Positions 1-57,201 of a DNA stretch of 57,201 bases are shown here, in pieces (the stretch's first letter is position 1; each line of letters opens with the position of its first letter). Source of the DNA: Christensenellaceae bacterium (GTDB lineage: Bacteria; Bacillota; Clostridia; Christensenellales; Christensenellaceae); assembly GCA_050945895.1 (NCBI GenBank), contig JBMNTU010000001.1, forward strand, positions 1 through 57,201. The letters run 5' to 3'. A program made the translations under genes and the position numbers. The notes below the pieces were generated by a model. It saw nothing but the letters and a program-made list of their open reading frames with translations. It was not told where the DNA came from and did no database searches.

Positions 1-277
1 TCTTTCAGTTCTTTGTTTCCAAATCACTGGCATTTTTTTGGTACTGTATGCTTTTTTCAAGGTTCCCCGCCTAAAAGGCGGCTCATTCATAATACCAAAT
101 CCATCCTCCCATGTCAATAACTTTTTCGCATATATAGGTGTTTTTGTTACTTCATAAGACACTCTTTTCGCTTGACTTTCTCGTGTAGATTTTATACTAT
201 AAATTTAAGTAATGTATTTTTTCAATTCGGCTTCACTTCTTAAATCTAGTGCAATGTTGCCCAAGGGGGAATAAAAT

Positions 278-1090
278 ATGGAACATACAGATCAATACGA
301 CCTCGAAAAATTGAAGGCGCAGTCGGGTGACGGCCCGCTTCCACACGTTATTTTCAAACTTCAGGAATCACAGTATGCCATATCCAGCACCCATGTATTG
401 CACATTCAAAAATTGGAGCAGGTTATTCCCATTGTAGGCACAGGCCCGTTTGTACGCGGTACAGTGTTGTTCAACGGCATGACCGTTCCAGTGTACGAGC
501 TTCGCACAATGTTTGGCATGAGCGATCTTGGTGCCGAGCTGGATGCATTTATGCAGCAGCGCATCACCGATCACGAAAACTGGGTCGCGGCGCTTGAAGC
601 CTCCATCGAAAACAACACAAACTTTACATTGACGACCGATCCCCACCAGTGTGCATTCGGAAAGTGGCTAGACAATTTTCATTCCGACAACAGCTATCTT
701 ACAATGCACCTTCATTCGGTAGATGAGCCGCATAAGGCCGTCCACCAGACGGGTGAAACCGTTAAAAGATTGATGGCGGCAGGCAATAAAGAAGCAGCAA
801 AAGAAGCCGTTGAAGAAATGAAAAACACTCATTTTAAAAGAACGCTGGAAATTCTCAGCCAGGTCAGCGATGTTTACAAGGAATCCTCCAAGGAAATGCT
901 TGTCATCATACAAGTTGGCGACGCAATAAAAGGCCTGATCGTAGACTTTATCAGCGGCATCGGCGTGCTGAACGATTTTTGCGAGATGCCTCCTAATATG
1001 GAAAAAAGCCAGTATATCAGCCAAATCGCCAAACAAAAAAGAGGCAACACGACCGATATCATTCAAATCCTCGACCCCTTCATGCTGTAG
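278..1090 (+). CDS. CheW-like coupling protein with a CZB (chemoreceptor zinc-binding) domain inserted inside the CheW fold
   Basis: The N-terminal CheW strands (VIFKLQESQYAISSTHVLHI..VRGTVLFNGMTVPVYELRTMFGM) and C-terminal CheW strands (MLVIIQVGDAIKGLIVDFISGIGVL..IIQILD) align with the canonical CheW at 30173-30664. They flank a helical insert carrying the CZB 3His/1Cys signature (DHENW .. CAFGKW .. HKAVH). The SD AAGGGGGA lies 7 nt before the ATG. Confidence 0.8.
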   Translation: MEHTDQYDLEKLKAQSGDGPLPHVIFKLQESQYAISSTHVLHIQKLEQVIPIVGTGPFVRGTVLFNGMTVPVYELRTMFGMSDLGAELDAFMQQRITDHENWVAALEASIENNTNFTLTTDPHQCAFGKWLDNFHSDNSYLTMHLHSVDEPHKAVHQTGETVKRLMAAGNKEAAKEAVEEMKNTHFKRTLEILSQVSDVYKESSKEMLVIIQVGDAIKGLIVDFISGIGVLNDFCEMPPNMEKSQYISQIAKQKRGNTTDIIQILDPFML

Positions 1091-1093
1091 CCG

Positions 1094-1906
1094 TCACATC
1101 AAATACTGTTTTTTGTAAAGCTTGACGCCGTCTGTTATTGCCGCGGCAATTTGCTGCTGGTATTCTTCCTCCTGCAAAAGCCGTTCTTCCCGTTCGTTAG
1201 ACATAAACCCGCATTCCACCGTGCAGCTCGGCTGGCTGCCCGGCTTTAAAAGCTGGTACGCTACGGGCAGCGCCATACGCGGCGTCTCCGGCCCAAGCGA
1301 TTGGTTCATCATTTCTTGGATGGCGACTGCCAGCCGCTTTCCAACAGAACCCTGCTCCACAAAAAACACCTGCGGTCCGCTCGCCGCTTCATCGTCAAAT
1401 TCATTTTGATGCACGCTAATAAACATATCTGCACTCGATTCCAAAATAATGCGTTCGCGCTCGGCCATGTCTTCTTCCTTTGTCGGCGCAATGGCATCAT
1501 CGTCCTGCCGTGTCATAATTACCTCCGCACCGTTTTCGGCCAGCAACGCCTCCAGCTTTTGCGCAATTTCCAAGTTAATCTCCTTTTCATACCGCCCGCT
1601 AAATCTTCCAATACAGCCTATATCGTCTCCGCCGTGGCCGGCGTCTACAATAATCGTCAGGCCTTCTAACCGTATATCCGAAAGCGCCTGTTCTCCCACC
1701 TGCGCTGTTTGCAGTTCTGTTTGCAGCTGCCGCTGTTCGCCGGACACCCTGTCTGTTTTTTGCGAACGGTCTGCATAAATACCAAACCGAATGACCAGCA
1801 GCCCCACCGCAACACATACTGCAATCGCAATGATGCGTACAAAACGTTTTGTAACGCGCAGCTTCTTTTTTTTCCTGCGTTCCATCCTGCTTGGCGTTTT
1901 TTCCAT
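1094..1906 (-). CDS. N-acetylmuramoyl-L-alanine amidase (Amidase_3, CwlD-like), membrane anchored
   Basis: Motifs IIVDAGHGGDDIG, EKEINLEIAQKL and ISVHQNEF are present, with an N-terminal basic stretch plus TM helix (IIAIAVCVAVGLLVI). The start is set at ATG 1906 (GGGAG upstream); the longest ORF extends to 1948. Confidence 0.8.
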   Translation of the reverse strand: MEKTPSRMERRKKKKLRVTKRFVRIIAIAVCVAVGLLVIRFGIYADRSQKTDRVSGEQRQLQTELQTAQVGEQALSDIRLEGLTIIVDAGHGGDDIGCIGRFSGRYEKEINLEIAQKLEALLAENGAEVIMTRQDDDAIAPTKEEDMAERERIILESSADMFISVHQNEFDDEAASGPQVFFVEQGSVGKRLAVAIQEMMNQSLGPETPRMALPVAYQLLKPGSQPSCTVECGFMSNEREERLLQEEEYQQQIAAAITDGVKLYKKQYLM

Positions 1907-2053
1907 ATGCACACTCCCATCTTTTCCAATGATTCCAGTGTACAACAAGCGCTGGTCAAAAACGTCATGGATTCGTAAATGTTTTGTAACAATCTGGGAA
2001 AAACGCCCCTATACTCGACCCTTTTACCGCGGCCTTCGGATATTGGCTCTTAT

Positions 2054-2752
2054 TTATCGCCAAAAAATCAGGCCTGCTACAACAAGCCCGCAGGCAAGGG
2101 CAACAAACAGGCGATCCTTTACCCCGACCTTTAATGCATAATACTGCGTGCGCTCCCCTTTTTCCGGAAACCCCTTGGATTCCATTGCCGCAGAAAGCGC
2201 CTCCGACCACCGCACAGACTTTACCAACAACGGCACCAGCAGCCTGGGCGACACTGTCCCCGGAAATATTCCCCGTGCATAAAACGCAGCCCGTGTCCGC
2301 TTGTATTCCAGCCGCATATTGGGCAGCATACCCCATGCCGCCAAAATGCCATAGGCAAAGCGCGCGGGCAGCTTTAGCTGCTGTTCAAACGAACGCACCA
2401 GCTCCATTTTGTCCGTCGTCAGAATAAACAACATACCCAGCCCGGCAAACGCCAGCACCCTGGACGAAAGCTGCAGCCCGTTGAGTATGCGCGCATCCGT
2501 CAGTACGCCGCGTGCGATGCCAAGGTGCGCGCCGCTGCCCATATGGTAGCCGGTCATAAACATAGAGACTGCTACAACCGCAATGGGGATAAGAATAATG
2601 CCCACCGTTTTGGGTTTTGCCCCTCCCCAAAAAAGCAGTGCCATACACACGAAAAAAACCGCAATATTGAGCCCCGGCCGGTAGAACAGCGCCAACAGTA
2701 TCGTTGCCGCCAGTATGCCGACCAGCTTGCACGATGGGTTAATACTTTTCAA
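2054..2752 (-). CDS. ykoC: ECF transporter transmembrane (T) component, EcfT/CbiQ family
   Basis: This is a polytopic membrane protein that overlaps the upstream duplicated ATPase gene by 14 nt. It is the last gene of the TPP-riboswitch operon. Confidence 0.7.
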   Translation of the reverse strand: MKSINPSCKLVGILAATILLALFYRPGLNIAVFFVCMALLFWGGAKPKTVGIILIPIAVVAVSMFMTGYHMGSGAHLGIARGVLTDARILNGLQLSSRVLAFAGLGMLFILTTDKMELVRSFEQQLKLPARFAYGILAAWGMLPNMRLEYKRTRAAFYARGIFPGTVSPRLLVPLLVKSVRWSEALSAAMESKGFPEKGERTQYYALKVGVKDRLFVALACGLVVAGLIFWR

Positions 2753-4181
2753 ACAACCTTCCCTCTTTCATTTCGTAGACATGGTCGGCAAAATCGGCCG
2801 CCAGCTTTTGGTCGTGGGTCGAGAAGATCAGCGTCAACCCCTCTTCCGCTACCATCCTCTGTAGCCCGTCCATCACCGCCAGAAGCGCTTTTAAGTCCTG
2901 GGCATAGGTTGGCTCGTCACACACCAGAATCTTGCATCTATAGGCCAGCAACGCCGCCACAGCAAGCCGTCGCTGCTGCCCCTGGCTAAGCATAAACGGA
3001 GATACCAGCCGGTAGCGCCACAGGCCAATTTCCCGCAAAATCCGTTCGGCCTCCGCTGCTGCCTGCGCTTCGTCCATATTACCCTTCAACCCAACCGTTA
3101 TTTCATCCAATACATTGGACGTAACAAACTGGTCTTGCGGGCTTTGGAATACAAATCCTATTTTGTGCCCCATTTTCTTGCGGGGTATTTTTTTCAGTTC
3201 CTGCCCGTCTACGCGAATGCTGCCGTTATATTTGTGCAGCCTGCACAGCGTGTTGAAAAACGTGCTTTTGCCGCTGCCGCTTTTGCCGGTAACCGCATAA
3301 ACCTGTCCGCTGTAAAACGCCGCGCCTGCGCCGCGCAAAACCTCGCACCCGTCTATATTTACGGTAACGCCTGCAAGCTCCAGCGCTTTCGTTTTCCCCG
3401 CATGCGGCTTTGGCGGCTTTTGCGCCTGATAACGCACCCCGGGCACTGCCACGCCTTCTGCCGCAAGCTCTGCTTGGGGCAGGTTTGCCGGGTCCATGCC
3501 CCGGCGCCCTACCCTGCCGCCCGGTTTTAGCAAAACGACTTCGTCCGCAACTTCCGTCCAGTGCCCCAAATGATGGTCTACCGCAACGATTCCCGTACCA
3601 AAAACATCGCACATTTTCCGCAGCTTTGCCGCAAGCTCTGCCGCCGCATCCGGGTCGATGTTGGCAAACGGCTCGTCCAGCAGCAAATATTCCGGCCTCA
3701 GCGCCACGATGCACGCCAGCATTGCCTTTTGCTTTTCCCCGCCCGAAAGCGTGGCCAGCTTTCTGTCCAGCAAGCGGGGGATCCCGCAGAAATCCACCGC
3801 TTTCGCAATGATTTCGTCCATGCTGGCCGGGTCTTCACCAATGTTCTCCAAACAGAAAATGAGCTCATTTTTTACCGTATCCATGCAAAACTGCAAATCG
3901 GGGTTCTGAAACACCATGCCTACCCGTTTTGCCCGCACAGGAGGCGGCAGACTGCCAATCTTCTCCCCCGACACAGTAACGCATCCCTGCTTCAGTACGC
4001 CCGTATGCCCGGGATAGATTCCCGCCGCCACATACAAAAGCGTGCTTTTTCCGCAGCCGGACGGCCCGGTCAAAACAGTAATCTTGCCTTGCTCAATTTC
4101 CAGGTTTACGTTTTCAAGCGCATTGTGCTTGCCCCGCTCAGAATAGGAAAAGCACACGTTTTTCCAAACGATTCCCGCCAT
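2739..4181 (-). CDS. ykoD: ECF transporter ATPase with two fused ABC cassettes
   Basis: One chain carries two Walker A motifs (GPSGCGKST, GKSGSGKST) and two ABC signatures (LSGGEKQ, LSQGQQRR). Confidence 0.85.
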   Translation of the reverse strand: MAGIVWKNVCFSYSERGKHNALENVNLEIEQGKITVLTGPSGCGKSTLLYVAAGIYPGHTGVLKQGCVTVSGEKIGSLPPPVRAKRVGMVFQNPDLQFCMDTVKNELIFCLENIGEDPASMDEIIAKAVDFCGIPRLLDRKLATLSGGEKQKAMLACIVALRPEYLLLDEPFANIDPDAAAELAAKLRKMCDVFGTGIVAVDHHLGHWTEVADEVVLLKPGGRVGRRGMDPANLPQAELAAEGVAVPGVRYQAQKPPKPHAGKTKALELAGVTVNIDGCEVLRGAGAAFYSGQVYAVTGKSGSGKSTFFNTLCRLHKYNGSIRVDGQELKKIPRKKMGHKIGFVFQSPQDQFVTSNVLDEITVGLKGNMDEAQAAAEAERILREIGLWRYRLVSPFMLSQGQQRRLAVAALLAYRCKILVCDEPTYAQDLKALLAVMDGLQRMVAEEGLTLIFSTHDQKLAADFADHVYEMKEGRLFEKY

Positions 4182-4182
4182 G

Positions 4183-5067
4183 CTATCTTCCCAAAAACTC
4201 GTTGGTAAACTCGCGCGCCGTGCGCCGTGGAATCAGTTTTTCTTCCACCATCCAGTCTGCCAGGTTGTTCCAGCGTTCCGGTTTCATATATCCCCAATGG
4301 CCGGTGTCGTCCAAATACAGCCCCGATACATATTCCTGGCTTTGCCGGATCATCGCTTCGTTTCCTTCTCCCGCGTGCCGCAGGATAATTGCCGCGCCCA
4401 GCTCCGGATCGTTTGCGGCCGCAATATAGCCTTCATCTGTCGCGCCGAGGAAAGCGCGCAGCGCCGCCGGGTCGCCGTCTATCAGCGCGTGTTTTGCCGT
4501 TACCGCGGGTGCGCAGAAGTTGAACAGGTCGCCAAAGTCCGCAAACGCAAAATAGTTGACGTCGTAGCCCGCTTCCTTCATTACAAAGTATTCCCAGTTT
4601 TTATAAATCCAAACCGCATCCGCTTCTTCTTTTTTCCCCAGCGTAGTTTCAATGTCGCCCACATCCTGCTGAATAAGCCGCACTTTGCCATAATCTCCGC
4701 CGTCGTCGTTCACCGCTTTTCCCACAACTTTATGAAACCACTCCGGCTTCCAGTGCGTCAGCCGTTTGCCTGTCAAATCGCGCGGCCGCTCGATTCCGCT
4801 TTTCGCAAGCGATAGTATGCCCGAATCGCACCGCTGGGTGAGGACGGCAACCGCCGTAATCGCCTCTCCTGCCGCCATACCCGTCAGCAGCGTCGGCTGG
4901 GGAGACACAACAATATCCGCATCCCCCACCGTCATCTCGCCATGTACCTTGCCCAATATTTCCACATCCAGCCCCGCTTTTTTATACAAGCCTTTTTCCA
5001 GCGCCACAAAAAGGCCTGTGTGGTTTGTGTTGGCAAACCAATCCAATACTACTTTTATCTTTTTCAT
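4183..5067 (-). CDS. NMT1/THI5-like (ThiY-like) pyrimidine-precursor binding protein or enzyme, no export signal
   Basis: The N-terminus KVVLDWFANTNHTGLFVALEKGLYKKAGLDVEI is typical of the NMT1/THI5 fold. No signal peptide or lipobox is present. The gene sits inside the TPP-riboswitch operon. Confidence 0.7.
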   Translation of the reverse strand: MKKIKVVLDWFANTNHTGLFVALEKGLYKKAGLDVEILGKVHGEMTVGDADIVVSPQPTLLTGMAAGEAITAVAVLTQRCDSGILSLAKSGIERPRDLTGKRLTHWKPEWFHKVVGKAVNDDGGDYGKVRLIQQDVGDIETTLGKKEEADAVWIYKNWEYFVMKEAGYDVNYFAFADFGDLFNFCAPAVTAKHALIDGDPAALRAFLGATDEGYIAAANDPELGAAIILRHAGEGNEAMIRQSQEYVSGLYLDDTGHWGYMKPERWNNLADWMVEEKLIPRRTAREFTNEFLGR

Positions 5068-5128
5068 TGCTATTTCCTCTTTTCATCGAATTTTTTGTAC
5101 CATCTGCACACCTGCTGGGCAAAACGTG

Positions 5129-5731
5129 TCAGTCGTCCAGCACCTCTGCCGGCCGCATGCGCATGCCCAGCTCATAGCTTTTAAGCACGCCCGTTTTTGC
5201 CAGCCCATCCCCCGTTTTTTTGCTGATTACCCCGGCAAACAGCACCGCTGTGGCAATTCGCACACCAAGCATAACGACCAACAGGCCAGCGTCAATCAGC
5301 CCAAAGCCCGCCTGGATGAACCCAAATGCAAAGCTGATGAGCGCCGCAAAAATACCCGACATACACATGCTCAGCATGTCGTAGCGCTTATAGCGAAACA
5401 CCGTAAACCCAAGCTCGCAACCCAATCCCTGCATCGCGCCGGACAGCAGCACCATCGGCCCGCCCGAGTTTCCCATCAGCATTTCCAAAAATGCTGCCAA
5501 AAATTCCGTTACAATTGCCACGCCCGGCTTTTGTATAATATACATAGCCAGCGTGGCTCCCATAAACCAAATGCCGTAAAAGATTTCGAAGCCCAGCGTG
5601 CCCAGTCCATACGGCGTAAGCACTGCCGTTACCCCCAGCCCCGCATACAGCACCGCCAGGTAAATAACGGCGAAAATGACCCCTAAAATGCCTACCATAA
5701 TGATGTCCTTCAGCTTCCAGCGATATGTCAT
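5129..5731 (-). CDS. ykoE: ECF transporter substrate-specific (S) component, YkoE-like (thiamine/HMP)
   Basis: This small multi-TM protein is the first gene after the TPP riboswitch. The start is set at ATG 5731 behind AAGGAGGAG; the longest ORF to 5824 would run into the riboswitch terminator. Confidence 0.7.
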   Translation of the reverse strand: MTYRWKLKDIIMVGILGVIFAVIYLAVLYAGLGVTAVLTPYGLGTLGFEIFYGIWFMGATLAMYIIQKPGVAIVTEFLAAFLEMLMGNSGGPMVLLSGAMQGLGCELGFTVFRYKRYDMLSMCMSGIFAALISFAFGFIQAGFGLIDAGLLVVMLGVRIATAVLFAGVISKKTGDGLAKTGVLKSYELGMRMRPAEVLDD

Positions 5732-5794
5732 GTGTCTCCTCCTTGTTTTTCGGGGAGCGCAGCCCGGGCTTTCCCATATTAGGTTTGTCTGCAA

Positions 5795-5837
5795 TGAAAA
5801 GAAAAACGTTCTTTCCATACACAAACGAAAAGAACGT
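5795..5837 (-). terminator. Intrinsic terminator forming the expression platform of the TPP riboswitch
   Basis: The minus strand reads ACGTTCTTT-tcgtttgtgtatgg-AAAGAACGT followed by TTTTTCTTTTC, which is a 9-bp perfect stem plus a U-run. It lies between the aptamer and the ykoE SD. Confidence 0.7.
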
Positions 5838-5845
5838 AAGAATAC

Positions 5846-5940
5846 TTACTATCTCCCTCCGCCGGTATGAACCGGATCAGGTTCCATGGGTAAAGACTTC
5901 TGGTCTACTCTCAGCCGCCAAATACGCGACTCCCCGTTTT
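5846..5940 (-). promoter_or_regulatory. TPP (THI-box) riboswitch aptamer
   Basis: The minus strand reads CGGGGAGTCGCG..GGCGGCTGAGAGTAGACC..CTTTACCC..GAACCTGATCCGGTTCATACCGGCGGAGGGA. This contains the conserved CUGAGA and ACCUGAUCCGG..ACCGGCG.AGGGA cores. Confidence 0.9.
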
Positions 5941-5990
5941 ATATTGTTTTATAAACTATAGCAGAAAGCGTTTTCTCTGTCAAACAGAGA

Positions 5991-6737
5991 TCAATACTGC
6001 ATCCCCGCATACCGCAGCACCCTGTCCGCATAATCGCGGATAGACTGCGGAACTTTTTCCAGATATTCCGCGCTATTGCTGCTTGTTACGCCATACCGCG
6101 CAATTTTGCCCGGGCCGGTGTTGTATGCTGCAAGCGCCAGCTTTACATCGCCGCCATACCGTTCCACAAGCTTATGAACATATTCCACGCCGCCCAAAAT
6201 GTTCTGGCGCGAATCAAACACATCCGTAACACCCACTTCTGCCGCTGTCTCGGGCATCAGCTGCATCAGCCCCTTCGCCCCGGCGTACGAAACACATTCG
6301 TTATTAAAGTCAGACTCGGCCTTCATAATCCCCAAAATCAAATTCACCGGCATGCCGTATGTTTCACTTGCTTCGTTGACATACTGCATATATTGCGCAC
6401 CCTTGGAAAAATCCCCCGATGCGGTAATAACAGGATATCCGGCATAAAGGGAAGATGACGCCGTTTCCGGCATACCGCAAATCAGGCAATACCTACCGGT
6501 CATATCTGCGTGCCCGGCATAGCTTTGCCCGTTTAGCTGCGTAACCATATTCAGTTCGCCGTTCTGCGCATTTGTCCCGGTAGCCGCATCGGTGTTTGTG
6601 TTCGCCGTCTGCTTGGGCGCATAAGAACCCAGCTTTTCGTTGAGCACTGCCTGAAACATCGCCTGCGGGCGGTTTTCAAGGCTTTTGATCCGCGCTTGTA
6701 TTTCCGACATTCGGCCGCTTATTCCGTTAATCCCCAA
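5991..6737 (-). CDS. Lytic transglycosylase (SLT domain) without a signal peptide
   Basis: The SLT catalytic region reads LILGIMKAESDFNNECVSYAGAKGLMQLMPETA ... AAYNTGPG. There is no hydrophobic N-terminus. The TTG start lies 3 nt after the cheR stop, with GGAGAAGG inside the cheR 3' end. Confidence 0.8.
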   Translation of the reverse strand: MGINGISGRMSEIQARIKSLENRPQAMFQAVLNEKLGSYAPKQTANTNTDAATGTNAQNGELNMVTQLNGQSYAGHADMTGRYCLICGMPETASSSLYAGYPVITASGDFSKGAQYMQYVNEASETYGMPVNLILGIMKAESDFNNECVSYAGAKGLMQLMPETAAEVGVTDVFDSRQNILGGVEYVHKLVERYGGDVKLALAAYNTGPGKIARYGVTSSNSAEYLEKVPQSIRDYADRVLRYAGMQY

Positions 6738-6740
6738 CCT

Positions 6741-7583
6741 TTACCTTCTCCTCTCCGATTTCCTGTATATGGAAGGACGCACATATGTAAACAGGTCATT
6801 ATCGTTCAGCAGGTTTTCCGACATACCAATAATCAGATATCCGCCCGGCATCAGGCTGTCCGCAAAACGCCTCGCCAGGTTGCGCCTCGTATCGGCATCA
6901 AAATAAATCATAACATTCCGGCAGAATATTACATGGAATTTCCTCCGGAATTTAAATGTCGGCTCCATCAGGTTGAACTTGCGGAAAATAACCTCTTTTT
7001 TGATGGATTGCTTTACCTGGTATGCGTCATCGCCAATTTTATCAAAATATTTCGTTTCCCAGCTCTTGGGAATCTTCGAAATATGCCCGTGCTCATAGAC
7101 GCCATTTTTTGCCAGCGCCAGCACCTTTTCCGAAATATCCGTTGCCAAAACGCGCGTGTCCAGTCCGTTTTTTCTTGCTCCAAAGTAATCGTCCAAGCAC
7201 ATCGCCAGCGTATATGGCTCCTCCCCCGAAGAACAGCCCGCACTCCAAATCGCCAGATTTCCATCCCTAATCCGGGGAACAAACTCCGGCAGAATCACCT
7301 TGGATAAGAACTCAAAGTGCTGCTCGTCACGCATAAAGTAGGTAAAGTTTGTCGTCAGCTTAGAAACAAGAAACGATACCTCCGTGTCCGACTGGCTGGT
7401 CATCAGGTAGTCAATGTATTCCGCAAAGCTTTTATACCCTTTTTGCGTTAGCGTATTGGAAAGACGGCCCTCTATCAGCGTGCGCTTCTGGGCCAGGTTC
7501 AGTCCAAAGTTGTTGTACATATAATCACGAAGTTTTATAAAATCAGCATCTGTAAGTTGCATAGAATTTTCCCACTGCCTCAC
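6741..7583 (-). CDS. cheR: Chemotaxis protein methyltransferase CheR
   Basis: The CheR N-terminal helical domain (DFIKLRDYMYNNFGLNL) and SAM-binding region (IWSAGCSSGEEPYTLAM .. FCRNVMIYFD) are present. An alternative ATG start exists at 7562. Confidence 0.9.
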   Translation of the reverse strand: MRQWENSMQLTDADFIKLRDYMYNNFGLNLAQKRTLIEGRLSNTLTQKGYKSFAEYIDYLMTSQSDTEVSFLVSKLTTNFTYFMRDEQHFEFLSKVILPEFVPRIRDGNLAIWSAGCSSGEEPYTLAMCLDDYFGARKNGLDTRVLATDISEKVLALAKNGVYEHGHISKIPKSWETKYFDKIGDDAYQVKQSIKKEVIFRKFNLMEPTFKFRRKFHVIFCRNVMIYFDADTRRNLARRFADSLMPGGYLIIGMSENLLNDNDLFTYVRPSIYRKSERRR

Positions 7584-7609
7584 TGTCTAAAAGTTGCCGT
7601 ACCGACATT

Positions 7610-7618
7610 ATTATACCA
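7610..7618 (-). promoter_or_regulatory. Putative sigma-A extended -10 promoter element for cheR
   Basis: The minus strand reads TGgTATAAT, and the -35 (GTTATA at 17 nt) is weak. The element lies in the DUF327-cheR spacer. Confidence 0.4.
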
Positions 7619-7685
7619 CATCCTGCCATAGTTATAACACGTTCTCCAAAAAAAATCCGATACCGGTATAGCGCCAATTTACGGA

Positions 7686-8138
7686 CTAAAAATACATGTC
7701 CACCAAAAGCCCCCGAATATCGTCTACCTCATCCAGCAGGTTGATGTTGTTTTCCTCTTGCTTTAAAACCTTTTGTGTCATTTGGTCCAGCTTTTCGTTG
7801 ATTGTTCGAATGCTGGCAAAAATTTTACTGCGGCCGCTGCTTGTAATTTTTCCCTCTTTTTGAAATACAAATCCGTTGCTCACAGTCTCATTGATAAGCT
7901 GTGTGATCATTTCCCTGTATTTTTGAAGGTCTGCCATATCGGCGCGCTTGGCCAGCTTCTGCCCCTGTTTTTCAATATCAGAAACCAGCGTTTCGATATG
8001 CTGCATATACGCAGTTTTTGTTTCATTCGAAAGCTGGCTTTTAAAAACTTTCTCATTGCTCAAATGGGCGGCACTATCGTCCGCCTCATTTCTTGGCAAC
8101 TGTTCGATTGCCATATTATTGATATTGGATATTTTCAT
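7686..8138 (-). CDS. YaaR/DUF327-family protein
   Basis: This is a 150-aa helical protein whose C-terminal DDIRGLLVDMYF tail resembles YaaR-type proteins. It is the last gene of the fliD operon. Confidence 0.55.
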   Translation of the reverse strand: MKISNINNMAIEQLPRNEADDSAAHLSNEKVFKSQLSNETKTAYMQHIETLVSDIEKQGQKLAKRADMADLQKYREMITQLINETVSNGFVFQKEGKITSSGRSKIFASIRTINEKLDQMTQKVLKQEENNINLLDEVDDIRGLLVDMYF

Positions 8139-8168
8139 AGACTGATGTGTATCTCCTGGTAGCGATGT

Positions 8169-8600
8169 CTATTTTTCCTTGTTGAAATGAGGGGCTACTT
8201 CCCCCTGCATTTGCCGCGAATATGCATCCACCACTTTTATAGAATCTTTCGCGCCTTTCAGCTTTCCCATATAAATCTGCATTGTTTTTTCAAATCCAAG
8301 TGCGTTTTGCTCTTCAATCTGCTGGATCTGCTCCATCAGTTTGTTTTCCATCCACTTGTATTTATTGCATTCTTCTTTCAGGTTTTCCGGAACCTCGCCC
8401 AATTCTGCCAGTTTTGTATTGAGCTGCTCAACCTCCGCAATAATCTGGTCACGGCTGTCTACTTCCATCTGCAATTGAGTAAGCTGCTCTTCGCCTTGCT
8501 CTTCCATCTGCAAAATATCAGTAATGCGGTCCGACGCATCCAAAAACTGCTGCAGCATATTCGTCCGTTTTATAGTCAGGTCCAAATGGTTGTTGCCCAC
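8169..8600 (-). CDS. Putative flagellar export chaperone (FliT-like by position)
   Basis: This is a 143-aa acidic helical protein directly after fliS, the position fliT occupies in fliD-fliS-fliT operons. No diagnostic motif was seen. Confidence 0.4.
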   Translation of the reverse strand: MGNNHLDLTIKRTNMLQQFLDASDRITDILQMEEQGEEQLTQLQMEVDSRDQIIAEVEQLNTKLAELGEVPENLKEECNKYKWMENKLMEQIQQIEEQNALGFEKTMQIYMGKLKGAKDSIKVVDAYSRQMQGEVAPHFNKEK

Positions 8601-8621
8601 AATATATCCTCTTTACTATAT

Positions 8622-9035
8622 CTATTCACTCAGGGCGTAGCTGCTGCTGCCTCCCACTGTCTTTTTGGCTTCCGCCCACGCTTCCCGAAGGGAAGAAAGC
8701 ATATCGATTACCGGATCCAGCCGTTCTTTTTCCTTCGATACCGTCACCTCAACCATTTCATTGAGCATAAACTCGTAAAGGTTCATCAGGTCGTTCGACA
8801 TCTCCACCTTAAAATTCAGGCTGCGGATCAGTTCCAAAACGATTTCTTCCGCCTTTTCAATGGTATTCAGAAAATCCTGCGCCGCTGTCTCGCTTCCCGT
8901 ATCCTCTAAAAGGAGTTTTGCAATTTTCAGGTTTTTAATACAACCATCATACAGCATAATGATCAGGTCGATCGGGCTGGCTGTGGTCACATGGTTTTGT
9001 TTATAACTGTCATAAATATTTGCGGTTGCGTACAA
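8622..9035 (-). CDS. fliS: Flagellin-specific export chaperone FliS
   Basis: The N-terminus YDSYKQNHVTTASPIDLIIMLYDGCIKNLKIAK is the typical FliS signature. Confidence 0.9.
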   Translation of the reverse strand: MYATANIYDSYKQNHVTTASPIDLIIMLYDGCIKNLKIAKLLLEDTGSETAAQDFLNTIEKAEEIVLELIRSLNFKVEMSNDLMNLYEFMLNEMVEVTVSKEKERLDPVIDMLSSLREAWAEAKKTVGGSSSYALSE

Positions 9036-9093
9036 TTTTTTTACCTCCCCAAAAGGCTGTTGCTCAGTTCATCCCCAGTTTATTATGTCTATA

Positions 9094-11397
9094 TCAGCTG
9101 GCACTGCCCGTAAGAGAAGCCAACTGCTGGGTCAGCCAGCTGCTCTGCTGCTGGTACTGGGAAAGCAGCGTTTCCATTTGTGCAAACTGCAAGTAGTAAC
9201 GCTCTTCCATCTCATACATCTTAGAGAGCATATCCACCATCTTGTCGTCATTGTTGTTAATCTTTTCATCCGTCTGCTTAATCAGCGTATTACGAATCGT
9301 ATTTTCCGCACCGGAAATCTGGTCGAAGAAGCGCGAAAGCAATCCGCTCTCTTTATAAACTGTCGTTGTATCGCTCGACGACGAAACATTTGTCATCACC
9401 TTTGCAACCGCATCCGGGTCGCTCTTAAGCATCTCGCGGAATTTATCCTCATTAAACGATATCTGCCCGTAGCTATCCCAAGAACCGGTCGTAAGTCCAA
9501 TATCGTGCGCCGAAAGCCCTGTGTCGCCCACAGCCTCAAACAACGCCGACCGCATGTCAGAAAGCAGCTTCGTTATTGTCGGGTCGTTTCGCAAAATACC
9601 TTTTTTGGCTTCCGCATTCCAATTTTCAAGATCCTCGCTGGAAACCGATTCTTTTTCCGCCTGCGACAACGGCTCATAGTCAAAATCGACCTCTTCACGG
9701 ATCAGGTCGTTCAATTCCTTTACAAGCGCGTTGTATTCGGTAATAAATGCTTTAACCTTTTCAACCGTTCCGTCAATATCCTGCTCCAGGCTAAAATCGA
9801 TATTGTTCACTCCCTGCGCCGAAGCATCGAAATTCACCTTCAGGTTGAACTCAATGCCGTCCAACACAAAGTTGTTGGAGGAACGCTCTACTGTTTCCCC
9901 ATCAATCTCGATCAGCGCATTTGTGCCCGTCGCCGAAAGATCTGCATTCCCAAAGAATGAATTTGCGCCAAATGCATTGATGTTGCCGTTATTGGCCGTT
10001 TCGATCTTTGCCTCTTTTCCCGTCTCATTGCTCTTGATAACAAACGAATCGGTAATCTGGCTATAGCTCATCGTAACGCCAGCATCCGAATTGTTGACCT
10101 TCTTAACCATGCTTTCAATCGTCGTTTTGCTTGCGTCAAACGAGAAGTTCTTCCCATTGATCAAAAACCTGAACATCCCATCCGAACCCAATCCCAAATT
10201 GACGCCCATTTTTTGGGCGGCCGTTAAGATGGTATCCGTCTTCTGCGTAATCACGCCAAAATCGGTGATCTCCTGGTCATCTGCAATGCCCGTAAAGCCA
10301 CGGTTGTCCTCCGTCGCAAAGAAGTTCCCCTGTATATTTTTGAACGAAAGCTCCGTTCCCGTTCCCGATATGTTGCTGCGAAGATTAAACGCCGCTTTTT
10401 CGCCAATAACATCATAGCTGAGCGTCACATTTGCATCGGTATTGCCGTTGACTGTGTCTAATACATCCTGCAGCGTATCGTGCCTGCCAAAAGTAAATGT
10501 CTCGCCGTTAATCTCAAACGAAATCTCATTATGGTAAAATCCAAGCTTCCGGCCGGTCGCATCTTCAATCTGCTGGAGCGTCATATCGGCTGTAACAATA
10601 TTCTTGGCAACTGTCGTACCGCCGTTCACCCCAAACGCGCCGTTGACACCAAACACGCTTGGCGAGCCGTTGACATTTCCCAATACCATTTTTGCATTGG
10701 GGCCTGCCTGCGTATTTTTAAAATTGATCAATCCGTCACTGTCCACCGACATCGTAACGTTTGCAGCCGTCCGGGCGTTCACCGTGCTCATTACCTTATC
10801 CAGCGTATCCGTCTGGTTAAAACTGAACGACTGGCCGTTGACCGTAAACGCAATTTTCTGATCCGTTTGCAGATTATCAAACACTTTCGCGCCGCCGACA
10901 TACTCCAGTTGATCAAGCTGCATCGGGCCGCTCATATTAATTTCCTTATTACCCGTTACAGAGGCAAGCGAGTTGATAGCTAAATCGCCCTGTGCAGACG
11001 CAGCACGGTTTCGCTGTTTTGCCCCGTTTAGCGTTGCGCTGGCTGCAAGCTGGACTTTGCTGATAGAATGGCTGGATGCAAACGCATCCTGCGTTCCCTT
11101 GATCCCAACATAAATGTTGTCGGCCATGTTGACCTTAAACGATTTATAGGTACCGTAAGACCATACGCTGCTCGCGCTGCTCGCACTGATATACTTATTT
11201 CTTAATGCAGATAGTTTTGTATTGACATCCGTATACGCTTCCTTGGTCCAAGTAAGCTTTGTATTGGCTTTGTACAGACGGTCTACCTTGCTTTGCTCCG
11301 ATTGCATTAATTTTGCAACCAAAGAATCCGTATCCATCCCCGAAGAAAGACCGGTGATCCTCGTTGTATTGTACGAACTAATTGGGCTAACAGCCAT
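9094..11397 (-). CDS. fliD: Flagellar filament cap protein FliD (HAP2), long form
   Basis: The N-terminus ITGLSSGMDTDSLVAKLMQSEQ and C-terminus RYYLQFAQMETLLSQYQQQSSWL are the conserved FliD terminal helices. Confidence 0.9.
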   Translation of the reverse strand: MAVSPISSYNTTRITGLSSGMDTDSLVAKLMQSEQSKVDRLYKANTKLTWTKEAYTDVNTKLSALRNKYISASSASSVWSYGTYKSFKVNMADNIYVGIKGTQDAFASSHSISKVQLAASATLNGAKQRNRAASAQGDLAINSLASVTGNKEINMSGPMQLDQLEYVGGAKVFDNLQTDQKIAFTVNGQSFSFNQTDTLDKVMSTVNARTAANVTMSVDSDGLINFKNTQAGPNAKMVLGNVNGSPSVFGVNGAFGVNGGTTVAKNIVTADMTLQQIEDATGRKLGFYHNEISFEINGETFTFGRHDTLQDVLDTVNGNTDANVTLSYDVIGEKAAFNLRSNISGTGTELSFKNIQGNFFATEDNRGFTGIADDQEITDFGVITQKTDTILTAAQKMGVNLGLGSDGMFRFLINGKNFSFDASKTTIESMVKKVNNSDAGVTMSYSQITDSFVIKSNETGKEAKIETANNGNINAFGANSFFGNADLSATGTNALIEIDGETVERSSNNFVLDGIEFNLKVNFDASAQGVNNIDFSLEQDIDGTVEKVKAFITEYNALVKELNDLIREEVDFDYEPLSQAEKESVSSEDLENWNAEAKKGILRNDPTITKLLSDMRSALFEAVGDTGLSAHDIGLTTGSWDSYGQISFNEDKFREMLKSDPDAVAKVMTNVSSSSDTTTVYKESGLLSRFFDQISGAENTIRNTLIKQTDEKINNNDDKMVDMLSKMYEMEERYYLQFAQMETLLSQYQQQSSWLTQQLASLTGSAS

Positions 11398-11443
11398 GAT
11401 ATCTCACTCCTTTTATCATTCTAAAGCATAACTATTAATACTT

Positions 11444-11470
11444 ATATCGGCGAATACAAAAAAAACTTTA
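11444..11470 (-). promoter_or_regulatory. Sigma-28 (FliA/SigD) promoter of the fliD operon
   Basis: The minus strand reads TAAA-gttttttttgtattc-GCCGATAT, an exact TAAA-N15-GCCGATAT match, about 45 nt upstream of the fliD ATG. Confidence 0.8.
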
Positions 11471-11492
11471 TCAATTTTTACAGGAAAAAACT

Positions 11493-12452
11493 TTAAATGT
11501 GTACAAAATATTCCGTTTGTTCGGTAATTGCAGGACCATAAAGTGAATTGATATAGGTATAATTGCTCGGCGTGCTGCCTGCCTGTGCCAATGCAACCCC
11601 ATTCGCAGAGCTGTACACGCCGTTCTCCGAAGGGCTTACAACCATCATATGCCCGTCTCCTGCGGCGCTCTTGTACGACGCAACGGCAGGCATGCCGCTA
11701 TTTGCGTAGCGTTGCGCATCTTCCGCCGAAACCTTTGTCCAACCATAAGCTGCACCATATGTATTGAGCCAGTCGTTTTCCGCATTGGCGTTTGCCGCTG
11801 TTCCAGCGCCAACTGCCGCAGGTGCCCCTGTGGACGAATTTATATAATACGGAATCTCTGCTCCCATTGCACGCGTAACATCCCAAACAAAAACATTTTC
11901 TGGTACAACACTCGTTCCACCGGGGTTATAGCGCCGGTTCAGCTCTACATTGAACTGGTCGATTACCGCGCGGTAGCTGTCCGCCGCACGCTCGCCCGAA
12001 ACATTCGTCACAGACAGCTCTGCAGCCGGAACTGTGTTATTCATTGTATAAGCGTTTGCTCCATACACATGCTGGTGGCCGGTTGTATTTGCCGTCTGCG
12101 CAGAAGATGTATTTCCTGTCAACGCGTTCAAAAGCGAAGAGTTGTTGTTTTTCCCACTGCCGTCCGCCAAGAGCAGCAATAGCAGCATCATTGTAAGACT
12201 GCTGGAAGAAGAACTGTCGCCCGTTCCAAATAGAGACCCCATACCCGTCAACCCGGTCATGCTGTCCATATAAGAAGACGTACCGCCCGTTCCCGAAAAG
12301 TCGAGCGCCGAACCCAGCGAAGACGCCATATAGGTGTTCAGCAATGTCGAAAAGGCGTTGTTCGTTCCCGCCGCATTCGTATTCGTCTGAGACTGCCCGC
12401 TCAAAATACCACTTGTAAGCAGGTTGCTTGCTCCGCTTATATCTATGGCCAT
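11493..12452 (-). CDS. Uncharacterised protein: S/T/G/N-rich disordered N-terminal half plus a Cys-less papain-like-amidase-like C-terminal domain
   Basis: A strong SD (GGGGAGGAG, 7 nt) precedes ATG 12452. The C-terminal part reads ENVFVWDVTRAMGAEIP ... WTKVSAEDAQRYANSG ... DGHMMVV. The whole protein contains no cysteine. Confidence 0.75.
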   Translation of the reverse strand: MAIDISGASNLLTSGILSGQSQTNTNAAGTNNAFSTLLNTYMASSLGSALDFSGTGGTSSYMDSMTGLTGMGSLFGTGDSSSSSSLTMMLLLLLLADGSGKNNNSSLLNALTGNTSSAQTANTTGHQHVYGANAYTMNNTVPAAELSVTNVSGERAADSYRAVIDQFNVELNRRYNPGGTSVVPENVFVWDVTRAMGAEIPYYINSSTGAPAAVGAGTAANANAENDWLNTYGAAYGWTKVSAEDAQRYANSGMPAVASYKSAAGDGHMMVVSPSENGVYSSANGVALAQAGSTPSNYTYINSLYGPAITEQTEYFVHI

Positions 12453-12487
12453 TCGGCTTCTCCTCCCCACGTTCAAACTTACGTCTG

Positions 12488-12516
12488 ATTGTAGCACTTT
12501 CCCTCAAAAAAATCAA
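12488..12516 (-). promoter_or_regulatory. Putative sigma-A promoter (TTGATT-N17-TACAAT with TG extension)
   Basis: The minus strand reads TTGATT-tttttgagggaaagTGc-TACAAT. It lies immediately after the stop of the FliK-like gene and 35 nt upstream of the next ATG. Confidence 0.5.
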
Positions 12517-12519
12517 AAT

Positions 12520-14415
12520 TTAAATCGATATATCGATCGCCTGCAGCGAAAAGTTTTCTGTGGCTTCCCCCAGCATTTGCTGCGCATTCATAGGCGTTAC
12601 CGGCTGCTTCATCAACACCACCTCTATCCCTTCCACCCGAAAGTCCTCCTCGCGCAAAAGCGCGTCCAGTTCTTCCACCTCTTCAGACAGAAAGCTCTGC
12701 ACCCATTCCGTTTCCACACGAAGCTCCAGCCGCAGCACCGTTTCCTCGTTCGCACGCAAAACCGTTTCCACCCGGCCCAAGTGTTCCGTATCCAGTGCAA
12801 TCAAAACCGTGGTATTTGTCCGTTCTCCTGCCTCTCCTTTTCCTCTGCGTTCAAACACATACAGCTCCGCCGTATTCTTGTTTTGCGCAATCTCATACGG
12901 AATCTGGCAATAATAAAAGTTCTCCAGTTGGTTTCCCAGCTGTACCTGTGAAGAGATATCGCCCGCACGCTGCGCAGCCGCACTCCCTTCACCCATCAGG
13001 CGCGCCGTGCTGCTTTTAATTCCATCGGCAAGGCCCTGCTGCGCACGCAGGGCATCTTGCAGCGCTTGTGCATCCACCGGAACATCACGTTTTATGGGCA
13101 CGGTAAACTTGCCGATTTCCCCAATCACCTGCCGTAGCTGGTTTGCCAGTTCGCCCCTGTATCCGGACGGCTGATGCGCTTCCGTGTTTTGCACAGGCGA
13201 AGACGCCTGCCCTTCGCCTGTCGCAGCAGTAACAGGAGCCTGCTGTATAGCCGCCTCTCCCTGCACATTTGAGGCGACTATCTGTGCAGATGGTGGCGCG
13301 GGCTGCTGCGCTTCCGTTTGCACACCCTGCCCCGTCGGCGTTTGCGCTGTCTGCTGCGGCTGCTGCGCCGTCTGCTCTGGCTGCTGTATTTGTTGCGCAG
13401 GCTGTTCCTGCGTATTCACTGCCGGTTGGCCCGGATTTTGCTGTTGCGCCACTTGCGTGCCTTCCTGTCCGGCAGGCGCCGCCTGCACAGGCTGGCCGGT
13501 ATTTTCTGTCAGCGTCTGTCCTGCGTTTTCCTGCACCGCAAGGTTGCCCGTGCGGAACGCAGTCAACAGCTGTTCCGCCGCCGCTACACGCGCCTCGGGC
13601 GGCAAATCGAACCCGCGCACAAACTCCGCTATCATCACACGCGCTTCGCTTTCGCTTGCGCCTGCAAGCTGCCCCGCAAGCTCGGCCAATGCGCCCGAAT
13701 TGTTTCCAATCACTTCGGGAAGCGGCGTCTGTGCTTTATTTAACGCCGACAGAAACGTGTCTGTAAATACCGCCTGCGGCGTTTGCGCCGTTTGGTTCGC
13801 CTCGCTCAACACCTGGTTCAAAATCGCCGTTAGCTCCTGCGTCTTGTCCCCCAGCATAAATTCCGGATTATTGAACCATCCTAAAAGCGTTGCAATATTC
13901 TGCTCCGATATGGGTACGTTGTTTTCCGTCATAAAAAGCGCCACTGCTGCCGGAAGCTCCGGAAACTGTGCAATGATCCGCGCCATATGGTTAATTCTTC
14001 CTGCCGTCGGCTGAAGGCCCCTGTCCGCCAAATACTCCGCAATCTTCGTATTCACTTTGGACGGCTCTACGCCAATGTCCATCAGGCGTATTTCCATCTC
14101 CCCCGTTTCCAGGTTCACCGTCTGCCCGTTCAGCATAGAAAGGCGCAACCGCATCTCTCCCCCGCCGCGCTCTGTCAAAGTCAGCTCAAGCAAATCGCCC
14201 GGCATCACTTCAAGCCCCGCAGGAAATTCTGCCGTAATTGTATTTCCATCATTTGTTTTGAGCGTCACCTTACCGTCCGAAATTCCAACCACTTCCGCCT
14301 GAACCGTTCCGCCAACCGGTGTGCCTGCAAACAAAACCCGTCCGCTATCCTGGGTGGAGCCCTGCCCCTTTACCTGGTTTGTATTGATTTGTATTGGAAG
14401 CGATGGAATTTGCAC
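12520..14415 (-). CDS. Second FliK-like (hook-length-control-like) protein, 631 aa
   Basis: The C-terminal segment LDTEHLGRVETVLRANEETVLRLELRVETEWVQSFLSEEVEELDALLREEDFRVEGIEVV resembles the Flg_hook domain of the canonical FliK at 22529-23890. The centre is long and Q/P/A-rich. The start is GTG behind GGAGG. Confidence 0.65.
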   Translation of the reverse strand: MQIPSLPIQINTNQVKGQGSTQDSGRVLFAGTPVGGTVQAEVVGISDGKVTLKTNDGNTITAEFPAGLEVMPGDLLELTLTERGGGEMRLRLSMLNGQTVNLETGEMEIRLMDIGVEPSKVNTKIAEYLADRGLQPTAGRINHMARIIAQFPELPAAVALFMTENNVPISEQNIATLLGWFNNPEFMLGDKTQELTAILNQVLSEANQTAQTPQAVFTDTFLSALNKAQTPLPEVIGNNSGALAELAGQLAGASESEARVMIAEFVRGFDLPPEARVAAAEQLLTAFRTGNLAVQENAGQTLTENTGQPVQAAPAGQEGTQVAQQQNPGQPAVNTQEQPAQQIQQPEQTAQQPQQTAQTPTGQGVQTEAQQPAPPSAQIVASNVQGEAAIQQAPVTAATGEGQASSPVQNTEAHQPSGYRGELANQLRQVIGEIGKFTVPIKRDVPVDAQALQDALRAQQGLADGIKSSTARLMGEGSAAAQRAGDISSQVQLGNQLENFYYCQIPYEIAQNKNTAELYVFERRGKGEAGERTNTTVLIALDTEHLGRVETVLRANEETVLRLELRVETEWVQSFLSEEVEELDALLREEDFRVEGIEVVLMKQPVTPMNAQQMLGEATENFSLQAIDISI

Positions 14416-14473
14416 TGTTTTTCCTCCATAAAGATACTATTTATATCTACTATCGTCACTTTCAAAATAAAAT

Positions 14474-14500
14474 TAAATAATTTTTCCAAACTTCCGATGA
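14474..14500 (+). promoter_or_regulatory. Sigma-28-like promoter upstream of the orphan FlhB-C gene
   Basis: The plus strand reads TAAA-taatttttccaaact-TCCGATGA. The -35 and spacing are correct and the -10 keeps the CCGAT core. Confidence 0.45.
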
Positions 14501-14601
14501 ACATACTATAAAAAGGATAAACATATCTTGCTCCGCTAAACGGTATTGTTTATCCTGTTGTACACGCCGCGTCATCTTTTTCTGTGTTTTTGAAAAAAAC
14601 A

Positions 14602-14610
14602 TGGTATAAT
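14602..14610 (+). promoter_or_regulatory. Putative sigma-A extended -10 element
   Basis: The plus strand reads TGgTATAAT, 30 nt upstream of ATG 14640. Confidence 0.4.
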
Positions 14611-14639
14611 AGCAAATAAACCCAACAGGAAATGATTTT

Positions 14640-14930
14640 ATGGAAAAGCAACCGGAAAAACGCAAACAGGCCGCCGCCCTCAAATACGACCCTGCGCTGG
14701 ACAACGCCCCTATCATAACGGCGCTTGGCCTGGGCAAAGTTGCGGAAAAAATCATTGAGAAGGCCGAAACAAGCGATGTCCCCGTGTTGGAGAACAAGCA
14801 GCTCTCCGACATACTGATGGGCCTTTCGGTCGGCGATGCCATCCCCCCCAAGCTTTACGAAGCCGTCGCTCAAATCCTTATTTTCATCAGCCAAAAGGAC
14901 AATAAGTTTTTCGATAAAATCAAATTTTAG
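14640..14930 (+). CDS. Stand-alone FlhB C-terminal-domain paralogue (YlqH-like, EscU/YscU/FlhB cytoplasmic subdomain)
   Basis: AAALKYDPALDNAPIITALGLGKVAEKIIEKAETSDVPVLENKQLSDIL..IPPKLYEAVAQIL aligns with FlhB residues following the NPT(H/E) site (YAVALRYDEAVADAPRVVAKGKNLIAAKIKEIAQEHNVEIMEDKPLARSLY..IPVELYQAVAEIL). No TM domain is present. Confidence 0.85.
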   Translation: MEKQPEKRKQAAALKYDPALDNAPIITALGLGKVAEKIIEKAETSDVPVLENKQLSDILMGLSVGDAIPPKLYEAVAQILIFISQKDNKFFDKIKF

Positions 14931-14941
14931 TAAATATATAT

Positions 14942-14985
14942 AAAAACCGTGCAACCCATCGGGAAGGCACGGCTTTTTATTTTCT
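14942..14985. terminator. Bidirectional intrinsic terminator between the convergent flhB-C-like and cheB genes
   Basis: The sequence reads AAAAACCGTGCaaCCCatcGGGaagGCACGGCTTTTTATTTT. The stem is flanked by an A-run and a T-run. Confidence 0.7.
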
Positions 14986-14990
14986 GTGCG

Positions 14991-15602
14991 TCATCGCGAC
15001 AAATACGCCAAAACCAATTTTGCAATATCATGGACGCCTGCCTGGCGCGTTACCGCGTTGATCTGCTTGGCTACCATTGGCATACCGTATACCACCGAAG
15101 ACTTTTCATCCTGCCCAATGGTATAAGCGCCCTTTTGCCGCATGGCCAAAAGCCCCTTTGCGCCGTCTGCGCCCATGCCCGTCAAAATAATGCCCAGCGT
15201 ATTTTTGTCTGCAAACTTTGCAACCGAGTGAAACATTACATCCACAGACGGCCTGTGCCCGTTGACCTTGTCTCCGTCCGAACACCGGATGGTATAGCTC
15301 CCGCCTGTTTTAATAACGACAACATGCTTGTCGCCCGGCGCAACATACGCATGGCCGGGCAAAACAACGTCGCAATCCTCCGCTTCTTTTACAGTTAACG
15401 CGCTTTCCTTATTCAGCCGCTCGGCGTACAGCTTCGTAAAAACCGGCGGCATATGCTGAACGATAACAATACCCGGCACACTTGCGGGCAGCTCCTTCAA
15501 AATCACGCTTGTCGCTTCCGTTCCTCCGGTAGAAGCGCCCAGCGCAATCAGGCCTCTTGCCTTATCTGCAGTTATTCGTTCTTTTGTGCTGCCAACTTGC
15601 AT
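14991..15602 (-). CDS. cheB: Protein-glutamate methylesterase CheB, catalytic domain only (no receiver domain)
   Basis: The 203-aa protein carries the motifs GASTGGTEA, VIVQHMPPVFT, HAYVAPGDKHV, GHRPSVDVMF and LTGMGADGAKG. The ORF starts at the linker. Only 159 nt of non-coding DNA lie upstream, which is too little for a REC domain. Confidence 0.85.
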   Translation of the reverse strand: MQVGSTKERITADKARGLIALGASTGGTEATSVILKELPASVPGIVIVQHMPPVFTKLYAERLNKESALTVKEAEDCDVVLPGHAYVAPGDKHVVVIKTGGSYTIRCSDGDKVNGHRPSVDVMFHSVAKFADKNTLGIILTGMGADGAKGLLAMRQKGAYTIGQDEKSSVVYGMPMVAKQINAVTRQAGVHDIAKLVLAYLSR

Positions 15603-15673
15603 AAAACGTCCCTATCCACCCCCGGCGCACATCTGGTCTATTGCGCCTGCGCTTATCTATCTTACATATGGAA

Positions 15674-15702
15674 ATGATACCAAAAAGCACCTCGCACTGC
15701 AA
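15674..15702 (-). promoter_or_regulatory. Putative sigma-A promoter of cheB
   Basis: The minus strand reads TTGCAG-tgcgaggtgcttttTGg-TATCAT (17-nt spacer, TG extension). It lies just downstream of the fliY terminator. Confidence 0.55.
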
Positions 15703-15704
15703 GC

Positions 15705-15747
15705 GCAAAAAAACATCCCCATGCTTTTCACGCATCGCACGGGGATA
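15705..15747 (-). terminator. Intrinsic terminator after fliY
   Basis: The minus strand reads ATCCCCGTGC-gatgcgtgaaaa-GCATGGGGAT followed by GTTTTTTTG. This is a 10-bp stem including one G-U pair. Confidence 0.75.
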
Positions 15748-15761
15748 TATTCATCCAAAAA

Positions 15762-17021
15762 TTATTCAATCAACTCGGAAGTTGGCGGCATATTGATCTC
15801 TGTGATTCGCACGCCATAGTCTTCGTCAATAACCACGACCTCACCTTTGCCAATTTTTTTGCCATTGACCAAAATATCCACCGGTTCGCCTGCAACCCGA
15901 TCCAAGACAATTACCGAACCGGTGTTAAAATGCAATATTTCTTTAATTTGTTTTTTTGTTTTGCCCAGCTCCACCGTTACCTGCATGGGAACATCCAGCA
16001 GCATTTCGATATTATCGACAGAAGCGCCTCTTGCGTCGTAGGCATTGGAAAAACTTGGGAACTGTGCATTTTGCACATTGACATCCTGCTGTTCCCGAAT
16101 GACATTGTGAGACTCCATCATCGGCGCCTGCTGGTAGGCCGGCTGCGGCGCATATGTGGGCGGCGGTGCCTGTGGCTGCGGTGCAGGCGCGGGTGCCGGC
16201 GCAGCGGCCGGAGCCGGGGCCGGAGCTGCTGCGGCAGCCGGTTGCGGTGCAGGCGCGGGTTCTTCTGCGCCCCCACCAATTTCGTCCATCACAGTCTTTG
16301 CCATCGTTTTTGCAAAGTTATACGGCAAAAGCTGCATAATTTCGCTCACCAGCAAGCCTTCAATTTCCATTACAAAATTGATTTTGACCAGCATGTCATC
16401 CTCAATTTCAAAATTATCGGAAATCCGGTCGTCTTGGATATTCAACTTTTTAATAATGGGCGTGGAAATATCCACTTCACGGTTCAACAGGTCTGCGAGC
16501 GACGTTGCAGAAGAACCGATCATTTGGTTCATTACTTCGCCAATTGCACTCAGGTGAATTTCATTCAATTCAACATTGTTCGGGTCTATTTCATTCGGGT
16601 CTTCCCCCAGAAGCACCGCTGTTATCAGCGCAACGTCATATTCCTTTAAAATCAACAGGTTGTCGCCGGTAAGCCCTTTGATATAGCTGACGTCGGCTAC
16701 CACAATGGGCGCAGGATATTCTTCGCTCAGGCTATCTACGGTATGTATAGATATGGACGGAGTGGTAATAACAACCTTTTTGGTCAGGAGGGTAGACATT
16801 GTAGTGGCGGAAGTCCCCATGCATATATTTCCGACTTCGCCCAAAATATCCTGTTCATTTTTGGTCAGGTAATCGTCTACGGCAAGCGTTTCATCTCCAG
16901 CTGCCGGAGCCGACGAAGTATCTTCTGCAGCGGCATCATCCCCTCCGGTGCCATTCAGCAGTTTTTCGATTTCTTCCGGGCTCATTACTTCGTTACTCAA
17001 TGTTCTCATTCTCCTTGACAA
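15762..17021 (-). CDS. fliY: Flagellar switch protein FliY (CheC-like phosphatase domain fused to FliN)
   Basis: CheC-type motifs (DILGEVGNICMGTSATTMS; LSAIGEVMNQMIGSSATSL) are followed by an Ala/Pro-rich linker and a C-terminal FliN/SpoA domain (VTVELGKTKKQIKEILHFNTGSVIVLD). Confidence 0.9.
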   Translation of the reverse strand: MSRRMRTLSNEVMSPEEIEKLLNGTGGDDAAAEDTSSAPAAGDETLAVDDYLTKNEQDILGEVGNICMGTSATTMSTLLTKKVVITTPSISIHTVDSLSEEYPAPIVVADVSYIKGLTGDNLLILKEYDVALITAVLLGEDPNEIDPNNVELNEIHLSAIGEVMNQMIGSSATSLADLLNREVDISTPIIKKLNIQDDRISDNFEIEDDMLVKINFVMEIEGLLVSEIMQLLPYNFAKTMAKTVMDEIGGGAEEPAPAPQPAAAAAPAPAPAAAPAPAPAPQPQAPPPTYAPQPAYQQAPMMESHNVIREQQDVNVQNAQFPSFSNAYDARGASVDNIEMLLDVPMQVTVELGKTKKQIKEILHFNTGSVIVLDRVAGEPVDILVNGKKIGKGEVVVIDEDYGVRITEINMPPTSELIE

Positions 17022-17994
17022 TTTCTGCTATCTGTACCGCGTACTTGTTGTTTTCGGTTCCTATAACCCCTTTAAATTTCGGAACGTCTTCCACCTTCAC
17101 GCTAATATAATCCCGTATATTATGGTTGATGAGTATAATGTCGCCCGGCTGCATATTGATAATTTCCCTTAGCGGCGCAGTCGTTTCGTTGAATACTGCC
17201 GCAATGGCAGCGTTTGTTCCCACCAACCGTTTTTCAATGATCTTTCCTTTGCTTTCCTGTACGCCGCGCATGTTTTCTGCCAGCGTCCAGTTTACTGTGC
17301 TCAGCTTTTTAGCAATGGGCTGCAGCGAATAATGCGGAATACACATAGATATCAGCCCTTCCGTATTATCCAGCTTAACACTCAGTGTTACAATTGCCGA
17401 CGGCTCATTCATTTCAGCAATTTGCGTAAATTGCGAGCTTGTTTCAATACGCATCAAAATCGGGTCGACCTTTACAATCTTTTCCCACGATTCCCGCAGA
17501 ATATCCATCATGTGCTGCAAAATATTTTCTGCAATGGAAAGCTCTATCTCTGTAAAGGCTTTGTCCGAAAACGAATTGTCTGCCTGCCCGCCAAAAAGCC
17601 GCCCGATCAGGCCGTAAACAAACGTCGCAGACAGCTCCATAAGCTGCGAGCCCTGCAGCGGCTCCATTTCCATTACGCCCAAAATAACAGGGTCGGGCAA
17701 AGAGTTGTTAAGCTCGCCAAAGCTCTGCTCCTCTACCGACAATACCTCAATTTCACATACCGTATGCAGCATTCCTGTCAGCTTGCTTGCCAGAAGGTAC
17801 GCAAAGCTATCGAATATAACCCCAAGGGTACGCATCTGGTCCTTGTGAAATTTATTGGCGGTTTTAAAATCGTAGATCTTATAACCGTCATCCGCATTTT
17901 CGTCGTCAGAAACCGCTACGTCTTCACCAGAATCGAGCGCATTCAGTAAATCGTCTATTTCTTTTTGTGATAATACCTTTGCCAAAATCGGCAA
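16993..17994 (-). CDS. fliM: Flagellar motor switch protein FliM
   Basis: The N-terminal CheY-P binding motif LSQKEIDDLL is present. The protein has FliM length and sits before fliY, overlapping it by 29 nt. Confidence 0.9.
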   Translation of the reverse strand: MPILAKVLSQKEIDDLLNALDSGEDVAVSDDENADDGYKIYDFKTANKFHKDQMRTLGVIFDSFAYLLASKLTGMLHTVCEIEVLSVEEQSFGELNNSLPDPVILGVMEMEPLQGSQLMELSATFVYGLIGRLFGGQADNSFSDKAFTEIELSIAENILQHMMDILRESWEKIVKVDPILMRIETSSQFTQIAEMNEPSAIVTLSVKLDNTEGLISMCIPHYSLQPIAKKLSTVNWTLAENMRGVQESKGKIIEKRLVGTNAAIAAVFNETTAPLREIINMQPGDIILINHNIRDYISVKVEDVPKFKGVIGTENNKYAVQIAEIVKENENIE

Positions 17995-18062
17995 CCTCCT
18001 GCTGCATCAACAGACAATTCCCCACGCACAGCCAAAACGCCGCACGTAATTTTCGTCAGCTT

Positions 18063-18473
18063 CTATTGTACTACAAAATCATTGATATATACATAGTAAA
18101 CATCTTCTGTTCCAAGCGCGGTCCTCAGCTCTGTTGTCATACGCTCTGCCAGTATATCAATAATGTCGTCCGCGCGCAATTCCTCTTCCGTGTTATCCCG
18201 CAGGATCTGTACAAGCGTATCCCTGATTACTGCATTGTTTGTCTCAAGAAACTCTGTTTGTTCCTTCCCGGACATAGCAATGGATACACTTGTCTTGCAA
18301 AGCACGTTGGAATCCTTTACGTTGGTTACAAAATATTCGCCGGGAGAATAATAGTACAGATCGTCGAGCGTTATTTCCCCGCTATCATCGCCTCCGCCAA
18401 AAAGACTACAAGCCGTCATAACCATCGTCGCAAGTATAGCTACCGTAACCAGTAGCATCAGTTTCTTTTTCAT
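18063..18473 (-). CDS. fliL: Flagellar basal-body-associated protein FliL (with lipoprotein-type signal)
   Basis: The FliL core reads YYSPGEYFVTNVKDSN..KTSVSIAM...IRDTLVQILR. The N-terminus MKKKLMLLVTVAILATMVMTAC fits a lipobox. Confidence 0.8.
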   Translation of the reverse strand: MKKKLMLLVTVAILATMVMTACSLFGGGDDSGEITLDDLYYYSPGEYFVTNVKDSNVLCKTSVSIAMSGKEQTEFLETNNAVIRDTLVQILRDNTEEELRADDIIDILAERMTTELRTALGTEDVYYVYINDFVVQ

Positions 18474-18529
18474 TTTATCACGCCCTCTTACCTTTCGCCA
18501 GTGTTTCTATGTAACAAGTATAAAACTTT

Positions 18530-19372
18530 TTATGGTTCACTGCCCAGTTCTCCTTCACGCACACCGTATGAAAGCGTTGCACCATCCGGAATTTCGTCCA
18601 CAAATTTAGATTCAATATTAAACTGTACGCGGCGGTTCCGCTGGCGGCCTTCTTCCGTATCGTTCGTATCGATTGGGTACCATTCGCCTTTTCCGCTCGC
18701 TGTAAAATAATTTCCTGGAATATTGTGTGCTTCTTCCATAAAGCGGACAACCGTACCGGCACGTTCCGTAGAAAGCTGTAAATTATCCCGGAAGGACGGG
18801 TTTCTCTCGCTTACAGGAACGTTGTCTGTATGGCCTTCTACCGTAATATCCTGGATGCTGTCTATATAAGCAGACAGCATAGCCCCAATATCCGCGAGTA
18901 TTCCCTCTGCAATATCGTCGCGGATATCTGCATATCCCGAGTCAAATAATATACCTTCTATAATGGTGATGTAAATATACCGGTCATCCCTGTCCAGCGC
19001 CACATACATCTTAAGGTCCTGCTGCTCTACATATTCGTTGAGCTGTTCATAAAGCTCATCAAAGCGCATACGAATCTGCGCCTGCTCTGCCGACTCTTCC
19101 TGTTCTTCTTCATTGGGTTCTTTGTCCCTCTGCTGAACCATATCTGCCTGTGCAAGCCCCGCAGTTGGGTTATTTGGGTCTATGGGCTCCAAAACGGAAC
19201 CCGGAGGCGCACCTGTAAAAGATTCGACAATCCGGATCCATTTTTCTTCGCTTATGGATGATGACGCAAACAGCAATACAAAGAAGGTCAAAAGCAGCGT
19301 GACCAAATCTCCGTATGTATCCATCCAGCTGGCGCCACCAGCTTTTCGTTCTTTTTTCTGTCTTTTACTCAT
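18530..19372 (-). CDS. motB: Flagellar stator protein MotB (OmpA-like C-terminal domain)
   Basis: The plug/TM region (WMDTYGDLVTLLLTFFVLLF, with the conserved Asp) and the OmpA-like domain (VEGHTDNVP .. NLQLSTERA .. NRRVQF) are present. Confidence 0.9.
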   Translation of the reverse strand: MSKRQKKERKAGGASWMDTYGDLVTLLLTFFVLLFASSSISEEKWIRIVESFTGAPPGSVLEPIDPNNPTAGLAQADMVQQRDKEPNEEEQEESAEQAQIRMRFDELYEQLNEYVEQQDLKMYVALDRDDRYIYITIIEGILFDSGYADIRDDIAEGILADIGAMLSAYIDSIQDITVEGHTDNVPVSERNPSFRDNLQLSTERAGTVVRFMEEAHNIPGNYFTASGKGEWYPIDTNDTEEGRQRNRRVQFNIESKFVDEIPDGATLSYGVREGELGSEP

Positions 19373-20169
19373 TCAGCCGTTTCTCTTTGTGCCGGCGCTG
19401 CCGCTTCATCTCCTGCCGCAGCCGCTTCTTCATTCGAAATAAACGCCATTAGCTTATCTTTAATGACGCGTGGGTTTTCTCCATCCTGGATGGACAAAAT
19501 CCCCTCTATTACAATATCCTTTTGTATCTGCTCATTTTGGTTTTTAATTCTGAGCTGGCTTGCAATGGGGTTAAACATCGCATTTGCGATAACAACCCCG
19601 TAAAATGTCGTAATAAGAGCTACCGCCATTGCCGGCCCCAGCGTCGAGGGGTCGTTCAATTGTTGTAGCATGTTGATAAGGCCAATCAGCGTACCAACCA
19701 TGCCAAACGCCGGTGCAAGCGACGATCCTGTTTCAAAAATACCAATATATTTTGAGTGACGCTCATCCATAAAGTAGACTTCCGTTTCCAGAACGTTTTT
19801 CACCAGTTCCGGATCGGTGCCATCCAAAATAAGCATCACCCCCTTCTTAAGGAAAGGGTCTTTCATGTCGTTTACTTTGTCTTCTAACGCCAAAAGCCCG
19901 TTCTTACGGGCCACATTTGCCATATCTATAATTTCGTCGATTTGCTGATTCAGGTCGATTTCATTTTTCCCCAGCGCGATCTTGATCAGGGTAAACAGCT
20001 TTTTAAAATCCTCCATCGGGTAGCAGGCAATCATCGCACCCAGCGTACCTCCCACTACAATGAAGATAGACGGCCCGTTGATGTACGTACCAATATCTCC
20101 TTCAAGCACGATACTGACAATCGTACAGACCGTCGTAATGGCAAACCCCATTATCAAGGTAATATTCAA
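19369..20169 (-). CDS. motA: Flagellar stator protein MotA
   Basis: This is a MotA/TolQ/ExbB-type channel (GPAMAVALITTFYGVVIANAMFNPI) that overlaps motB by 4 nt. Confidence 0.9.
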   Translation of the reverse strand: MNITLIMGFAITTVCTIVSIVLEGDIGTYINGPSIFIVVGGTLGAMIACYPMEDFKKLFTLIKIALGKNEIDLNQQIDEIIDMANVARKNGLLALEDKVNDMKDPFLKKGVMLILDGTDPELVKNVLETEVYFMDERHSKYIGIFETGSSLAPAFGMVGTLIGLINMLQQLNDPSTLGPAMAVALITTFYGVVIANAMFNPIASQLRIKNQNEQIQKDIVIEGILSIQDGENPRVIKDKLMAFISNEEAAAAGDEAAAPAQRETAE

Positions 20170-20201
20170 AACTTCTTCACCCCCAGCTCAATGCCGATTT
20201 T

Positions 20202-20444
20202 TTATTTTCCGTCGTGTTTCTCTCCAGTCTCTTCCAGCAGAGCGGCAATCCGTTTGGGAAGATCCATAAAAAGCGCTTGTTTATATTCGATAATTCTGTC
20301 TATCACTTCCCGGACAGACTCCAGCACCAGGAGTTTTTTTCCTGATGCCAGAGTAATCATCGTATCCGGAGTGGCCTCCACAAACTCAATGAGTTCTGCA
20401 TTTACATAGTATTTTACCCCATTCAGCCGGGAAACCTCAATCAT
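20202..20444 (-). CDS. flbD: Flagellar protein FlbD
   Basis: MIEVSRLNGVKYYVNAELIEFVEATPDTMITLASGKKLLVLESVREV is the typical FlbD sequence. The gene lies between flgE and motA. Confidence 0.9.
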   Translation of the reverse strand: MIEVSRLNGVKYYVNAELIEFVEATPDTMITLASGKKLLVLESVREVIDRIIEYKQALFMDLPKRIAALLEETGEKHDGK

Positions 20445-20457
20445 TTTTTAACCATTT

Positions 20458-21729
20458 TTACCGTTTCAGGTTAATCAGTTCTTCCAAAAGCGTATCCGAA
20501 ACCGTAATGATCCTGGAGTTTGCCTGGAATCCCCTCTGTGTTGTAATCATGTTAACCATCTCTTCCGAAAGGTCTACGTTAGACATTTCGAGCGAGCCCG
20601 GGTTAATCGTTCCCGCACCGTTGTTGCCTGCGCGGTTGATGCGCGCGCCGCCCGAAGAAGGTGTCTGGATATAAAGGTTGTTGCCCTGTTTTTCCAGTCC
20701 CTCTGCATTTGTAAACGTCGCAAGCGCTACATAACCAATAATTACTTTTTCACCCTTTGCAAAAGCCTGCGGCGGTGTGCCGTATACGCCCGCTTCTTTA
20801 ATTTGGGCAACCACAGAGCCGTCTTTTGTTACCGCAACATTTTCATAAAGGTTGGGGTCTGCAAAAATATTACCCAACGTCGGGCCGTTTATAAACCCAT
20901 CGTTGTTTGTAATATCGATCTCTACTGTGCTCAAAAGGCTTTTAATGTCCTGCAGGCCTGCCGCTACGCTGCCCGGTGCTGTCTGTGTTACGAATGTGAT
21001 TTCGCCCACTCCGTCAATTTTAAGCGTGTTCGACGACCCAACCGCATTAAAGGGGCCGGTTGCCGATCCGTTTAGCGTAATGGTCGGGGTCGGAATTTCG
21101 AGGCCGTTCCTGTACACTTTGATATCGTTCTGTACATTACCCGTGTTGCCTACTACTTCAATTGTGTAAACACCCGCGTTTGTATTTCTGACAAATTCGT
21201 TGTTATTCGGCGGTGTTACCCCTGCGCTGTATCCAAAGGTGTCAAACAGCGTTGTGTTCTTTCCGGTCAGGTCTGTGGCCTTTGCCGCGCCAATCGTTCC
21301 TTGTTCATAAACTGCATTGTATCCCTGTACATAATAACCGCTCTGGTTTTGCAGCATGCCGTTTGTGCCGATTCCAAACGAGCCGTCACGCGTATAGCGG
21401 TTTCCCTGCGGTGTAGACATAACAAAATATCCATCACCTGTTATCGCAAGGTCAAGCGTGTTTCCCGTATACTGCGCCGCACCCGGTGTGTGCTTGACCA
21501 CAATCGAAGCTACGCTTGTACCTAGGCCAATCTGCTGTGCGTTTGTCGAGCCCTGGTATGCTGTCGGCGCCGAAGCCGGCGATACCGTTTCACTGTAGAG
21601 GTCTGCAAAGTTTGCAACGCTCTTTTTAAATCCAATCGTATTTACGTTCGCAATGTTGTTACCAATAACGTCCATTCGGGTCTGGTGGGAACGGAGCCCT
21701 GTTACGCCCGAAAAAAGTGATCTCATCAT
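20458..21729 (-). CDS. flgE: Flagellar hook protein FlgE
   Basis: The N-terminus is MMRSLFSGVTGLRSHQTRMDVIGNNIANVNTIGFK and the C-terminus is LEMSNVDLSEEMVNMITTQRGFQANSRII. Confidence 0.9.
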   Translation of the reverse strand: MMRSLFSGVTGLRSHQTRMDVIGNNIANVNTIGFKKSVANFADLYSETVSPASAPTAYQGSTNAQQIGLGTSVASIVVKHTPGAAQYTGNTLDLAITGDGYFVMSTPQGNRYTRDGSFGIGTNGMLQNQSGYYVQGYNAVYEQGTIGAAKATDLTGKNTTLFDTFGYSAGVTPPNNNEFVRNTNAGVYTIEVVGNTGNVQNDIKVYRNGLEIPTPTITLNGSATGPFNAVGSSNTLKIDGVGEITFVTQTAPGSVAAGLQDIKSLLSTVEIDITNNDGFINGPTLGNIFADPNLYENVAVTKDGSVVAQIKEAGVYGTPPQAFAKGEKVIIGYVALATFTNAEGLEKQGNNLYIQTPSSGGARINRAGNNGAGTINPGSLEMSNVDLSEEMVNMITTQRGFQANSRIITVSDTLLEELINLKR

Positions 21730-21859
21730 AAGTCAAAATCCTCCAAAAAGATTTTATATATATTAATCTTAGTTGTATTCATCATTATTATCACTGCTAT
21801 CATTGCAAATAATGCTGAATGTCGTTACTCCTAAATGCTACATTTTTTGCATACCCGGA

Positions 21860-22489
21860 TTAGTAAATTTTTGTAATCCAGGAAACAGCGACTTCCGTGT
21901 CGTTATCCTTCAGTTTTGCGAAAAGCGAACCGCCTTTTACAACCACATATTCGACTTCGCCGCTTACGGTTTTTGTCGTGGGCTGCCCTTCGACGATTTC
22001 GTCTTCCTCAAGCGGTACCTGTGCGTCAATCGTTTTGCCGATCAGGTTTGCCGCCTGCGAGATCATCGCATCCTGCGAGACCGTGCTATCATAGACATCC
22101 AAAACTGCGGATACTGGTACATAGTACTCTCCTACCGACAGGTAGTATTCGCCGCCATACTGCGACACGCCTGCTACCCTGCCAAAAACCTGTGATACGC
22201 CGCCGGCCCCGTTCGACACCTGCGCCAGTACGTCCTTACCAATCATCGTATACGCGTGTGTGGCGCTAAACGATTGATTCAGTGCAGACATCTGCTCAAG
22301 TGCAGAAAATTGTGCCATCTGCGCAATAAAGTCCGTATCCTTCATTGGTTCCAATGGATCCTGGTTCGCCAGCTGTGCGGCAAGAATCTGTAAAAATTCG
22401 TCCTGCCCCATCTCCTGCTTGGGAACCCTGCTCGATTCTGTTGTCATGTTGCTTAAATTGGAGACTCCGTACACATTGTTTGTTGCCAT
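21860..22489 (-). CDS. flgD: Flagellar hook assembly (capping) protein FlgD
   Basis: The signature MGQDEFLQILAAQLANQDPLEPMKDTDFIAQMAQFS is present. Confidence 0.9.
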   Translation of the reverse strand: MATNNVYGVSNLSNMTTESSRVPKQEMGQDEFLQILAAQLANQDPLEPMKDTDFIAQMAQFSALEQMSALNQSFSATHAYTMIGKDVLAQVSNGAGGVSQVFGRVAGVSQYGGEYYLSVGEYYVPVSAVLDVYDSTVSQDAMISQAANLIGKTIDAQVPLEEDEIVEGQPTTKTVSGEVEYVVVKGGSLFAKLKDNDTEVAVSWITKIY

Positions 22490-22528
22490 GTTTTTCCCTT
22501 TCCTTTTACATTAATGCTTCGAATTCAT

Positions 22529-23890
22529 TTAAGCGCTGAATTCCACAGAACCTCCTTGCTCTGCCAGTACATCATAGTTTGTTAAGCTATCATAGACCAT
22601 GGTCATTTCCTCTGGGATGTCTTGTATTCCTCCGTGAATACCCTTTACCTGTATGGCGCTACGATTTTCCCATTGCTGAGAGTCGTTTGCATCTTCTTTT
22701 CTTGTAGAGTTGCCCATCTGGTCATAAATCACTTCCATTTGCACAACGTTGATGCCTTTTTCGCGGAGCGCTTCCAGCATTTGCGTCTGGTCCGCCTGAA
22801 TAATGCCGTGAACGTTCTTGTTTGCCGTCATCAGCTTTGCCACCAGGCCTCCCTCTTCAGCCGCCAGCATAATGGATAATCCTCCAAGGTGCTCGGGCTT
22901 CAGTTGGATGTAAAACTCCGTCTTGTCTTTTGTGACGATGCTTTTCACCTGTTCCAGCAACTGCGACTGCACGTTCTGTTTGAATTCCGCATCGGGCAGC
23001 GGCTCCATCTGGTTTTGTACAGACGTTTTAAATTCCACCTTGCCCTCAGAAGATATCTGCGCAGTCATCGGGGTTATCCCCTGATCTTTTGCGCCGCTCT
23101 GGCTTTTGCCGCCTGTCTCTTCCTCTGCGTCACCCTTGTCGCTCATAGCCTCTATTGGTTTGCTTGTGCTCTCCGTTTGCTCAGCAACGTTTTCCGTTAT
23201 GCCCGCCTTTGCAGTTTCCTGCTGCTTTAGTGCCGCGTCCGCTTCCTGCAATACTCGTTCGGCGAACTGTGCCGGTTCTGTCAGTTTGCCGTCCGTTTTC
23301 ACGGTTTCGGTTTTCTTTGCCGTCGGCGCGGGCCCTGCTGCTTCTGCATGCTGCGCGGGAAGCTCTTCTGTTACAGGTGCCTGCTCCGCCAACGCATCGC
23401 CGTCCTGTTTGCTCGTTTCTACCTGTGCGAACGCATCCTGAAACAATACATTCTGCGCGTTTTCTTCCGTCGGCATTTTTGCATCCGGCCCCGCAGGCTG
23501 TTCGGTTGTTTGCTGCCCACCTTGTACCATCGGCACGTCTTCTGCCGTTACAACGCCCGGTTCCAAAGTCTCGGGAACGTCCACAGTGTTTTCCACCGGA
23601 ACTTCAAATGTTACAAAAATCGGCGGTATCGCCTGCGCATTCGTAGTTGCTTCTTCTTCCGGCGCAGCTTCCTCGTCGCTTCCGGGAATCGCATCCTTCG
23701 CAACATCCTCCACTGCCTCCTTTATTTTGTCGGCAATGTCCTTTTTGCTTCCGCCAAATGGCTTGTCGCTCTGCGGGGTGCTTTTTACCGCGCTGTCCAA
23801 TTCCTTCATGAAATCGCCTTCCGCCTTCGCGCCGGCCTGATCCTGCGCTTTTATAGCTGGCATAACTTCCGTTACGTTTGCTACTGTCAT
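22529..23890 (-). CDS. fliK: Flagellar hook-length control protein FliK
   Basis: The C-terminal Flg_hook domain reads EFYIQLKPEHLGGLSIMLAAEEGGLVAKLMTANKNVHGIIQADQTQMLEALREKGINV. The gene occupies the canonical position before flgD. Confidence 0.85.
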   Translation of the reverse strand: MTVANVTEVMPAIKAQDQAGAKAEGDFMKELDSAVKSTPQSDKPFGGSKKDIADKIKEAVEDVAKDAIPGSDEEAAPEEEATTNAQAIPPIFVTFEVPVENTVDVPETLEPGVVTAEDVPMVQGGQQTTEQPAGPDAKMPTEENAQNVLFQDAFAQVETSKQDGDALAEQAPVTEELPAQHAEAAGPAPTAKKTETVKTDGKLTEPAQFAERVLQEADAALKQQETAKAGITENVAEQTESTSKPIEAMSDKGDAEEETGGKSQSGAKDQGITPMTAQISSEGKVEFKTSVQNQMEPLPDAEFKQNVQSQLLEQVKSIVTKDKTEFYIQLKPEHLGGLSIMLAAEEGGLVAKLMTANKNVHGIIQADQTQMLEALREKGINVVQMEVIYDQMGNSTRKEDANDSQQWENRSAIQVKGIHGGIQDIPEEMTMVYDSLTNYDVLAEQGGSVEFSA

Positions 23891-23925
23891 CTTTTTACTT
23901 TCACCTCCTTTCCGTTATCTCGTAT

Positions 23926-24684
23926 CTATTGATCAGACATCAGCCTCGAAATGACTGCTGCCTTCTCAGCATCCAATGCGGCCAGTATATTTGCCGCGCG
24001 TTTTTCATCCATCTTCTTCAAAAGGTCTGCAATCCACCCATTGTCCGTTATGTGGTTCAATATCGCCGCAGCATCAGCGGCCTTCATTTTTTCGTATACA
24101 TCTGCAAGCCGTGTCTCGCCCTGAACCGCTGCTTCGCCGCCAATCGCCGCGCTCCCCTCCGATGTTGTCGCCTGCTCTGCTTCGGCAAGCGCTTCTTCAC
24201 GGCGCGTTACTGCCTTTTCCCGGCTTTCAAGCGCCTGCGCCTCTTCAATCAGCTGTGCCTCGCGCTCTTCAAACTTTGCCTTCTCAGACTCATATTGTGC
24301 AAGTGCCGTCTGGTACTGGTCATCCTGGCGGATGAAAAACCCAATGACCGCTGTTTTTACACCAAACAAATTGAAGTAGTACACAGCAACCAGCCCCGCA
24401 ATCAATATAATCAACACAACTGCGGCAACTGCCTTCCCTTTGCCTTTCTTTGGCCGGTCTTCCCGGTCTGCACGCTTTTCGCGCTTGGCTTTGGGCGGTC
24501 TTACCTTTTTTGCCTTTGGTTGTTTTTCTTTCTTAGGCTTGGGCTGTTTGGGCGGTTTTTCCTTTTTTGGTTTAGGTGCACGTTTCGCCTTTTCTTTTTT
24601 GCCCGCCGGCTGTTCAGCCGCGTCTGCGCCTGTAGCCTCCGGCTCTATCCCCCCGCCTGCATCTTCGAGTACGAATTCTGCCAA
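23926..24684 (-). CDS. YlxF/MotE-like protein (MgtE-N-like C-terminal domain, one TM helix, Lys/Pro-rich N-terminus)
   Basis: The C-terminus reads YEKMKAADAAAILNHI..MDEKRAANILAALDAEKAAVISRLM and the TM helix is AVAAVVLIILIAGLVAVYYF. The gene occupies the ylxF position between fliJ and fliK. Confidence 0.6.
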   Translation of the reverse strand: MAEFVLEDAGGGIEPEATGADAAEQPAGKKEKAKRAPKPKKEKPPKQPKPKKEKQPKAKKVRPPKAKREKRADREDRPKKGKGKAVAAVVLIILIAGLVAVYYFNLFGVKTAVIGFFIRQDDQYQTALAQYESEKAKFEEREAQLIEEAQALESREKAVTRREEALAEAEQATTSEGSAAIGGEAAVQGETRLADVYEKMKAADAAAILNHITDNGWIADLLKKMDEKRAANILAALDAEKAAVISRLMSDQ

Positions 24685-24710
24685 TGTTTACGTTTCTCCA
24701 ATCGCTCGAG

Positions 24711-25154
24711 CTAATCGTTATCATCCTGCCGGCCCTGCATAAAATCTTCAATTTCTTTTTCTTCCGATTTTTGCAGCTCCGTGTTATATTCCTCCAGTTG
24801 CTCTTCCCGCATCCGTTCGAGCGCTTTTTGCTCGTTCATCAGCTTTACAAGCTCCTGTTTGCATATTTCCACCTTTTGTTCCCACTCGGCAATGTACCTG
24901 TTTTGCTTGTCGATCTCTTCGTTCAGGTACTGGAAATAGTCTCCAAAATTTTTCAAATCCTGCCGGGTCATTCCGCTTTTACTTTTATCGTCATATTTCT
25001 CTTTTTCCTGAGCAAATTTTTGCAATAACTCCTGTTTGTTTCGTTTATGTTCGTCCAATATCCTAGTTAATTCTTTTAATTCCAGCCTTTTCTGTTTTTC
25101 ATCAGCCGCCTTGACATCGTACAACCTTTGCAGCGAAAATACAAATTTCTTCAT
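24711..25154 (-). CDS. fliJ: Flagellar export protein FliJ
   Basis: This is a 147-aa coiled-coil protein (MKKFVFSLQRLYDVK...) directly after fliI. Confidence 0.8.
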   Translation of the reverse strand: MKKFVFSLQRLYDVKAADEKQKRLELKELTRILDEHKRNKQELLQKFAQEKEKYDDKSKSGMTRQDLKNFGDYFQYLNEEIDKQNRYIAEWEQKVEICKQELVKLMNEQKALERMREEQLEEYNTELQKSEEKEIEDFMQGRQDDND

Positions 25155-25157
25155 TCA

Positions 25158-26486
25158 TCAAACATTCCTGTCCTTTGTTATCTCGCGCATCATTTCTATC
25201 GTTTGCTCAAATGTCGATTCTTCGCTCACGCCCTGCTTCAAAAACCGTAGTATGGGCTCCCGGAGCTCAATTGCTTTATCTACACGTGCATTGGCGCCCT
25301 GCTTGTATGCACCTATGCTAATCAGGTCCTGCACATCGTTGTATTCAGACATAATGTTTCGCATAAAGCCGGCCATTTCGTTCTGCTCTTCCGTCACAAT
25401 TTCCGGCATAAGGCGGCTGACGCTTCCCAGCACATCCAGCGCCGGGTACTGGTTGTTATGCGCCAGCTTCCGCGAAAGCACAAAGTGTCCATCCAGTATG
25501 CCTCGTACCGTATCGGAAATGGGTTCGTTCATGTCGTCCCCTTCAACCAACACGGTATAGATTCCCGTAATGCTTCCCTTTTGCGACGTACCCGAGCGTT
25601 CCAACAGCTTGGGCAATATTGCATATACAGAAGGCGGAAACCCGCGGGATACGGGCGGCTCTCCTACCGTCATACCAATCTCGCGCTGCGCCATCGCAAA
25701 CCGCGTCAGCGAGTCCATCATCAACATCACATTATAGCCCTGGTCGCGGAAGAACTCTGCAATCGCCGTTCCCACCATTGCGGACTTCAGCCGCAAAAGT
25801 GCAGGCTGGTCAGACGTTGCCGTTACCAATACGGATTTTGCAAGTCCCACGTCTCCCAGATCCTTCTCCACAAAGTCCAGTACTTCCCTGCCGCGCTCGC
25901 CAACAAGCGTAATTACGTTGATGTCTGCACTTGAATGCCGTGCGATCATGCCCAGCAATGTGCTCTTTCCTACGCCGCTTCCGGCAAAAATGCCAATCCT
26001 TTGGCCTTTTCCCATTGTCAGCAGTCCGTCGATGGCACGCACACCAAGCGGCAGTGTATCCTTGATACGCACCCGCTCCAGCGGGTTGGGCGGCGCATTG
26101 TCGATCGCATAATGATCTGTTGTCAAAACCGGCCCTTTGCCGTCTATCGGCCTGCCCAGCGCATCCAAAATGCGTCCTTTGAGCGATTCCCCTACCGGAA
26201 CCCGGTATTCCTCGCCCGTTGCCACTACTTTATTTCCAACACCAATGCCTGCAACACTTCCAAAGGGCATCAGTATAACGCTTTGCTCTTTAAACCCCAC
26301 CACCTCTGCCAGCACAGCTTCCGCGCCAGCCTCGTTCGAGTAAATCTTGCAGATGTCGCCCATCTTTACCATCGGCCCTTTGGACTCCACCGTCATACCG
26401 ATGACTTTTTGCACCGTGCCCCGCATTTCCACAGGGTTGATCGTTTCAATTAGATTTTTATAACGATTTATTTTGTCTTCCAGCAT
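25158..26486 (-). CDS. fliI: Flagellum-specific ATPase FliI
   Basis: Walker A is GSGVGKSTLLGM and Walker B is VMLMMDSLTRFA. The protein has an F1-beta-like layout. Confidence 0.95.
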   Translation of the reverse strand: MLEDKINRYKNLIETINPVEMRGTVQKVIGMTVESKGPMVKMGDICKIYSNEAGAEAVLAEVVGFKEQSVILMPFGSVAGIGVGNKVVATGEEYRVPVGESLKGRILDALGRPIDGKGPVLTTDHYAIDNAPPNPLERVRIKDTLPLGVRAIDGLLTMGKGQRIGIFAGSGVGKSTLLGMIARHSSADINVITLVGERGREVLDFVEKDLGDVGLAKSVLVTATSDQPALLRLKSAMVGTAIAEFFRDQGYNVMLMMDSLTRFAMAQREIGMTVGEPPVSRGFPPSVYAILPKLLERSGTSQKGSITGIYTVLVEGDDMNEPISDTVRGILDGHFVLSRKLAHNNQYPALDVLGSVSRLMPEIVTEEQNEMAGFMRNIMSEYNDVQDLISIGAYKQGANARVDKAIELREPILRFLKQGVSEESTFEQTIEMMREITKDRNV

Positions 26487-26500
26487 ATTCTTCTTTCGGC

Positions 26501-27289
26501 CTATATCCCTTCCAGTGCATGCGCCAGCCGCTTCAGCTGGGTGGTAATTCCGGCATTAATCGTGCCGTACTCTGTTTCCACTATGCAATCTCCGCTTTTA
26601 AGCGACATATCCTGCCGAATCTGTATTCCAGAATTATTAAGCTCCTTTACAACCTCGCTGTCCGGGTCGGAAAACAGCCGTTCATATTCAACCTTACTAA
26701 CTTTTATCGTAATATTTGTCTGGTTTTTAAGCGCCAGCACCGTATTACGCACAATGTTCAAAAAAACTTCATCATTCTTGTTCAGCTCTACTTTAATGAT
26801 ATACTCGGCAATAAAAACCGCCAAATCCAGTACGCTGTCTTCAATTTCGCCAAACACAATATTCTTGGCGTCCCTAAGCGCTACAATCGCTTCTTCCGTT
26901 GCCTGCGCCTCTTTGCGACGCTCTTCCATTGCAGACACATGCGCCTGGTTTAAGCCTTCCTCATACCCCTGCCTGCGGGCGTCCTCCAAAATGCTCTCTG
27001 CTTGCACACGGGCCTGTGCTACAAGCTGTTCCGCCTGCTTTTGGGCATTGTCGATCTCTGTCTGCAGGGCTGCAAGCTCTCTGCGCTTTCTTTCAAGCTC
27101 TGTCTCCTGCTCATCTTCCTCGTCGGGCAATAGTTCCGTTTCTTCTACTTCTTCTATTTCTTTTATAGAATCGTTGTGCGCCACAACATCCTCAAACCCC
27201 GGCAAAACTACAACGCTTGCCGGATGCTCTCCGCCGCCCGTAACTGAATTCTTATCGATTCTAAATAATGAGGGCATCTTCCTCGCCAC
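26501..27289 (-). CDS. fliH: Flagellar assembly protein FliH
   Basis: A coiled-coil E/Q/A-rich centre is followed by a FliH C-terminal domain. The gene lies between fliG and fliI. Confidence 0.8.
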   Translation of the reverse strand: MARKMPSLFRIDKNSVTGGGEHPASVVVLPGFEDVVAHNDSIKEIEEVEETELLPDEEDEQETELERKRRELAALQTEIDNAQKQAEQLVAQARVQAESILEDARRQGYEEGLNQAHVSAMEERRKEAQATEEAIVALRDAKNIVFGEIEDSVLDLAVFIAEYIIKVELNKNDEVFLNIVRNTVLALKNQTNITIKVSKVEYERLFSDPDSEVVKELNNSGIQIRQDMSLKSGDCIVETEYGTINAGITTQLKRLAHALEGI

Positions 27290-28277
27290 CTCTTGCTATC
27301 TCTATCTCGCCTTCGTCTTCCAGCTTGCGAATAACGTTGACGATCTTCTGCTGTGCCTCTTCCACGTCACGCACACGCACAGGCCCCATATACTCCATGT
27401 TTTCTTCGATCATTTCCTTCAGCCGCGAAGAAATGTTGGAATAAATCTTGCCCGATATCTCTTCGTTGTCTGCCGCGCCCTTGAGCGCCAGCGTCAACAC
27501 GTCGTTGTCCACTTCCTTGAGCATACGCTGAATCGCCTGGTCTGTCAGCTTTACGATATCCTCGAACACAAACATCTTGCGCCGTATTTCCTCTGCCAGC
27601 TCTGGGTCTTCCGTTTCGATGCTTTCCATAATATGCTTTTCCGTTGTCCTGTCGATGGAGTTCAGGATATCCACAATTGCATCCACGCCGCCTACCGCCG
27701 TATTTTCTTCCTGCCCGATGCTCGAAAGCTTACGCTCCAAGATATGCTCGGCCTCCCGGATGTACTCCAGCGAAACAGAGCTCATGCTGGCAATGCGCTG
27801 CACCACCTTTGCCTGCGTATCCTCCGGCAGTTCGGCCAGTATCTGCGCCGACTTGTCCGGTTCCAGGTAAGAAAGGATGAGCGCAATCGTCTGCGGGTGC
27901 TCGTTTTGTATGAAATTAGATATCTGCATCGGGTCGGACCGCCGGACAAAATCGAACGGACGAATCTGCAGCGACGACGAGAGCTTTCCAATCATCTCGT
28001 TCGCCTTGTCTTCGCCCATCGCGTCAATCAAAATTTCCCGCGCATATTCTATACCTCCCTCAGAAATATATTTCTGCGCAACACAAATATCATAGAACTC
28101 TGCCAGCACCTCGTCCCGCGTCTCCTTATCAAACGTACGGAGACTGGTAATGCTAAGCGTCAATTGCTCGATTTCCTCTTCTGTCAGGTGCTTGTATATT
28201 TCCGAGGAATAATCCTTCCCCAGCGCAACCATGAGGATAGCCGCTTTTTCCTTAGACATCAGCTTGCCTTCCGCCAT
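27261..28277 (-). CDS. fliG: Flagellar motor switch protein FliG
   Basis: The sequence shows EKAAILMVALGKDYSSEIYKHL, MFVFEDIVKLTD and the C-terminal charged helix region. Confidence 0.95.
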   Translation of the reverse strand: MAEGKLMSKEKAAILMVALGKDYSSEIYKHLTEEEIEQLTLSITSLRTFDKETRDEVLAEFYDICVAQKYISEGGIEYAREILIDAMGEDKANEMIGKLSSSLQIRPFDFVRRSDPMQISNFIQNEHPQTIALILSYLEPDKSAQILAELPEDTQAKVVQRIASMSSVSLEYIREAEHILERKLSSIGQEENTAVGGVDAIVDILNSIDRTTEKHIMESIETEDPELAEEIRRKMFVFEDIVKLTDQAIQRMLKEVDNDVLTLALKGAADNEEISGKIYSNISSRLKEMIEENMEYMGPVRVRDVEEAQQKIVNVIRKLEDEGEIEIARGGEEDALII

Positions 28278-28283
28278 AGCGTG

Positions 28284-29888
28284 CTACCTCCCTTCGTCCA
28301 TCAACCAGTTTCGCAATATCTGCGCAACTGTATCCGGGTTTTTCTTGACCAGCGACTGAATTTGGTTCAGTGTATTGTCTTTGTTTTCATTCATCAGTTC
28401 TTCGATCGATATTTCGTCGTCCACCATTACATCCACGCGGTTCTTTTCTTCCTCGGCCGCAATGGCAGCCTGCTGCGCCGCCAGTTCCATTTCCTTGCGC
28501 CGCTTTGCCGTATTGGTAATCATGAATATGATGACAACAATACCGCCCACAATCGCGCCCAGCATGACGAAGAACTTGATCAACTCATTCCGTTCTGCTT
28601 CCTCTGCTGCTGCAATCTGCTCGTCCAGCGCCTGCTGCATAAGCGAATTCTGCTCAAACGGCATGGCCGAAACAGATATGCGCTCTTCTGCAACACCAAT
28701 TGCAGTTGCAATAAGCGTACGTACCTGCGGCAGCATCTCTTCCATTTCTTCGCCGCCGTCTATAATCAGCGAACAGGAAAGCTCACTGATCGTTCCCTGC
28801 GCTTTTTCGATTTGCTCGCGCAGCTCATTTACTTCCGCATTCAGCTCTTCCGTTACCTGGTAATAAACGGAATCCCCCGCCAGTTCGTCGATCTCCTGGT
28901 AGACAGGCGCACCGCCGTTCGTATCGAGCCCCGGCTCTCCCTCTGCGCCCATTCCTCCTAAAATACGCTCCTCCATCGTTTTCATGCTGACGATAATGCC
29001 CATGTTTTCCGCATCCTCGGTGGGAGGGGAAAGCGTGATGGATTCCGTATACGCCTTATCAAAATTCAATATTACATTTACGCTTGCAGACAGCTTCTCC
29101 GGCCCAAACACCGGCGACAACAGGTTTATGATCTGTTGCCGGAGCTCCTCCGACACCCTGTTTTGCAGGTCGATTTGCGTATTGACTGTTCCAGTTCCGC
29201 CTTCAGCTGTTCCCGATCCATACATCTGCATCGTAGAGTCGACAATTGTAATGTTCTCTTGCGGCAGGTAGGGAACGCTGGTCGCCACAAGCGAACGAAT
29301 CGCATCCGCGTCGCTGCTTGTCAGCGTAGCGCCCGGCTGCACCGTTACCATGACCGACGCCGAAGACTGGCTTCCATTTTTATCGGAAAGCACAAACGCG
29401 CTCTGCTCCGCTACATTCAGGAGCACAACGCTGTTTTTGATTTTGCTCATCTGGTTGATGGATGATGAGAGGTTTTGTTCCAGCTGTATTTTAGAATACA
29501 TCGCCTTATCGGCGTCTGTCGAGCCGAAAGAAGATGCGCTTTCATAGATGCTGTAGTCGATTCCTGCCGCTGTAGACGGAATCCCCTCCGCCGTCAACGT
29601 GTATCGAAGCTGGTTGACCTGGTCTTTGGGTACCATAATCGTACCGTTTGCCCGTGCCTTTACGTCCACACCCTGAGATTCGAGTTCTTCGTAGACCACT
29701 CCGGCATCCGCTTCGCTTAGGTTGGAATACAAAACGGCGTACTCCACCTGGTTGGCCATCGTCGCCACTACCGCAATTGCTACAATTGTCAGCGCGATTA
29801 CCGCTATTATGAGAATGCGCTGTGACCGCTGCGCTTTTTTCCATCCTTCAGACATTCTTTTCAAGAAGTCTGTAAACGCGTTATTCAA
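28284..29888 (-). CDS. fliF: Flagellar MS-ring protein FliF
   Basis: The 534-aa protein has an N-terminal TM helix (ILIIAVIALTIVAIAVVATM), YscJ/FliF ring domains and a C-terminal TM helix. The start is TTG behind GAAGGGGG. Confidence 0.9.
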   Translation of the reverse strand: MNNAFTDFLKRMSEGWKKAQRSQRILIIAVIALTIVAIAVVATMANQVEYAVLYSNLSEADAGVVYEELESQGVDVKARANGTIMVPKDQVNQLRYTLTAEGIPSTAAGIDYSIYESASSFGSTDADKAMYSKIQLEQNLSSSINQMSKIKNSVVLLNVAEQSAFVLSDKNGSQSSASVMVTVQPGATLTSSDADAIRSLVATSVPYLPQENITIVDSTMQMYGSGTAEGGTGTVNTQIDLQNRVSEELRQQIINLLSPVFGPEKLSASVNVILNFDKAYTESITLSPPTEDAENMGIIVSMKTMEERILGGMGAEGEPGLDTNGGAPVYQEIDELAGDSVYYQVTEELNAEVNELREQIEKAQGTISELSCSLIIDGGEEMEEMLPQVRTLIATAIGVAEERISVSAMPFEQNSLMQQALDEQIAAAEEAERNELIKFFVMLGAIVGGIVVIIFMITNTAKRRKEMELAAQQAAIAAEEEKNRVDVMVDDEISIEELMNENKDNTLNQIQSLVKKNPDTVAQILRNWLMDEGR

Positions 29889-30062
29889 AAAATGCCCCCT
29901 TCAACTTTTGCTGCATTTTAGACGCTATCGCATAGCATTTCGCATGGACAACTCCCCCCGGCTTTATCCTGCATTTCCCCGGCACCCGGGCACCACAATG
30001 CAACAACGTCCTGTTCAGTATTCACAACGAATTGGACATCTTGTCCCCAAACCTATCCTTAT

Positions 30063-30146
30063 AAAGCCGAAAATCCCTTACGGGCTTTCCAACGGCCAGC
30101 AAGCCAGCCTATCCGAAAATTAGCCGCAAAATACCTGCGGGCTTTC
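30063..30146. repeat. Two imperfect direct copies of a hairpin-forming about 26-nt motif in the cheW-fliF spacer
   Basis: The plus strand reads AAAGCCGAAAATCCCTTACGGGCTTTC (30063-30089) and TAGCCGCAAAATACCTGCGGGCTTTC (30121-30146). Each copy folds as AGCC(G)..CGGGCT. Confidence 0.6.
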
Positions 30147-30172
30147 ATTTCCGGTATCATGTACAGAAAATC

Positions 30173-30664
30173 TTATTCATCATCCTCGTCAATAAAATCG
30201 CCAACGCCAATTACTTCGTCGCTCGACATCACAAGAATGGTTTTTTCCTTCAATACCGCCATGCCTTCCAAAAATTTTTCCGAACTCTTTGCATTCACTT
30301 CGGGCAGCGGATTTATCTGGCTCATTAAAATATCGATCACATCGTCAACCGCATCCACAATAAAGCCAACACACTCATCTTCCAGCGAAACCACAATAAT
30401 ACATGTGCGCTCTGTGTATTCCTTTTCAGGATAGCCCAGGCGAAGGTTTACATCGATCAGCGGAATTGCAATGCCTCGGACGTTTATAATCCCCTTCACG
30501 TAATGCGGAGCCGAGGGCACGACCGTCATGTGCGAAACACCAATGATCTCTGTGACCCGGTCTATATGTATACAGTAAAGTTGCTCGGCCACATAAAACG
30601 CCAAATACTTTCCGCTTTGTTCGAGCTCTTTTGCTTGTTTGGTTTGTTCTTCACTCATACCCAA
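30173..30664 (-). CDS. cheW: Chemotaxis coupling protein CheW
   Basis: This is a single CheW domain (YLAFYVAEQLYCIHIDRVTEII..VKGIINVRGIAIPLIDVNLRLG..VGFIVDAVDDV). Confidence 0.9.
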   Translation of the reverse strand: MGMSEEQTKQAKELEQSGKYLAFYVAEQLYCIHIDRVTEIIGVSHMTVVPSAPHYVKGIINVRGIAIPLIDVNLRLGYPEKEYTERTCIIVVSLEDECVGFIVDAVDDVIDILMSQINPLPEVNAKSSEKFLEGMAVLKEKTILVMSSDEVIGVGDFIDEDDE

Positions 30665-30757
30665 CAGTTCCTTTCAGATCCGGGCGCATTTACCGGACGC
30701 ACCGGGCGCCGGATGCTTCCAATTATTTTGGCGCAACACGCTGCACAAAAAGCGCAG

Positions 30758-32917
30758 CTACACCAATATATTGTTGATATCTAAAATTAGCGCAACTGTA
30801 CCATCGCCCATAATACAGCATCCGCCGACACCTCTTACACTTCCCATCGACTTTGTAATAAACAGCGGCAGCGCCTTTATAACAGCTTGCTGCTCACCCA
30901 GAAGCTTATCTACAAACAGGCACGCAGAACCAAGCTCACTTTCCACCAGAATCATGATGCCATCGTTAAAGTTTGTGACCTCTGTCGGCATGCCAAAAAA
31001 CTCATGCAAACGGATGATCGGGTAGCATTCGCCGCGAATAATAATCAGCTCGTTGCCGCCCGGCTCCACAATAATCTCGTGCAGCCGCGGTTCCAGCGAC
31101 TCCCGGATGGAAAGCGTCGGAATAATATACATGGAGTCTCCTACCATTACCTTCATTCCGTCCATAATCGCAAGCGTAAGCGGTATGTGCATCGTAATAA
31201 CGGTACCCTGCCCCGGTTCACTGTCTACGACGACCCTGCCGCCAATTTTCTTCATGTTTTTGCTGACAACGTCCATTCCTACGCCGCGGCCGGAAAACTC
31301 TGTTGCCTGCTCACGCGTAGAGAACCCAGGCATCAACGTAAAACCATACGCCTCCTGGTCAGATATTTCATCAGGGGCTTTAGATGTCAGGCCATTTGCA
31401 ATCGCCTTTTCAACGATCCTGTCCCGATCCATCCCTTTTCCGTTGTCCTTCACGCGCACAATAACGTCGCCGCCCGAATTCCGGGCTTCCAGCGTCACCT
31501 GGCCTCTTCTGGGCTTGCCTGCCGCTTCGCGTTCGTCCGGTGTTTCAAGGCCGTGATCCATCGCATTACGGATCATATGCATCAGCGGATCGGAAAGATT
31601 ATCGATTACGCTCTTATCCACTTCCGTATCTTCACCGATAATAATCAAGTCCGCTTCTTTTCCTGTCTTTTTTGCAATATCGCGCACAATACGCTGCATT
31701 TTATGAAATGTCGCGGCAATCGGAACCATCCGCACGCTCATTACAACATCCTGCAGCTCGTTGGTCAGCTTCCGCAGCCGTCTGGCCTGCATTTCAAAAT
31801 TTTCCAGCTTCAAATCGACAATATCCGGGTTTTTAGTCACCATCGCCTCAGTTGTCACAATTTCACCAACCAAGTTCATCAGCTTGTCGATCTTGTTGAC
31901 GTTCACGCTAATAAAGCTTTGTCTTGTAGATGTCTTTTCCGTTCCTTGCGCCGCCGCTGCAGCTTCCTGTTTGGCCGCAGGCGGTGCGGGAGTTTGCGCA
32001 ACGGGTGCTGCCGCAGGCTCATCTACCACATCTGCCGGCGGTTCTTCTTGAGCTTCTGGCTTTTCTTCGTCCGCTTCCGCAACATCTTCAGCCGGTTTTT
32101 CAGGCGCCTTCACATCCAACTCGCTCATTTCGAACGACTTCATAAACATCGTTTCGTCAATTCTTTGCCGCACAACTTCGGCATTTCCCTCCGTTGCCGA
32201 GAATACAATCGTAAGGCCGTCTTTTACAATCTCCTCATCATGGTTTTCATCCAGGTCTTCGGGAAGCGTCATGCAATCCGCACAGCACTCCGCAATAGAA
32301 GATACCACGCCATATGCGCGAATCGTTTCCATCTGGCAGTCGTCATCAAAGAAAAGCTTCACCTGATAAACCTTGTCATCCTCATTTCGCTCCAGCTTTT
32401 CCCCAATTTCCAAAACCTTAGCGTCCGCTTCACCGCTTTCGCTTGCCGCCGCTTCGCTGCCCGCCTGCTGTTCCCCGTCGCCTGCAGGCGCTGCCTCAGC
32501 CGAAACTTCGCCGCCGGAGGAAAGCGTATCGTACATCGTGCGCAGTTCCACTACAAGTTCGTCGGCGTTTCCATCAGGCTGGTCTCCCTGCTCCACCTTA
32601 CGAATCTCTTCCATAAAAAAGTCGATTGCTTCAAGAACAATATCAAAAATCCGCGCCCATGCCGAATCAGGCGCGCCATTATCCCTAATATAAGAAAACA
32701 GGTCTTCTATGGCATGCGCAAGCTTTGTTATGCTGTCAAACCCCATCATAGCAGACGAGCCTTTTATGGTATGCATAACGCGAAATGTTTCATTGACCTG
32801 TTCGTCGGACAATGAGGCGTTTTTTTCACCGCCTAAAAGCAACCCTTCCAGCTGCTCCAGCAATTGCGTGTTTTCAAGCACATATATTTCCTGCATGGAT
32901 TCGTCCATGAACATCAC
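30758..32917 (-). CDS. cheA: Chemotaxis histidine kinase CheA
   Basis: The Hpt motif (FRVMHTIKGSSAMMGF), dimerisation region, HATPase region (DPLMHMIRNAMDHG .. GRGVGMDVV) and C-terminal CheW-like domain are all present. Confidence 0.95.
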   Translation of the reverse strand: MMFMDESMQEIYVLENTQLLEQLEGLLLGGEKNASLSDEQVNETFRVMHTIKGSSAMMGFDSITKLAHAIEDLFSYIRDNGAPDSAWARIFDIVLEAIDFFMEEIRKVEQGDQPDGNADELVVELRTMYDTLSSGGEVSAEAAPAGDGEQQAGSEAAASESGEADAKVLEIGEKLERNEDDKVYQVKLFFDDDCQMETIRAYGVVSSIAECCADCMTLPEDLDENHDEEIVKDGLTIVFSATEGNAEVVRQRIDETMFMKSFEMSELDVKAPEKPAEDVAEADEEKPEAQEEPPADVVDEPAAAPVAQTPAPPAAKQEAAAAAQGTEKTSTRQSFISVNVNKIDKLMNLVGEIVTTEAMVTKNPDIVDLKLENFEMQARRLRKLTNELQDVVMSVRMVPIAATFHKMQRIVRDIAKKTGKEADLIIIGEDTEVDKSVIDNLSDPLMHMIRNAMDHGLETPDEREAAGKPRRGQVTLEARNSGGDVIVRVKDNGKGMDRDRIVEKAIANGLTSKAPDEISDQEAYGFTLMPGFSTREQATEFSGRGVGMDVVSKNMKKIGGRVVVDSEPGQGTVITMHIPLTLAIMDGMKVMVGDSMYIIPTLSIRESLEPRLHEIIVEPGGNELIIIRGECYPIIRLHEFFGMPTEVTNFNDGIMILVESELGSACLFVDKLLGEQQAVIKALPLFITKSMGSVRGVGGCCIMGDGTVALILDINNILV

Positions 32918-32981
32918 CTCTTAACTGTTGCCACACCCAAAACAGGTGCGTCTGCCAAAACGATACCAAAGCAAATTGGCA

Positions 32982-33338
32982 TTACTTGAATTTGCTCAGT
33001 GCAGCGATAATGATTTCTTCTTTAAATGGCTTTACCACAAAACCCTTCGCTCCCAAAACAACAGATTCCTTTACCATTGTTTCCTGTCCAAGTGCAGAAA
33101 CCATTACAACATTTGAGCCAGGGCTGACTTTTACGATTTCCTTCAAAGCATCGATCCCCGACATCTCAGGCATCGTAATATCCAGTGTAACGATATCTGG
33201 TTGCAGCTCGGTGCATTTTTGCACTGCCTGTACACCATTCTCCGCCTCGCCGACAACTTCGAACCCATTCTTCGTAAGCATATTTTTCAGCGTCAGCCTC
33301 ATAAAAGCCGCGTCGTCCACAACCAATACGGTTTTCAT
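32982..33338 (-). CDS. cheY: Chemotaxis response regulator CheY
   Basis: This is a receiver domain (MKTVLVVDDAAFMR .. DIVTLDITMPEMSG .. VVMVSALG .. KPF). The start is set at ATG 33338 behind GGGAGGA. Confidence 0.9.
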   Translation of the reverse strand: MKTVLVVDDAAFMRLTLKNMLTKNGFEVVGEAENGVQAVQKCTELQPDIVTLDITMPEMSGIDALKEIVKVSPGSNVVMVSALGQETMVKESVVLGAKGFVVKPFKEEIIIAALSKFK

Positions 33339-33379
33339 ATAACATCCTCCCAAAATTCTTTGATATTTTTCGTGATCAT

Positions 33380-33862
33380 TTATATTACCTTTACGCCTTT
33401 GCCTACCGTTTTAATTTCGAGGGATCCGTCTTCCGTCCGAAGCGTAATCGTCCTTCCGTATGTTCCCCCCAGGTCTTCCGCAATAATGGGGATCCTGAGT
33501 TTCAAAACGGCCATTTTGCTCACAAAGGCATTTCTCTGCCCGACCTTCAGTGTGTCATTCGTGGTATTGATGTTTCCAAACATATGCGCGCCGCCCGCCA
33601 GCTTGGCCACAATATGCGGCCTCGAAGCTCCCTGCGCAATCATCTTGTTCAAAAGCTCTTCCGGGCCGGTGTCCGCAAATTTCGCGCGGTTGACCTCCGT
33701 CGCCTTGGTCGAGTCTGGCAACACAACGTGCACCATACCACCAATCTTATTTACTTTATCATAAAGCACGATCCCCACGCAAGAGCCAAGTCCCAAAGTT
33801 ACAATTGTTTCGGGTTGCTTGACGACGCCGAGTTCCGCCATACCAATGATAACATTTTTCAT
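33380..33862 (-). CDS. cheD: Chemoreceptor glutamine deamidase CheD
   Basis: The motifs TLGLGSCVGIVLYD and GGAHMF are present. The stop lies 1 nt from the cheC end. Confidence 0.9.
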   Translation of the reverse strand: MKNVIIGMAELGVVKQPETIVTLGLGSCVGIVLYDKVNKIGGMVHVVLPDSTKATEVNRAKFADTGPEELLNKMIAQGASRPHIVAKLAGGAHMFGNINTTNDTLKVGQRNAFVSKMAVLKLRIPIIAEDLGGTYGRTITLRTEDGSLEIKTVGKGVKVI

Positions 33863-33863
33863 C

Positions 33864-34463
33864 TTATAAGCCCAGCGCCCTCTTCAATTTTTCCAGGGAC
33901 TCCATCGTGGGCATAAGAAAGAAATGCCCGTGAATCGATTCCGCCGCGCCTCCAAATTTTGTATCCAGCATCAAAACGGAATCGCCCATCTCTCCATACA
34001 CCAGAGCGGGCACGTTCATAATGGCCATTGCCATATCCACTGTTAGTTCGGGAACAGAAGGTACAATACTGAGGTGTGTAAGGGAGGCAATCGCAGAAAT
34101 ATATGCGCCTACCAAAATGTTACATATCTCTCGCATCGGCTCGAATTCAGATATGTCCGTATCTTCCGTAATTTCGATATCCTGCTTCATAAGCACTTTA
34201 AGCGAAGTTTGGACGTCTTTCAGATCCTGCGCCAGCAGAATAAAGCCTTCAAACTCCTGGCTCAACTGCACCAAAATGCCAAGAATCACATGGTCGGGCC
34301 CGCCAAGCATATCTGCTATTTCCGCAAAGCCAATCATACGGCAATCGGGCACTTCGATATGCACTTCCGTATCTGTCATTTCCGACAAAGCGGAGGCAGC
34401 ATTTCCAGCGCCAATATTGCCTATTTCCTTTAACAGGTCAAGGTCCGAAGCATTGATATCCAT
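33864..34463 (-). CDS. cheC: CheY-P phosphatase CheC
   Basis: There are two CheC repeats (DLLKEIGNIGAGNAASALSEM and EICNILVGAYISAIASL). The start is set at ATG 34463 (AAAGGGTG upstream); the longest ORF reaches 34514. Confidence 0.85.
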   Translation of the reverse strand: MDINASDLDLLKEIGNIGAGNAASALSEMTDTEVHIEVPDCRMIGFAEIADMLGGPDHVILGILVQLSQEFEGFILLAQDLKDVQTSLKVLMKQDIEITEDTDISEFEPMREICNILVGAYISAIASLTHLSIVPSVPELTVDMAMAIMNVPALVYGEMGDSVLMLDTKFGGAAESIHGHFFLMPTMESLEKLKRALGL

Positions 34464-34660
34464 AGAATTCACACCCTTTTTATCCACTTTCCTTATGAAA
34501 CGAAAGGTCTGCACGAAGCAGACACAACTCTACCCAGCGCTTAACGATTGCACTTTGCACGCGGGTATACACATTTCATATTCTTGAAGTGTACTTGTCA
34601 GTTCAGCAATCTGCCAGACAAACGTTACATGTTTGTTACAGAGCTTTCCTCTCGCACATA

Positions 34661-34689
34661 ATTATATCCTATACAGGCTTATAAATCAA
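34661..34689 (-). promoter_or_regulatory. Putative sigma-A promoter of the cheC-cheD-cheY-cheA-cheW unit
   Basis: The minus strand reads TTGATT-N17-TATAAT. It would give a leader of about 190 nt that contains hairpins (ACAAAC/GTTTGT and GTCTGC/GCAGAC). Confidence 0.55.
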
Positions 34690-34930
34690 CAATATTTTAT
34701 ACTTTATTTACGAATGTTCATTTCATTTGCTCCCCCTTTCACTCATTTATCCTAACTCATAATTCGTGTACAGGGCTTGGAATGTCCGGCTGTTAGAAGG
34801 CTAAAGCTTTTGGCTGTGCCTTTTCACGAAGTGTATCGGTTATATTGAAACCCGCGTTTTGCAATAAACCGTTCTACCTATTTTGTAAACAGGATTATCT
34901 GCTGTAATCACGCAAAACAAACAAATACGT

Positions 34931-34971
34931 TTTTTTTATTAAAAAAAGCTGTATTATCAAAAATACAGCTT
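34931..34971 (-). terminator. Intrinsic terminator after csrA
   Basis: The minus strand reads AAGCTGTATT-tttgat-AATACAGCTT followed by TTTTTAATAAAAAAA. This is a 10-bp perfect stem. Confidence 0.8.
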
Positions 34972-34989
34972 CATATTACTTTGCCCAGT

Positions 34990-35238
34990 TCAGTCCTTTT
35001 CTGCCTCTTTTTCCATCTCTTGCTTTAATTGCGAGAGTTCTACTAGGTTTACGTTCACACTGGCCGCCTTCTGGTTTTCCAGCACAACCTTTTTCAAGGT
35101 TTCGTAGCGGTAAATTCGCATGCTTTTCGGAGCGTCTATCCCAATCCTGACCCTATCCGATTCAACATTTAAAACGGTAACCGTAATATCGTCGCCAATC
35201 AAAATCGCCTCATTCGCTTTGCGCGTCAGAACCAGCAT
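34990..35238 (-). CDS. csrA: Carbon storage regulator CsrA (flagellar type)
   Basis: The sequence reads MLVLTRKANEAILIGDDITVTVLNVESDRVRIGIDAPKSMRIYRYE. The gene overlaps fliW by 29 nt. Confidence 0.95.
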   Translation of the reverse strand: MLVLTRKANEAILIGDDITVTVLNVESDRVRIGIDAPKSMRIYRYETLKKVVLENQKAASVNVNLVELSQLKQEMEKEAEKD

Positions 35239-35701
35239 GCTCCGCCACCTCCTCCGCGTTTTTGTAATACTCCGTTAGCGCTTCAAATACGGGGTGTTGA
35301 ATGGAAAGCGGCTTGTAGTCCATCATAACCTGCATACCAATCATTTTTTTGATATTGATCAAAAGCGGCGCCATCAGGTTGACCGTCATTTTCGACAGGT
35401 CGTCCGGCAAGACCATTACATTCAGCACAATCAGGTCTTCTTCCGTGTGCGTATCAATCAGGTCCAATTCGTCGTCGTTCACTTCTATCTCATAATCCGG
35501 CTTAATGATAAACGGATTGATGATAGGAATAGAAACATCTTCATCATCAATGCTTTGCAGCCACTGGATCGGCTCCGTTTGGTCACACCGTATTATGGCA
35601 AATTTTGTAAGCTCCTTAAATCCCGGAAGCCCTTCGGGGAAGTTAATAATACTCTGTTCGTTGATCTGCACGATTCCAAACCGCACCGAGTTTATTTCCA
35701 A
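35210..35701 (-). CDS. fliW: Flagellar assembly factor FliW (CsrA antagonist)
   Basis: The motifs INFPEGLPGFKELTKFAI and NLMAPLLIN are present. Confidence 0.9.
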   Translation of the reverse strand: MEINSVRFGIVQINEQSIINFPEGLPGFKELTKFAIIRCDQTEPIQWLQSIDDEDVSIPIINPFIIKPDYEIEVNDDELDLIDTHTEEDLIVLNVMVLPDDLSKMTVNLMAPLLINIKKMIGMQVMMDYKPLSIQHPVFEALTEYYKNAEEVAEHAGSDAQSE

Positions 35702-35736
35702 AATCTTTTGCCCTCTCTTCTATTCAATATAAACGC

Positions 35737-36348
35737 CTAAATTTTTTCGTTTATCTTGCGTCCATCGTTTCGGGTTTGCTCTACCCTGTCCGGGTTCACC
35801 GTAATCTTAACCTCGCTGCGGCCGCTCAGCTTAATCTCCACAGAATGCGGAGAAACTGTTACATCCGGCATATAATCATCGTCCCAGTCGATGGTAATCT
35901 CTCCGGTCGTCCACTCAATTTTAATCCCGCCCGGATCCCAAACAATGTCCGGCATGGATTCCGGCATAGATGCCACATTTAACTCCGGCATATCCGAAAG
36001 CATGTTATCAAATGCAAGCTCGCCGATCGGGTCACGCTTAGAGTCGATATAACTGTTCAGCTTGCCAAGGTAGTCTCCGTTTTTTACCGTCCGCTGGATC
36101 GCCTGGTCTACTTTTTGCCGACTAACCTGCCTCATATGCTGCTGCAGTTTTTCAGGCGACCGCCTGCCGGATTGCGCCCAAACAGTACTCCAGTCCACCT
36201 TAAAGCTGGGCGCCTGACGTTGCACTGTCATTTGGGGAGGCGTCCTCTTGGAGGTAAACCGTCGTATCTTATTGGTTATATTCAATTGCGCCCTTGTCGA
36301 CGTAATATCAAGCGTCGGACGGGTCGTCTGAATGCTTAGTGTTTTCAT
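35737..36348 (-). CDS. YviE-like protein (DUF6470 type)
   Basis: The gene lies between flgL and fliW, as B. subtilis yviE does. The repetitive pattern (LDITSTRAQLNITN .. KIEWTTGEITIDWD .. VEIKL) is typical of that family. Confidence 0.6.
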   Translation of the reverse strand: MKTLSIQTTRPTLDITSTRAQLNITNKIRRFTSKRTPPQMTVQRQAPSFKVDWSTVWAQSGRRSPEKLQQHMRQVSRQKVDQAIQRTVKNGDYLGKLNSYIDSKRDPIGELAFDNMLSDMPELNVASMPESMPDIVWDPGGIKIEWTTGEITIDWDDDYMPDVTVSPHSVEIKLSGRSEVKITVNPDRVEQTRNDGRKINEKI

Positions 36349-36423
36349 TCCACAACACCTCTAACCAATATAGCGGCCAATTTTTCACGAGCTCATTTTT
36401 TTCTTTTTTTTATTATATACCTA

Positions 36424-37998
36424 TTATCTCAAAAAGTCCATCAATGATGGTTGAATAACCCTTGCTCCTGCTGCCAGCGCCTGCTGGTAAATCGCTTCGC
36501 TGAATTTATACTGCATGATCGTGTAAGCCTGATCAATGTCTTCTACATTGGTGCGGATCGCTTCCGCATTAATCAAGTCAAGCGAATACCGGTTGTCCAT
36601 CGTCTCCAGACGGTTGGTGCGCGCACCCGATTCCACAATGCAATCAAGCAGCCTGTCCTGCACCTTTGTCAGCTTGCCGAGGTAAGTCGTCAACACATCG
36701 TTGTCTTCCCCGTTTTCCAAATCGACAATCAGCTCGTCCAATATTTTAAACATATTATCGCTGCCCAGCCCCACAACGTCAATTCCTGTGAAAGCCACAT
36801 CAAAGGTCAGCTGATAGCCTATCTCCAGTTTAAAATCTTGCGCCATTTCGTCGCCCAACACCGTCGTCACATAGCCTATATCCTGCAATGCAGATGCAAC
36901 CGCCTCTGCCGCGGCCTGTTGGTCGGCCGGCGTACCGGCGCTGTTTGTCCAGGTAATCGTGCCCAAGCCATACGCCGTCAAATCCAGCGTCTGCGGGCCT
37001 GTCGCATCTGTAATCGTCTCCTCCGTTATCTTGTATCCGTTCGAATCTCGTATAACGATATTGTTTCCGTCCGCCTGCACATAGAATTTTCCCATGTTGG
37101 TAATCGGGCCGTCCCAGGTCAGTCCTGCAACGTTTGGGTCGGGCGTTGCATTCAACGTATTTTTGGTTACAATATCCGTCATCAGCTCATACATATTGGA
37201 TTCGACACTGCCCGATGCCGGCACCGGGGCGCCAATAATCGCTTCCGCAATATCCTGAATGCTCGGCGGCGGGTCTGCAACGGTATAGGTAATTGTCCCC
37301 AGCCCGATATTTTCCATCAAAATGGTATTCTCTCCCGCAACCGGAGCCTGCAGCGTAACATCCTTCACCACCGATCCGTCCGCATTGGAAAACCGAAGCG
37401 TGTCCGGGCCAACGAAGTCGATCGTGTATTTTTCAATCGGGTAAATATCTCCATCCCACTGGATATTCAAAATATCCGGGTTAGACAAATCGAACGCATT
37501 GTGCTTTGCCTCAACGTCTGCAAGGTTTATGCCGTTATATAGCATATTCCCGTTCTCGTCCACCGTAAACGGTTTTTTTGTAGAGTTGAAGCCGGCAAAA
37601 ATATATTTGGTCTCCAGCGAAGAATTGCACGTCTCAATCAAGTGCTCCTTCAATTCCTTAACCAATACCGCAATATTATGCTTGTCCTCCGGGTTTTTTA
37701 CACCCCCGGCGTTAATAACCTCTTCTTTGATTTTATGGATTACGCCCAACATATCCGTAAGCGCCGTCTCCGACTGCTGTACCCACTTCTCCGAAGAAAC
37801 GATATTATTCCTGTACTGCTGCAAATTCCGAAGCTGCTGCCGCGCACTCAGGCTGTTGATAACGCCGATCGGGTCATCCGACAGCCGTACGATCTTGCGG
37901 TTAGACGCAAGCTGGCTGCTATATTTGCTCAAAGTGTTCATATTGGTGTTCAAATCTCTGAGCGTATTGTTTATCATCATGGAGTTTGTAATTCTCAT
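36424..37998 (-). CDS. flgL: Flagellar hook-filament junction protein FlgL (HAP3), long form
   Basis: The N-terminus reads MRITNSMMINNTLRDLNTNMNTLSKYSSQLASNRKIVRLSDDPIGV. The DDP motif distinguishes it from the flagellin DDAAG motif. The C-terminal flagellin-like helix reads TIMQYKFSEAIYQQALAAGARVIQPSLMDFL. Confidence 0.85.
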   Translation of the reverse strand: MRITNSMMINNTLRDLNTNMNTLSKYSSQLASNRKIVRLSDDPIGVINSLSARQQLRNLQQYRNNIVSSEKWVQQSETALTDMLGVIHKIKEEVINAGGVKNPEDKHNIAVLVKELKEHLIETCNSSLETKYIFAGFNSTKKPFTVDENGNMLYNGINLADVEAKHNAFDLSNPDILNIQWDGDIYPIEKYTIDFVGPDTLRFSNADGSVVKDVTLQAPVAGENTILMENIGLGTITYTVADPPPSIQDIAEAIIGAPVPASGSVESNMYELMTDIVTKNTLNATPDPNVAGLTWDGPITNMGKFYVQADGNNIVIRDSNGYKITEETITDATGPQTLDLTAYGLGTITWTNSAGTPADQQAAAEAVASALQDIGYVTTVLGDEMAQDFKLEIGYQLTFDVAFTGIDVVGLGSDNMFKILDELIVDLENGEDNDVLTTYLGKLTKVQDRLLDCIVESGARTNRLETMDNRYSLDLINAEAIRTNVEDIDQAYTIMQYKFSEAIYQQALAAGARVIQPSLMDFLR

Positions 37999-38019
37999 TC
38001 GTTCATGCCCCTCCCAAAA

Positions 38020-39549
38020 TTATGACCTGCCAACAAGGCCCATCTTGTTGATCAGCGTATCCAATTCCTCATCGATTGCCGTAATCATACGCGACGCCGC
38101 CGAATATGCATGGTTGAAGCGTATCAGGTTGGTCATCTCTTCGTCCAGCGAAACTCCGCTGATCGATATACGCTGCTGGTCTATATGCCCCAGCATCGTG
38201 CTTTGCGTCTTCGCTTTCGTATGGATCTGTCCAAGCTCGGTGGAAATAAGCGTCAAAAGCTCTTTATAGCCCGCGTCCAAATTGACCGGTTTACCGCTCT
38301 CGTCCGTTTTATGAATCAGGTCGGTCAGCAGCAGCGCATTTTTATTGTTGCCCATCTGTTCGTTTTCGCCATAGCCAACCGGGTCTTCCGAAGCGGCAAT
38401 ATTCCATACACTGGCCATAATCGCTGCGCTCAGTTTAAAGTTTTTTGCCGTAACCGGTACCGATTCATCAAAGAAATCCACCCCGTTTACACTCGTATCG
38501 TTTATATCTTTGGGGATGGTGTAGCCCTGCCGGTGCACTTCGTTAAACTCCCGCGCAACCTTCGCACAAAGCGCATTCAATTGCTCAATAACATACGGAA
38601 TTCCGACATTTTCAGAGTCCGCACCATCGCGCACGCTCAAATATCCGTGGATCGCCCCGCTGCGAACCGTAACCGCCTCGCTTGTCGGGTTTCCGTCGGC
38701 GTCCGCCCAATAGATTCCATACAGGTTAATACCCGCATCCGTCGGGTCCACCGGGTTTGGTACATCGTCATTCACCGCCAGCGGGTTGTATCTGGTATGA
38801 TGTATCATCGTCCGGCCGTCCAGCTTCACCCGCAGTTGCCCATTCGAGTCTTCCGAAAATTCTATATCTGCAATACCAGACAGCGTATCCAAAAGCACGT
38901 TCCGCGTATCCCGCAGGTCGTTGGCGCGCGCCCCGTTCAGCTCGTAACCGAATATCTGTTCGTTCAGGTCCGCAATCTGTACCATGATCTCGTTTATTTC
39001 ATTTACAGACACACGAATCGTTTCATTCAGCGTGTCCTGCTGCGCCATCAGCCGGTCATAATAATAGTTCATGGATTCCGTCAGCTTAAGCGCGTTTTCC
39101 CGCACATTTGTGCGTACATTCTGGTCTGCAGGCGATTCCGTCAGCGCATACAGCGCATTGTAAAACGTCTTGAATATGCTGGTCATGCCCGAGTTTGTGT
39201 CAATCTTCTCCAACTCGTCGTTAAAAAGTGCTTCCATGTATTCAAAGTATTGCTCGCGCATATTCCAGCCTGTCGCGGTTGCATTCTCCTTGCGGTACTG
39301 GTAATCCAAAAACGGGTTGCGAATCTGTTCGATGCAAATCGTTTCCACACCGCGCCCCGAAACGCTGCGCCTGTCCACATTGATGTATGTATTTTCAGCA
39401 AGCGGCGGCAACGCTGCCGTCGAGAACCGCTGGCGCGTATACCCTACGGTGTTTACGTTTGATATATTATGCCCCGTAAGGTCCAGTTGGTTAGAGCTTG
39501 TAAAAAGCCCCGTCTTCGCTATTTCTAATCCGTAAAATGTCGATCTCAT
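38020..39549 (-). CDS. flgK: Flagellar hook-filament junction protein FlgK (HAP1)
   Basis: The N-terminus is MRSTFYGLEIAKTGLFTSSNQLDLTGHNISNVNTVGYTRQR and the C-terminus is GVSLDEEMTNLIRFNHAYSAASRMI. Confidence 0.9.
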   Translation of the reverse strand: MRSTFYGLEIAKTGLFTSSNQLDLTGHNISNVNTVGYTRQRFSTAALPPLAENTYINVDRRSVSGRGVETICIEQIRNPFLDYQYRKENATATGWNMREQYFEYMEALFNDELEKIDTNSGMTSIFKTFYNALYALTESPADQNVRTNVRENALKLTESMNYYYDRLMAQQDTLNETIRVSVNEINEIMVQIADLNEQIFGYELNGARANDLRDTRNVLLDTLSGIADIEFSEDSNGQLRVKLDGRTMIHHTRYNPLAVNDDVPNPVDPTDAGINLYGIYWADADGNPTSEAVTVRSGAIHGYLSVRDGADSENVGIPYVIEQLNALCAKVAREFNEVHRQGYTIPKDINDTSVNGVDFFDESVPVTAKNFKLSAAIMASVWNIAASEDPVGYGENEQMGNNKNALLLTDLIHKTDESGKPVNLDAGYKELLTLISTELGQIHTKAKTQSTMLGHIDQQRISISGVSLDEEMTNLIRFNHAYSAASRMITAIDEELDTLINKMGLVGRS

Positions 39550-39564
39550 TCGTTACCCACCTTA

Positions 39565-40056
39565 TTATACTTTGTTATCAATGATCCCCTTGCCGTTGTC
39601 AGGGTCTATTTCCGCTCCGGAGTTGCCGTAAATATTGCTGATTTGCGGATCCTTCAAAAACGTATTGGTCATAAAATCCGTATATTCCAAATGCAGCTCA
39701 ATCAGTCCTCGGTTTTCTTCATTGATTTGTTTTTGCTTGTATAAAATGTCCCGCAGCTCGCCGGCAGTTTTTTCCAGTTGTGCTTTTTGCTCTTCCCCTG
39801 CCGCCTGCGCTACGTCATAAATCGTCACGCTTTTTTCGTCCAGCCCGTTGGCCCGTGCAAAATCCGTTGTTATCCTGCTTCTTTGGTCTTCCAGTTCCGC
39901 AGCCTGCCGGAGAAGCTCCCACTCTTTTTTCACGTCCTCCGAAAGCGCCTGTGCATCCCCCGCAATGATATGTTCGCGTTTCACCTCAGAAAGCGCATAA
40001 ATTTCTTCATGAAGCGCCCTCAATTTTTCCAGTATTTCAATCGTTCTAATAATCAT
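39565..40056 (-). CDS. flgN: FlgN-like export chaperone (YvyG-like)
   Basis: This is a helical 163-aa protein between flgM and flgK (LEKLRALHEEIYALSEVKREHIIAGDAQAL). Confidence 0.7.
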   Translation of the reverse strand: MIIRTIEILEKLRALHEEIYALSEVKREHIIAGDAQALSEDVKKEWELLRQAAELEDQRSRITTDFARANGLDEKSVTIYDVAQAAGEEQKAQLEKTAGELRDILYKQKQINEENRGLIELHLEYTDFMTNTFLKDPQISNIYGNSGAEIDPDNGKGIIDNKV

Positions 40057-40067
40057 TCCATCCTGTC

Positions 40068-40367
40068 CTATTCATCCAACAGCACGGCAATGCTCTTTGC
40101 AAGCTCCTCCGAGCTGATCGAATAAGAGCCGCTCGCAATTTTTACCTTTATCCCCTCAACATCAATGTCGGCCCCTGCCAACCTCTCGTTCAGGGAATTT
40201 TTAGCCGCGCGCAGCGTTTCTGCAAACAAAGAAGCGTCGCTGGAGAATTCAATTTTATCGGGCTGCTGTACACTTTGCGTCTCCGCCACTTCTATATTCC
40301 GCCGTACAGCTTTGTACTGCTCCACCACACCGATGGGGGTCGTTGCATTAATCTTCATCTCAGGCAC
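40068..40367 (-). CDS. flgM: Anti-sigma-28 factor FlgM
   Basis: The 99-aa protein has the C-terminal IKVKIASGSYSISSEELAKSI motif and sits in the yvyF-flgM-flgN context. Confidence 0.85.
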   Translation of the reverse strand: MPEMKINATTPIGVVEQYKAVRRNIEVAETQSVQQPDKIEFSSDASLFAETLRAAKNSLNERLAGADIDVEGIKVKIASGSYSISSEELAKSIAVLLDE

Positions 40368-40371
40368 CTCC

Positions 40372-40773
40372 TTATTTCCTTCTGATTTCTATGTGAAGTT
40401 TGCTTTTGTCCTTCGTTGCTACTTCCGGCTGTTTTTTTGGCAACACACTGTTCAGGGTGTTTGCCAGGCTGTCCGAGCATTTCTTGCATAGCCGCCCGCT
40501 CGATATGGGGGCTCCGCATTTCTCACAAGAGATTGACCCATCCGGCGTTTTTAGCTCCAGCCTTCCTTCCTTTAGGAAATCCAGTATAACGCGTTCCTCG
40601 ATTTCCGTTTCCTCCGACACCTCTACTACCCCTGCATCCGGATGTTTGTAAAGATATTGCTTTATCTTTTTAAACTTTTCATCCAGCTCTTTTACACATC
40701 TGGGGCAAACGTCCTTTCCAGATGACTGGAAAACGCCCCCGCACTCTTTACATTGCTTAAAGTTCAATGCCAT
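40372..40773 (-). CDS. yvyF: Flagellar operon zinc-ribbon protein YvyF
   Basis: Two CxxC pairs lie at the N-terminus (CKECGGVF..CPRCVKE) and two at the C-terminus (CEKCGAPI..CKKC). The gene lies directly before flgM. Confidence 0.8.
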   Translation of the reverse strand: MALNFKQCKECGGVFQSSGKDVCPRCVKELDEKFKKIKQYLYKHPDAGVVEVSEETEIEERVILDFLKEGRLELKTPDGSISCEKCGAPISSGRLCKKCSDSLANTLNSVLPKKQPEVATKDKSKLHIEIRRK

Positions 40774-40810
40774 TCTATCTTCCGCTCCTCATACCCATCG
40801 TCAATTGTTT

Positions 40811-41575
40811 TTATCTTCTCGACCGAATGGCCGTGTCATCCATACTGTCCGCTACCGAAAGCGCCCGCGCCGAAAGCTGGTAAGCCCGGCTCGCCCGAAC
40901 CATTCTGGCCATTTCCTGCGCCAGTTCCACATTCGATCCCTCGTACGCGCCCTGAATGATCTTTGTCTCCTCGCCGATTTGCGTTGGCTCTCCAGAGTTT
41001 TCCGTTACCCGGAACAGGTTTTCGCTATGCGCTTCCAGCCCTCGCTCATTCGGGAACTGCACGATGCGCAGCGTTCCGTAAACCGTTCCGTCATCCCTCG
41101 CAATTTGTCCGTTAGACGAAACATTGAACCCTGCCTCGTTGTCCACGGTAACGCGCTGCCCATTCGTGTCCAGCACATAATAGCCCTGCGAAGTCACCAG
41201 GTAGGTATTCGCTCCCTCCAGGCTTTTTTGGAAGTTTCCGTCTCGTGTGTAATAGGTTTGCCCGTCGTGCGATTGTACAGCGAAAAAACCATCCCCCTGG
41301 ATATAAAGATCCGTCTCTACGCCAGTTTCATAAATCTGCCCCTGCGTAAATACACGGTTGATTCCCGAAACAAGCACGCCATGCCCACGCTGCATATTCA
41401 GCGTGTCCTGTGGCTGCACGACCCGCTGCATCGTTTCGTACAGCGCGTCCTTAAAATCCACACGGCTTGCCTTAAAGCCGTTTGTATTTATATTCGCAAG
41501 GTTATTTGCGATTGTATCAAGCCTTGTCTGCTGCGACCGGATTCCCAGGGCCGCAGTGTATCCTCCCTGCATCAT
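40811..41575 (-). CDS. flgG: Flagellar distal rod protein FlgG (FlhP-like)
   Basis: The N-terminus is AALGIRSQQTRLDTIANNLANINTNGFK and the C-terminus is EGSNVELAQEMARMVRASRAYQLSARAL. Confidence 0.85.
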   Translation of the reverse strand: MMQGGYTAALGIRSQQTRLDTIANNLANINTNGFKASRVDFKDALYETMQRVVQPQDTLNMQRGHGVLVSGINRVFTQGQIYETGVETDLYIQGDGFFAVQSHDGQTYYTRDGNFQKSLEGANTYLVTSQGYYVLDTNGQRVTVDNEAGFNVSSNGQIARDDGTVYGTLRIVQFPNERGLEAHSENLFRVTENSGEPTQIGEETKIIQGAYEGSNVELAQEMARMVRASRAYQLSARALSVADSMDDTAIRSRR

Positions 41576-41590
41576 ACCGTTTCAATCTCC

Positions 41591-42352
41591 TTAAAATTGT
41601 GCAATCTGGTTTACAGTCTTCTCTAGCGATTCATCCACCATTTGAAGCATCCGTTGGCTGCTTTCGTATACGCGCTGCGTCAGCATCATCTCGGCGACCT
41701 CTCTTGCCGTATCCAGGTTAGAGCCTTCCAGCATTCCCTGCTCGATGGCATAATTCTGCGCTGCCTGCGGTTGTTCGCCGTTGTACGGCACATAGCAGTT
41801 GTCGCCTGCCTTTCTTAGTATGCCGTTATCGGTAAACTGTACGATCTGAAGCATTCCCAGCTGCTGCCCTTCCGCACCGAAAATCGCACCGTTCTGCCTC
41901 ACCGTAAATCCGCCCGTTCCAACATTGATGGGCGCACCGCCCTGCCCCAAGACTGCATAGCCCTCCTGCGTCAGCAGGTTGCCTGCCGGGTCTGTGATAA
42001 AGTTGCCTGCCCGTGTGTACTGCACATTGCCCTGCGGCGTCCTTACAACAAAAAATCCGTCCCCCGTAATGGCCATATCCGTATCAACATCAGTAATCTC
42101 TATCGGACCCTGCTTAAAATCCGTAACCTTTTCGTCAACATGCACACCCGGCGCAAGCGGCCCTACGCGCCGCTGGTTTAAAATGGACGGGTCGTTCAGC
42201 CTGTCGAGCAGCATGTCTTCAAACGACCGTGTCACAACGACGTCTTTCTTATAGCCTGCTGTGTCCACATTTGTTATATTGTTGATAACGACGTTCATTT
42301 TCGCCCGCTGCGTCATCATCCCCGTTCCGGCACTGTACAAACTTCTCAGCAT
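41591..42352 (-). CDS. flgF: Flagellar rod protein FlgF/FlgG family (FlhO-like)
   Basis: The N-terminus is MLRSLYSAGTGMMTQRAKMNVVINNITNVDTAGYK and the C-terminus is EGSNLDTAREVAEMMLTQRVYESSQRML. Confidence 0.85.
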   Translation of the reverse strand: MLRSLYSAGTGMMTQRAKMNVVINNITNVDTAGYKKDVVVTRSFEDMLLDRLNDPSILNQRRVGPLAPGVHVDEKVTDFKQGPIEITDVDTDMAITGDGFFVVRTPQGNVQYTRAGNFITDPAGNLLTQEGYAVLGQGGAPINVGTGGFTVRQNGAIFGAEGQQLGMLQIVQFTDNGILRKAGDNCYVPYNGEQPQAAQNYAIEQGMLEGSNLDTAREVAEMMLTQRVYESSQRMLQMVDESLEKTVNQIAQF

Positions 42353-42383
42353 AATTCTACTCCATCACGTTTAATTATTTTAT

Positions 42384-42410
42384 ATATCGGCAGTTACTCA
42401 GAAAACTTTA
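42384..42410 (-). promoter_or_regulatory. Sigma-28 (FliA/SigD) promoter of the flgF...csrA late operon
   Basis: The minus strand reads TAAA-gttttctgagtaact-GCCGATAT, an exact TAAA-N15-GCCGATAT match, about 30 nt upstream of the flgF ATG. Confidence 0.8.
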
Positions 42411-42425
42411 ACGCTTTTTATTCAT

Positions 42426-42953
42426 TTAGTGTGGTAAATGATTGGTGTTCAACTTAAGCATAAAAGCTACTTCGCCCTTAGAAAGCCCCGTGTCCCGCAC
42501 GATCTGGTCAATGCCGCATCCATCTTCAAACATTTTAATCGCCGCCTGTTTTTTTTGGTCGGCCCCTTCCGCCGCACCGGGCAGGCGGTCTGCGGGTTCA
42601 ATCCGTATTCCCATAGAAAGCTGTTCGCCCACATCAGCCGTGTCCGCCGCATTTTCCGCCAGCCTTTTTTCGGAAACAGAAATGCTTTCCCGAATGAGCG
42701 ACACGGCGTTCAGGTCCGTTTCAACGCGCCGGATGTCGCTGTCCAGCTTGTCCATGTGCGCCTCCACATATTCTTTAAAGCTGTCGATCATATCCTCCAC
42801 CTCAAAGTAGAGCATCATAATCTTTTTTTCTTTTTCCTCCAGTTCCTTTTCCCCGTCGTTCTTTCTTTTCTTTTTTCCATGTAAAATCAGAAAGACCAGC
42901 ATAACCGCCAGTCCAAAAACAAACAACGCAAATATATAATACTCAACTCCCAT
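42426..42953 (-). CDS. Uncharacterised membrane-anchored protein with a coiled coil and an HTH-like C-terminus (DUF6115-like)
   Basis: An N-terminal TM helix (YYIFALFVFGLAVMLVFLIL) is followed by KKKRK, a helical middle, and the C-terminal segment IKMFEDGCGIDQIVRDTGLSKGEVAFMLKL. Confidence 0.55.
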   Translation of the reverse strand: MGVEYYIFALFVFGLAVMLVFLILHGKKKRKNDGEKELEEKEKKIMMLYFEVEDMIDSFKEYVEAHMDKLDSDIRRVETDLNAVSLIRESISVSEKRLAENAADTADVGEQLSMGIRIEPADRLPGAAEGADQKKQAAIKMFEDGCGIDQIVRDTGLSKGEVAFMLKLNTNHLPH

Positions 42954-42964
42954 GGTTCCACCTT

Positions 42965-43300
42965 TTATACGTTTATGTCGATTTCGCCGCCCAACCTTTT
43001 GTCGCTGGCTACCCGTAAGCCGTCGTCGGCCTGCGCACCGGCGTCGCCGTCCTGCGCCTCATTCCCCTTGGAAAACTCCGAAGATTCCTGATCCTTCGGG
43101 TCCTTTTGCTTGTCGTCCACCCGGCGGTTTTCGGCATGCTCCAGCTCAGTCACATTTTGCATTTCTGTTAGTGCGCGCTCCTTTTCCAGCGCTGCGGCAA
43201 ACTCCTTCGTGCGCTCGGCGTTCGCCACCTGGTCAGCAGCCTGCCTCGAGAACTCTGCCGACCGTTGTATCATAATCTGGCTGTCAATTCCGCGTATCAT
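42965..43300 (-). CDS. Hypothetical small acidic protein (111 aa)
   Basis: ATG 43300 is preceded by GGAGA at 7-8 nt. The protein (MIRGIDSQIMIQRSAEFSRQAADQ...) is helical then acidic and low-complexity. The longest ORF to 43414 lacks an SD. Confidence 0.5.
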   Translation of the reverse strand: MIRGIDSQIMIQRSAEFSRQAADQVANAERTKEFAAALEKERALTEMQNVTELEHAENRRVDDKQKDPKDQESSEFSKGNEAQDGDAGAQADDGLRVASDKRLGGEIDINV

Positions 43301-43446
43301 CTTCGGTTCTCCTTTCCATTTATTTTCCGTCTTCCTAATCTGCCCTCGCTTTGCCCAAACAACGTCGCCAGTCCCGTTCACATCTGTTTTTCCGTTGCCC
43401 GTTCCTGTTTCCACACACGGCCGCCCAGCTTACACAAGCCGGAACA

Positions 43447-45069
43447 CTAGCTTCTCCGCCGTTTTTCCGGCGGAGCATAAAAGCATGCTTCCGATGCAAT
43501 ATCCTTCCCATGCCTCGAGTACGTCACATACTGGTCGTCCTGCCGGAGCATGTATGCGCTGTTTCCAATAACGATTTTTGTTCCCCGGTAAATCTTGTCC
43601 AGCACATGCACATGCCCGCCCTTTGCATCCTGGATGGCCTGCCCGATCTCCTCGCCTTCCGCATTCAATTCATTGATTTGTGCAGTCAGGCTTCCAATCT
43701 GCATGCTTACCTCCAGGCGCGCTTTGGCGTTTGCGTCCGTCTTGTTTTTTTCCGCCGCCGCCAGCGCCAGCTCCAGCCTTTGCCGCACAGCACCAAGCTG
43801 TTCCACGTTCGCCTGCAGTTCTTTCATTCGGTTCCTTTTTTGCGGCGAAACGCCAATCTCAATCGTTGTCGTAATATTCGCGTCTGTTCCAATAACCTTT
43901 GCCACAACATATTTGCCAGCGCCCACAACGCCGCCCATAATTGCCCCGCGGTTGAGCGAAACGTCCACATACCCTTCACAGGCCACATTGCCCTGTATCA
44001 GGTATTCTGCAGTAATGTTTCCGCCTGCTTCCACATTGGTGCGCTCAATGAAGTTTGCTATAATGTCCCCCCCTGCGCTCACTTTGCTCTTGTCTGCCCC
44101 GCGTATGCCGCTCTTTACGGTAATGTTGCCCTTCGCGTCAAGCATCGCATTTTCCACCAGGCCGTGTACGACAATATTTCCGCCTGCTTCAACCAAAAAA
44201 CCGGAATTAACATTCCCCATAATTTCAATATCGCCGTCAAAACGCACATTTCCCACCGACATATCCACATCGCCGGGAATACGCAGCACCGGCGAAACTA
44301 CGATTTTTCCCTGTGCAAATTCCAGTCTCCCTGCAATTTTCGACAAAAGCGAGAGTTTATCCTCCGAAAGGTATGTATTCTTACCCGCAGGCAAAATTGC
44401 ATCCCTTCCTTTTTTGGCGCCAATTTTAGCGCCTTTTACAGATATTCCATCCACCGGCTCTGTCGCCGGCGTTTTTGTGACCAGCACCTGGTCTTGCTCC
44501 GCCTTTTCAAATTTGCTGATATTCCGCCAGTCAATCTTATCGTTTTCGTTTTCCGCCGCCAGCGCCAAATAATCCATCTGCTCTGTCTCTATATGGTAAG
44601 TCAGCTTAGCGTCTTCCCCATCTACCGGCGGCTGTCCTTTGGCAACCAGCTCGTCCGTATAATACAACCGATCCGAGACAATCCTCTTAATATTATCATC
44701 GATCAATCCAAACGTAACTTTATACTTATCCTCAAGTTCCCGGCGTATTTCATCCTCCGTCAACCGTTCCCCGTCCTCGTCCGCAGGAAACAGCCGCAGC
44801 CAGGCCTCCTGCCCGTCTGCCGAAACCGTCACTTCCATTTCTTCGTTTACAATGCATTCCTCCTGCGCCTCGGCAATCTTTTCCGTTTGCGCCTGTCCGG
44901 CAGAAATCAGCGCCCCAATTTTCGAGGCGTCCGCCCCTGCAATGTTTTTGCGCTTCAAATACCCCACAGCCTGCGCCATATCCATCGGTTTACCGTCTCC
45001 GTCCGGCGGTATCAATGTCAAATAAACGCCGTCCTCCCGGTAATCAAGTTTAATCCTTCCATCTGCCAT
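43447..45069 (-). CDS. FapA/DUF342 family protein
   Basis: The N-terminus reads DGRIKLDYREDGVYLTLIPP. The centre shows beta-helix-like repeats (GNITVKSGIRG, GGDIIANFIE, GGNITAEYLIQG), and the C-terminus is a coiled coil plus YRGTKIVIGN. Confidence 0.7.
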   Translation of the reverse strand: MADGRIKLDYREDGVYLTLIPPDGDGKPMDMAQAVGYLKRKNIAGADASKIGALISAGQAQTEKIAEAQEECIVNEEMEVTVSADGQEAWLRLFPADEDGERLTEDEIRRELEDKYKVTFGLIDDNIKRIVSDRLYYTDELVAKGQPPVDGEDAKLTYHIETEQMDYLALAAENENDKIDWRNISKFEKAEQDQVLVTKTPATEPVDGISVKGAKIGAKKGRDAILPAGKNTYLSEDKLSLLSKIAGRLEFAQGKIVVSPVLRIPGDVDMSVGNVRFDGDIEIMGNVNSGFLVEAGGNIVVHGLVENAMLDAKGNITVKSGIRGADKSKVSAGGDIIANFIERTNVEAGGNITAEYLIQGNVACEGYVDVSLNRGAIMGGVVGAGKYVVAKVIGTDANITTTIEIGVSPQKRNRMKELQANVEQLGAVRQRLELALAAAEKNKTDANAKARLEVSMQIGSLTAQINELNAEGEEIGQAIQDAKGGHVHVLDKIYRGTKIVIGNSAYMLRQDDQYVTYSRHGKDIASEACFYAPPEKRRRS

Positions 45070-45241
45070 TCAAACACTCCCCCTCAAAACACCTGCAACA
45101 GGTCTCTGTCAAAAACGCGGCGTCAACAACCGGCGCTCCATAAACGCATCGCCATACGCTTTCCTGTACCGCCGCCTTTTCCGTCAACCCGCGCACCCCA
45201 ACCCGCACAGATTTTTTTATTTTATATATTCCTAAACAGGG

Positions 45242-46054
45242 TCAATCCTCTTTCATTTGCCGGCCCAGCTGCGTTCGAATCCGCTTCAGAGCCTTCGAAT
45301 GTATCTGCGAAACGCGCGACTCGCTCACTTCCAGTATCTGTGCAATTTCCCGCAGAAGCAGCTCGTCCTTGTAATACAGCTGCAATACCATCCGTTCATT
45401 CTCCGGCAACCCAGACAGCGCCTGCGTAAGCATTTCCAGCATTTCCTTTTTTTCCAGGCTGCTTTCGGGCATAGCCTGCTCATTATCATCCTGCACCGTA
45501 TCAATCAGCTTAACGGACTCATCCTTCGAGTTGGACGCAATCACGTTCTCAAAATACATGATGTTATAAATATACGCGTTATCCCGCGCTTCTTTAACCT
45601 GCTGCTCCGTCAGCCCCAGCGCTTTTGCAACGTCTGCATCTTCCGGCTCCCGGCCTGTCCTCATCACTGCCGCTTCAATTTCACCCGTCACCTTCTTAAT
45701 GCGCTGCCGCATAGAAGACGATATCCAGTCCTGCTTCCGCATAAAATCCAGTATTTCCCCCCGGATTCGCTTATATGCATATGTCTCAAACTTGACATTT
45801 CGGAACTGGTCGAATTTATTGATGGCATCCATTAGGCCAATCACGCCGCTGCTCAGCAAGTCGTCGTAGTCATTTTTAGACTGGTAAACCGGCATCATAC
45901 GCAGCACCACCTTGCGTACAAGATACATATAGTGAAGAAGCAATTCGTTTTTGTTCTCCACCGAAGGGTCGTCAAAATATTTTTCCCACAGCTTATCGGC
46001 GCTGGCTGCCATGTTGTCCATTTCTGTCTGTGTCAAAACATTCCCCCCCTTCAA
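45242..46054 (-). CDS. fliA: Flagellar sigma factor FliA/SigD (sigma-28)
   Basis: Sigma-70 regions 2, 3 and 4 are present (LLSSGVIGLMDAINKFD; FETYAYKRIRGEILDFMR; LREIAQILEVSESRVSQIHSKAL). Confidence 0.9.
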   Translation of the reverse strand: MKGGNVLTQTEMDNMAASADKLWEKYFDDPSVENKNELLLHYMYLVRKVVLRMMPVYQSKNDYDDLLSSGVIGLMDAINKFDQFRNVKFETYAYKRIRGEILDFMRKQDWISSSMRQRIKKVTGEIEAAVMRTGREPEDADVAKALGLTEQQVKEARDNAYIYNIMYFENVIASNSKDESVKLIDTVQDDNEQAMPESSLEKKEMLEMLTQALSGLPENERMVLQLYYKDELLLREIAQILEVSESRVSQIHSKALKRIRTQLGRQMKED

Positions 46055-46092
46055 AGTACTGTCCCGCTAGTATCCCGTTTTTCTGCCGACGG

Positions 46093-46743
46093 TCATTCCG
46101 GGCGCGCAATTTGCTGGTTAAATATAAACCGCCGTATTCGCCTCAGCTGTTTCTCGTCCTCATCTGTAAATTTAAGGCCGATCCGGTAAATGTATTGCCC
46201 CGCAACAAACGAATCCAGCCGCCGTACAATGTGCGCAATAAACAAATACTCGTCTCCGTCAAGGTCAAATTTACACTCGACTTTGTCGCCGACCTTCCAT
46301 TTGATCTCCGCGTTGATGCCAATTCCGCCTTCCGAAATATCCAGCCCCTGGCATTTTATATAGGGCGCATCGTCGCCGCCCTCCGTTAGATTTCGAATAT
46401 AAACATCGTACAGATACTGTAGCCTATACGCTGCGCGGCGCTGCACCTCTTCAATCGGCGATATACGGGTCAGCCTGGTCATCCGCAGGTTGTCGATCTT
46501 ATCTACGCCTTCAATCGATACCAAAAAAGCAAAACACCGTTCCCTGCGAATAAACCTTGCGCTGTATGCCTGGTTCTTCCAGTCCTTGTCCCAAAATACC
46601 TCCCGCAAAAAATCCATTGTCCAAATCGTATCCCCATCAATGTTTTCCACGCGGGTTTTCACGGACGGCCTGCCTGTTTGTTCGATCTCAAGCAGTTCGC
46701 CCAATTCAATATTCACTACTGGTTCCATGTCGTTCCTTCCCAT
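46093..46743 (-). CDS. PilZ-domain flagellar brake-type protein (YcgR/MotI-like)
   Basis: An N-terminal YcgR-like domain is followed by PilZ motifs RRAAYR (RxxxR) and DISEGGIG (DxSxxG). The gene lies between flhG and fliA. Confidence 0.8.
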   Translation of the reverse strand: MGRNDMEPVVNIELGELLEIEQTGRPSVKTRVENIDGDTIWTMDFLREVFWDKDWKNQAYSARFIRRERCFAFLVSIEGVDKIDNLRMTRLTRISPIEEVQRRAAYRLQYLYDVYIRNLTEGGDDAPYIKCQGLDISEGGIGINAEIKWKVGDKVECKFDLDGDEYLFIAHIVRRLDSFVAGQYIYRIGLKFTDEDEKQLRRIRRFIFNQQIARPE

Positions 46744-46750
46744 AGGTCGT

Positions 46751-47647
46751 CTACTGTCCTCCCCTCAAGAACCGGCTGAAAAAGCCTTTCAATCCCTTTG
46801 CCCTTTTGTCCTGTCCTGCATTGCTATCCGTAACTTTGTTTGCCAAAAGCTGTATCTGCTTGGATGCCATGCTCATTGGATATTTTACAATATGCGGCAT
46901 AAAATTACTGATCGACTCTGTCATTTTATCGTCCATAACAATATAGCCAAGCATATCTACTTTATACTGCAAATACTTAAGCGCTACCGTCGAAAAGCTC
47001 GCATGTGTGCTAACCGCTTCGCTCTCCGAGCGCGCTTTGTTAATCAACGTTCGAATCTTTGGCATATTTTTTAATGTAGATGCCGTTTTAAGCACCACGT
47101 ATCCGTCCAGTATAGACGTCGGTTCAGATGTAATCACCAAAATCGTTTCGTCACTGGCATCAATCAGCCGAAGGATACTATTGTTCATTCCTCCGCCCGT
47201 ATCAAACAATATATAGTCCATCGTGTTTTCCAGCGCCGAAAGCTGGCTAATCATATGCTCCAGCTTTATCTCGCTCATCTGTAAAAGGTCTTGGACGCCC
47301 GACCCGCCGGCAATATACCAAACGCCCGGAAAACACTCTTCCATAACCTCGCTTAGGCGCATCTCCCCGCTAATCACATGGCTCAGGTTGTATTGCGAAT
47401 TCACACCCAGCATAATATTGACATTGGAAAAACCAAAATCTGCATCAATAATCGCCACCTTTTTGCCGCACCTCGAAAGCGCTATAGCAAAGTTCACAGT
47501 AAAACTCGTCTTTCCGACGCCGCCTTTCCCGCTGGTAATGCAAAACACAGACGCTTTATTCTCACCGCCGGATGTTTCAGATTCCCCCGCCGACTGTGTG
47601 TTCATTGCATAAATCATTTCGCGCAGTTTCTGCGCCTGGTCACTCAT
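46751..47647 (-). CDS. flhG: MinD-type ATPase FlhG (YlxH)
   Basis: The deviant Walker A SGKGGVGKTS is present, and the gene follows flhF. Confidence 0.9.
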   Translation of the reverse strand: MSDQAQKLREMIYAMNTQSAGESETSGGENKASVFCITSGKGGVGKTSFTVNFAIALSRCGKKVAIIDADFGFSNVNIMLGVNSQYNLSHVISGEMRLSEVMEECFPGVWYIAGGSGVQDLLQMSEIKLEHMISQLSALENTMDYILFDTGGGMNNSILRLIDASDETILVITSEPTSILDGYVVLKTASTLKNMPKIRTLINKARSESEAVSTHASFSTVALKYLQYKVDMLGYIVMDDKMTESISNFMPHIVKYPMSMASKQIQLLANKVTDSNAGQDKRAKGLKGFFSRFLRGGQ

Positions 47648-47650
47648 ACA

Positions 47651-48832
47651 TCAATTCTCCAGAATCGAATCCACGATTTCCCGCGGGTTTATTTCTGCAA
47701 TATCATCCGGCACGCCCTGCCCTGTTGTTATATACGAGAGCGGACGGTTTGCCATCTCAGCAATGTTCAAAATCATTCCTCTTGTTTTTACTTCATCCAC
47801 CTTTGTTACAATAATACTATGCGTTTTCAAAAACGAGTAGTTTTCCAGTATCTGCGCCGTCACCCGGCCCGCCGTAGACGCAGCCAGCGTCAGGTACACA
47901 TCCTCAATCTCCCCATACCGCATCAGCTCAATAATCTCATTCCGGTATGCCTCATCGTCCGACACCTTTCCCGCCGTATCCAAAAAGACCACGTCCTTCG
48001 TCTTAAATGCGTCCAACGCGTCAACAATCTCCTCCGAATTATAAATCGTCAGCATTTCCGTATTCAGTATATCGCAATATGCCTTCAGCTGGTCCTGCGC
48101 CGCAACCCGGAATACATCTGTGTTGATAATGCCAACCGAAAGCTTCTGCTCTACCACCAACTGCGAGGCCAGCTTAACCAGCGTGGTCGTTTTGCCAACG
48201 CCCGTCGGCCCAACCAGCATAACAACCTTTTGCTTGAATTTTGTGCTCCGGATGGGGTTTGTTTTTCCAATCGTATCCTGCATCAGCTGCGCCATCACCT
48301 CTTCCACTCCGGCGCTCCGGCTGTTCGCAATCTCCTCGGCCTTGCCGCAAAGCTCCTTGGCAAGCTCTGTTTCCACATCGTTTTCCGTCAGCTTTGTATA
48401 AAGCTCCAATATCTTACCCGTAAAGGGCACATCCGGTTTCACCTTCACGCTGCTGTATGTATCGATCTTGCTGCCCACTTCACTAATCAAGTTTCTCAGC
48501 TCGCCAATGCTCTCATCAATACTTTCAATTTTCTGGTCATTGCTTTTCTGGTTATCCTGCAACTCCTCCACAAGCTTTTCCAACGCTTTTTCATGCTTGT
48601 CGTCTTTTTTCGGTTGGGCAACAACCTCTTTCACAACCTTTTTCTCCGTCACCACCGGTTTTTCTTCGTATCCCGCCATCACTTCCAGTATTTTTTTGGA
48701 GAATAATCCAAAAAATCCGCTTCTGGAGCGAACCTGCTTGCTGCTTAAGATAACCGCGTCCGGCCCAAGCTCTTCTTTTATTACGCGAAGGGCTTCCTGC
48801 ATATTGTCAGCATGGAATTTTTTTAGCCTCAT
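47651..48832 (-). CDS. flhF: SRP-type GTPase FlhF
   Basis: The GTPase motifs are G1 GPTGVGKTTT, DTAG and TKVDE. Confidence 0.9.
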   Translation of the reverse strand: MRLKKFHADNMQEALRVIKEELGPDAVILSSKQVRSRSGFFGLFSKKILEVMAGYEEKPVVTEKKVVKEVVAQPKKDDKHEKALEKLVEELQDNQKSNDQKIESIDESIGELRNLISEVGSKIDTYSSVKVKPDVPFTGKILELYTKLTENDVETELAKELCGKAEEIANSRSAGVEEVMAQLMQDTIGKTNPIRSTKFKQKVVMLVGPTGVGKTTTLVKLASQLVVEQKLSVGIINTDVFRVAAQDQLKAYCDILNTEMLTIYNSEEIVDALDAFKTKDVVFLDTAGKVSDDEAYRNEIIELMRYGEIEDVYLTLAASTAGRVTAQILENYSFLKTHSIIVTKVDEVKTRGMILNIAEMANRPLSYITTGQGVPDDIAEINPREIVDSILEN

Positions 48833-48872
48833 GCACTTTATCCTTTCTCAAATCCCTTACTCTATTCTACCC

Positions 48873-50930
48873 CTAGCTGGCCTTGCTCAATCCAACAACG
48901 CCATCCGAGAATACCTCCACCGACTCTTCCAGTTCATTATACGACAGAACCACCAAATCCGGAACCATCTGGCTGGTAACGCTCTTAAACTGCCTGCGCA
49001 CAAGCGGCGAAGTCAACACGATGGGCGTAATCCCAAGCTGGTTCATGCGCTCGATCGCCGAACGCAGGCTCAGGAAAATCTGCTGTATCTCCTCCTGCGT
49101 CAACGCTACATAAGTCCCCTGCTCCGTCGTCTTGGTCTTTTCGGCAATCAGCTGCTCCAGCGCAGGGTCCAGCGTAATGACGCGCGCCTTGTCCGTCGGA
49201 ATAAAGCGCTTGGAAATAGAACGGTACAAGCTCTTCCTCACATATTCGGTCATCAGCTCCAAATCGCGCACCGCACCCCCATGGTCGGCCATCGTTTCCA
49301 AAATCGTCCCCATATCGCGGATAGAAATATTTTCCCGCAGCAGGTTGCCCAGCACCTTTTGCACCTCGCCCAGCGAAAACAACTTGGGCACCACTTCTTC
49401 CACAAGCGCAGGCTGCGACGTTTTCAGGTTGTCCAGCAGTGTCCGTACCTGCTGGCGCGTCAGCAGCTCGAAGCTGTGTCGTTTGATGGTTTCGGTCAGG
49501 TGCGTCGCAATAACAGACGGCGCATCCACCGTCGTGTAGCCCATCATTTCCGCGCGTTCGCGGTCTGCCTCCGGTATCCACACAGCCGGCAGCCCAAACG
49601 TTGGCTCCAGCGTTTCAATTCCCGTTAGCTTGCCTTTAACATCGTTTGTGGAAAGCGCCATAATGTGGTCAAGCATAACCTCGCCTTTTGCCACTTCCAC
49701 GCCCTTTATCTTAATAACATATTCATTCGTGCCCAGCTGTATATTGTCGCGTATACGAATAACCGGCACAATAATGCCCTGGTCCAGCGCACACTGCCGG
49801 CGGATCATAACAACGCGCTCCAAAAGGTCCCCGCCCTGGCTGGCGTCAACAAGCGGTACCAGGCCATAGCCCAGTTCTATGCCAATCAGCTCCACCTGCA
49901 AAAGTGAGGTAACGTTCTCCGGCTTGCGCTTCTCCTTTGCCGCTTCTTCCACCTGGTCCTGCGGTATCTGTATCTCCTCGGGCTTTTTTGCCGCCTTGTT
50001 CATCGCATATCCGGCAAAAATCATAATGCCCGCAATGATAAACACCGGCACCTTGGGGAAGCCGGGAATCATTGCAATCACCACCAGCATGCCGCCCAGT
50101 ATATAAAAAATCGTCGGCTGCCGGGAAAACTGCTCTGCCAGGTCGCGCCCCAGGTTTTCCTTGGAGGACGAACGCGTTACAATAATACCCGTCGCAATAG
50201 ACACCATCAGCGCAGGAATCTGGCTCACCAACCCGTCACCAATCGTCGCAATCGTATAAATCTGCAAAATATCCGTCATCGGCATTGCTTCTTCGTTCAT
50301 CATCATGCCAATGATCAGTCCGCCGACAATGTTAATGACCGTAATGATGATACCTACGATCGCATCGCCCTTCACAAACTTGGTAGAACCGTCCATCGCG
50401 CCGTAAAAATCCGCTTCCCGCGTAATTTTCTCACGCCGCTCCTTGGCCTGCTGTTCATCGATCAGGCCAGAGTTCAAATCCGCGTCAATCGCCATCTGCT
50501 TACCGGGCATCGCATCCAGTGTAAAGCGTGCCGAAACTTCGGCCACACGCTCTGCGCCCTTCGTAATAACCACAAACTGTATGACGACAATAATCAAGAA
50601 TATGATAATACCAACAATCAGGTTGTTGCCCGTCGCAAAGCTCCCGAATGCGTTGATGACCTCGCCCGCCTGGCCGCCATTGCCCAAAATCAGCCTCGTG
50701 GACGCCACGTTCAACCCCAGCCGGAACAACGTCATAATCAGCAGCAACGAAGGGAACGACGAAAAATCAAGCGCCTCCCTTACATAAAGTGTCATCAGCA
50801 AAACAAGCAAAGACGCCGAAATGTTGATCACCAAAAACACATCCAGCACACTGGATGGTATGGGCAGGATAATCAGCATGACTACTGCAAATACAACTAA
50901 TGCAATCCAGGCGTCCTTTATCTTCATCAA
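48873..50930 (-). CDS. flhA: Flagellar export gate protein FlhA
   Basis: The 685-aa protein has an N-terminal polytopic domain containing FHIPEP-type sequence, followed by a cytoplasmic domain. Confidence 0.95.
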   Translation of the reverse strand: MMKIKDAWIALVVFAVVMLIILPIPSSVLDVFLVINISASLLVLLMTLYVREALDFSSFPSLLLIMTLFRLGLNVASTRLILGNGGQAGEVINAFGSFATGNNLIVGIIIFLIIVVIQFVVITKGAERVAEVSARFTLDAMPGKQMAIDADLNSGLIDEQQAKERREKITREADFYGAMDGSTKFVKGDAIVGIIITVINIVGGLIIGMMMNEEAMPMTDILQIYTIATIGDGLVSQIPALMVSIATGIIVTRSSSKENLGRDLAEQFSRQPTIFYILGGMLVVIAMIPGFPKVPVFIIAGIMIFAGYAMNKAAKKPEEIQIPQDQVEEAAKEKRKPENVTSLLQVELIGIELGYGLVPLVDASQGGDLLERVVMIRRQCALDQGIIVPVIRIRDNIQLGTNEYVIKIKGVEVAKGEVMLDHIMALSTNDVKGKLTGIETLEPTFGLPAVWIPEADRERAEMMGYTTVDAPSVIATHLTETIKRHSFELLTRQQVRTLLDNLKTSQPALVEEVVPKLFSLGEVQKVLGNLLRENISIRDMGTILETMADHGGAVRDLELMTEYVRKSLYRSISKRFIPTDKARVITLDPALEQLIAEKTKTTEQGTYVALTQEEIQQIFLSLRSAIERMNQLGITPIVLTSPLVRRQFKSVTSQMVPDLVVLSYNELEESVEVFSDGVVGLSKAS

Positions 50931-50991
50931 TTACCTCACAACACCATTTATACCATTTTAATAGACAACGGACAGTTCTTCAAGTAATTTA

Positions 50992-52077
50992 TCACCGGTT
51001 ATAACGGTCTGCCCGCTTGCGCCGGTAAACCTGCGCCAAAATCTCCGCAACCGCCTGATACAGCTCCACCGGTATAAAGTCCCCAATCTCGCAATATGCA
51101 TAAAGCGAACGTGCCAGCGGTTTGTCCTCCATGATTTCTACATTGTGCTCCTGCGCAATCTCCTTTATCTTGGCAGCAATCAGGTTTTTTCCCTTCGCTA
51201 CCACCCTGGGCGCGTCGGCTACCGCTTCGTCATACCTTAGCGCCACCGCATACTCTGTCGGGTTGGTAATGACGACGTCCGCGTCGGGTACAGAGCTCAT
51301 CATGCGCATCATCGCCATCTCGCGCTGCTTCTGCTTAATTTTTCCCTTAATCTGCGGGTCGCCCTCCTGCTGCTTCATTTCCATCTTCACTTCATACTTG
51401 CTCATCATCAGGTCTTTTTCATATTTTCTGCGCTGGAACATATAATCCACCGCCGCAATAATCGCCAGAAAAGCAAGCACCTTGAAGGCCGCGTTCACAA
51501 TCATATCCGCAATCTGCAGCACCGCCGCATGCACGCCGACATTCATCAGCGTCGGAAACACCTCCAGGTTGTTCGTTATTTCCTGATAAACAACAAGCCC
51601 AATAACGGCAACCTTCAAAAGCGACTTCAAAAGCTCAAACACGCCCCGCATCGAAAAAATACGTTTAAACCCCTCCACTGGGTTCAGGCGGCTCATTTTG
51701 GGCTCCATCGCCTTTGTGCTGAACAAAAACCCCGTCTGTATTACATTTATTAATACAGCTGCAACGAGCGCCACCGCCAATATAGGCAGCAAAATCGTCA
51801 AAAGCCCGACAGCCATGTTGTTTGCAATGGGCAGAAAGCTTCCAATCTCCATCTGCTCCATTGTCATATGCGTTCCCGAAAGATATTCTCCCGCAAAGCT
51901 AAACAGGTTTTCCGCAATCATGGGCATAAGCCCCCTAAGTGCGGCAAACATAATCAGCATAGAGCCAACCATAACAAGCTCATTGCTTTTTAATACTTGG
52001 CCACGCTCCCTCGCATCTTTGCGTTTTTTAGGGGTGGCCTCCTCAGTTCTTTCGCCAGCGCTGCTATCATCTGCCAA
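50992..52077 (-). CDS. flhB: Flagellar export switch protein FlhB (autocleavage site reads NPTE)
   Basis: The N-terminus is GERTEEATPKKRKDARERGQV, followed by four TM helices. The C-terminal domain carries VVITNPTEYAVALRYD where NPTH is usual. Confidence 0.9.
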   Translation of the reverse strand: MADDSSAGERTEEATPKKRKDARERGQVLKSNELVMVGSMLIMFAALRGLMPMIAENLFSFAGEYLSGTHMTMEQMEIGSFLPIANNMAVGLLTILLPILAVALVAAVLINVIQTGFLFSTKAMEPKMSRLNPVEGFKRIFSMRGVFELLKSLLKVAVIGLVVYQEITNNLEVFPTLMNVGVHAAVLQIADMIVNAAFKVLAFLAIIAAVDYMFQRRKYEKDLMMSKYEVKMEMKQQEGDPQIKGKIKQKQREMAMMRMMSSVPDADVVITNPTEYAVALRYDEAVADAPRVVAKGKNLIAAKIKEIAQEHNVEIMEDKPLARSLYAYCEIGDFIPVELYQAVAEILAQVYRRKRADRYNR

Positions 52078-52087
52078 GCCACATCAC

Positions 52088-52876
52088 CTACCCTGTCATC
52101 GTGGCGAACATCCTGTCGAACCCCACATACATCTGGTCAAATATATATGTCGTAAACGGTACATAGATGGGCATGACCGCAAACATAACAATAAACCCTA
52201 AAATCACCTTCATCGGCATACCAATGGAAAAAGCATTCATCTGCGGCACAACGCGCATCAAAATGCCCAAGCATGCCTCACCCAAAAGACCAGAGCCAAT
52301 AATAGGCATCGCCACAATAGCAGCCAATACAAACGCCTCCACAAAAAGCTCGGCCGCCACCAGCCCAATGGCCGGGTTAAACGTCACGCTTCCAATGGGC
52401 ATCTTTATAACGGAAGCGTACATGATCTGTACCAGCTTGTGGTGCCCGTCCACCATAAAGAACACCACCAGCATGATGATATTATAAAAGTTTCCCGTCA
52501 TCGGTATGGAGAGATTGCTCTGGACGTCAAACACGTTAACCATACCAAAGCCCATCTGCATATCGATCATCTGCCCTGCCGTAAACGTCAGCGTAAAAAA
52601 CAGGTTGAGCACATATCCAAACACCACCCCAAACAGCAGTTCCTTTACACACAGCAGGATATAAATAAAAATATCGTCGCCGTAGCTAATGGGCGCAAGC
52701 TCGGGTATTCCCGTATAAAACAGCAATGCAATACATGCGCAATAACCGATCTTTACGGTATTCGGTATGTTCCGCCGTCCAAAAATCGGGGAAGAAAATA
52801 TCAGCCCCGATACCCGCAGGAACAAAAGCAAAAAGTAATCCCAGTTATAAACAAGCGCAGTAATGAGCGTATCCAT
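52088..52876 (-). CDS. fliR: Flagellar export apparatus protein FliR
   Basis: This is a 262-aa polytopic protein between fliQ and flhB. Confidence 0.9.
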   Translation of the reverse strand: MDTLITALVYNWDYFLLLFLRVSGLIFSSPIFGRRNIPNTVKIGYCACIALLFYTGIPELAPISYGDDIFIYILLCVKELLFGVVFGYVLNLFFTLTFTAGQMIDMQMGFGMVNVFDVQSNLSIPMTGNFYNIIMLVVFFMVDGHHKLVQIMYASVIKMPIGSVTFNPAIGLVAAELFVEAFVLAAIVAMPIIGSGLLGEACLGILMRVVPQMNAFSIGMPMKVILGFIVMFAVMPIYVPFTTYIFDQMYVGFDRMFATMTG

Positions 52877-52878
52877 AG

Positions 52879-53121
52879 CTACGTCGCAATCATCAGCGCA
52901 TAATCGTACATGCGCTGGGCAAATTCCGTCAGGTTAGAGAGCATCATTCCGCCAAAAATCAACAACGCCAAAAGTATGCCGACAATTTTGGGAACAAATG
53001 TCAGCGTCTGCTCGTTCACCTGTGTCGCCGCCTGGAATATAGAAATTACCACGCCAATAATCAGGCCGATGCCAATCGGCGGCAAAGATACGACCAGTAC
53101 CGTACCAATCGCATCCTGCAT
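52879..53121 (-). CDS. fliQ: Flagellar export apparatus protein FliQ (annotated start probably too short)
   Basis: The motif ISIFQAATQVNEQTLTFVPKIVGILLAL is present. ATG 53121 has no SD. The in-frame upstream residues IIEQATVISV extend the FliQ-like N-terminus back to ATT codons at 53146-53151, behind an AAGGAG. Confidence 0.85.
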   Translation of the reverse strand: MQDAIGTVLVVSLPPIGIGLIIGVVISIFQAATQVNEQTLTFVPKIVGILLALLIFGGMMLSNLTEFAQRMYDYALMIAT

Positions 53122-53173
53122 AACAGATATAACTGTTGCTTGCTCAATAATGGCCCATCAACTCCTTGGTTTT

Positions 53174-53200
53174 GCGTGTATTATCATGCGTAATACACGC
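53174..53200 (-). other. Perfect 10-bp stem-loop in the unusually long fliP-fliQ spacer
   Basis: The sequence reads GCGTGTATTA-tcatgcg-TAATACACGC. On the mRNA it ends 6 nt before the AAGGAG that precedes fliQ. No U-run follows, so it is not a terminator. Confidence 0.6.
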
Positions 53201-53243
53201 GAGAAAATCCCTTTGCTATCACGCATTACCCGCTACAGCGCAG

Positions 53244-54059
53244 CTATCCGAAGCTCGTCAGCAGCGTTTGCATCGTCAGCGTCCATCCGTCTACCAATAT
53301 AAACAGCAATACCTTAAACGGCAGCGAAATAACGATAGGTGGAAGCATCATCATACCCATTGCCATCAACGTAGACGCAACCACCATATCAATAACGATA
53401 AACGGAATATAAATAAAGAACCCGATTTGGAACCCCCGCTTAAGCTCACTTGTAATAAATGCGGGAATAATCGTCATAATCGGAATCTCATCCAGCGTTT
53501 CTACAGGCTCCATCTCGGAAAAACTCATAAACATCTCAAGGTCGGCTTTGTATGTCTGGCGCAGCATAAACTCCCGAATGGGCGCCTCCGCTGCATCCAT
53601 TGCCTCATCAAACGTTATTTCCTCCGCAATATACGGGTCAATCGCCTCTTCCTTCACCGTCGTCAAAACCGGCGACATTGCAAAAAACGTCAGGAAAATA
53701 GCCAGCGCTACCAGTACCTGATTGGGCGGCATTTGCTGCAACCCCATTGCATTTCTGGTAAACGAAAGCACAAGGATAATGCGCACAAAGCCCGTCATCA
53801 TCATCAAAATTGCCGGCGCAATACTTAAAATCGTAAGCAGGCCAACCAGCTGCAAGCTTTGCGAGCGGCTTCCTAAGAGCTGGGCCAAAGGCCCGGCGTC
53901 ATCATCGCCGATCGCGTCACCCTCTGCATCCGCACAACCGCCCAGCACTGCTACGCAAAGTACTAAAACCAAAATAAAAACAGCTATTTTAGCAAATTTT
54001 CTCTTTGTCGATTTAGATTTGCCAACCCTCTTGCTTTTCAATACTACTGCTGCCCCCAC
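53244..54059 (-). CDS. fliP: Flagellar export apparatus protein FliP
   Basis: A signal-like N-terminus is followed by LLTILSIAPAILMMMTGFVRIILVLSFTRNAMG and the FliP core. The start is GTG. Confidence 0.9.
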   Translation of the reverse strand: MGAAVVLKSKRVGKSKSTKRKFAKIAVFILVLVLCVAVLGGCADAEGDAIGDDDAGPLAQLLGSRSQSLQLVGLLTILSIAPAILMMMTGFVRIILVLSFTRNAMGLQQMPPNQVLVALAIFLTFFAMSPVLTTVKEEAIDPYIAEEITFDEAMDAAEAPIREFMLRQTYKADLEMFMSFSEMEPVETLDEIPIMTIIPAFITSELKRGFQIGFFIYIPFIVIDMVVASTLMAMGMMMLPPIVISLPFKVLLFILVDGWTLTMQTLLTSFG

Positions 54060-54085
54060 AAGCGTCCCCTACCCAAAAGGCCGCT

Positions 54086-54704
54086 TCATCCTTCCTTCCG
54101 GCCACCGTTTTCTCCTTCGGCGTCCTCCTCTTGCTGTATCCTTTTTCCCAGTTCGCTTTCAAACGTTCCGGGCTCGCTTTTTTTCCACTCCCGCTTAAAA
54201 AACCTTTTGCGAAAACCGTCTCCCCGCTCCTTGGCCTGCATTTTAAAATTATCTGCAAAGCGCCTCCAAAAGCTATCCGGCTCAGCTGCCTCAACATCAC
54301 AAGAGGCGGCAGGGTTACCATTCGAATCCTCCGCCTCATCAATATCTTCCATATGCTCTACTACAGTTTCGGGAGCAGGCACCTTATCGAGCAGGCGTAT
54401 CTCCTGGCCGGTCGTGCTCATCAGGTAATACTTCCCCTGAAATTCAACCACCATAAGTGTCTTGTCACGGTCCACCGCAACCCTGTCCACAATCGCCAGC
54501 AAACGTTCTTCCCCATCCTTAGAGAAGAACGTCGCCTTCAGGTTTGCTTTTAGGCGCGTTTTTGGTGGACACACCTTTTTTTAGCCTGCGCTGCGTAATA
54601 TACTTTGTCAAAAAATACAGCGCCAGTACAATAATAACCAAGTAAACGATGACAACAATAATATTCCTCGCATCCACCGGTGCGGCTAGCTGTTCGTCTA
54701 CCAT
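54086..54704 (-). pseudogene. fliO: fliO (fliZ-type) split into two overlapping ORFs by a frameshift in an A7 tract
   Basis: ORF 54519-54704 encodes the TM helix (IIVVIVYLVIIVLALYF) plus a basic stretch. ORF 54086-54574 encodes the FliO soluble part (LLAIVDRVAVDRDKTLMVVEFQGKYYLMSTTGQEIRLLDKV). Removing one A from the A7 run (plus-strand T7 at 54576-54582) fuses them into a protein of about 205 aa. Confidence 0.7.
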
Positions 54705-54719
54705 TGGCCAATCATCCTC

Positions 54720-55022
54720 TTATACCTGCATATTCATGATATTATTATATGCATCGATTACTTTATTGCGTACTTCAATAACCATATTCAGCGCCAGTTC
54801 AGATTTTGTGCTGTTAATCATCACCTGCGCGATATTATCAACGTCGCCCGTCAAAAGCGCCTCCGTGTCTTCAACCGTTACGGCATACAAATCGTCCGCA
54901 TCCCGAATCGCATCCGTCAGCATATTTTTGAAGGACTCGCCCTCCGCGCCGCCAACACTGCTATTTTTTGTAAGCCCGCCGGCAAAACCAGGCGTACTGC
55001 CAATTCCACTTACTGTATTCAT
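54720..55022 (-). CDS. fliE: Flagellar hook-basal body protein FliE
   Basis: The 100-aa protein carries FKNMLTDAIRDADDL and the C-terminal ELALNMVIEVRNKVIDAYNNIMNMQV. Confidence 0.9.
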   Translation of the reverse strand: MNTVSGIGSTPGFAGGLTKNSSVGGAEGESFKNMLTDAIRDADDLYAVTVEDTEALLTGDVDNIAQVMINSTKSELALNMVIEVRNKVIDAYNNIMNMQV

Positions 55023-55048
55023 TCGTCCCTATCCCTTCCCAGTCTTAT

Positions 55049-55486
55049 CTATTTTCCAATTTCAAGCGCTTTCATGGCCATGCTCTTCACAGAATTCAAC
55101 ACTGTAATATTGGCTTCATACGACCGTGTAGAGCTCATCATGTCCACCATCTCGCGCGACAGCTCCACATTGGGCATTTGCACATACCCAAATTCATCCG
55201 CATCCGGATGGCTTGGGTTATAGTCCAGCGTAAACGGCGACTGGTCTTCCAAAATTTCCGTAACCCGTACACCTGTTCCGGCCGTGCCCGCAATCGAATG
55301 GTTGAGGCTGTCCGTAAAGGACATGTGCTCTTTTGCCTGAAAAATCACGTAACGCCTTCTGTAGGGCTCACCCTCGGCAGTGCGCGTTGTTTGTATGTTT
55401 GCTACGTTTTCCGCCACAACATCCATCCGAAGCCGCTGCGCCGTAAGCGCAGACGAAGTAATATCCATCGAACTTAAAAATGCCAT
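55049..55486 (-). CDS. flgC: Flagellar proximal rod protein FlgC
   Basis: The N-terminus is MDITSSALTAQRLRMDVVAENVANIQTT and the C-terminus is PNVELSREMVDMMSSTRSYEANITVL. Confidence 0.95.
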   Translation of the reverse strand: MAFLSSMDITSSALTAQRLRMDVVAENVANIQTTRTAEGEPYRRRYVIFQAKEHMSFTDSLNHSIAGTAGTGVRVTEILEDQSPFTLDYNPSHPDADEFGYVQMPNVELSREMVDMMSSTRSYEANITVLNSVKSMAMKALEIGK

Positions 55487-55506
55487 TTTATCCCCCTTTT
55501 ATTCCG

Positions 55507-55905
55507 CTACTGACCTCTTATGGCCATGCGAAGCTGAGAAAATTGCCCATTCACTTTTTGAGTCAGCGTGTTATAGTAAATGACGTTTTTCGCAAAATCG
55601 GTTGTTTCCTTATCAATGTCCACATTGTTTCCGTCCATGCGCTCCGTCGTCTGCGATGTTGTAACCATCCCGTCCACGCTATCAAACTCAGACCCAATAA
55701 CCATATGTGTCCGGCGGGTGCGTTTTAAGCCAAAGTCATCCGCACCATTTCGGATTGCATCCTCAAAAAATCGTTCGAACTGAATCTCGGACGCTTTAAA
55801 ATCTGGCGTATCAACATTTGCGATATTATTTTGGATGATCTTGTTCCGTTTCCAGGATGCATTGACGCCGCGCGCCAGAAGGTCTACCCCACTAAAAATA
55901 TTCAT
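55507..55905 (-). CDS. flgB: Flagellar proximal rod protein FlgB
   Basis: The motifs IIQNNIANVDTPDFK and DGNNVDIDKETTDFAKNVIYYNTL are present. Confidence 0.95.
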   Translation of the reverse strand: MNIFSGVDLLARGVNASWKRNKIIQNNIANVDTPDFKASEIQFERFFEDAIRNGADDFGLKRTRRTHMVIGSEFDSVDGMVTTSQTTERMDGNNVDIDKETTDFAKNVIYYNTLTQKVNGQFSQLRMAIRGQ

Positions 55906-56014
55906 GCTGCTGCTCCTTCGCTCACCAGAGAGCCTCTCGTCCTCAGCCTCCCTGCCTCGCTACTGTCCATTCCCATAAAAAACCAGCATCCCTGCGTATA
56001 CGGTCAAAATATAC

Positions 56015-56041
56015 TAAATATGTTACTGTACCAGCCGATAT
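56015..56041 (+). promoter_or_regulatory. Consensus sigma-28 promoter on the plus strand, pointing antisense into cheV
   Basis: The plus strand reads TAAA-tatgttactgtacca-GCCGATAT. This is the same exact TAAA-N15-GCCGATAT format as the fliD and flgF promoters. No plus-strand gene follows within the window. Confidence 0.6.
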
Positions 56042-56048
56042 TTGTCAA
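56020..56048 (-). promoter_or_regulatory. Putative sigma-A promoter of the flgB early operon
   Basis: The minus strand reads TTGACA-aatatcggctggtacag-TAACAT (17-nt spacer), about 110 nt upstream of the flgB ATG. It overlaps the plus-strand sigma-28 motif. Confidence 0.5.
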
Positions 56049-56073
56049 CTGAACAATTTGTAACAAAAACGTC

Positions 56074-57024
56074 CTACTGCGCTTCCGCCTGAAGCTCTCC
56101 ATGATGCTTTCCAAAAAGCTGGTGCACAATGGAAACCAACTTGGCAATCTCCGGCTTAGAAAGCTGTGCGTCTGCGCCGCAGTTGTTTCCCCTCAAAATC
56201 ATTTCGTCCGACAATATAGACGAGAATATAATGACCGGCAGGTGCTTTAAGTTGCGCTCCTCACGGATCAACTTAATCAGCCTGTAGCCGTCCATCTGCG
56301 GCATTTCAATATCTGTAATAACAAGCCGCACGTCATTATCAATCGCCACTTCGTCATCCTTGATGCTCTCCAGAAAATTCCACGCTTCCTGGCCGTTGTC
56401 AAACGTCCGTATGTTGTCAAACCCAGCCCGGTGCAGCGATTCCAACAGCATTCCCGTCAAAAAGCGGGAATCCTCCGCAATCAAGATCGGGTAATTTTTG
56501 TACTTGTCACCGGCGTATTCCTCTACCTCATCAAGCTGTATGCCTGTTTCCGGCGCAATTTCCGTAACAATCTTCTCAAAATCAAGTATGGTAATCAACC
56601 GGTTCTCAAACGAAGCCAATCCCGTAATGATTCCCTCCATACCACCGCTAACCGTCTTGTCAGGTTTTTCAATGTCCGCCCATGTAATCTTACGGATCCC
56701 CTCCACCGTGTGCACACGAAACGCCAGCTGCATCTGGTTGAAGTGTGTAACAATCAACAGATCCTTTTCCGCGTCGTGCTCGGGCGGTTCTGCAAGCCCC
56801 AGGTACTGCGGCAGGTTAATAACGGTAAGCACGGTGTCCCTCGGCTTAAAAACGCCCTCCACCGCAGGATGGGAATGCGGCATCGGTTTGATTTTCGTGA
56901 CCATCATAATCTCCAATATCTTGGCCACGTTAATACCAAACACGTCTCCGGAAATCGTAAATTCCACAATTTCCATTTCATTTGTGCCCGGCTCAATAAT
57001 TTCTTGCTTTTTAATCTCTTCCAT
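56074..57024 (-). CDS. cheV: Chemotaxis protein CheV (CheW-like domain fused to a receiver domain)
   Basis: The N-terminal CheW domain (IVEFTISGDVFGINVAKILEIM .. FKPRDTVLTVINL) is followed by a C-terminal REC domain (ILIAEDSRFLTGML .. LVITDIEMPQMDG .. KP). The start is set at ATG 57024 behind GGGGGA; a GTG start at 57045 is also possible. Confidence 0.9.
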   Translation of the reverse strand: MEEIKKQEIIEPGTNEMEIVEFTISGDVFGINVAKILEIMMVTKIKPMPHSHPAVEGVFKPRDTVLTVINLPQYLGLAEPPEHDAEKDLLIVTHFNQMQLAFRVHTVEGIRKITWADIEKPDKTVSGGMEGIITGLASFENRLITILDFEKIVTEIAPETGIQLDEVEEYAGDKYKNYPILIAEDSRFLTGMLLESLHRAGFDNIRTFDNGQEAWNFLESIKDDEVAIDNDVRLVITDIEMPQMDGYRLIKLIREERNLKHLPVIIFSSILSDEMILRGNNCGADAQLSKPEIAKLVSIVHQLFGKHHGELQAEAQ

Positions 57025-57063
57025 GATCAGTCCCCCGCCACTCACAGATTTTCATTTACAGTA

Positions 57064-57091
57064 ATTATAGCATAAATCCATACAATGTAAC
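57064..57091 (-). promoter_or_regulatory. Putative sigma-A promoter of cheV
   Basis: The minus strand reads GTTACA-N16-TGcTATAAT (extended -10), about 40 nt upstream of the cheV start. Confidence 0.45.
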
Positions 57092-57201
57092 AGCAAAAGT
57101 TTATGTTTGTTAGTGTCAAGTAAACGTTGGCAAGCAAGAGCCTTTTACAAAAGATATAATGACATTTGTTTTTCGTATCTATGACAACATCATATCACTG
57201 A

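Follow-up and report, generated by a model that had tools for sequence, protein, structure and literature searches.

Can a promoter motif for the late flagellar sigma factor, lying on the strand opposite to every gene around it and interleaved with a promoter of the operon that encodes this same factor, work as a promoter, and would its use matter for that operon? We addressed this question at the cheV-flgB junction of a Christensenellaceae bacterium. The window, which is the whole contig of 57,201 nt, was found by Pfam and NCBIfam scans to hold one large flagellar and chemotaxis cluster lying entirely on the minus strand, in agreement with the original prediction that all neighbouring genes are encoded there. 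In transcription order, the early block comprises cheV, flgB, flgC, fliE, fliO, fliP, fliQ, fliR, flhB and flhA, followed by flhF, flhG, a gene for a PilZ protein, fliA and FapA. The next blocks consist of a flgF/G-like pair, flgM, flgN, flgK, flgL, fliW and csrA, and then of cheC, cheD, cheY, cheA and cheW; the last ones run from fliF through fliN/Y and cheB, and then over fliD, fliS and cheR. The nearest named relatives are Christensenellaceae and 'Clostridiales' MAGs. The genes and motifs needed for the question are the following.

56015..56041, plus strand: exact sigma-28 (FliA/SigD-type) promoter motif TAAA-N15-GCCGATAT, by exact pattern match
42384..42410, minus strand: reference sigma-28 promoter (exact pattern) before the flgF/flgG-like pair, flgM, flgN, flgK, flgL, fliW and csrA
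11444..11470, minus strand: reference sigma-28 promoter (exact pattern) before fliD-fliS
56074..57024, minus strand: cheV, 316 aa, with CheW and receiver domains (PF01584, PF00072); homologues are named CheV
55507..55905, minus strand: flgB, the first rod gene after the interleaved promoters (TIGR01396, 99 bits, cutoff 59)
45242..46054, minus strand: fliA, the sigma-28 factor, late in the same early operon (Sigma70 r2/r3/r4; FliA_WhiG TIGR02479, 234 bits, cutoff 189.6)
40068..40367, minus strand: flgM, the anti-sigma-28 factor (PF04316)

An exact sigma-28 motif on the plus strand

Pattern searching recovered the motif on the plus strand (TAAATATGTTACTGTACCAGCCGATAT), exactly as had been claimed from the letters. 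It divides into TAAA-TATGTTACTGTACCA-GCCGATAT, with the -35 TAAA at 56015-56018 and the -10 GCCGATAT at 56034-56041; all 12 core positions match and the -35 to -10 distance is 15 nt. The exact pattern occurs three times in the 57.2-kb window, here and at the two minus-strand sites before fliD and flgF, which share the identical 12/12 format, as originally noted. In B. subtilis, operons of the same kinds (flgF/G...flgM...flgL-type and fliD-fliS) are SigD-dependent. Perfect sites stand before both of these operons in the window, and the FliA of this strain therefore evidently reads the classical consensus. The window thus has both the matching sigma factor and further copies of the motif at its late flagellar operons.

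The three exact matches compare with an expectation of 0.03 per window in 100 shuffles. Under a first-order Markov model, 0.0098 matches were expected in the whole window, 0.0011 in its 3.65 kb of intergenic DNA and 5e-5 in the 168-nt gap between cheV and flgB. The argument that a chance match is unlikely was therefore upheld (three found vs 0.01-0.03 expected): the match is not by chance. The relaxed pattern TAAA-N14-16-NNCGATAN gave six matches in the window, the intergenic ones being the three exact sites only. When up to two mismatches were allowed, ten matches were obtained against a background of 6 +/- 2.7, i.e. not above background, and none of the sites with one or two mismatches in the window was intergenic.

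Part of the motif is contributed by the DNA in which it lies. The flanks TTGACAAATAT and GTAACATAT are common to the window and to orthologous sigma-A promoters, and these conserved flanks supply the -10 ATAT and one T of the -35 at no cost. With the flanks granted, about seven more positions (CGGC and TTA) must match in register, for which the probability is roughly 5e-5. Even when post hoc selection of the site is allowed for, pure coincidence appears an improbable origin of the motif.

Beyond the core, the extended -35 at the 56015 site reads TAAATATG and differs from the TAAAGTTT of both late sites. Elsewhere, the extended -35s are TAAAGTTTT at the two late sites and TAAAGTTTG and TAAAGTTAA at sigma-28-like sites of two relatives (L003 and L164, respectively), with TAAAGTT in all of them; the extended -35 of the clade, TAAAGTTT, is not found at the antisense site. 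Because TAAATATG is unlike the clade's other sites, the status of the motif as a fully canonical sigma-28 promoter is weakened. The sequence itself is secure: of two independent Logan assemblies built from other runs, one (L001) is identical to the window over 2514 nt and the second (L002) differs by one SNP, at 57063. The motif is thus no assembly artefact.

Two interleaved predicted promoters between cheV and flgB

The gap between cheV and flgB contains both promoters, and a further promoter precedes cheV.

55906..56073: cheV-flgB intergenic region, 168 nt, holding both promoters and a flgB leader of ~107 nt
56020..56048, minus strand: internal sigma-A promoter PA(flgB), with -35 TTGACA at 56048-56043, a 17-nt spacer and -10 TAACAT at 56025-56020
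56048..56051, plus strand: predicted FliA-dependent transcript start, placed 7-10 nt past the -10 by the usual sigma-28/SigD geometry
57064..57091, minus strand: cheV sigma-A promoter with extended -10 (GTTACA-16-TGcTATAAT), from a promoter scan

The motif had been described as interleaved with a minus-strand TTGACA-N17-TAACAT element, and this element is present and interleaved with it. It is among the two best minus-strand sigma-70-type matches in 40000-57201, and its predicted start lies near 56013 (-). The sigma-28 -10 sits within the sigma-A spacer and adjoins the sigma-A -35, while the -35 of the sigma-28 motif borders on the sigma-A -10. Transcription is predicted to start at ~56013 (-) and ~56049 (+), two points ~36 bp apart, and to run in diverging directions. 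From this geometry, it is predicted that the FliA and sigma-A holoenzymes cannot both occupy the shared ~35 bp simultaneously. A substitution of GCCGATAT by GCCGGCAT would leave TTGACA, the 17-nt spacer and TAACAT intact. The fold of the flgB leader was unremarkable (z = -1.4).

The predicted plus-strand start lies ~25 nt outside the cheV stop codon (56074) and heads antisense into cheV, so that the layout is that of an opposite-strand promoter aimed into the gene. At the level of sequence, orientation and predicted start both agree with the transcript antisense to cheV that had been proposed. Neither terminator prediction nor a relaxed hairpin-plus-U scan found a plus-strand intrinsic terminator in 56045-57201; the best candidate of the relaxed scan, at 56183, was weak. 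An Rfam search of 55400-57201 on both strands gave no match at E <= 1, and the fold of the first 253 nt of the transcript was not unusual (z = -1.7). A defined sRNA was rejected on the lack of a plus-strand terminator and of an unusual fold. Across the whole window, Rfam at the gathering threshold returned only a TPP riboswitch, elsewhere.

The original prediction had counted a single downstream plus-strand reading frame of 19 codons. This count did not hold, as the downstream plus-strand ORFs include frames of 49, 52, 188 and 214 aa, which are antisense shadow ORFs. Its conclusion that no credible plus-strand gene follows did stand: a Pfam search of the 49-214 aa ORFs gave no match, on which ground a hidden plus-strand gene was rejected. 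Downstream of the motif there is neither a properly oriented gene nor a defined RNA, and the predicted transcript is likely an untranslated, short-lived cheV-antisense RNA with an undefined end.

The extended -10 upstream of cheV has counterparts in the clade. Of the seven relatives checked, six (L163, L164, L165, L166, L167 and L003) have TGnTATAAT/TATAGT ahead of cheV, and L075 lacks it. No terminator was found between cheV and flgB in the window, and the gap between the two genes is only 10-48 nt in six relatives (L163, L166, L167, L168, L169 and L075). Short gaps, the extended -10 of cheV and the lack of a terminator together indicate that cheV is the first gene of the early operon. The cheV promoter is thus probably the primary promoter of cheV-flgB-...-fliA, and the flgB promoter is, by the same sequence evidence, predicted to be an internal, dispensable extra. 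The claim that TTGACA-N17-TAACAT is the only plausible sigma-A promoter for flgB...fliA had to be given up, given the cheV extended -10 promoter and the absence of a terminator after cheV. Since the cheV promoter offers flgB a second source of transcription, occlusion of the internal promoter may matter little.

The cheV-flgB junction in relatives

CheV scans of genomes and metagenomes gave a best identity of 59%, and the protein database held a single 88% CheV relative (L163), on a contig of 1857 nt with a cheV-flgB gap of 28 nt. Through CheV and FlgB homologues, 13 flgB-upstream regions were gathered, 12 of them independent (L170 = L171). Eleven were cheV-flgB junctions; in the other two (L170 and L171), an HD-domain gene, not cheV, precedes flgB. 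Three relatives (L165, L172 and L173) have long gaps with an orthologous promoter, gGTTGACAAA-N14/15-GTAACATA, and PA(flgB) is credible because the promoter is kept in them. To compare the window with the L165 gap, the two were registered by anchoring on GTTGACAAA, as MAFFT had mis-registered the promoters.

The original prediction had looked to the flgB upstream regions of relatives for conservation of the plus-strand motif, and the comparison went against it. L165, L172 and L173 keep the sigma-A promoter with no sigma-28 motif on either strand of their gaps, and L163, the closest relative, has lost the whole gap. The antisense sigma-28 site was absent from this junction in every relative examined. 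In two relatives (L003, identical to L083, and L164), a sigma-28-like promoter stands 36-45 nt past cheV in sense orientation (TAAAGTTTGGAATGTTTTTCCCGATAT and TAAAGTTAAAGAGGTTTTTGACGATAA), and sigma-28 input at the junction would in these relatives be positive, not negative. When the plus strand of the window was compared with the L003 and L164 gaps, nothing aligned beyond the motif itself.

We also considered whether sigma-28 promoters antisense to cheV are a general theme. In ~1.02 Mb covering 160 other cheV loci, only four independent sigma-28-type matches were found and none was an antisense site downstream of cheV, and the theme was rejected. The antisense motif is thus not conserved in orthologous regions, the nearest informative relatives being at ~60% CheV identity. 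On this comparison, the motif appears lineage-specific, and with relatives this distant its origin may be recent. The cheV-flgB junction appears to be a hot spot of promoter turnover in the clade.

On its other side, cheV lies near the end of the contig, with 156-177 nt of sequence beyond its start. Relatives have a divergent gene upstream of cheV, on what would be the plus strand of the window: cysS in L165, L172 and L173, and in L164 a gene with a FliB_C domain.

What the antisense motif may do

Tentatively, we favour the reading that the motif is a real but young, lineage-specific FliA promoter, placed back-to-back with PA(flgB) and damping the early operon. Under this reading, FlgM would release FliA, and FliA-polymerase would bind the motif and start near 56048-56051 (+), so that FlgM would gate the timing of firing. 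The product would be an untranslated, terminator-less RNA antisense to the 3' part of cheV, possibly to all of it, and probably short-lived. Either holoenzyme would shut the other out of the shared ~35 bp, and the outgoing polymerase would collide head-on with polymerases coming from the cheV promoter. Firing would then reduce both transcription into flgB...fliA and cheV mRNA, as a modest late-to-early damping and not a hard switch.

The steps of this proposal differ in how probable they are. From the sequence we infer binding, initiation, the RNA and the effect on flgB or cheV alike. We lean somewhat towards the candidate site being bound and firing; a measurable effect on flgB or cheV is doubtful, and it is unlikely that such an effect would be a selected feedback function. 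A brake on the early flagellar genes is thus plausible and not an established circuit. Rather unlikely, too, is FliA negative autoregulation of the early operon by promoter architecture alone, in which sigma-A polymerase would be evicted, firing would be head-on and cheV would be silenced by the antisense RNA, the sense site in L003 and L164 giving positive feedback.

Published work offers precedents for the individual steps. Experiments on overlapping divergent promoters have shown that competition between polymerases can by itself repress one direction once the other is strongly activated, and bidirectional promoters with basal activity are free of such competition (PMC12825309). In a cell with active FliA, a perfect sigma-28 site could be such a strongly activated direction. 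Of the 52 FliA sites of E. coli, 30 lie within genes, and non-canonical FliA promoters are numerous in this species and for the most part lack conservation (Fitzgerald et al. 2014, PMC4183435; Fitzgerald et al. 2017, bioRxiv 10.1101/188474); most non-canonical sites are active promoters (bioRxiv 10.1101/188474). In both C. difficile and Legionella, the flagellar clusters contain antisense starts (PMC7438776).

Among known systems, the non-canonical FliA promoters of E. coli and Salmonella resemble the locus in several respects (PMC4183435; bioRxiv 10.1101/188474). They too are consensus-like sigma-28 sites without a properly oriented gene, their predicted RNA is non-coding and probably unstable (antisense here, as is the hypD asRNA), and they are lineage-specific and not conserved. 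Unlike them, the site studied here is intergenic and matches the core perfectly, and, unlike the E. coli sites, it is interleaved with a sigma-A promoter of FliA's own operon, which gives an obvious route for feedback. The B. subtilis fla/che operon likewise has both site types upstream of flgB, PD3 (sigma-D) and PA (sigma-A), and encodes the sigma factor (Mordini et al. 2013, PMC3874003). In B. subtilis, however, both promoters aim into flgB and PD3 provides positive feedback (PMC3874003), whereas the sigma-28 site in the window faces away and overlaps PA, so that any effect on flgB would be negative. A sigma-D promoter oriented as flgB, in tandem with PA, is not present in the window and is found in L003 and L164, which resemble the B. 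subtilis layout.

Bidirectional promoters also place opposite-strand promoters on the same DNA (Warman et al., bioRxiv 10.1101/2020.01.31.928960; PMC12825309). Promoters of the Warman type are pseudo-symmetric sigma-70 promoters with overlapping -10 elements, whereas here two sigma factors are involved and each -10 lies beside the other's -35; the -10s, at 56020-56025 (-) and 56034-56041 (+), do not overlap. The Listeria excludon anti0677, which is sigma-B dependent, similarly has an alternative-sigma promoter aimed antisense across flagellar-cluster genes (PMC4179725). In Listeria, the antisense RNA doubles as the message of the divergent mogR and depends on a stress sigma factor (PMC4179725), whereas our contig ends without a downstream sense gene and transcription would depend on the flagellar sigma factor itself. 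Finally, the C. difficile flagellar switch Cdi4 (PMC5386303) is also a regulatory element close ahead of flgB, and the early operon, with sigD, is under its control. It is invertible, flanked by inverted repeats and acts after initiation; here, neither flanking repeats nor a second orientation was seen.

The alternative that survives best shares its first step with our favoured reading and differs from it in consequence alone. FliA-polymerase would initiate at the motif, the RNA would be unstable noise, flgB and cheV would be unaffected, and the site, having drifted into the unconstrained spacer of the sigma-A promoter, would be lost again. This fits the absence of the motif from all relatives, including the three with the orthologous sigma-A promoter, a predicted RNA without defined end or structure, the many intragenic FliA sites of E. 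coli, and a cheV promoter that can feed flgB transcription anyway. Drift to a perfect 12/12 site exactly within the early promoter is very unlikely, however (5e-5), and, as the site overlaps the sigma-A promoter fully, a high occupancy by FliA-polymerase could hardly go without some competition. We therefore hold an inconsequential promoter to be possible and on the whole not likely.

That the motif is a chance look-alike that is never used is less likely again. Productive binding of FliA-polymerase would here be prevented by the extended -35, by sigma-A polymerase occupancy or by read-through from cheV. The extended -35 is indeed unlike that of every other sigma-28-type site seen in the clade, the flanks give the -10 ATAT and one T of the -35 for free, the site was picked post hoc, and relatives lack it. 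The chance expectation speaks against this account, both in the window and in the gap (0.01-0.03 and ~5e-5), as do the ~7 free positions that still need to match and the lack of intergenic sites with one or two mismatches that would hint at a noisy background.

Much less probable is an excludon or long leader, in which the FliA transcript would cross cheV as the mRNA of a plus-strand gene just past the contig end, switching this gene on and lowering both cheV and flgB expression. The missing plus-strand terminator in 56045-57201, the divergent gene upstream of cheV in relatives and the precedent of anti0677 in a flagellar locus would all suit it. Against it, the window ends at 57201, before any target gene, and the divergent neighbour in the relatives that share PA(flgB) is cysS, a housekeeping gene with no reason for FliA dependence; a 1.1-kb untranslated leader would be prone to Rho termination, and no relative has the motif.

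The least probable account, and a very remote one, is that the site is a sense PD3-type promoter of flgB turned round, either as one state of an invertible switch or by a small inversion that became fixed. The sense sigma-28-like promoters that L003 and L164 have at this junction, PD3 and PA in B. subtilis (PMC3874003) and the C. difficile switch (PMC5386303) would lend it some sense. Against it, every inverted-repeat pair found has an arm within cheV or flgB, the motif and a sigma-A promoter colinear with its orthologues are interleaved base by base, so that no inversion breakpoints are visible, and similarity to the L003 and L164 gaps is confined to the motif. An invertible switch as such was rejected, as a repeat search of 55700-56400 found no inverted repeats bracketing the promoters and three assemblies have the same single orientation.

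The locus is thus best filed as a known kind, a non-canonical FliA promoter or overlapping divergent promoter, whose new aspect is that two sigma factors are involved and that the site lies within a promoter of FliA's own operon. If our favoured reading is true, this would be a minimal late-to-early negative feedback, in which the late sigma factor shuts a promoter of its own operon without a repressor protein. The sign of FliA feedback would then have flipped within one clade merely by the orientation of a 27-bp motif, a clear example of how promoter orientation can change the sign of regulation and of two sigma factors competing for one site. If the promoter is merely young and inconsequential, the abundance of non-canonical, non-conserved FliA promoters known from E. 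coli and Salmonella would extend to an uncultured Clostridia lineage, and even perfect consensus sites could be evolutionary noise. Apart from the motif, the comparison points to a sigma-A early operon headed by cheV in this clade, and to the cheV-flgB junction as a hot spot of promoter turnover.

Head of the early operon

Upstream of cheV, the following motif was found.

57064-57091, minus strand: extended -10 promoter (sequence motif)

An extended -10 promoter (TGnTATAAT/TATAGT) likewise lies 5' of cheV in six of the seven relatives checked (L163, L164, L165, L166, L167 and L003), and the cheV-flgB gap spans just 10-48 nt in six relatives. These promoters and short gaps place cheV at the head of the sigma-A early flagellar operon in this clade. 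In B. subtilis, by contrast, cheV stands on its own and depends on SigD.

Two further genes were located inside the early operon, the first between flhG and fliA and the second after fliA.

46093-46743, minus strand: PilZ-domain protein
43447-45069, minus strand: FapA-family protein

The former is a candidate YcgR-like c-di-GMP brake.

Leaders and gaps within the cluster

The 5' leader of flgB carries two tandem 14-nt GGA-rich repeats on the minus strand (55931-55958; GAGGCAGGGAGGCT / GAGGACGAGAGGCT), and the AAGGAG ribosome-binding site of flgB is just downstream of both. Two genes of the same cluster bear on these repeats.

34990-35238: csrA
35210-35701: fliW

Given their presence, the repeats could be CsrA-binding sites.

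csrA and cheC are separated by a 475-nt non-coding gap (34515-34989, minus strand), which matched no Rfam family. At its start is a terminator-like hairpin, AAGCTGTAT...ATACAGCTT, and then a T run; the gap also includes a sigma-A-type promoter (TTGATT-17-TATAAT), whose leader is ~120 nt long. This promoter makes the cheC-cheD-cheY-cheA-cheW operon look sigma-A-driven rather than sigma-28-driven. In the fairly GC-rich cheW-fliF gap (284 nt; 29889-30172, minus strand), neither a recognisable sigma-A or sigma-28 promoter nor an Rfam match was found.

The gap 5' of the second FliK-like gene (12520-14415) lies at 14416-14549 on the minus strand and contains GACGATAG, similar to the -10 element GACGATAA of the relative L164. 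There is no clean TAAA at 15 nt from GACGATAG in this gap; the site may be a weak sigma-28-type promoter.

Unassigned frames and the cluster edge

Four open reading frames within the flagellar cluster had no match in Pfam or NCBIfam.

11493-12497, minus strand: 334 aa
14550-14954, minus strand: 134 aa
8169-8600, minus strand: 143 aa
42965-43414, minus strand: 149 aa

A riboswitch was detected at the edge of the cluster.

5837-5946, minus strand: TPP riboswitch (RF00059; 63.9 bits, above gathering)

It precedes an ECF/cobalt-type transporter and NMT1/THI5 gene set (5129-5824, 4183-5067, 2739-4181 and 2054-2752). These genes probably form an operon for the uptake of thiamine or HMP.

Sense promoters at the cheV-flgB junction

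Two relatives have a sigma-28-like promoter facing flgB, directly 5' of the gene, at the same junction as the window's antisense site.

L003 4957-4983 (identical to L083 3957-3983), plus strand: TAAAGTTTGGAATGTTTTTCCCGATAT
L164 5283-5309, ~24 nt into the cheV-flgB gap: TAAAGTTAAAGAGGTTTTTGACGATAA

The arrangement in L003 and L164 resembles PD3, the sigma-D promoter facing flgB in the B. subtilis fla/che operon, and would be of the positive-feedback type.
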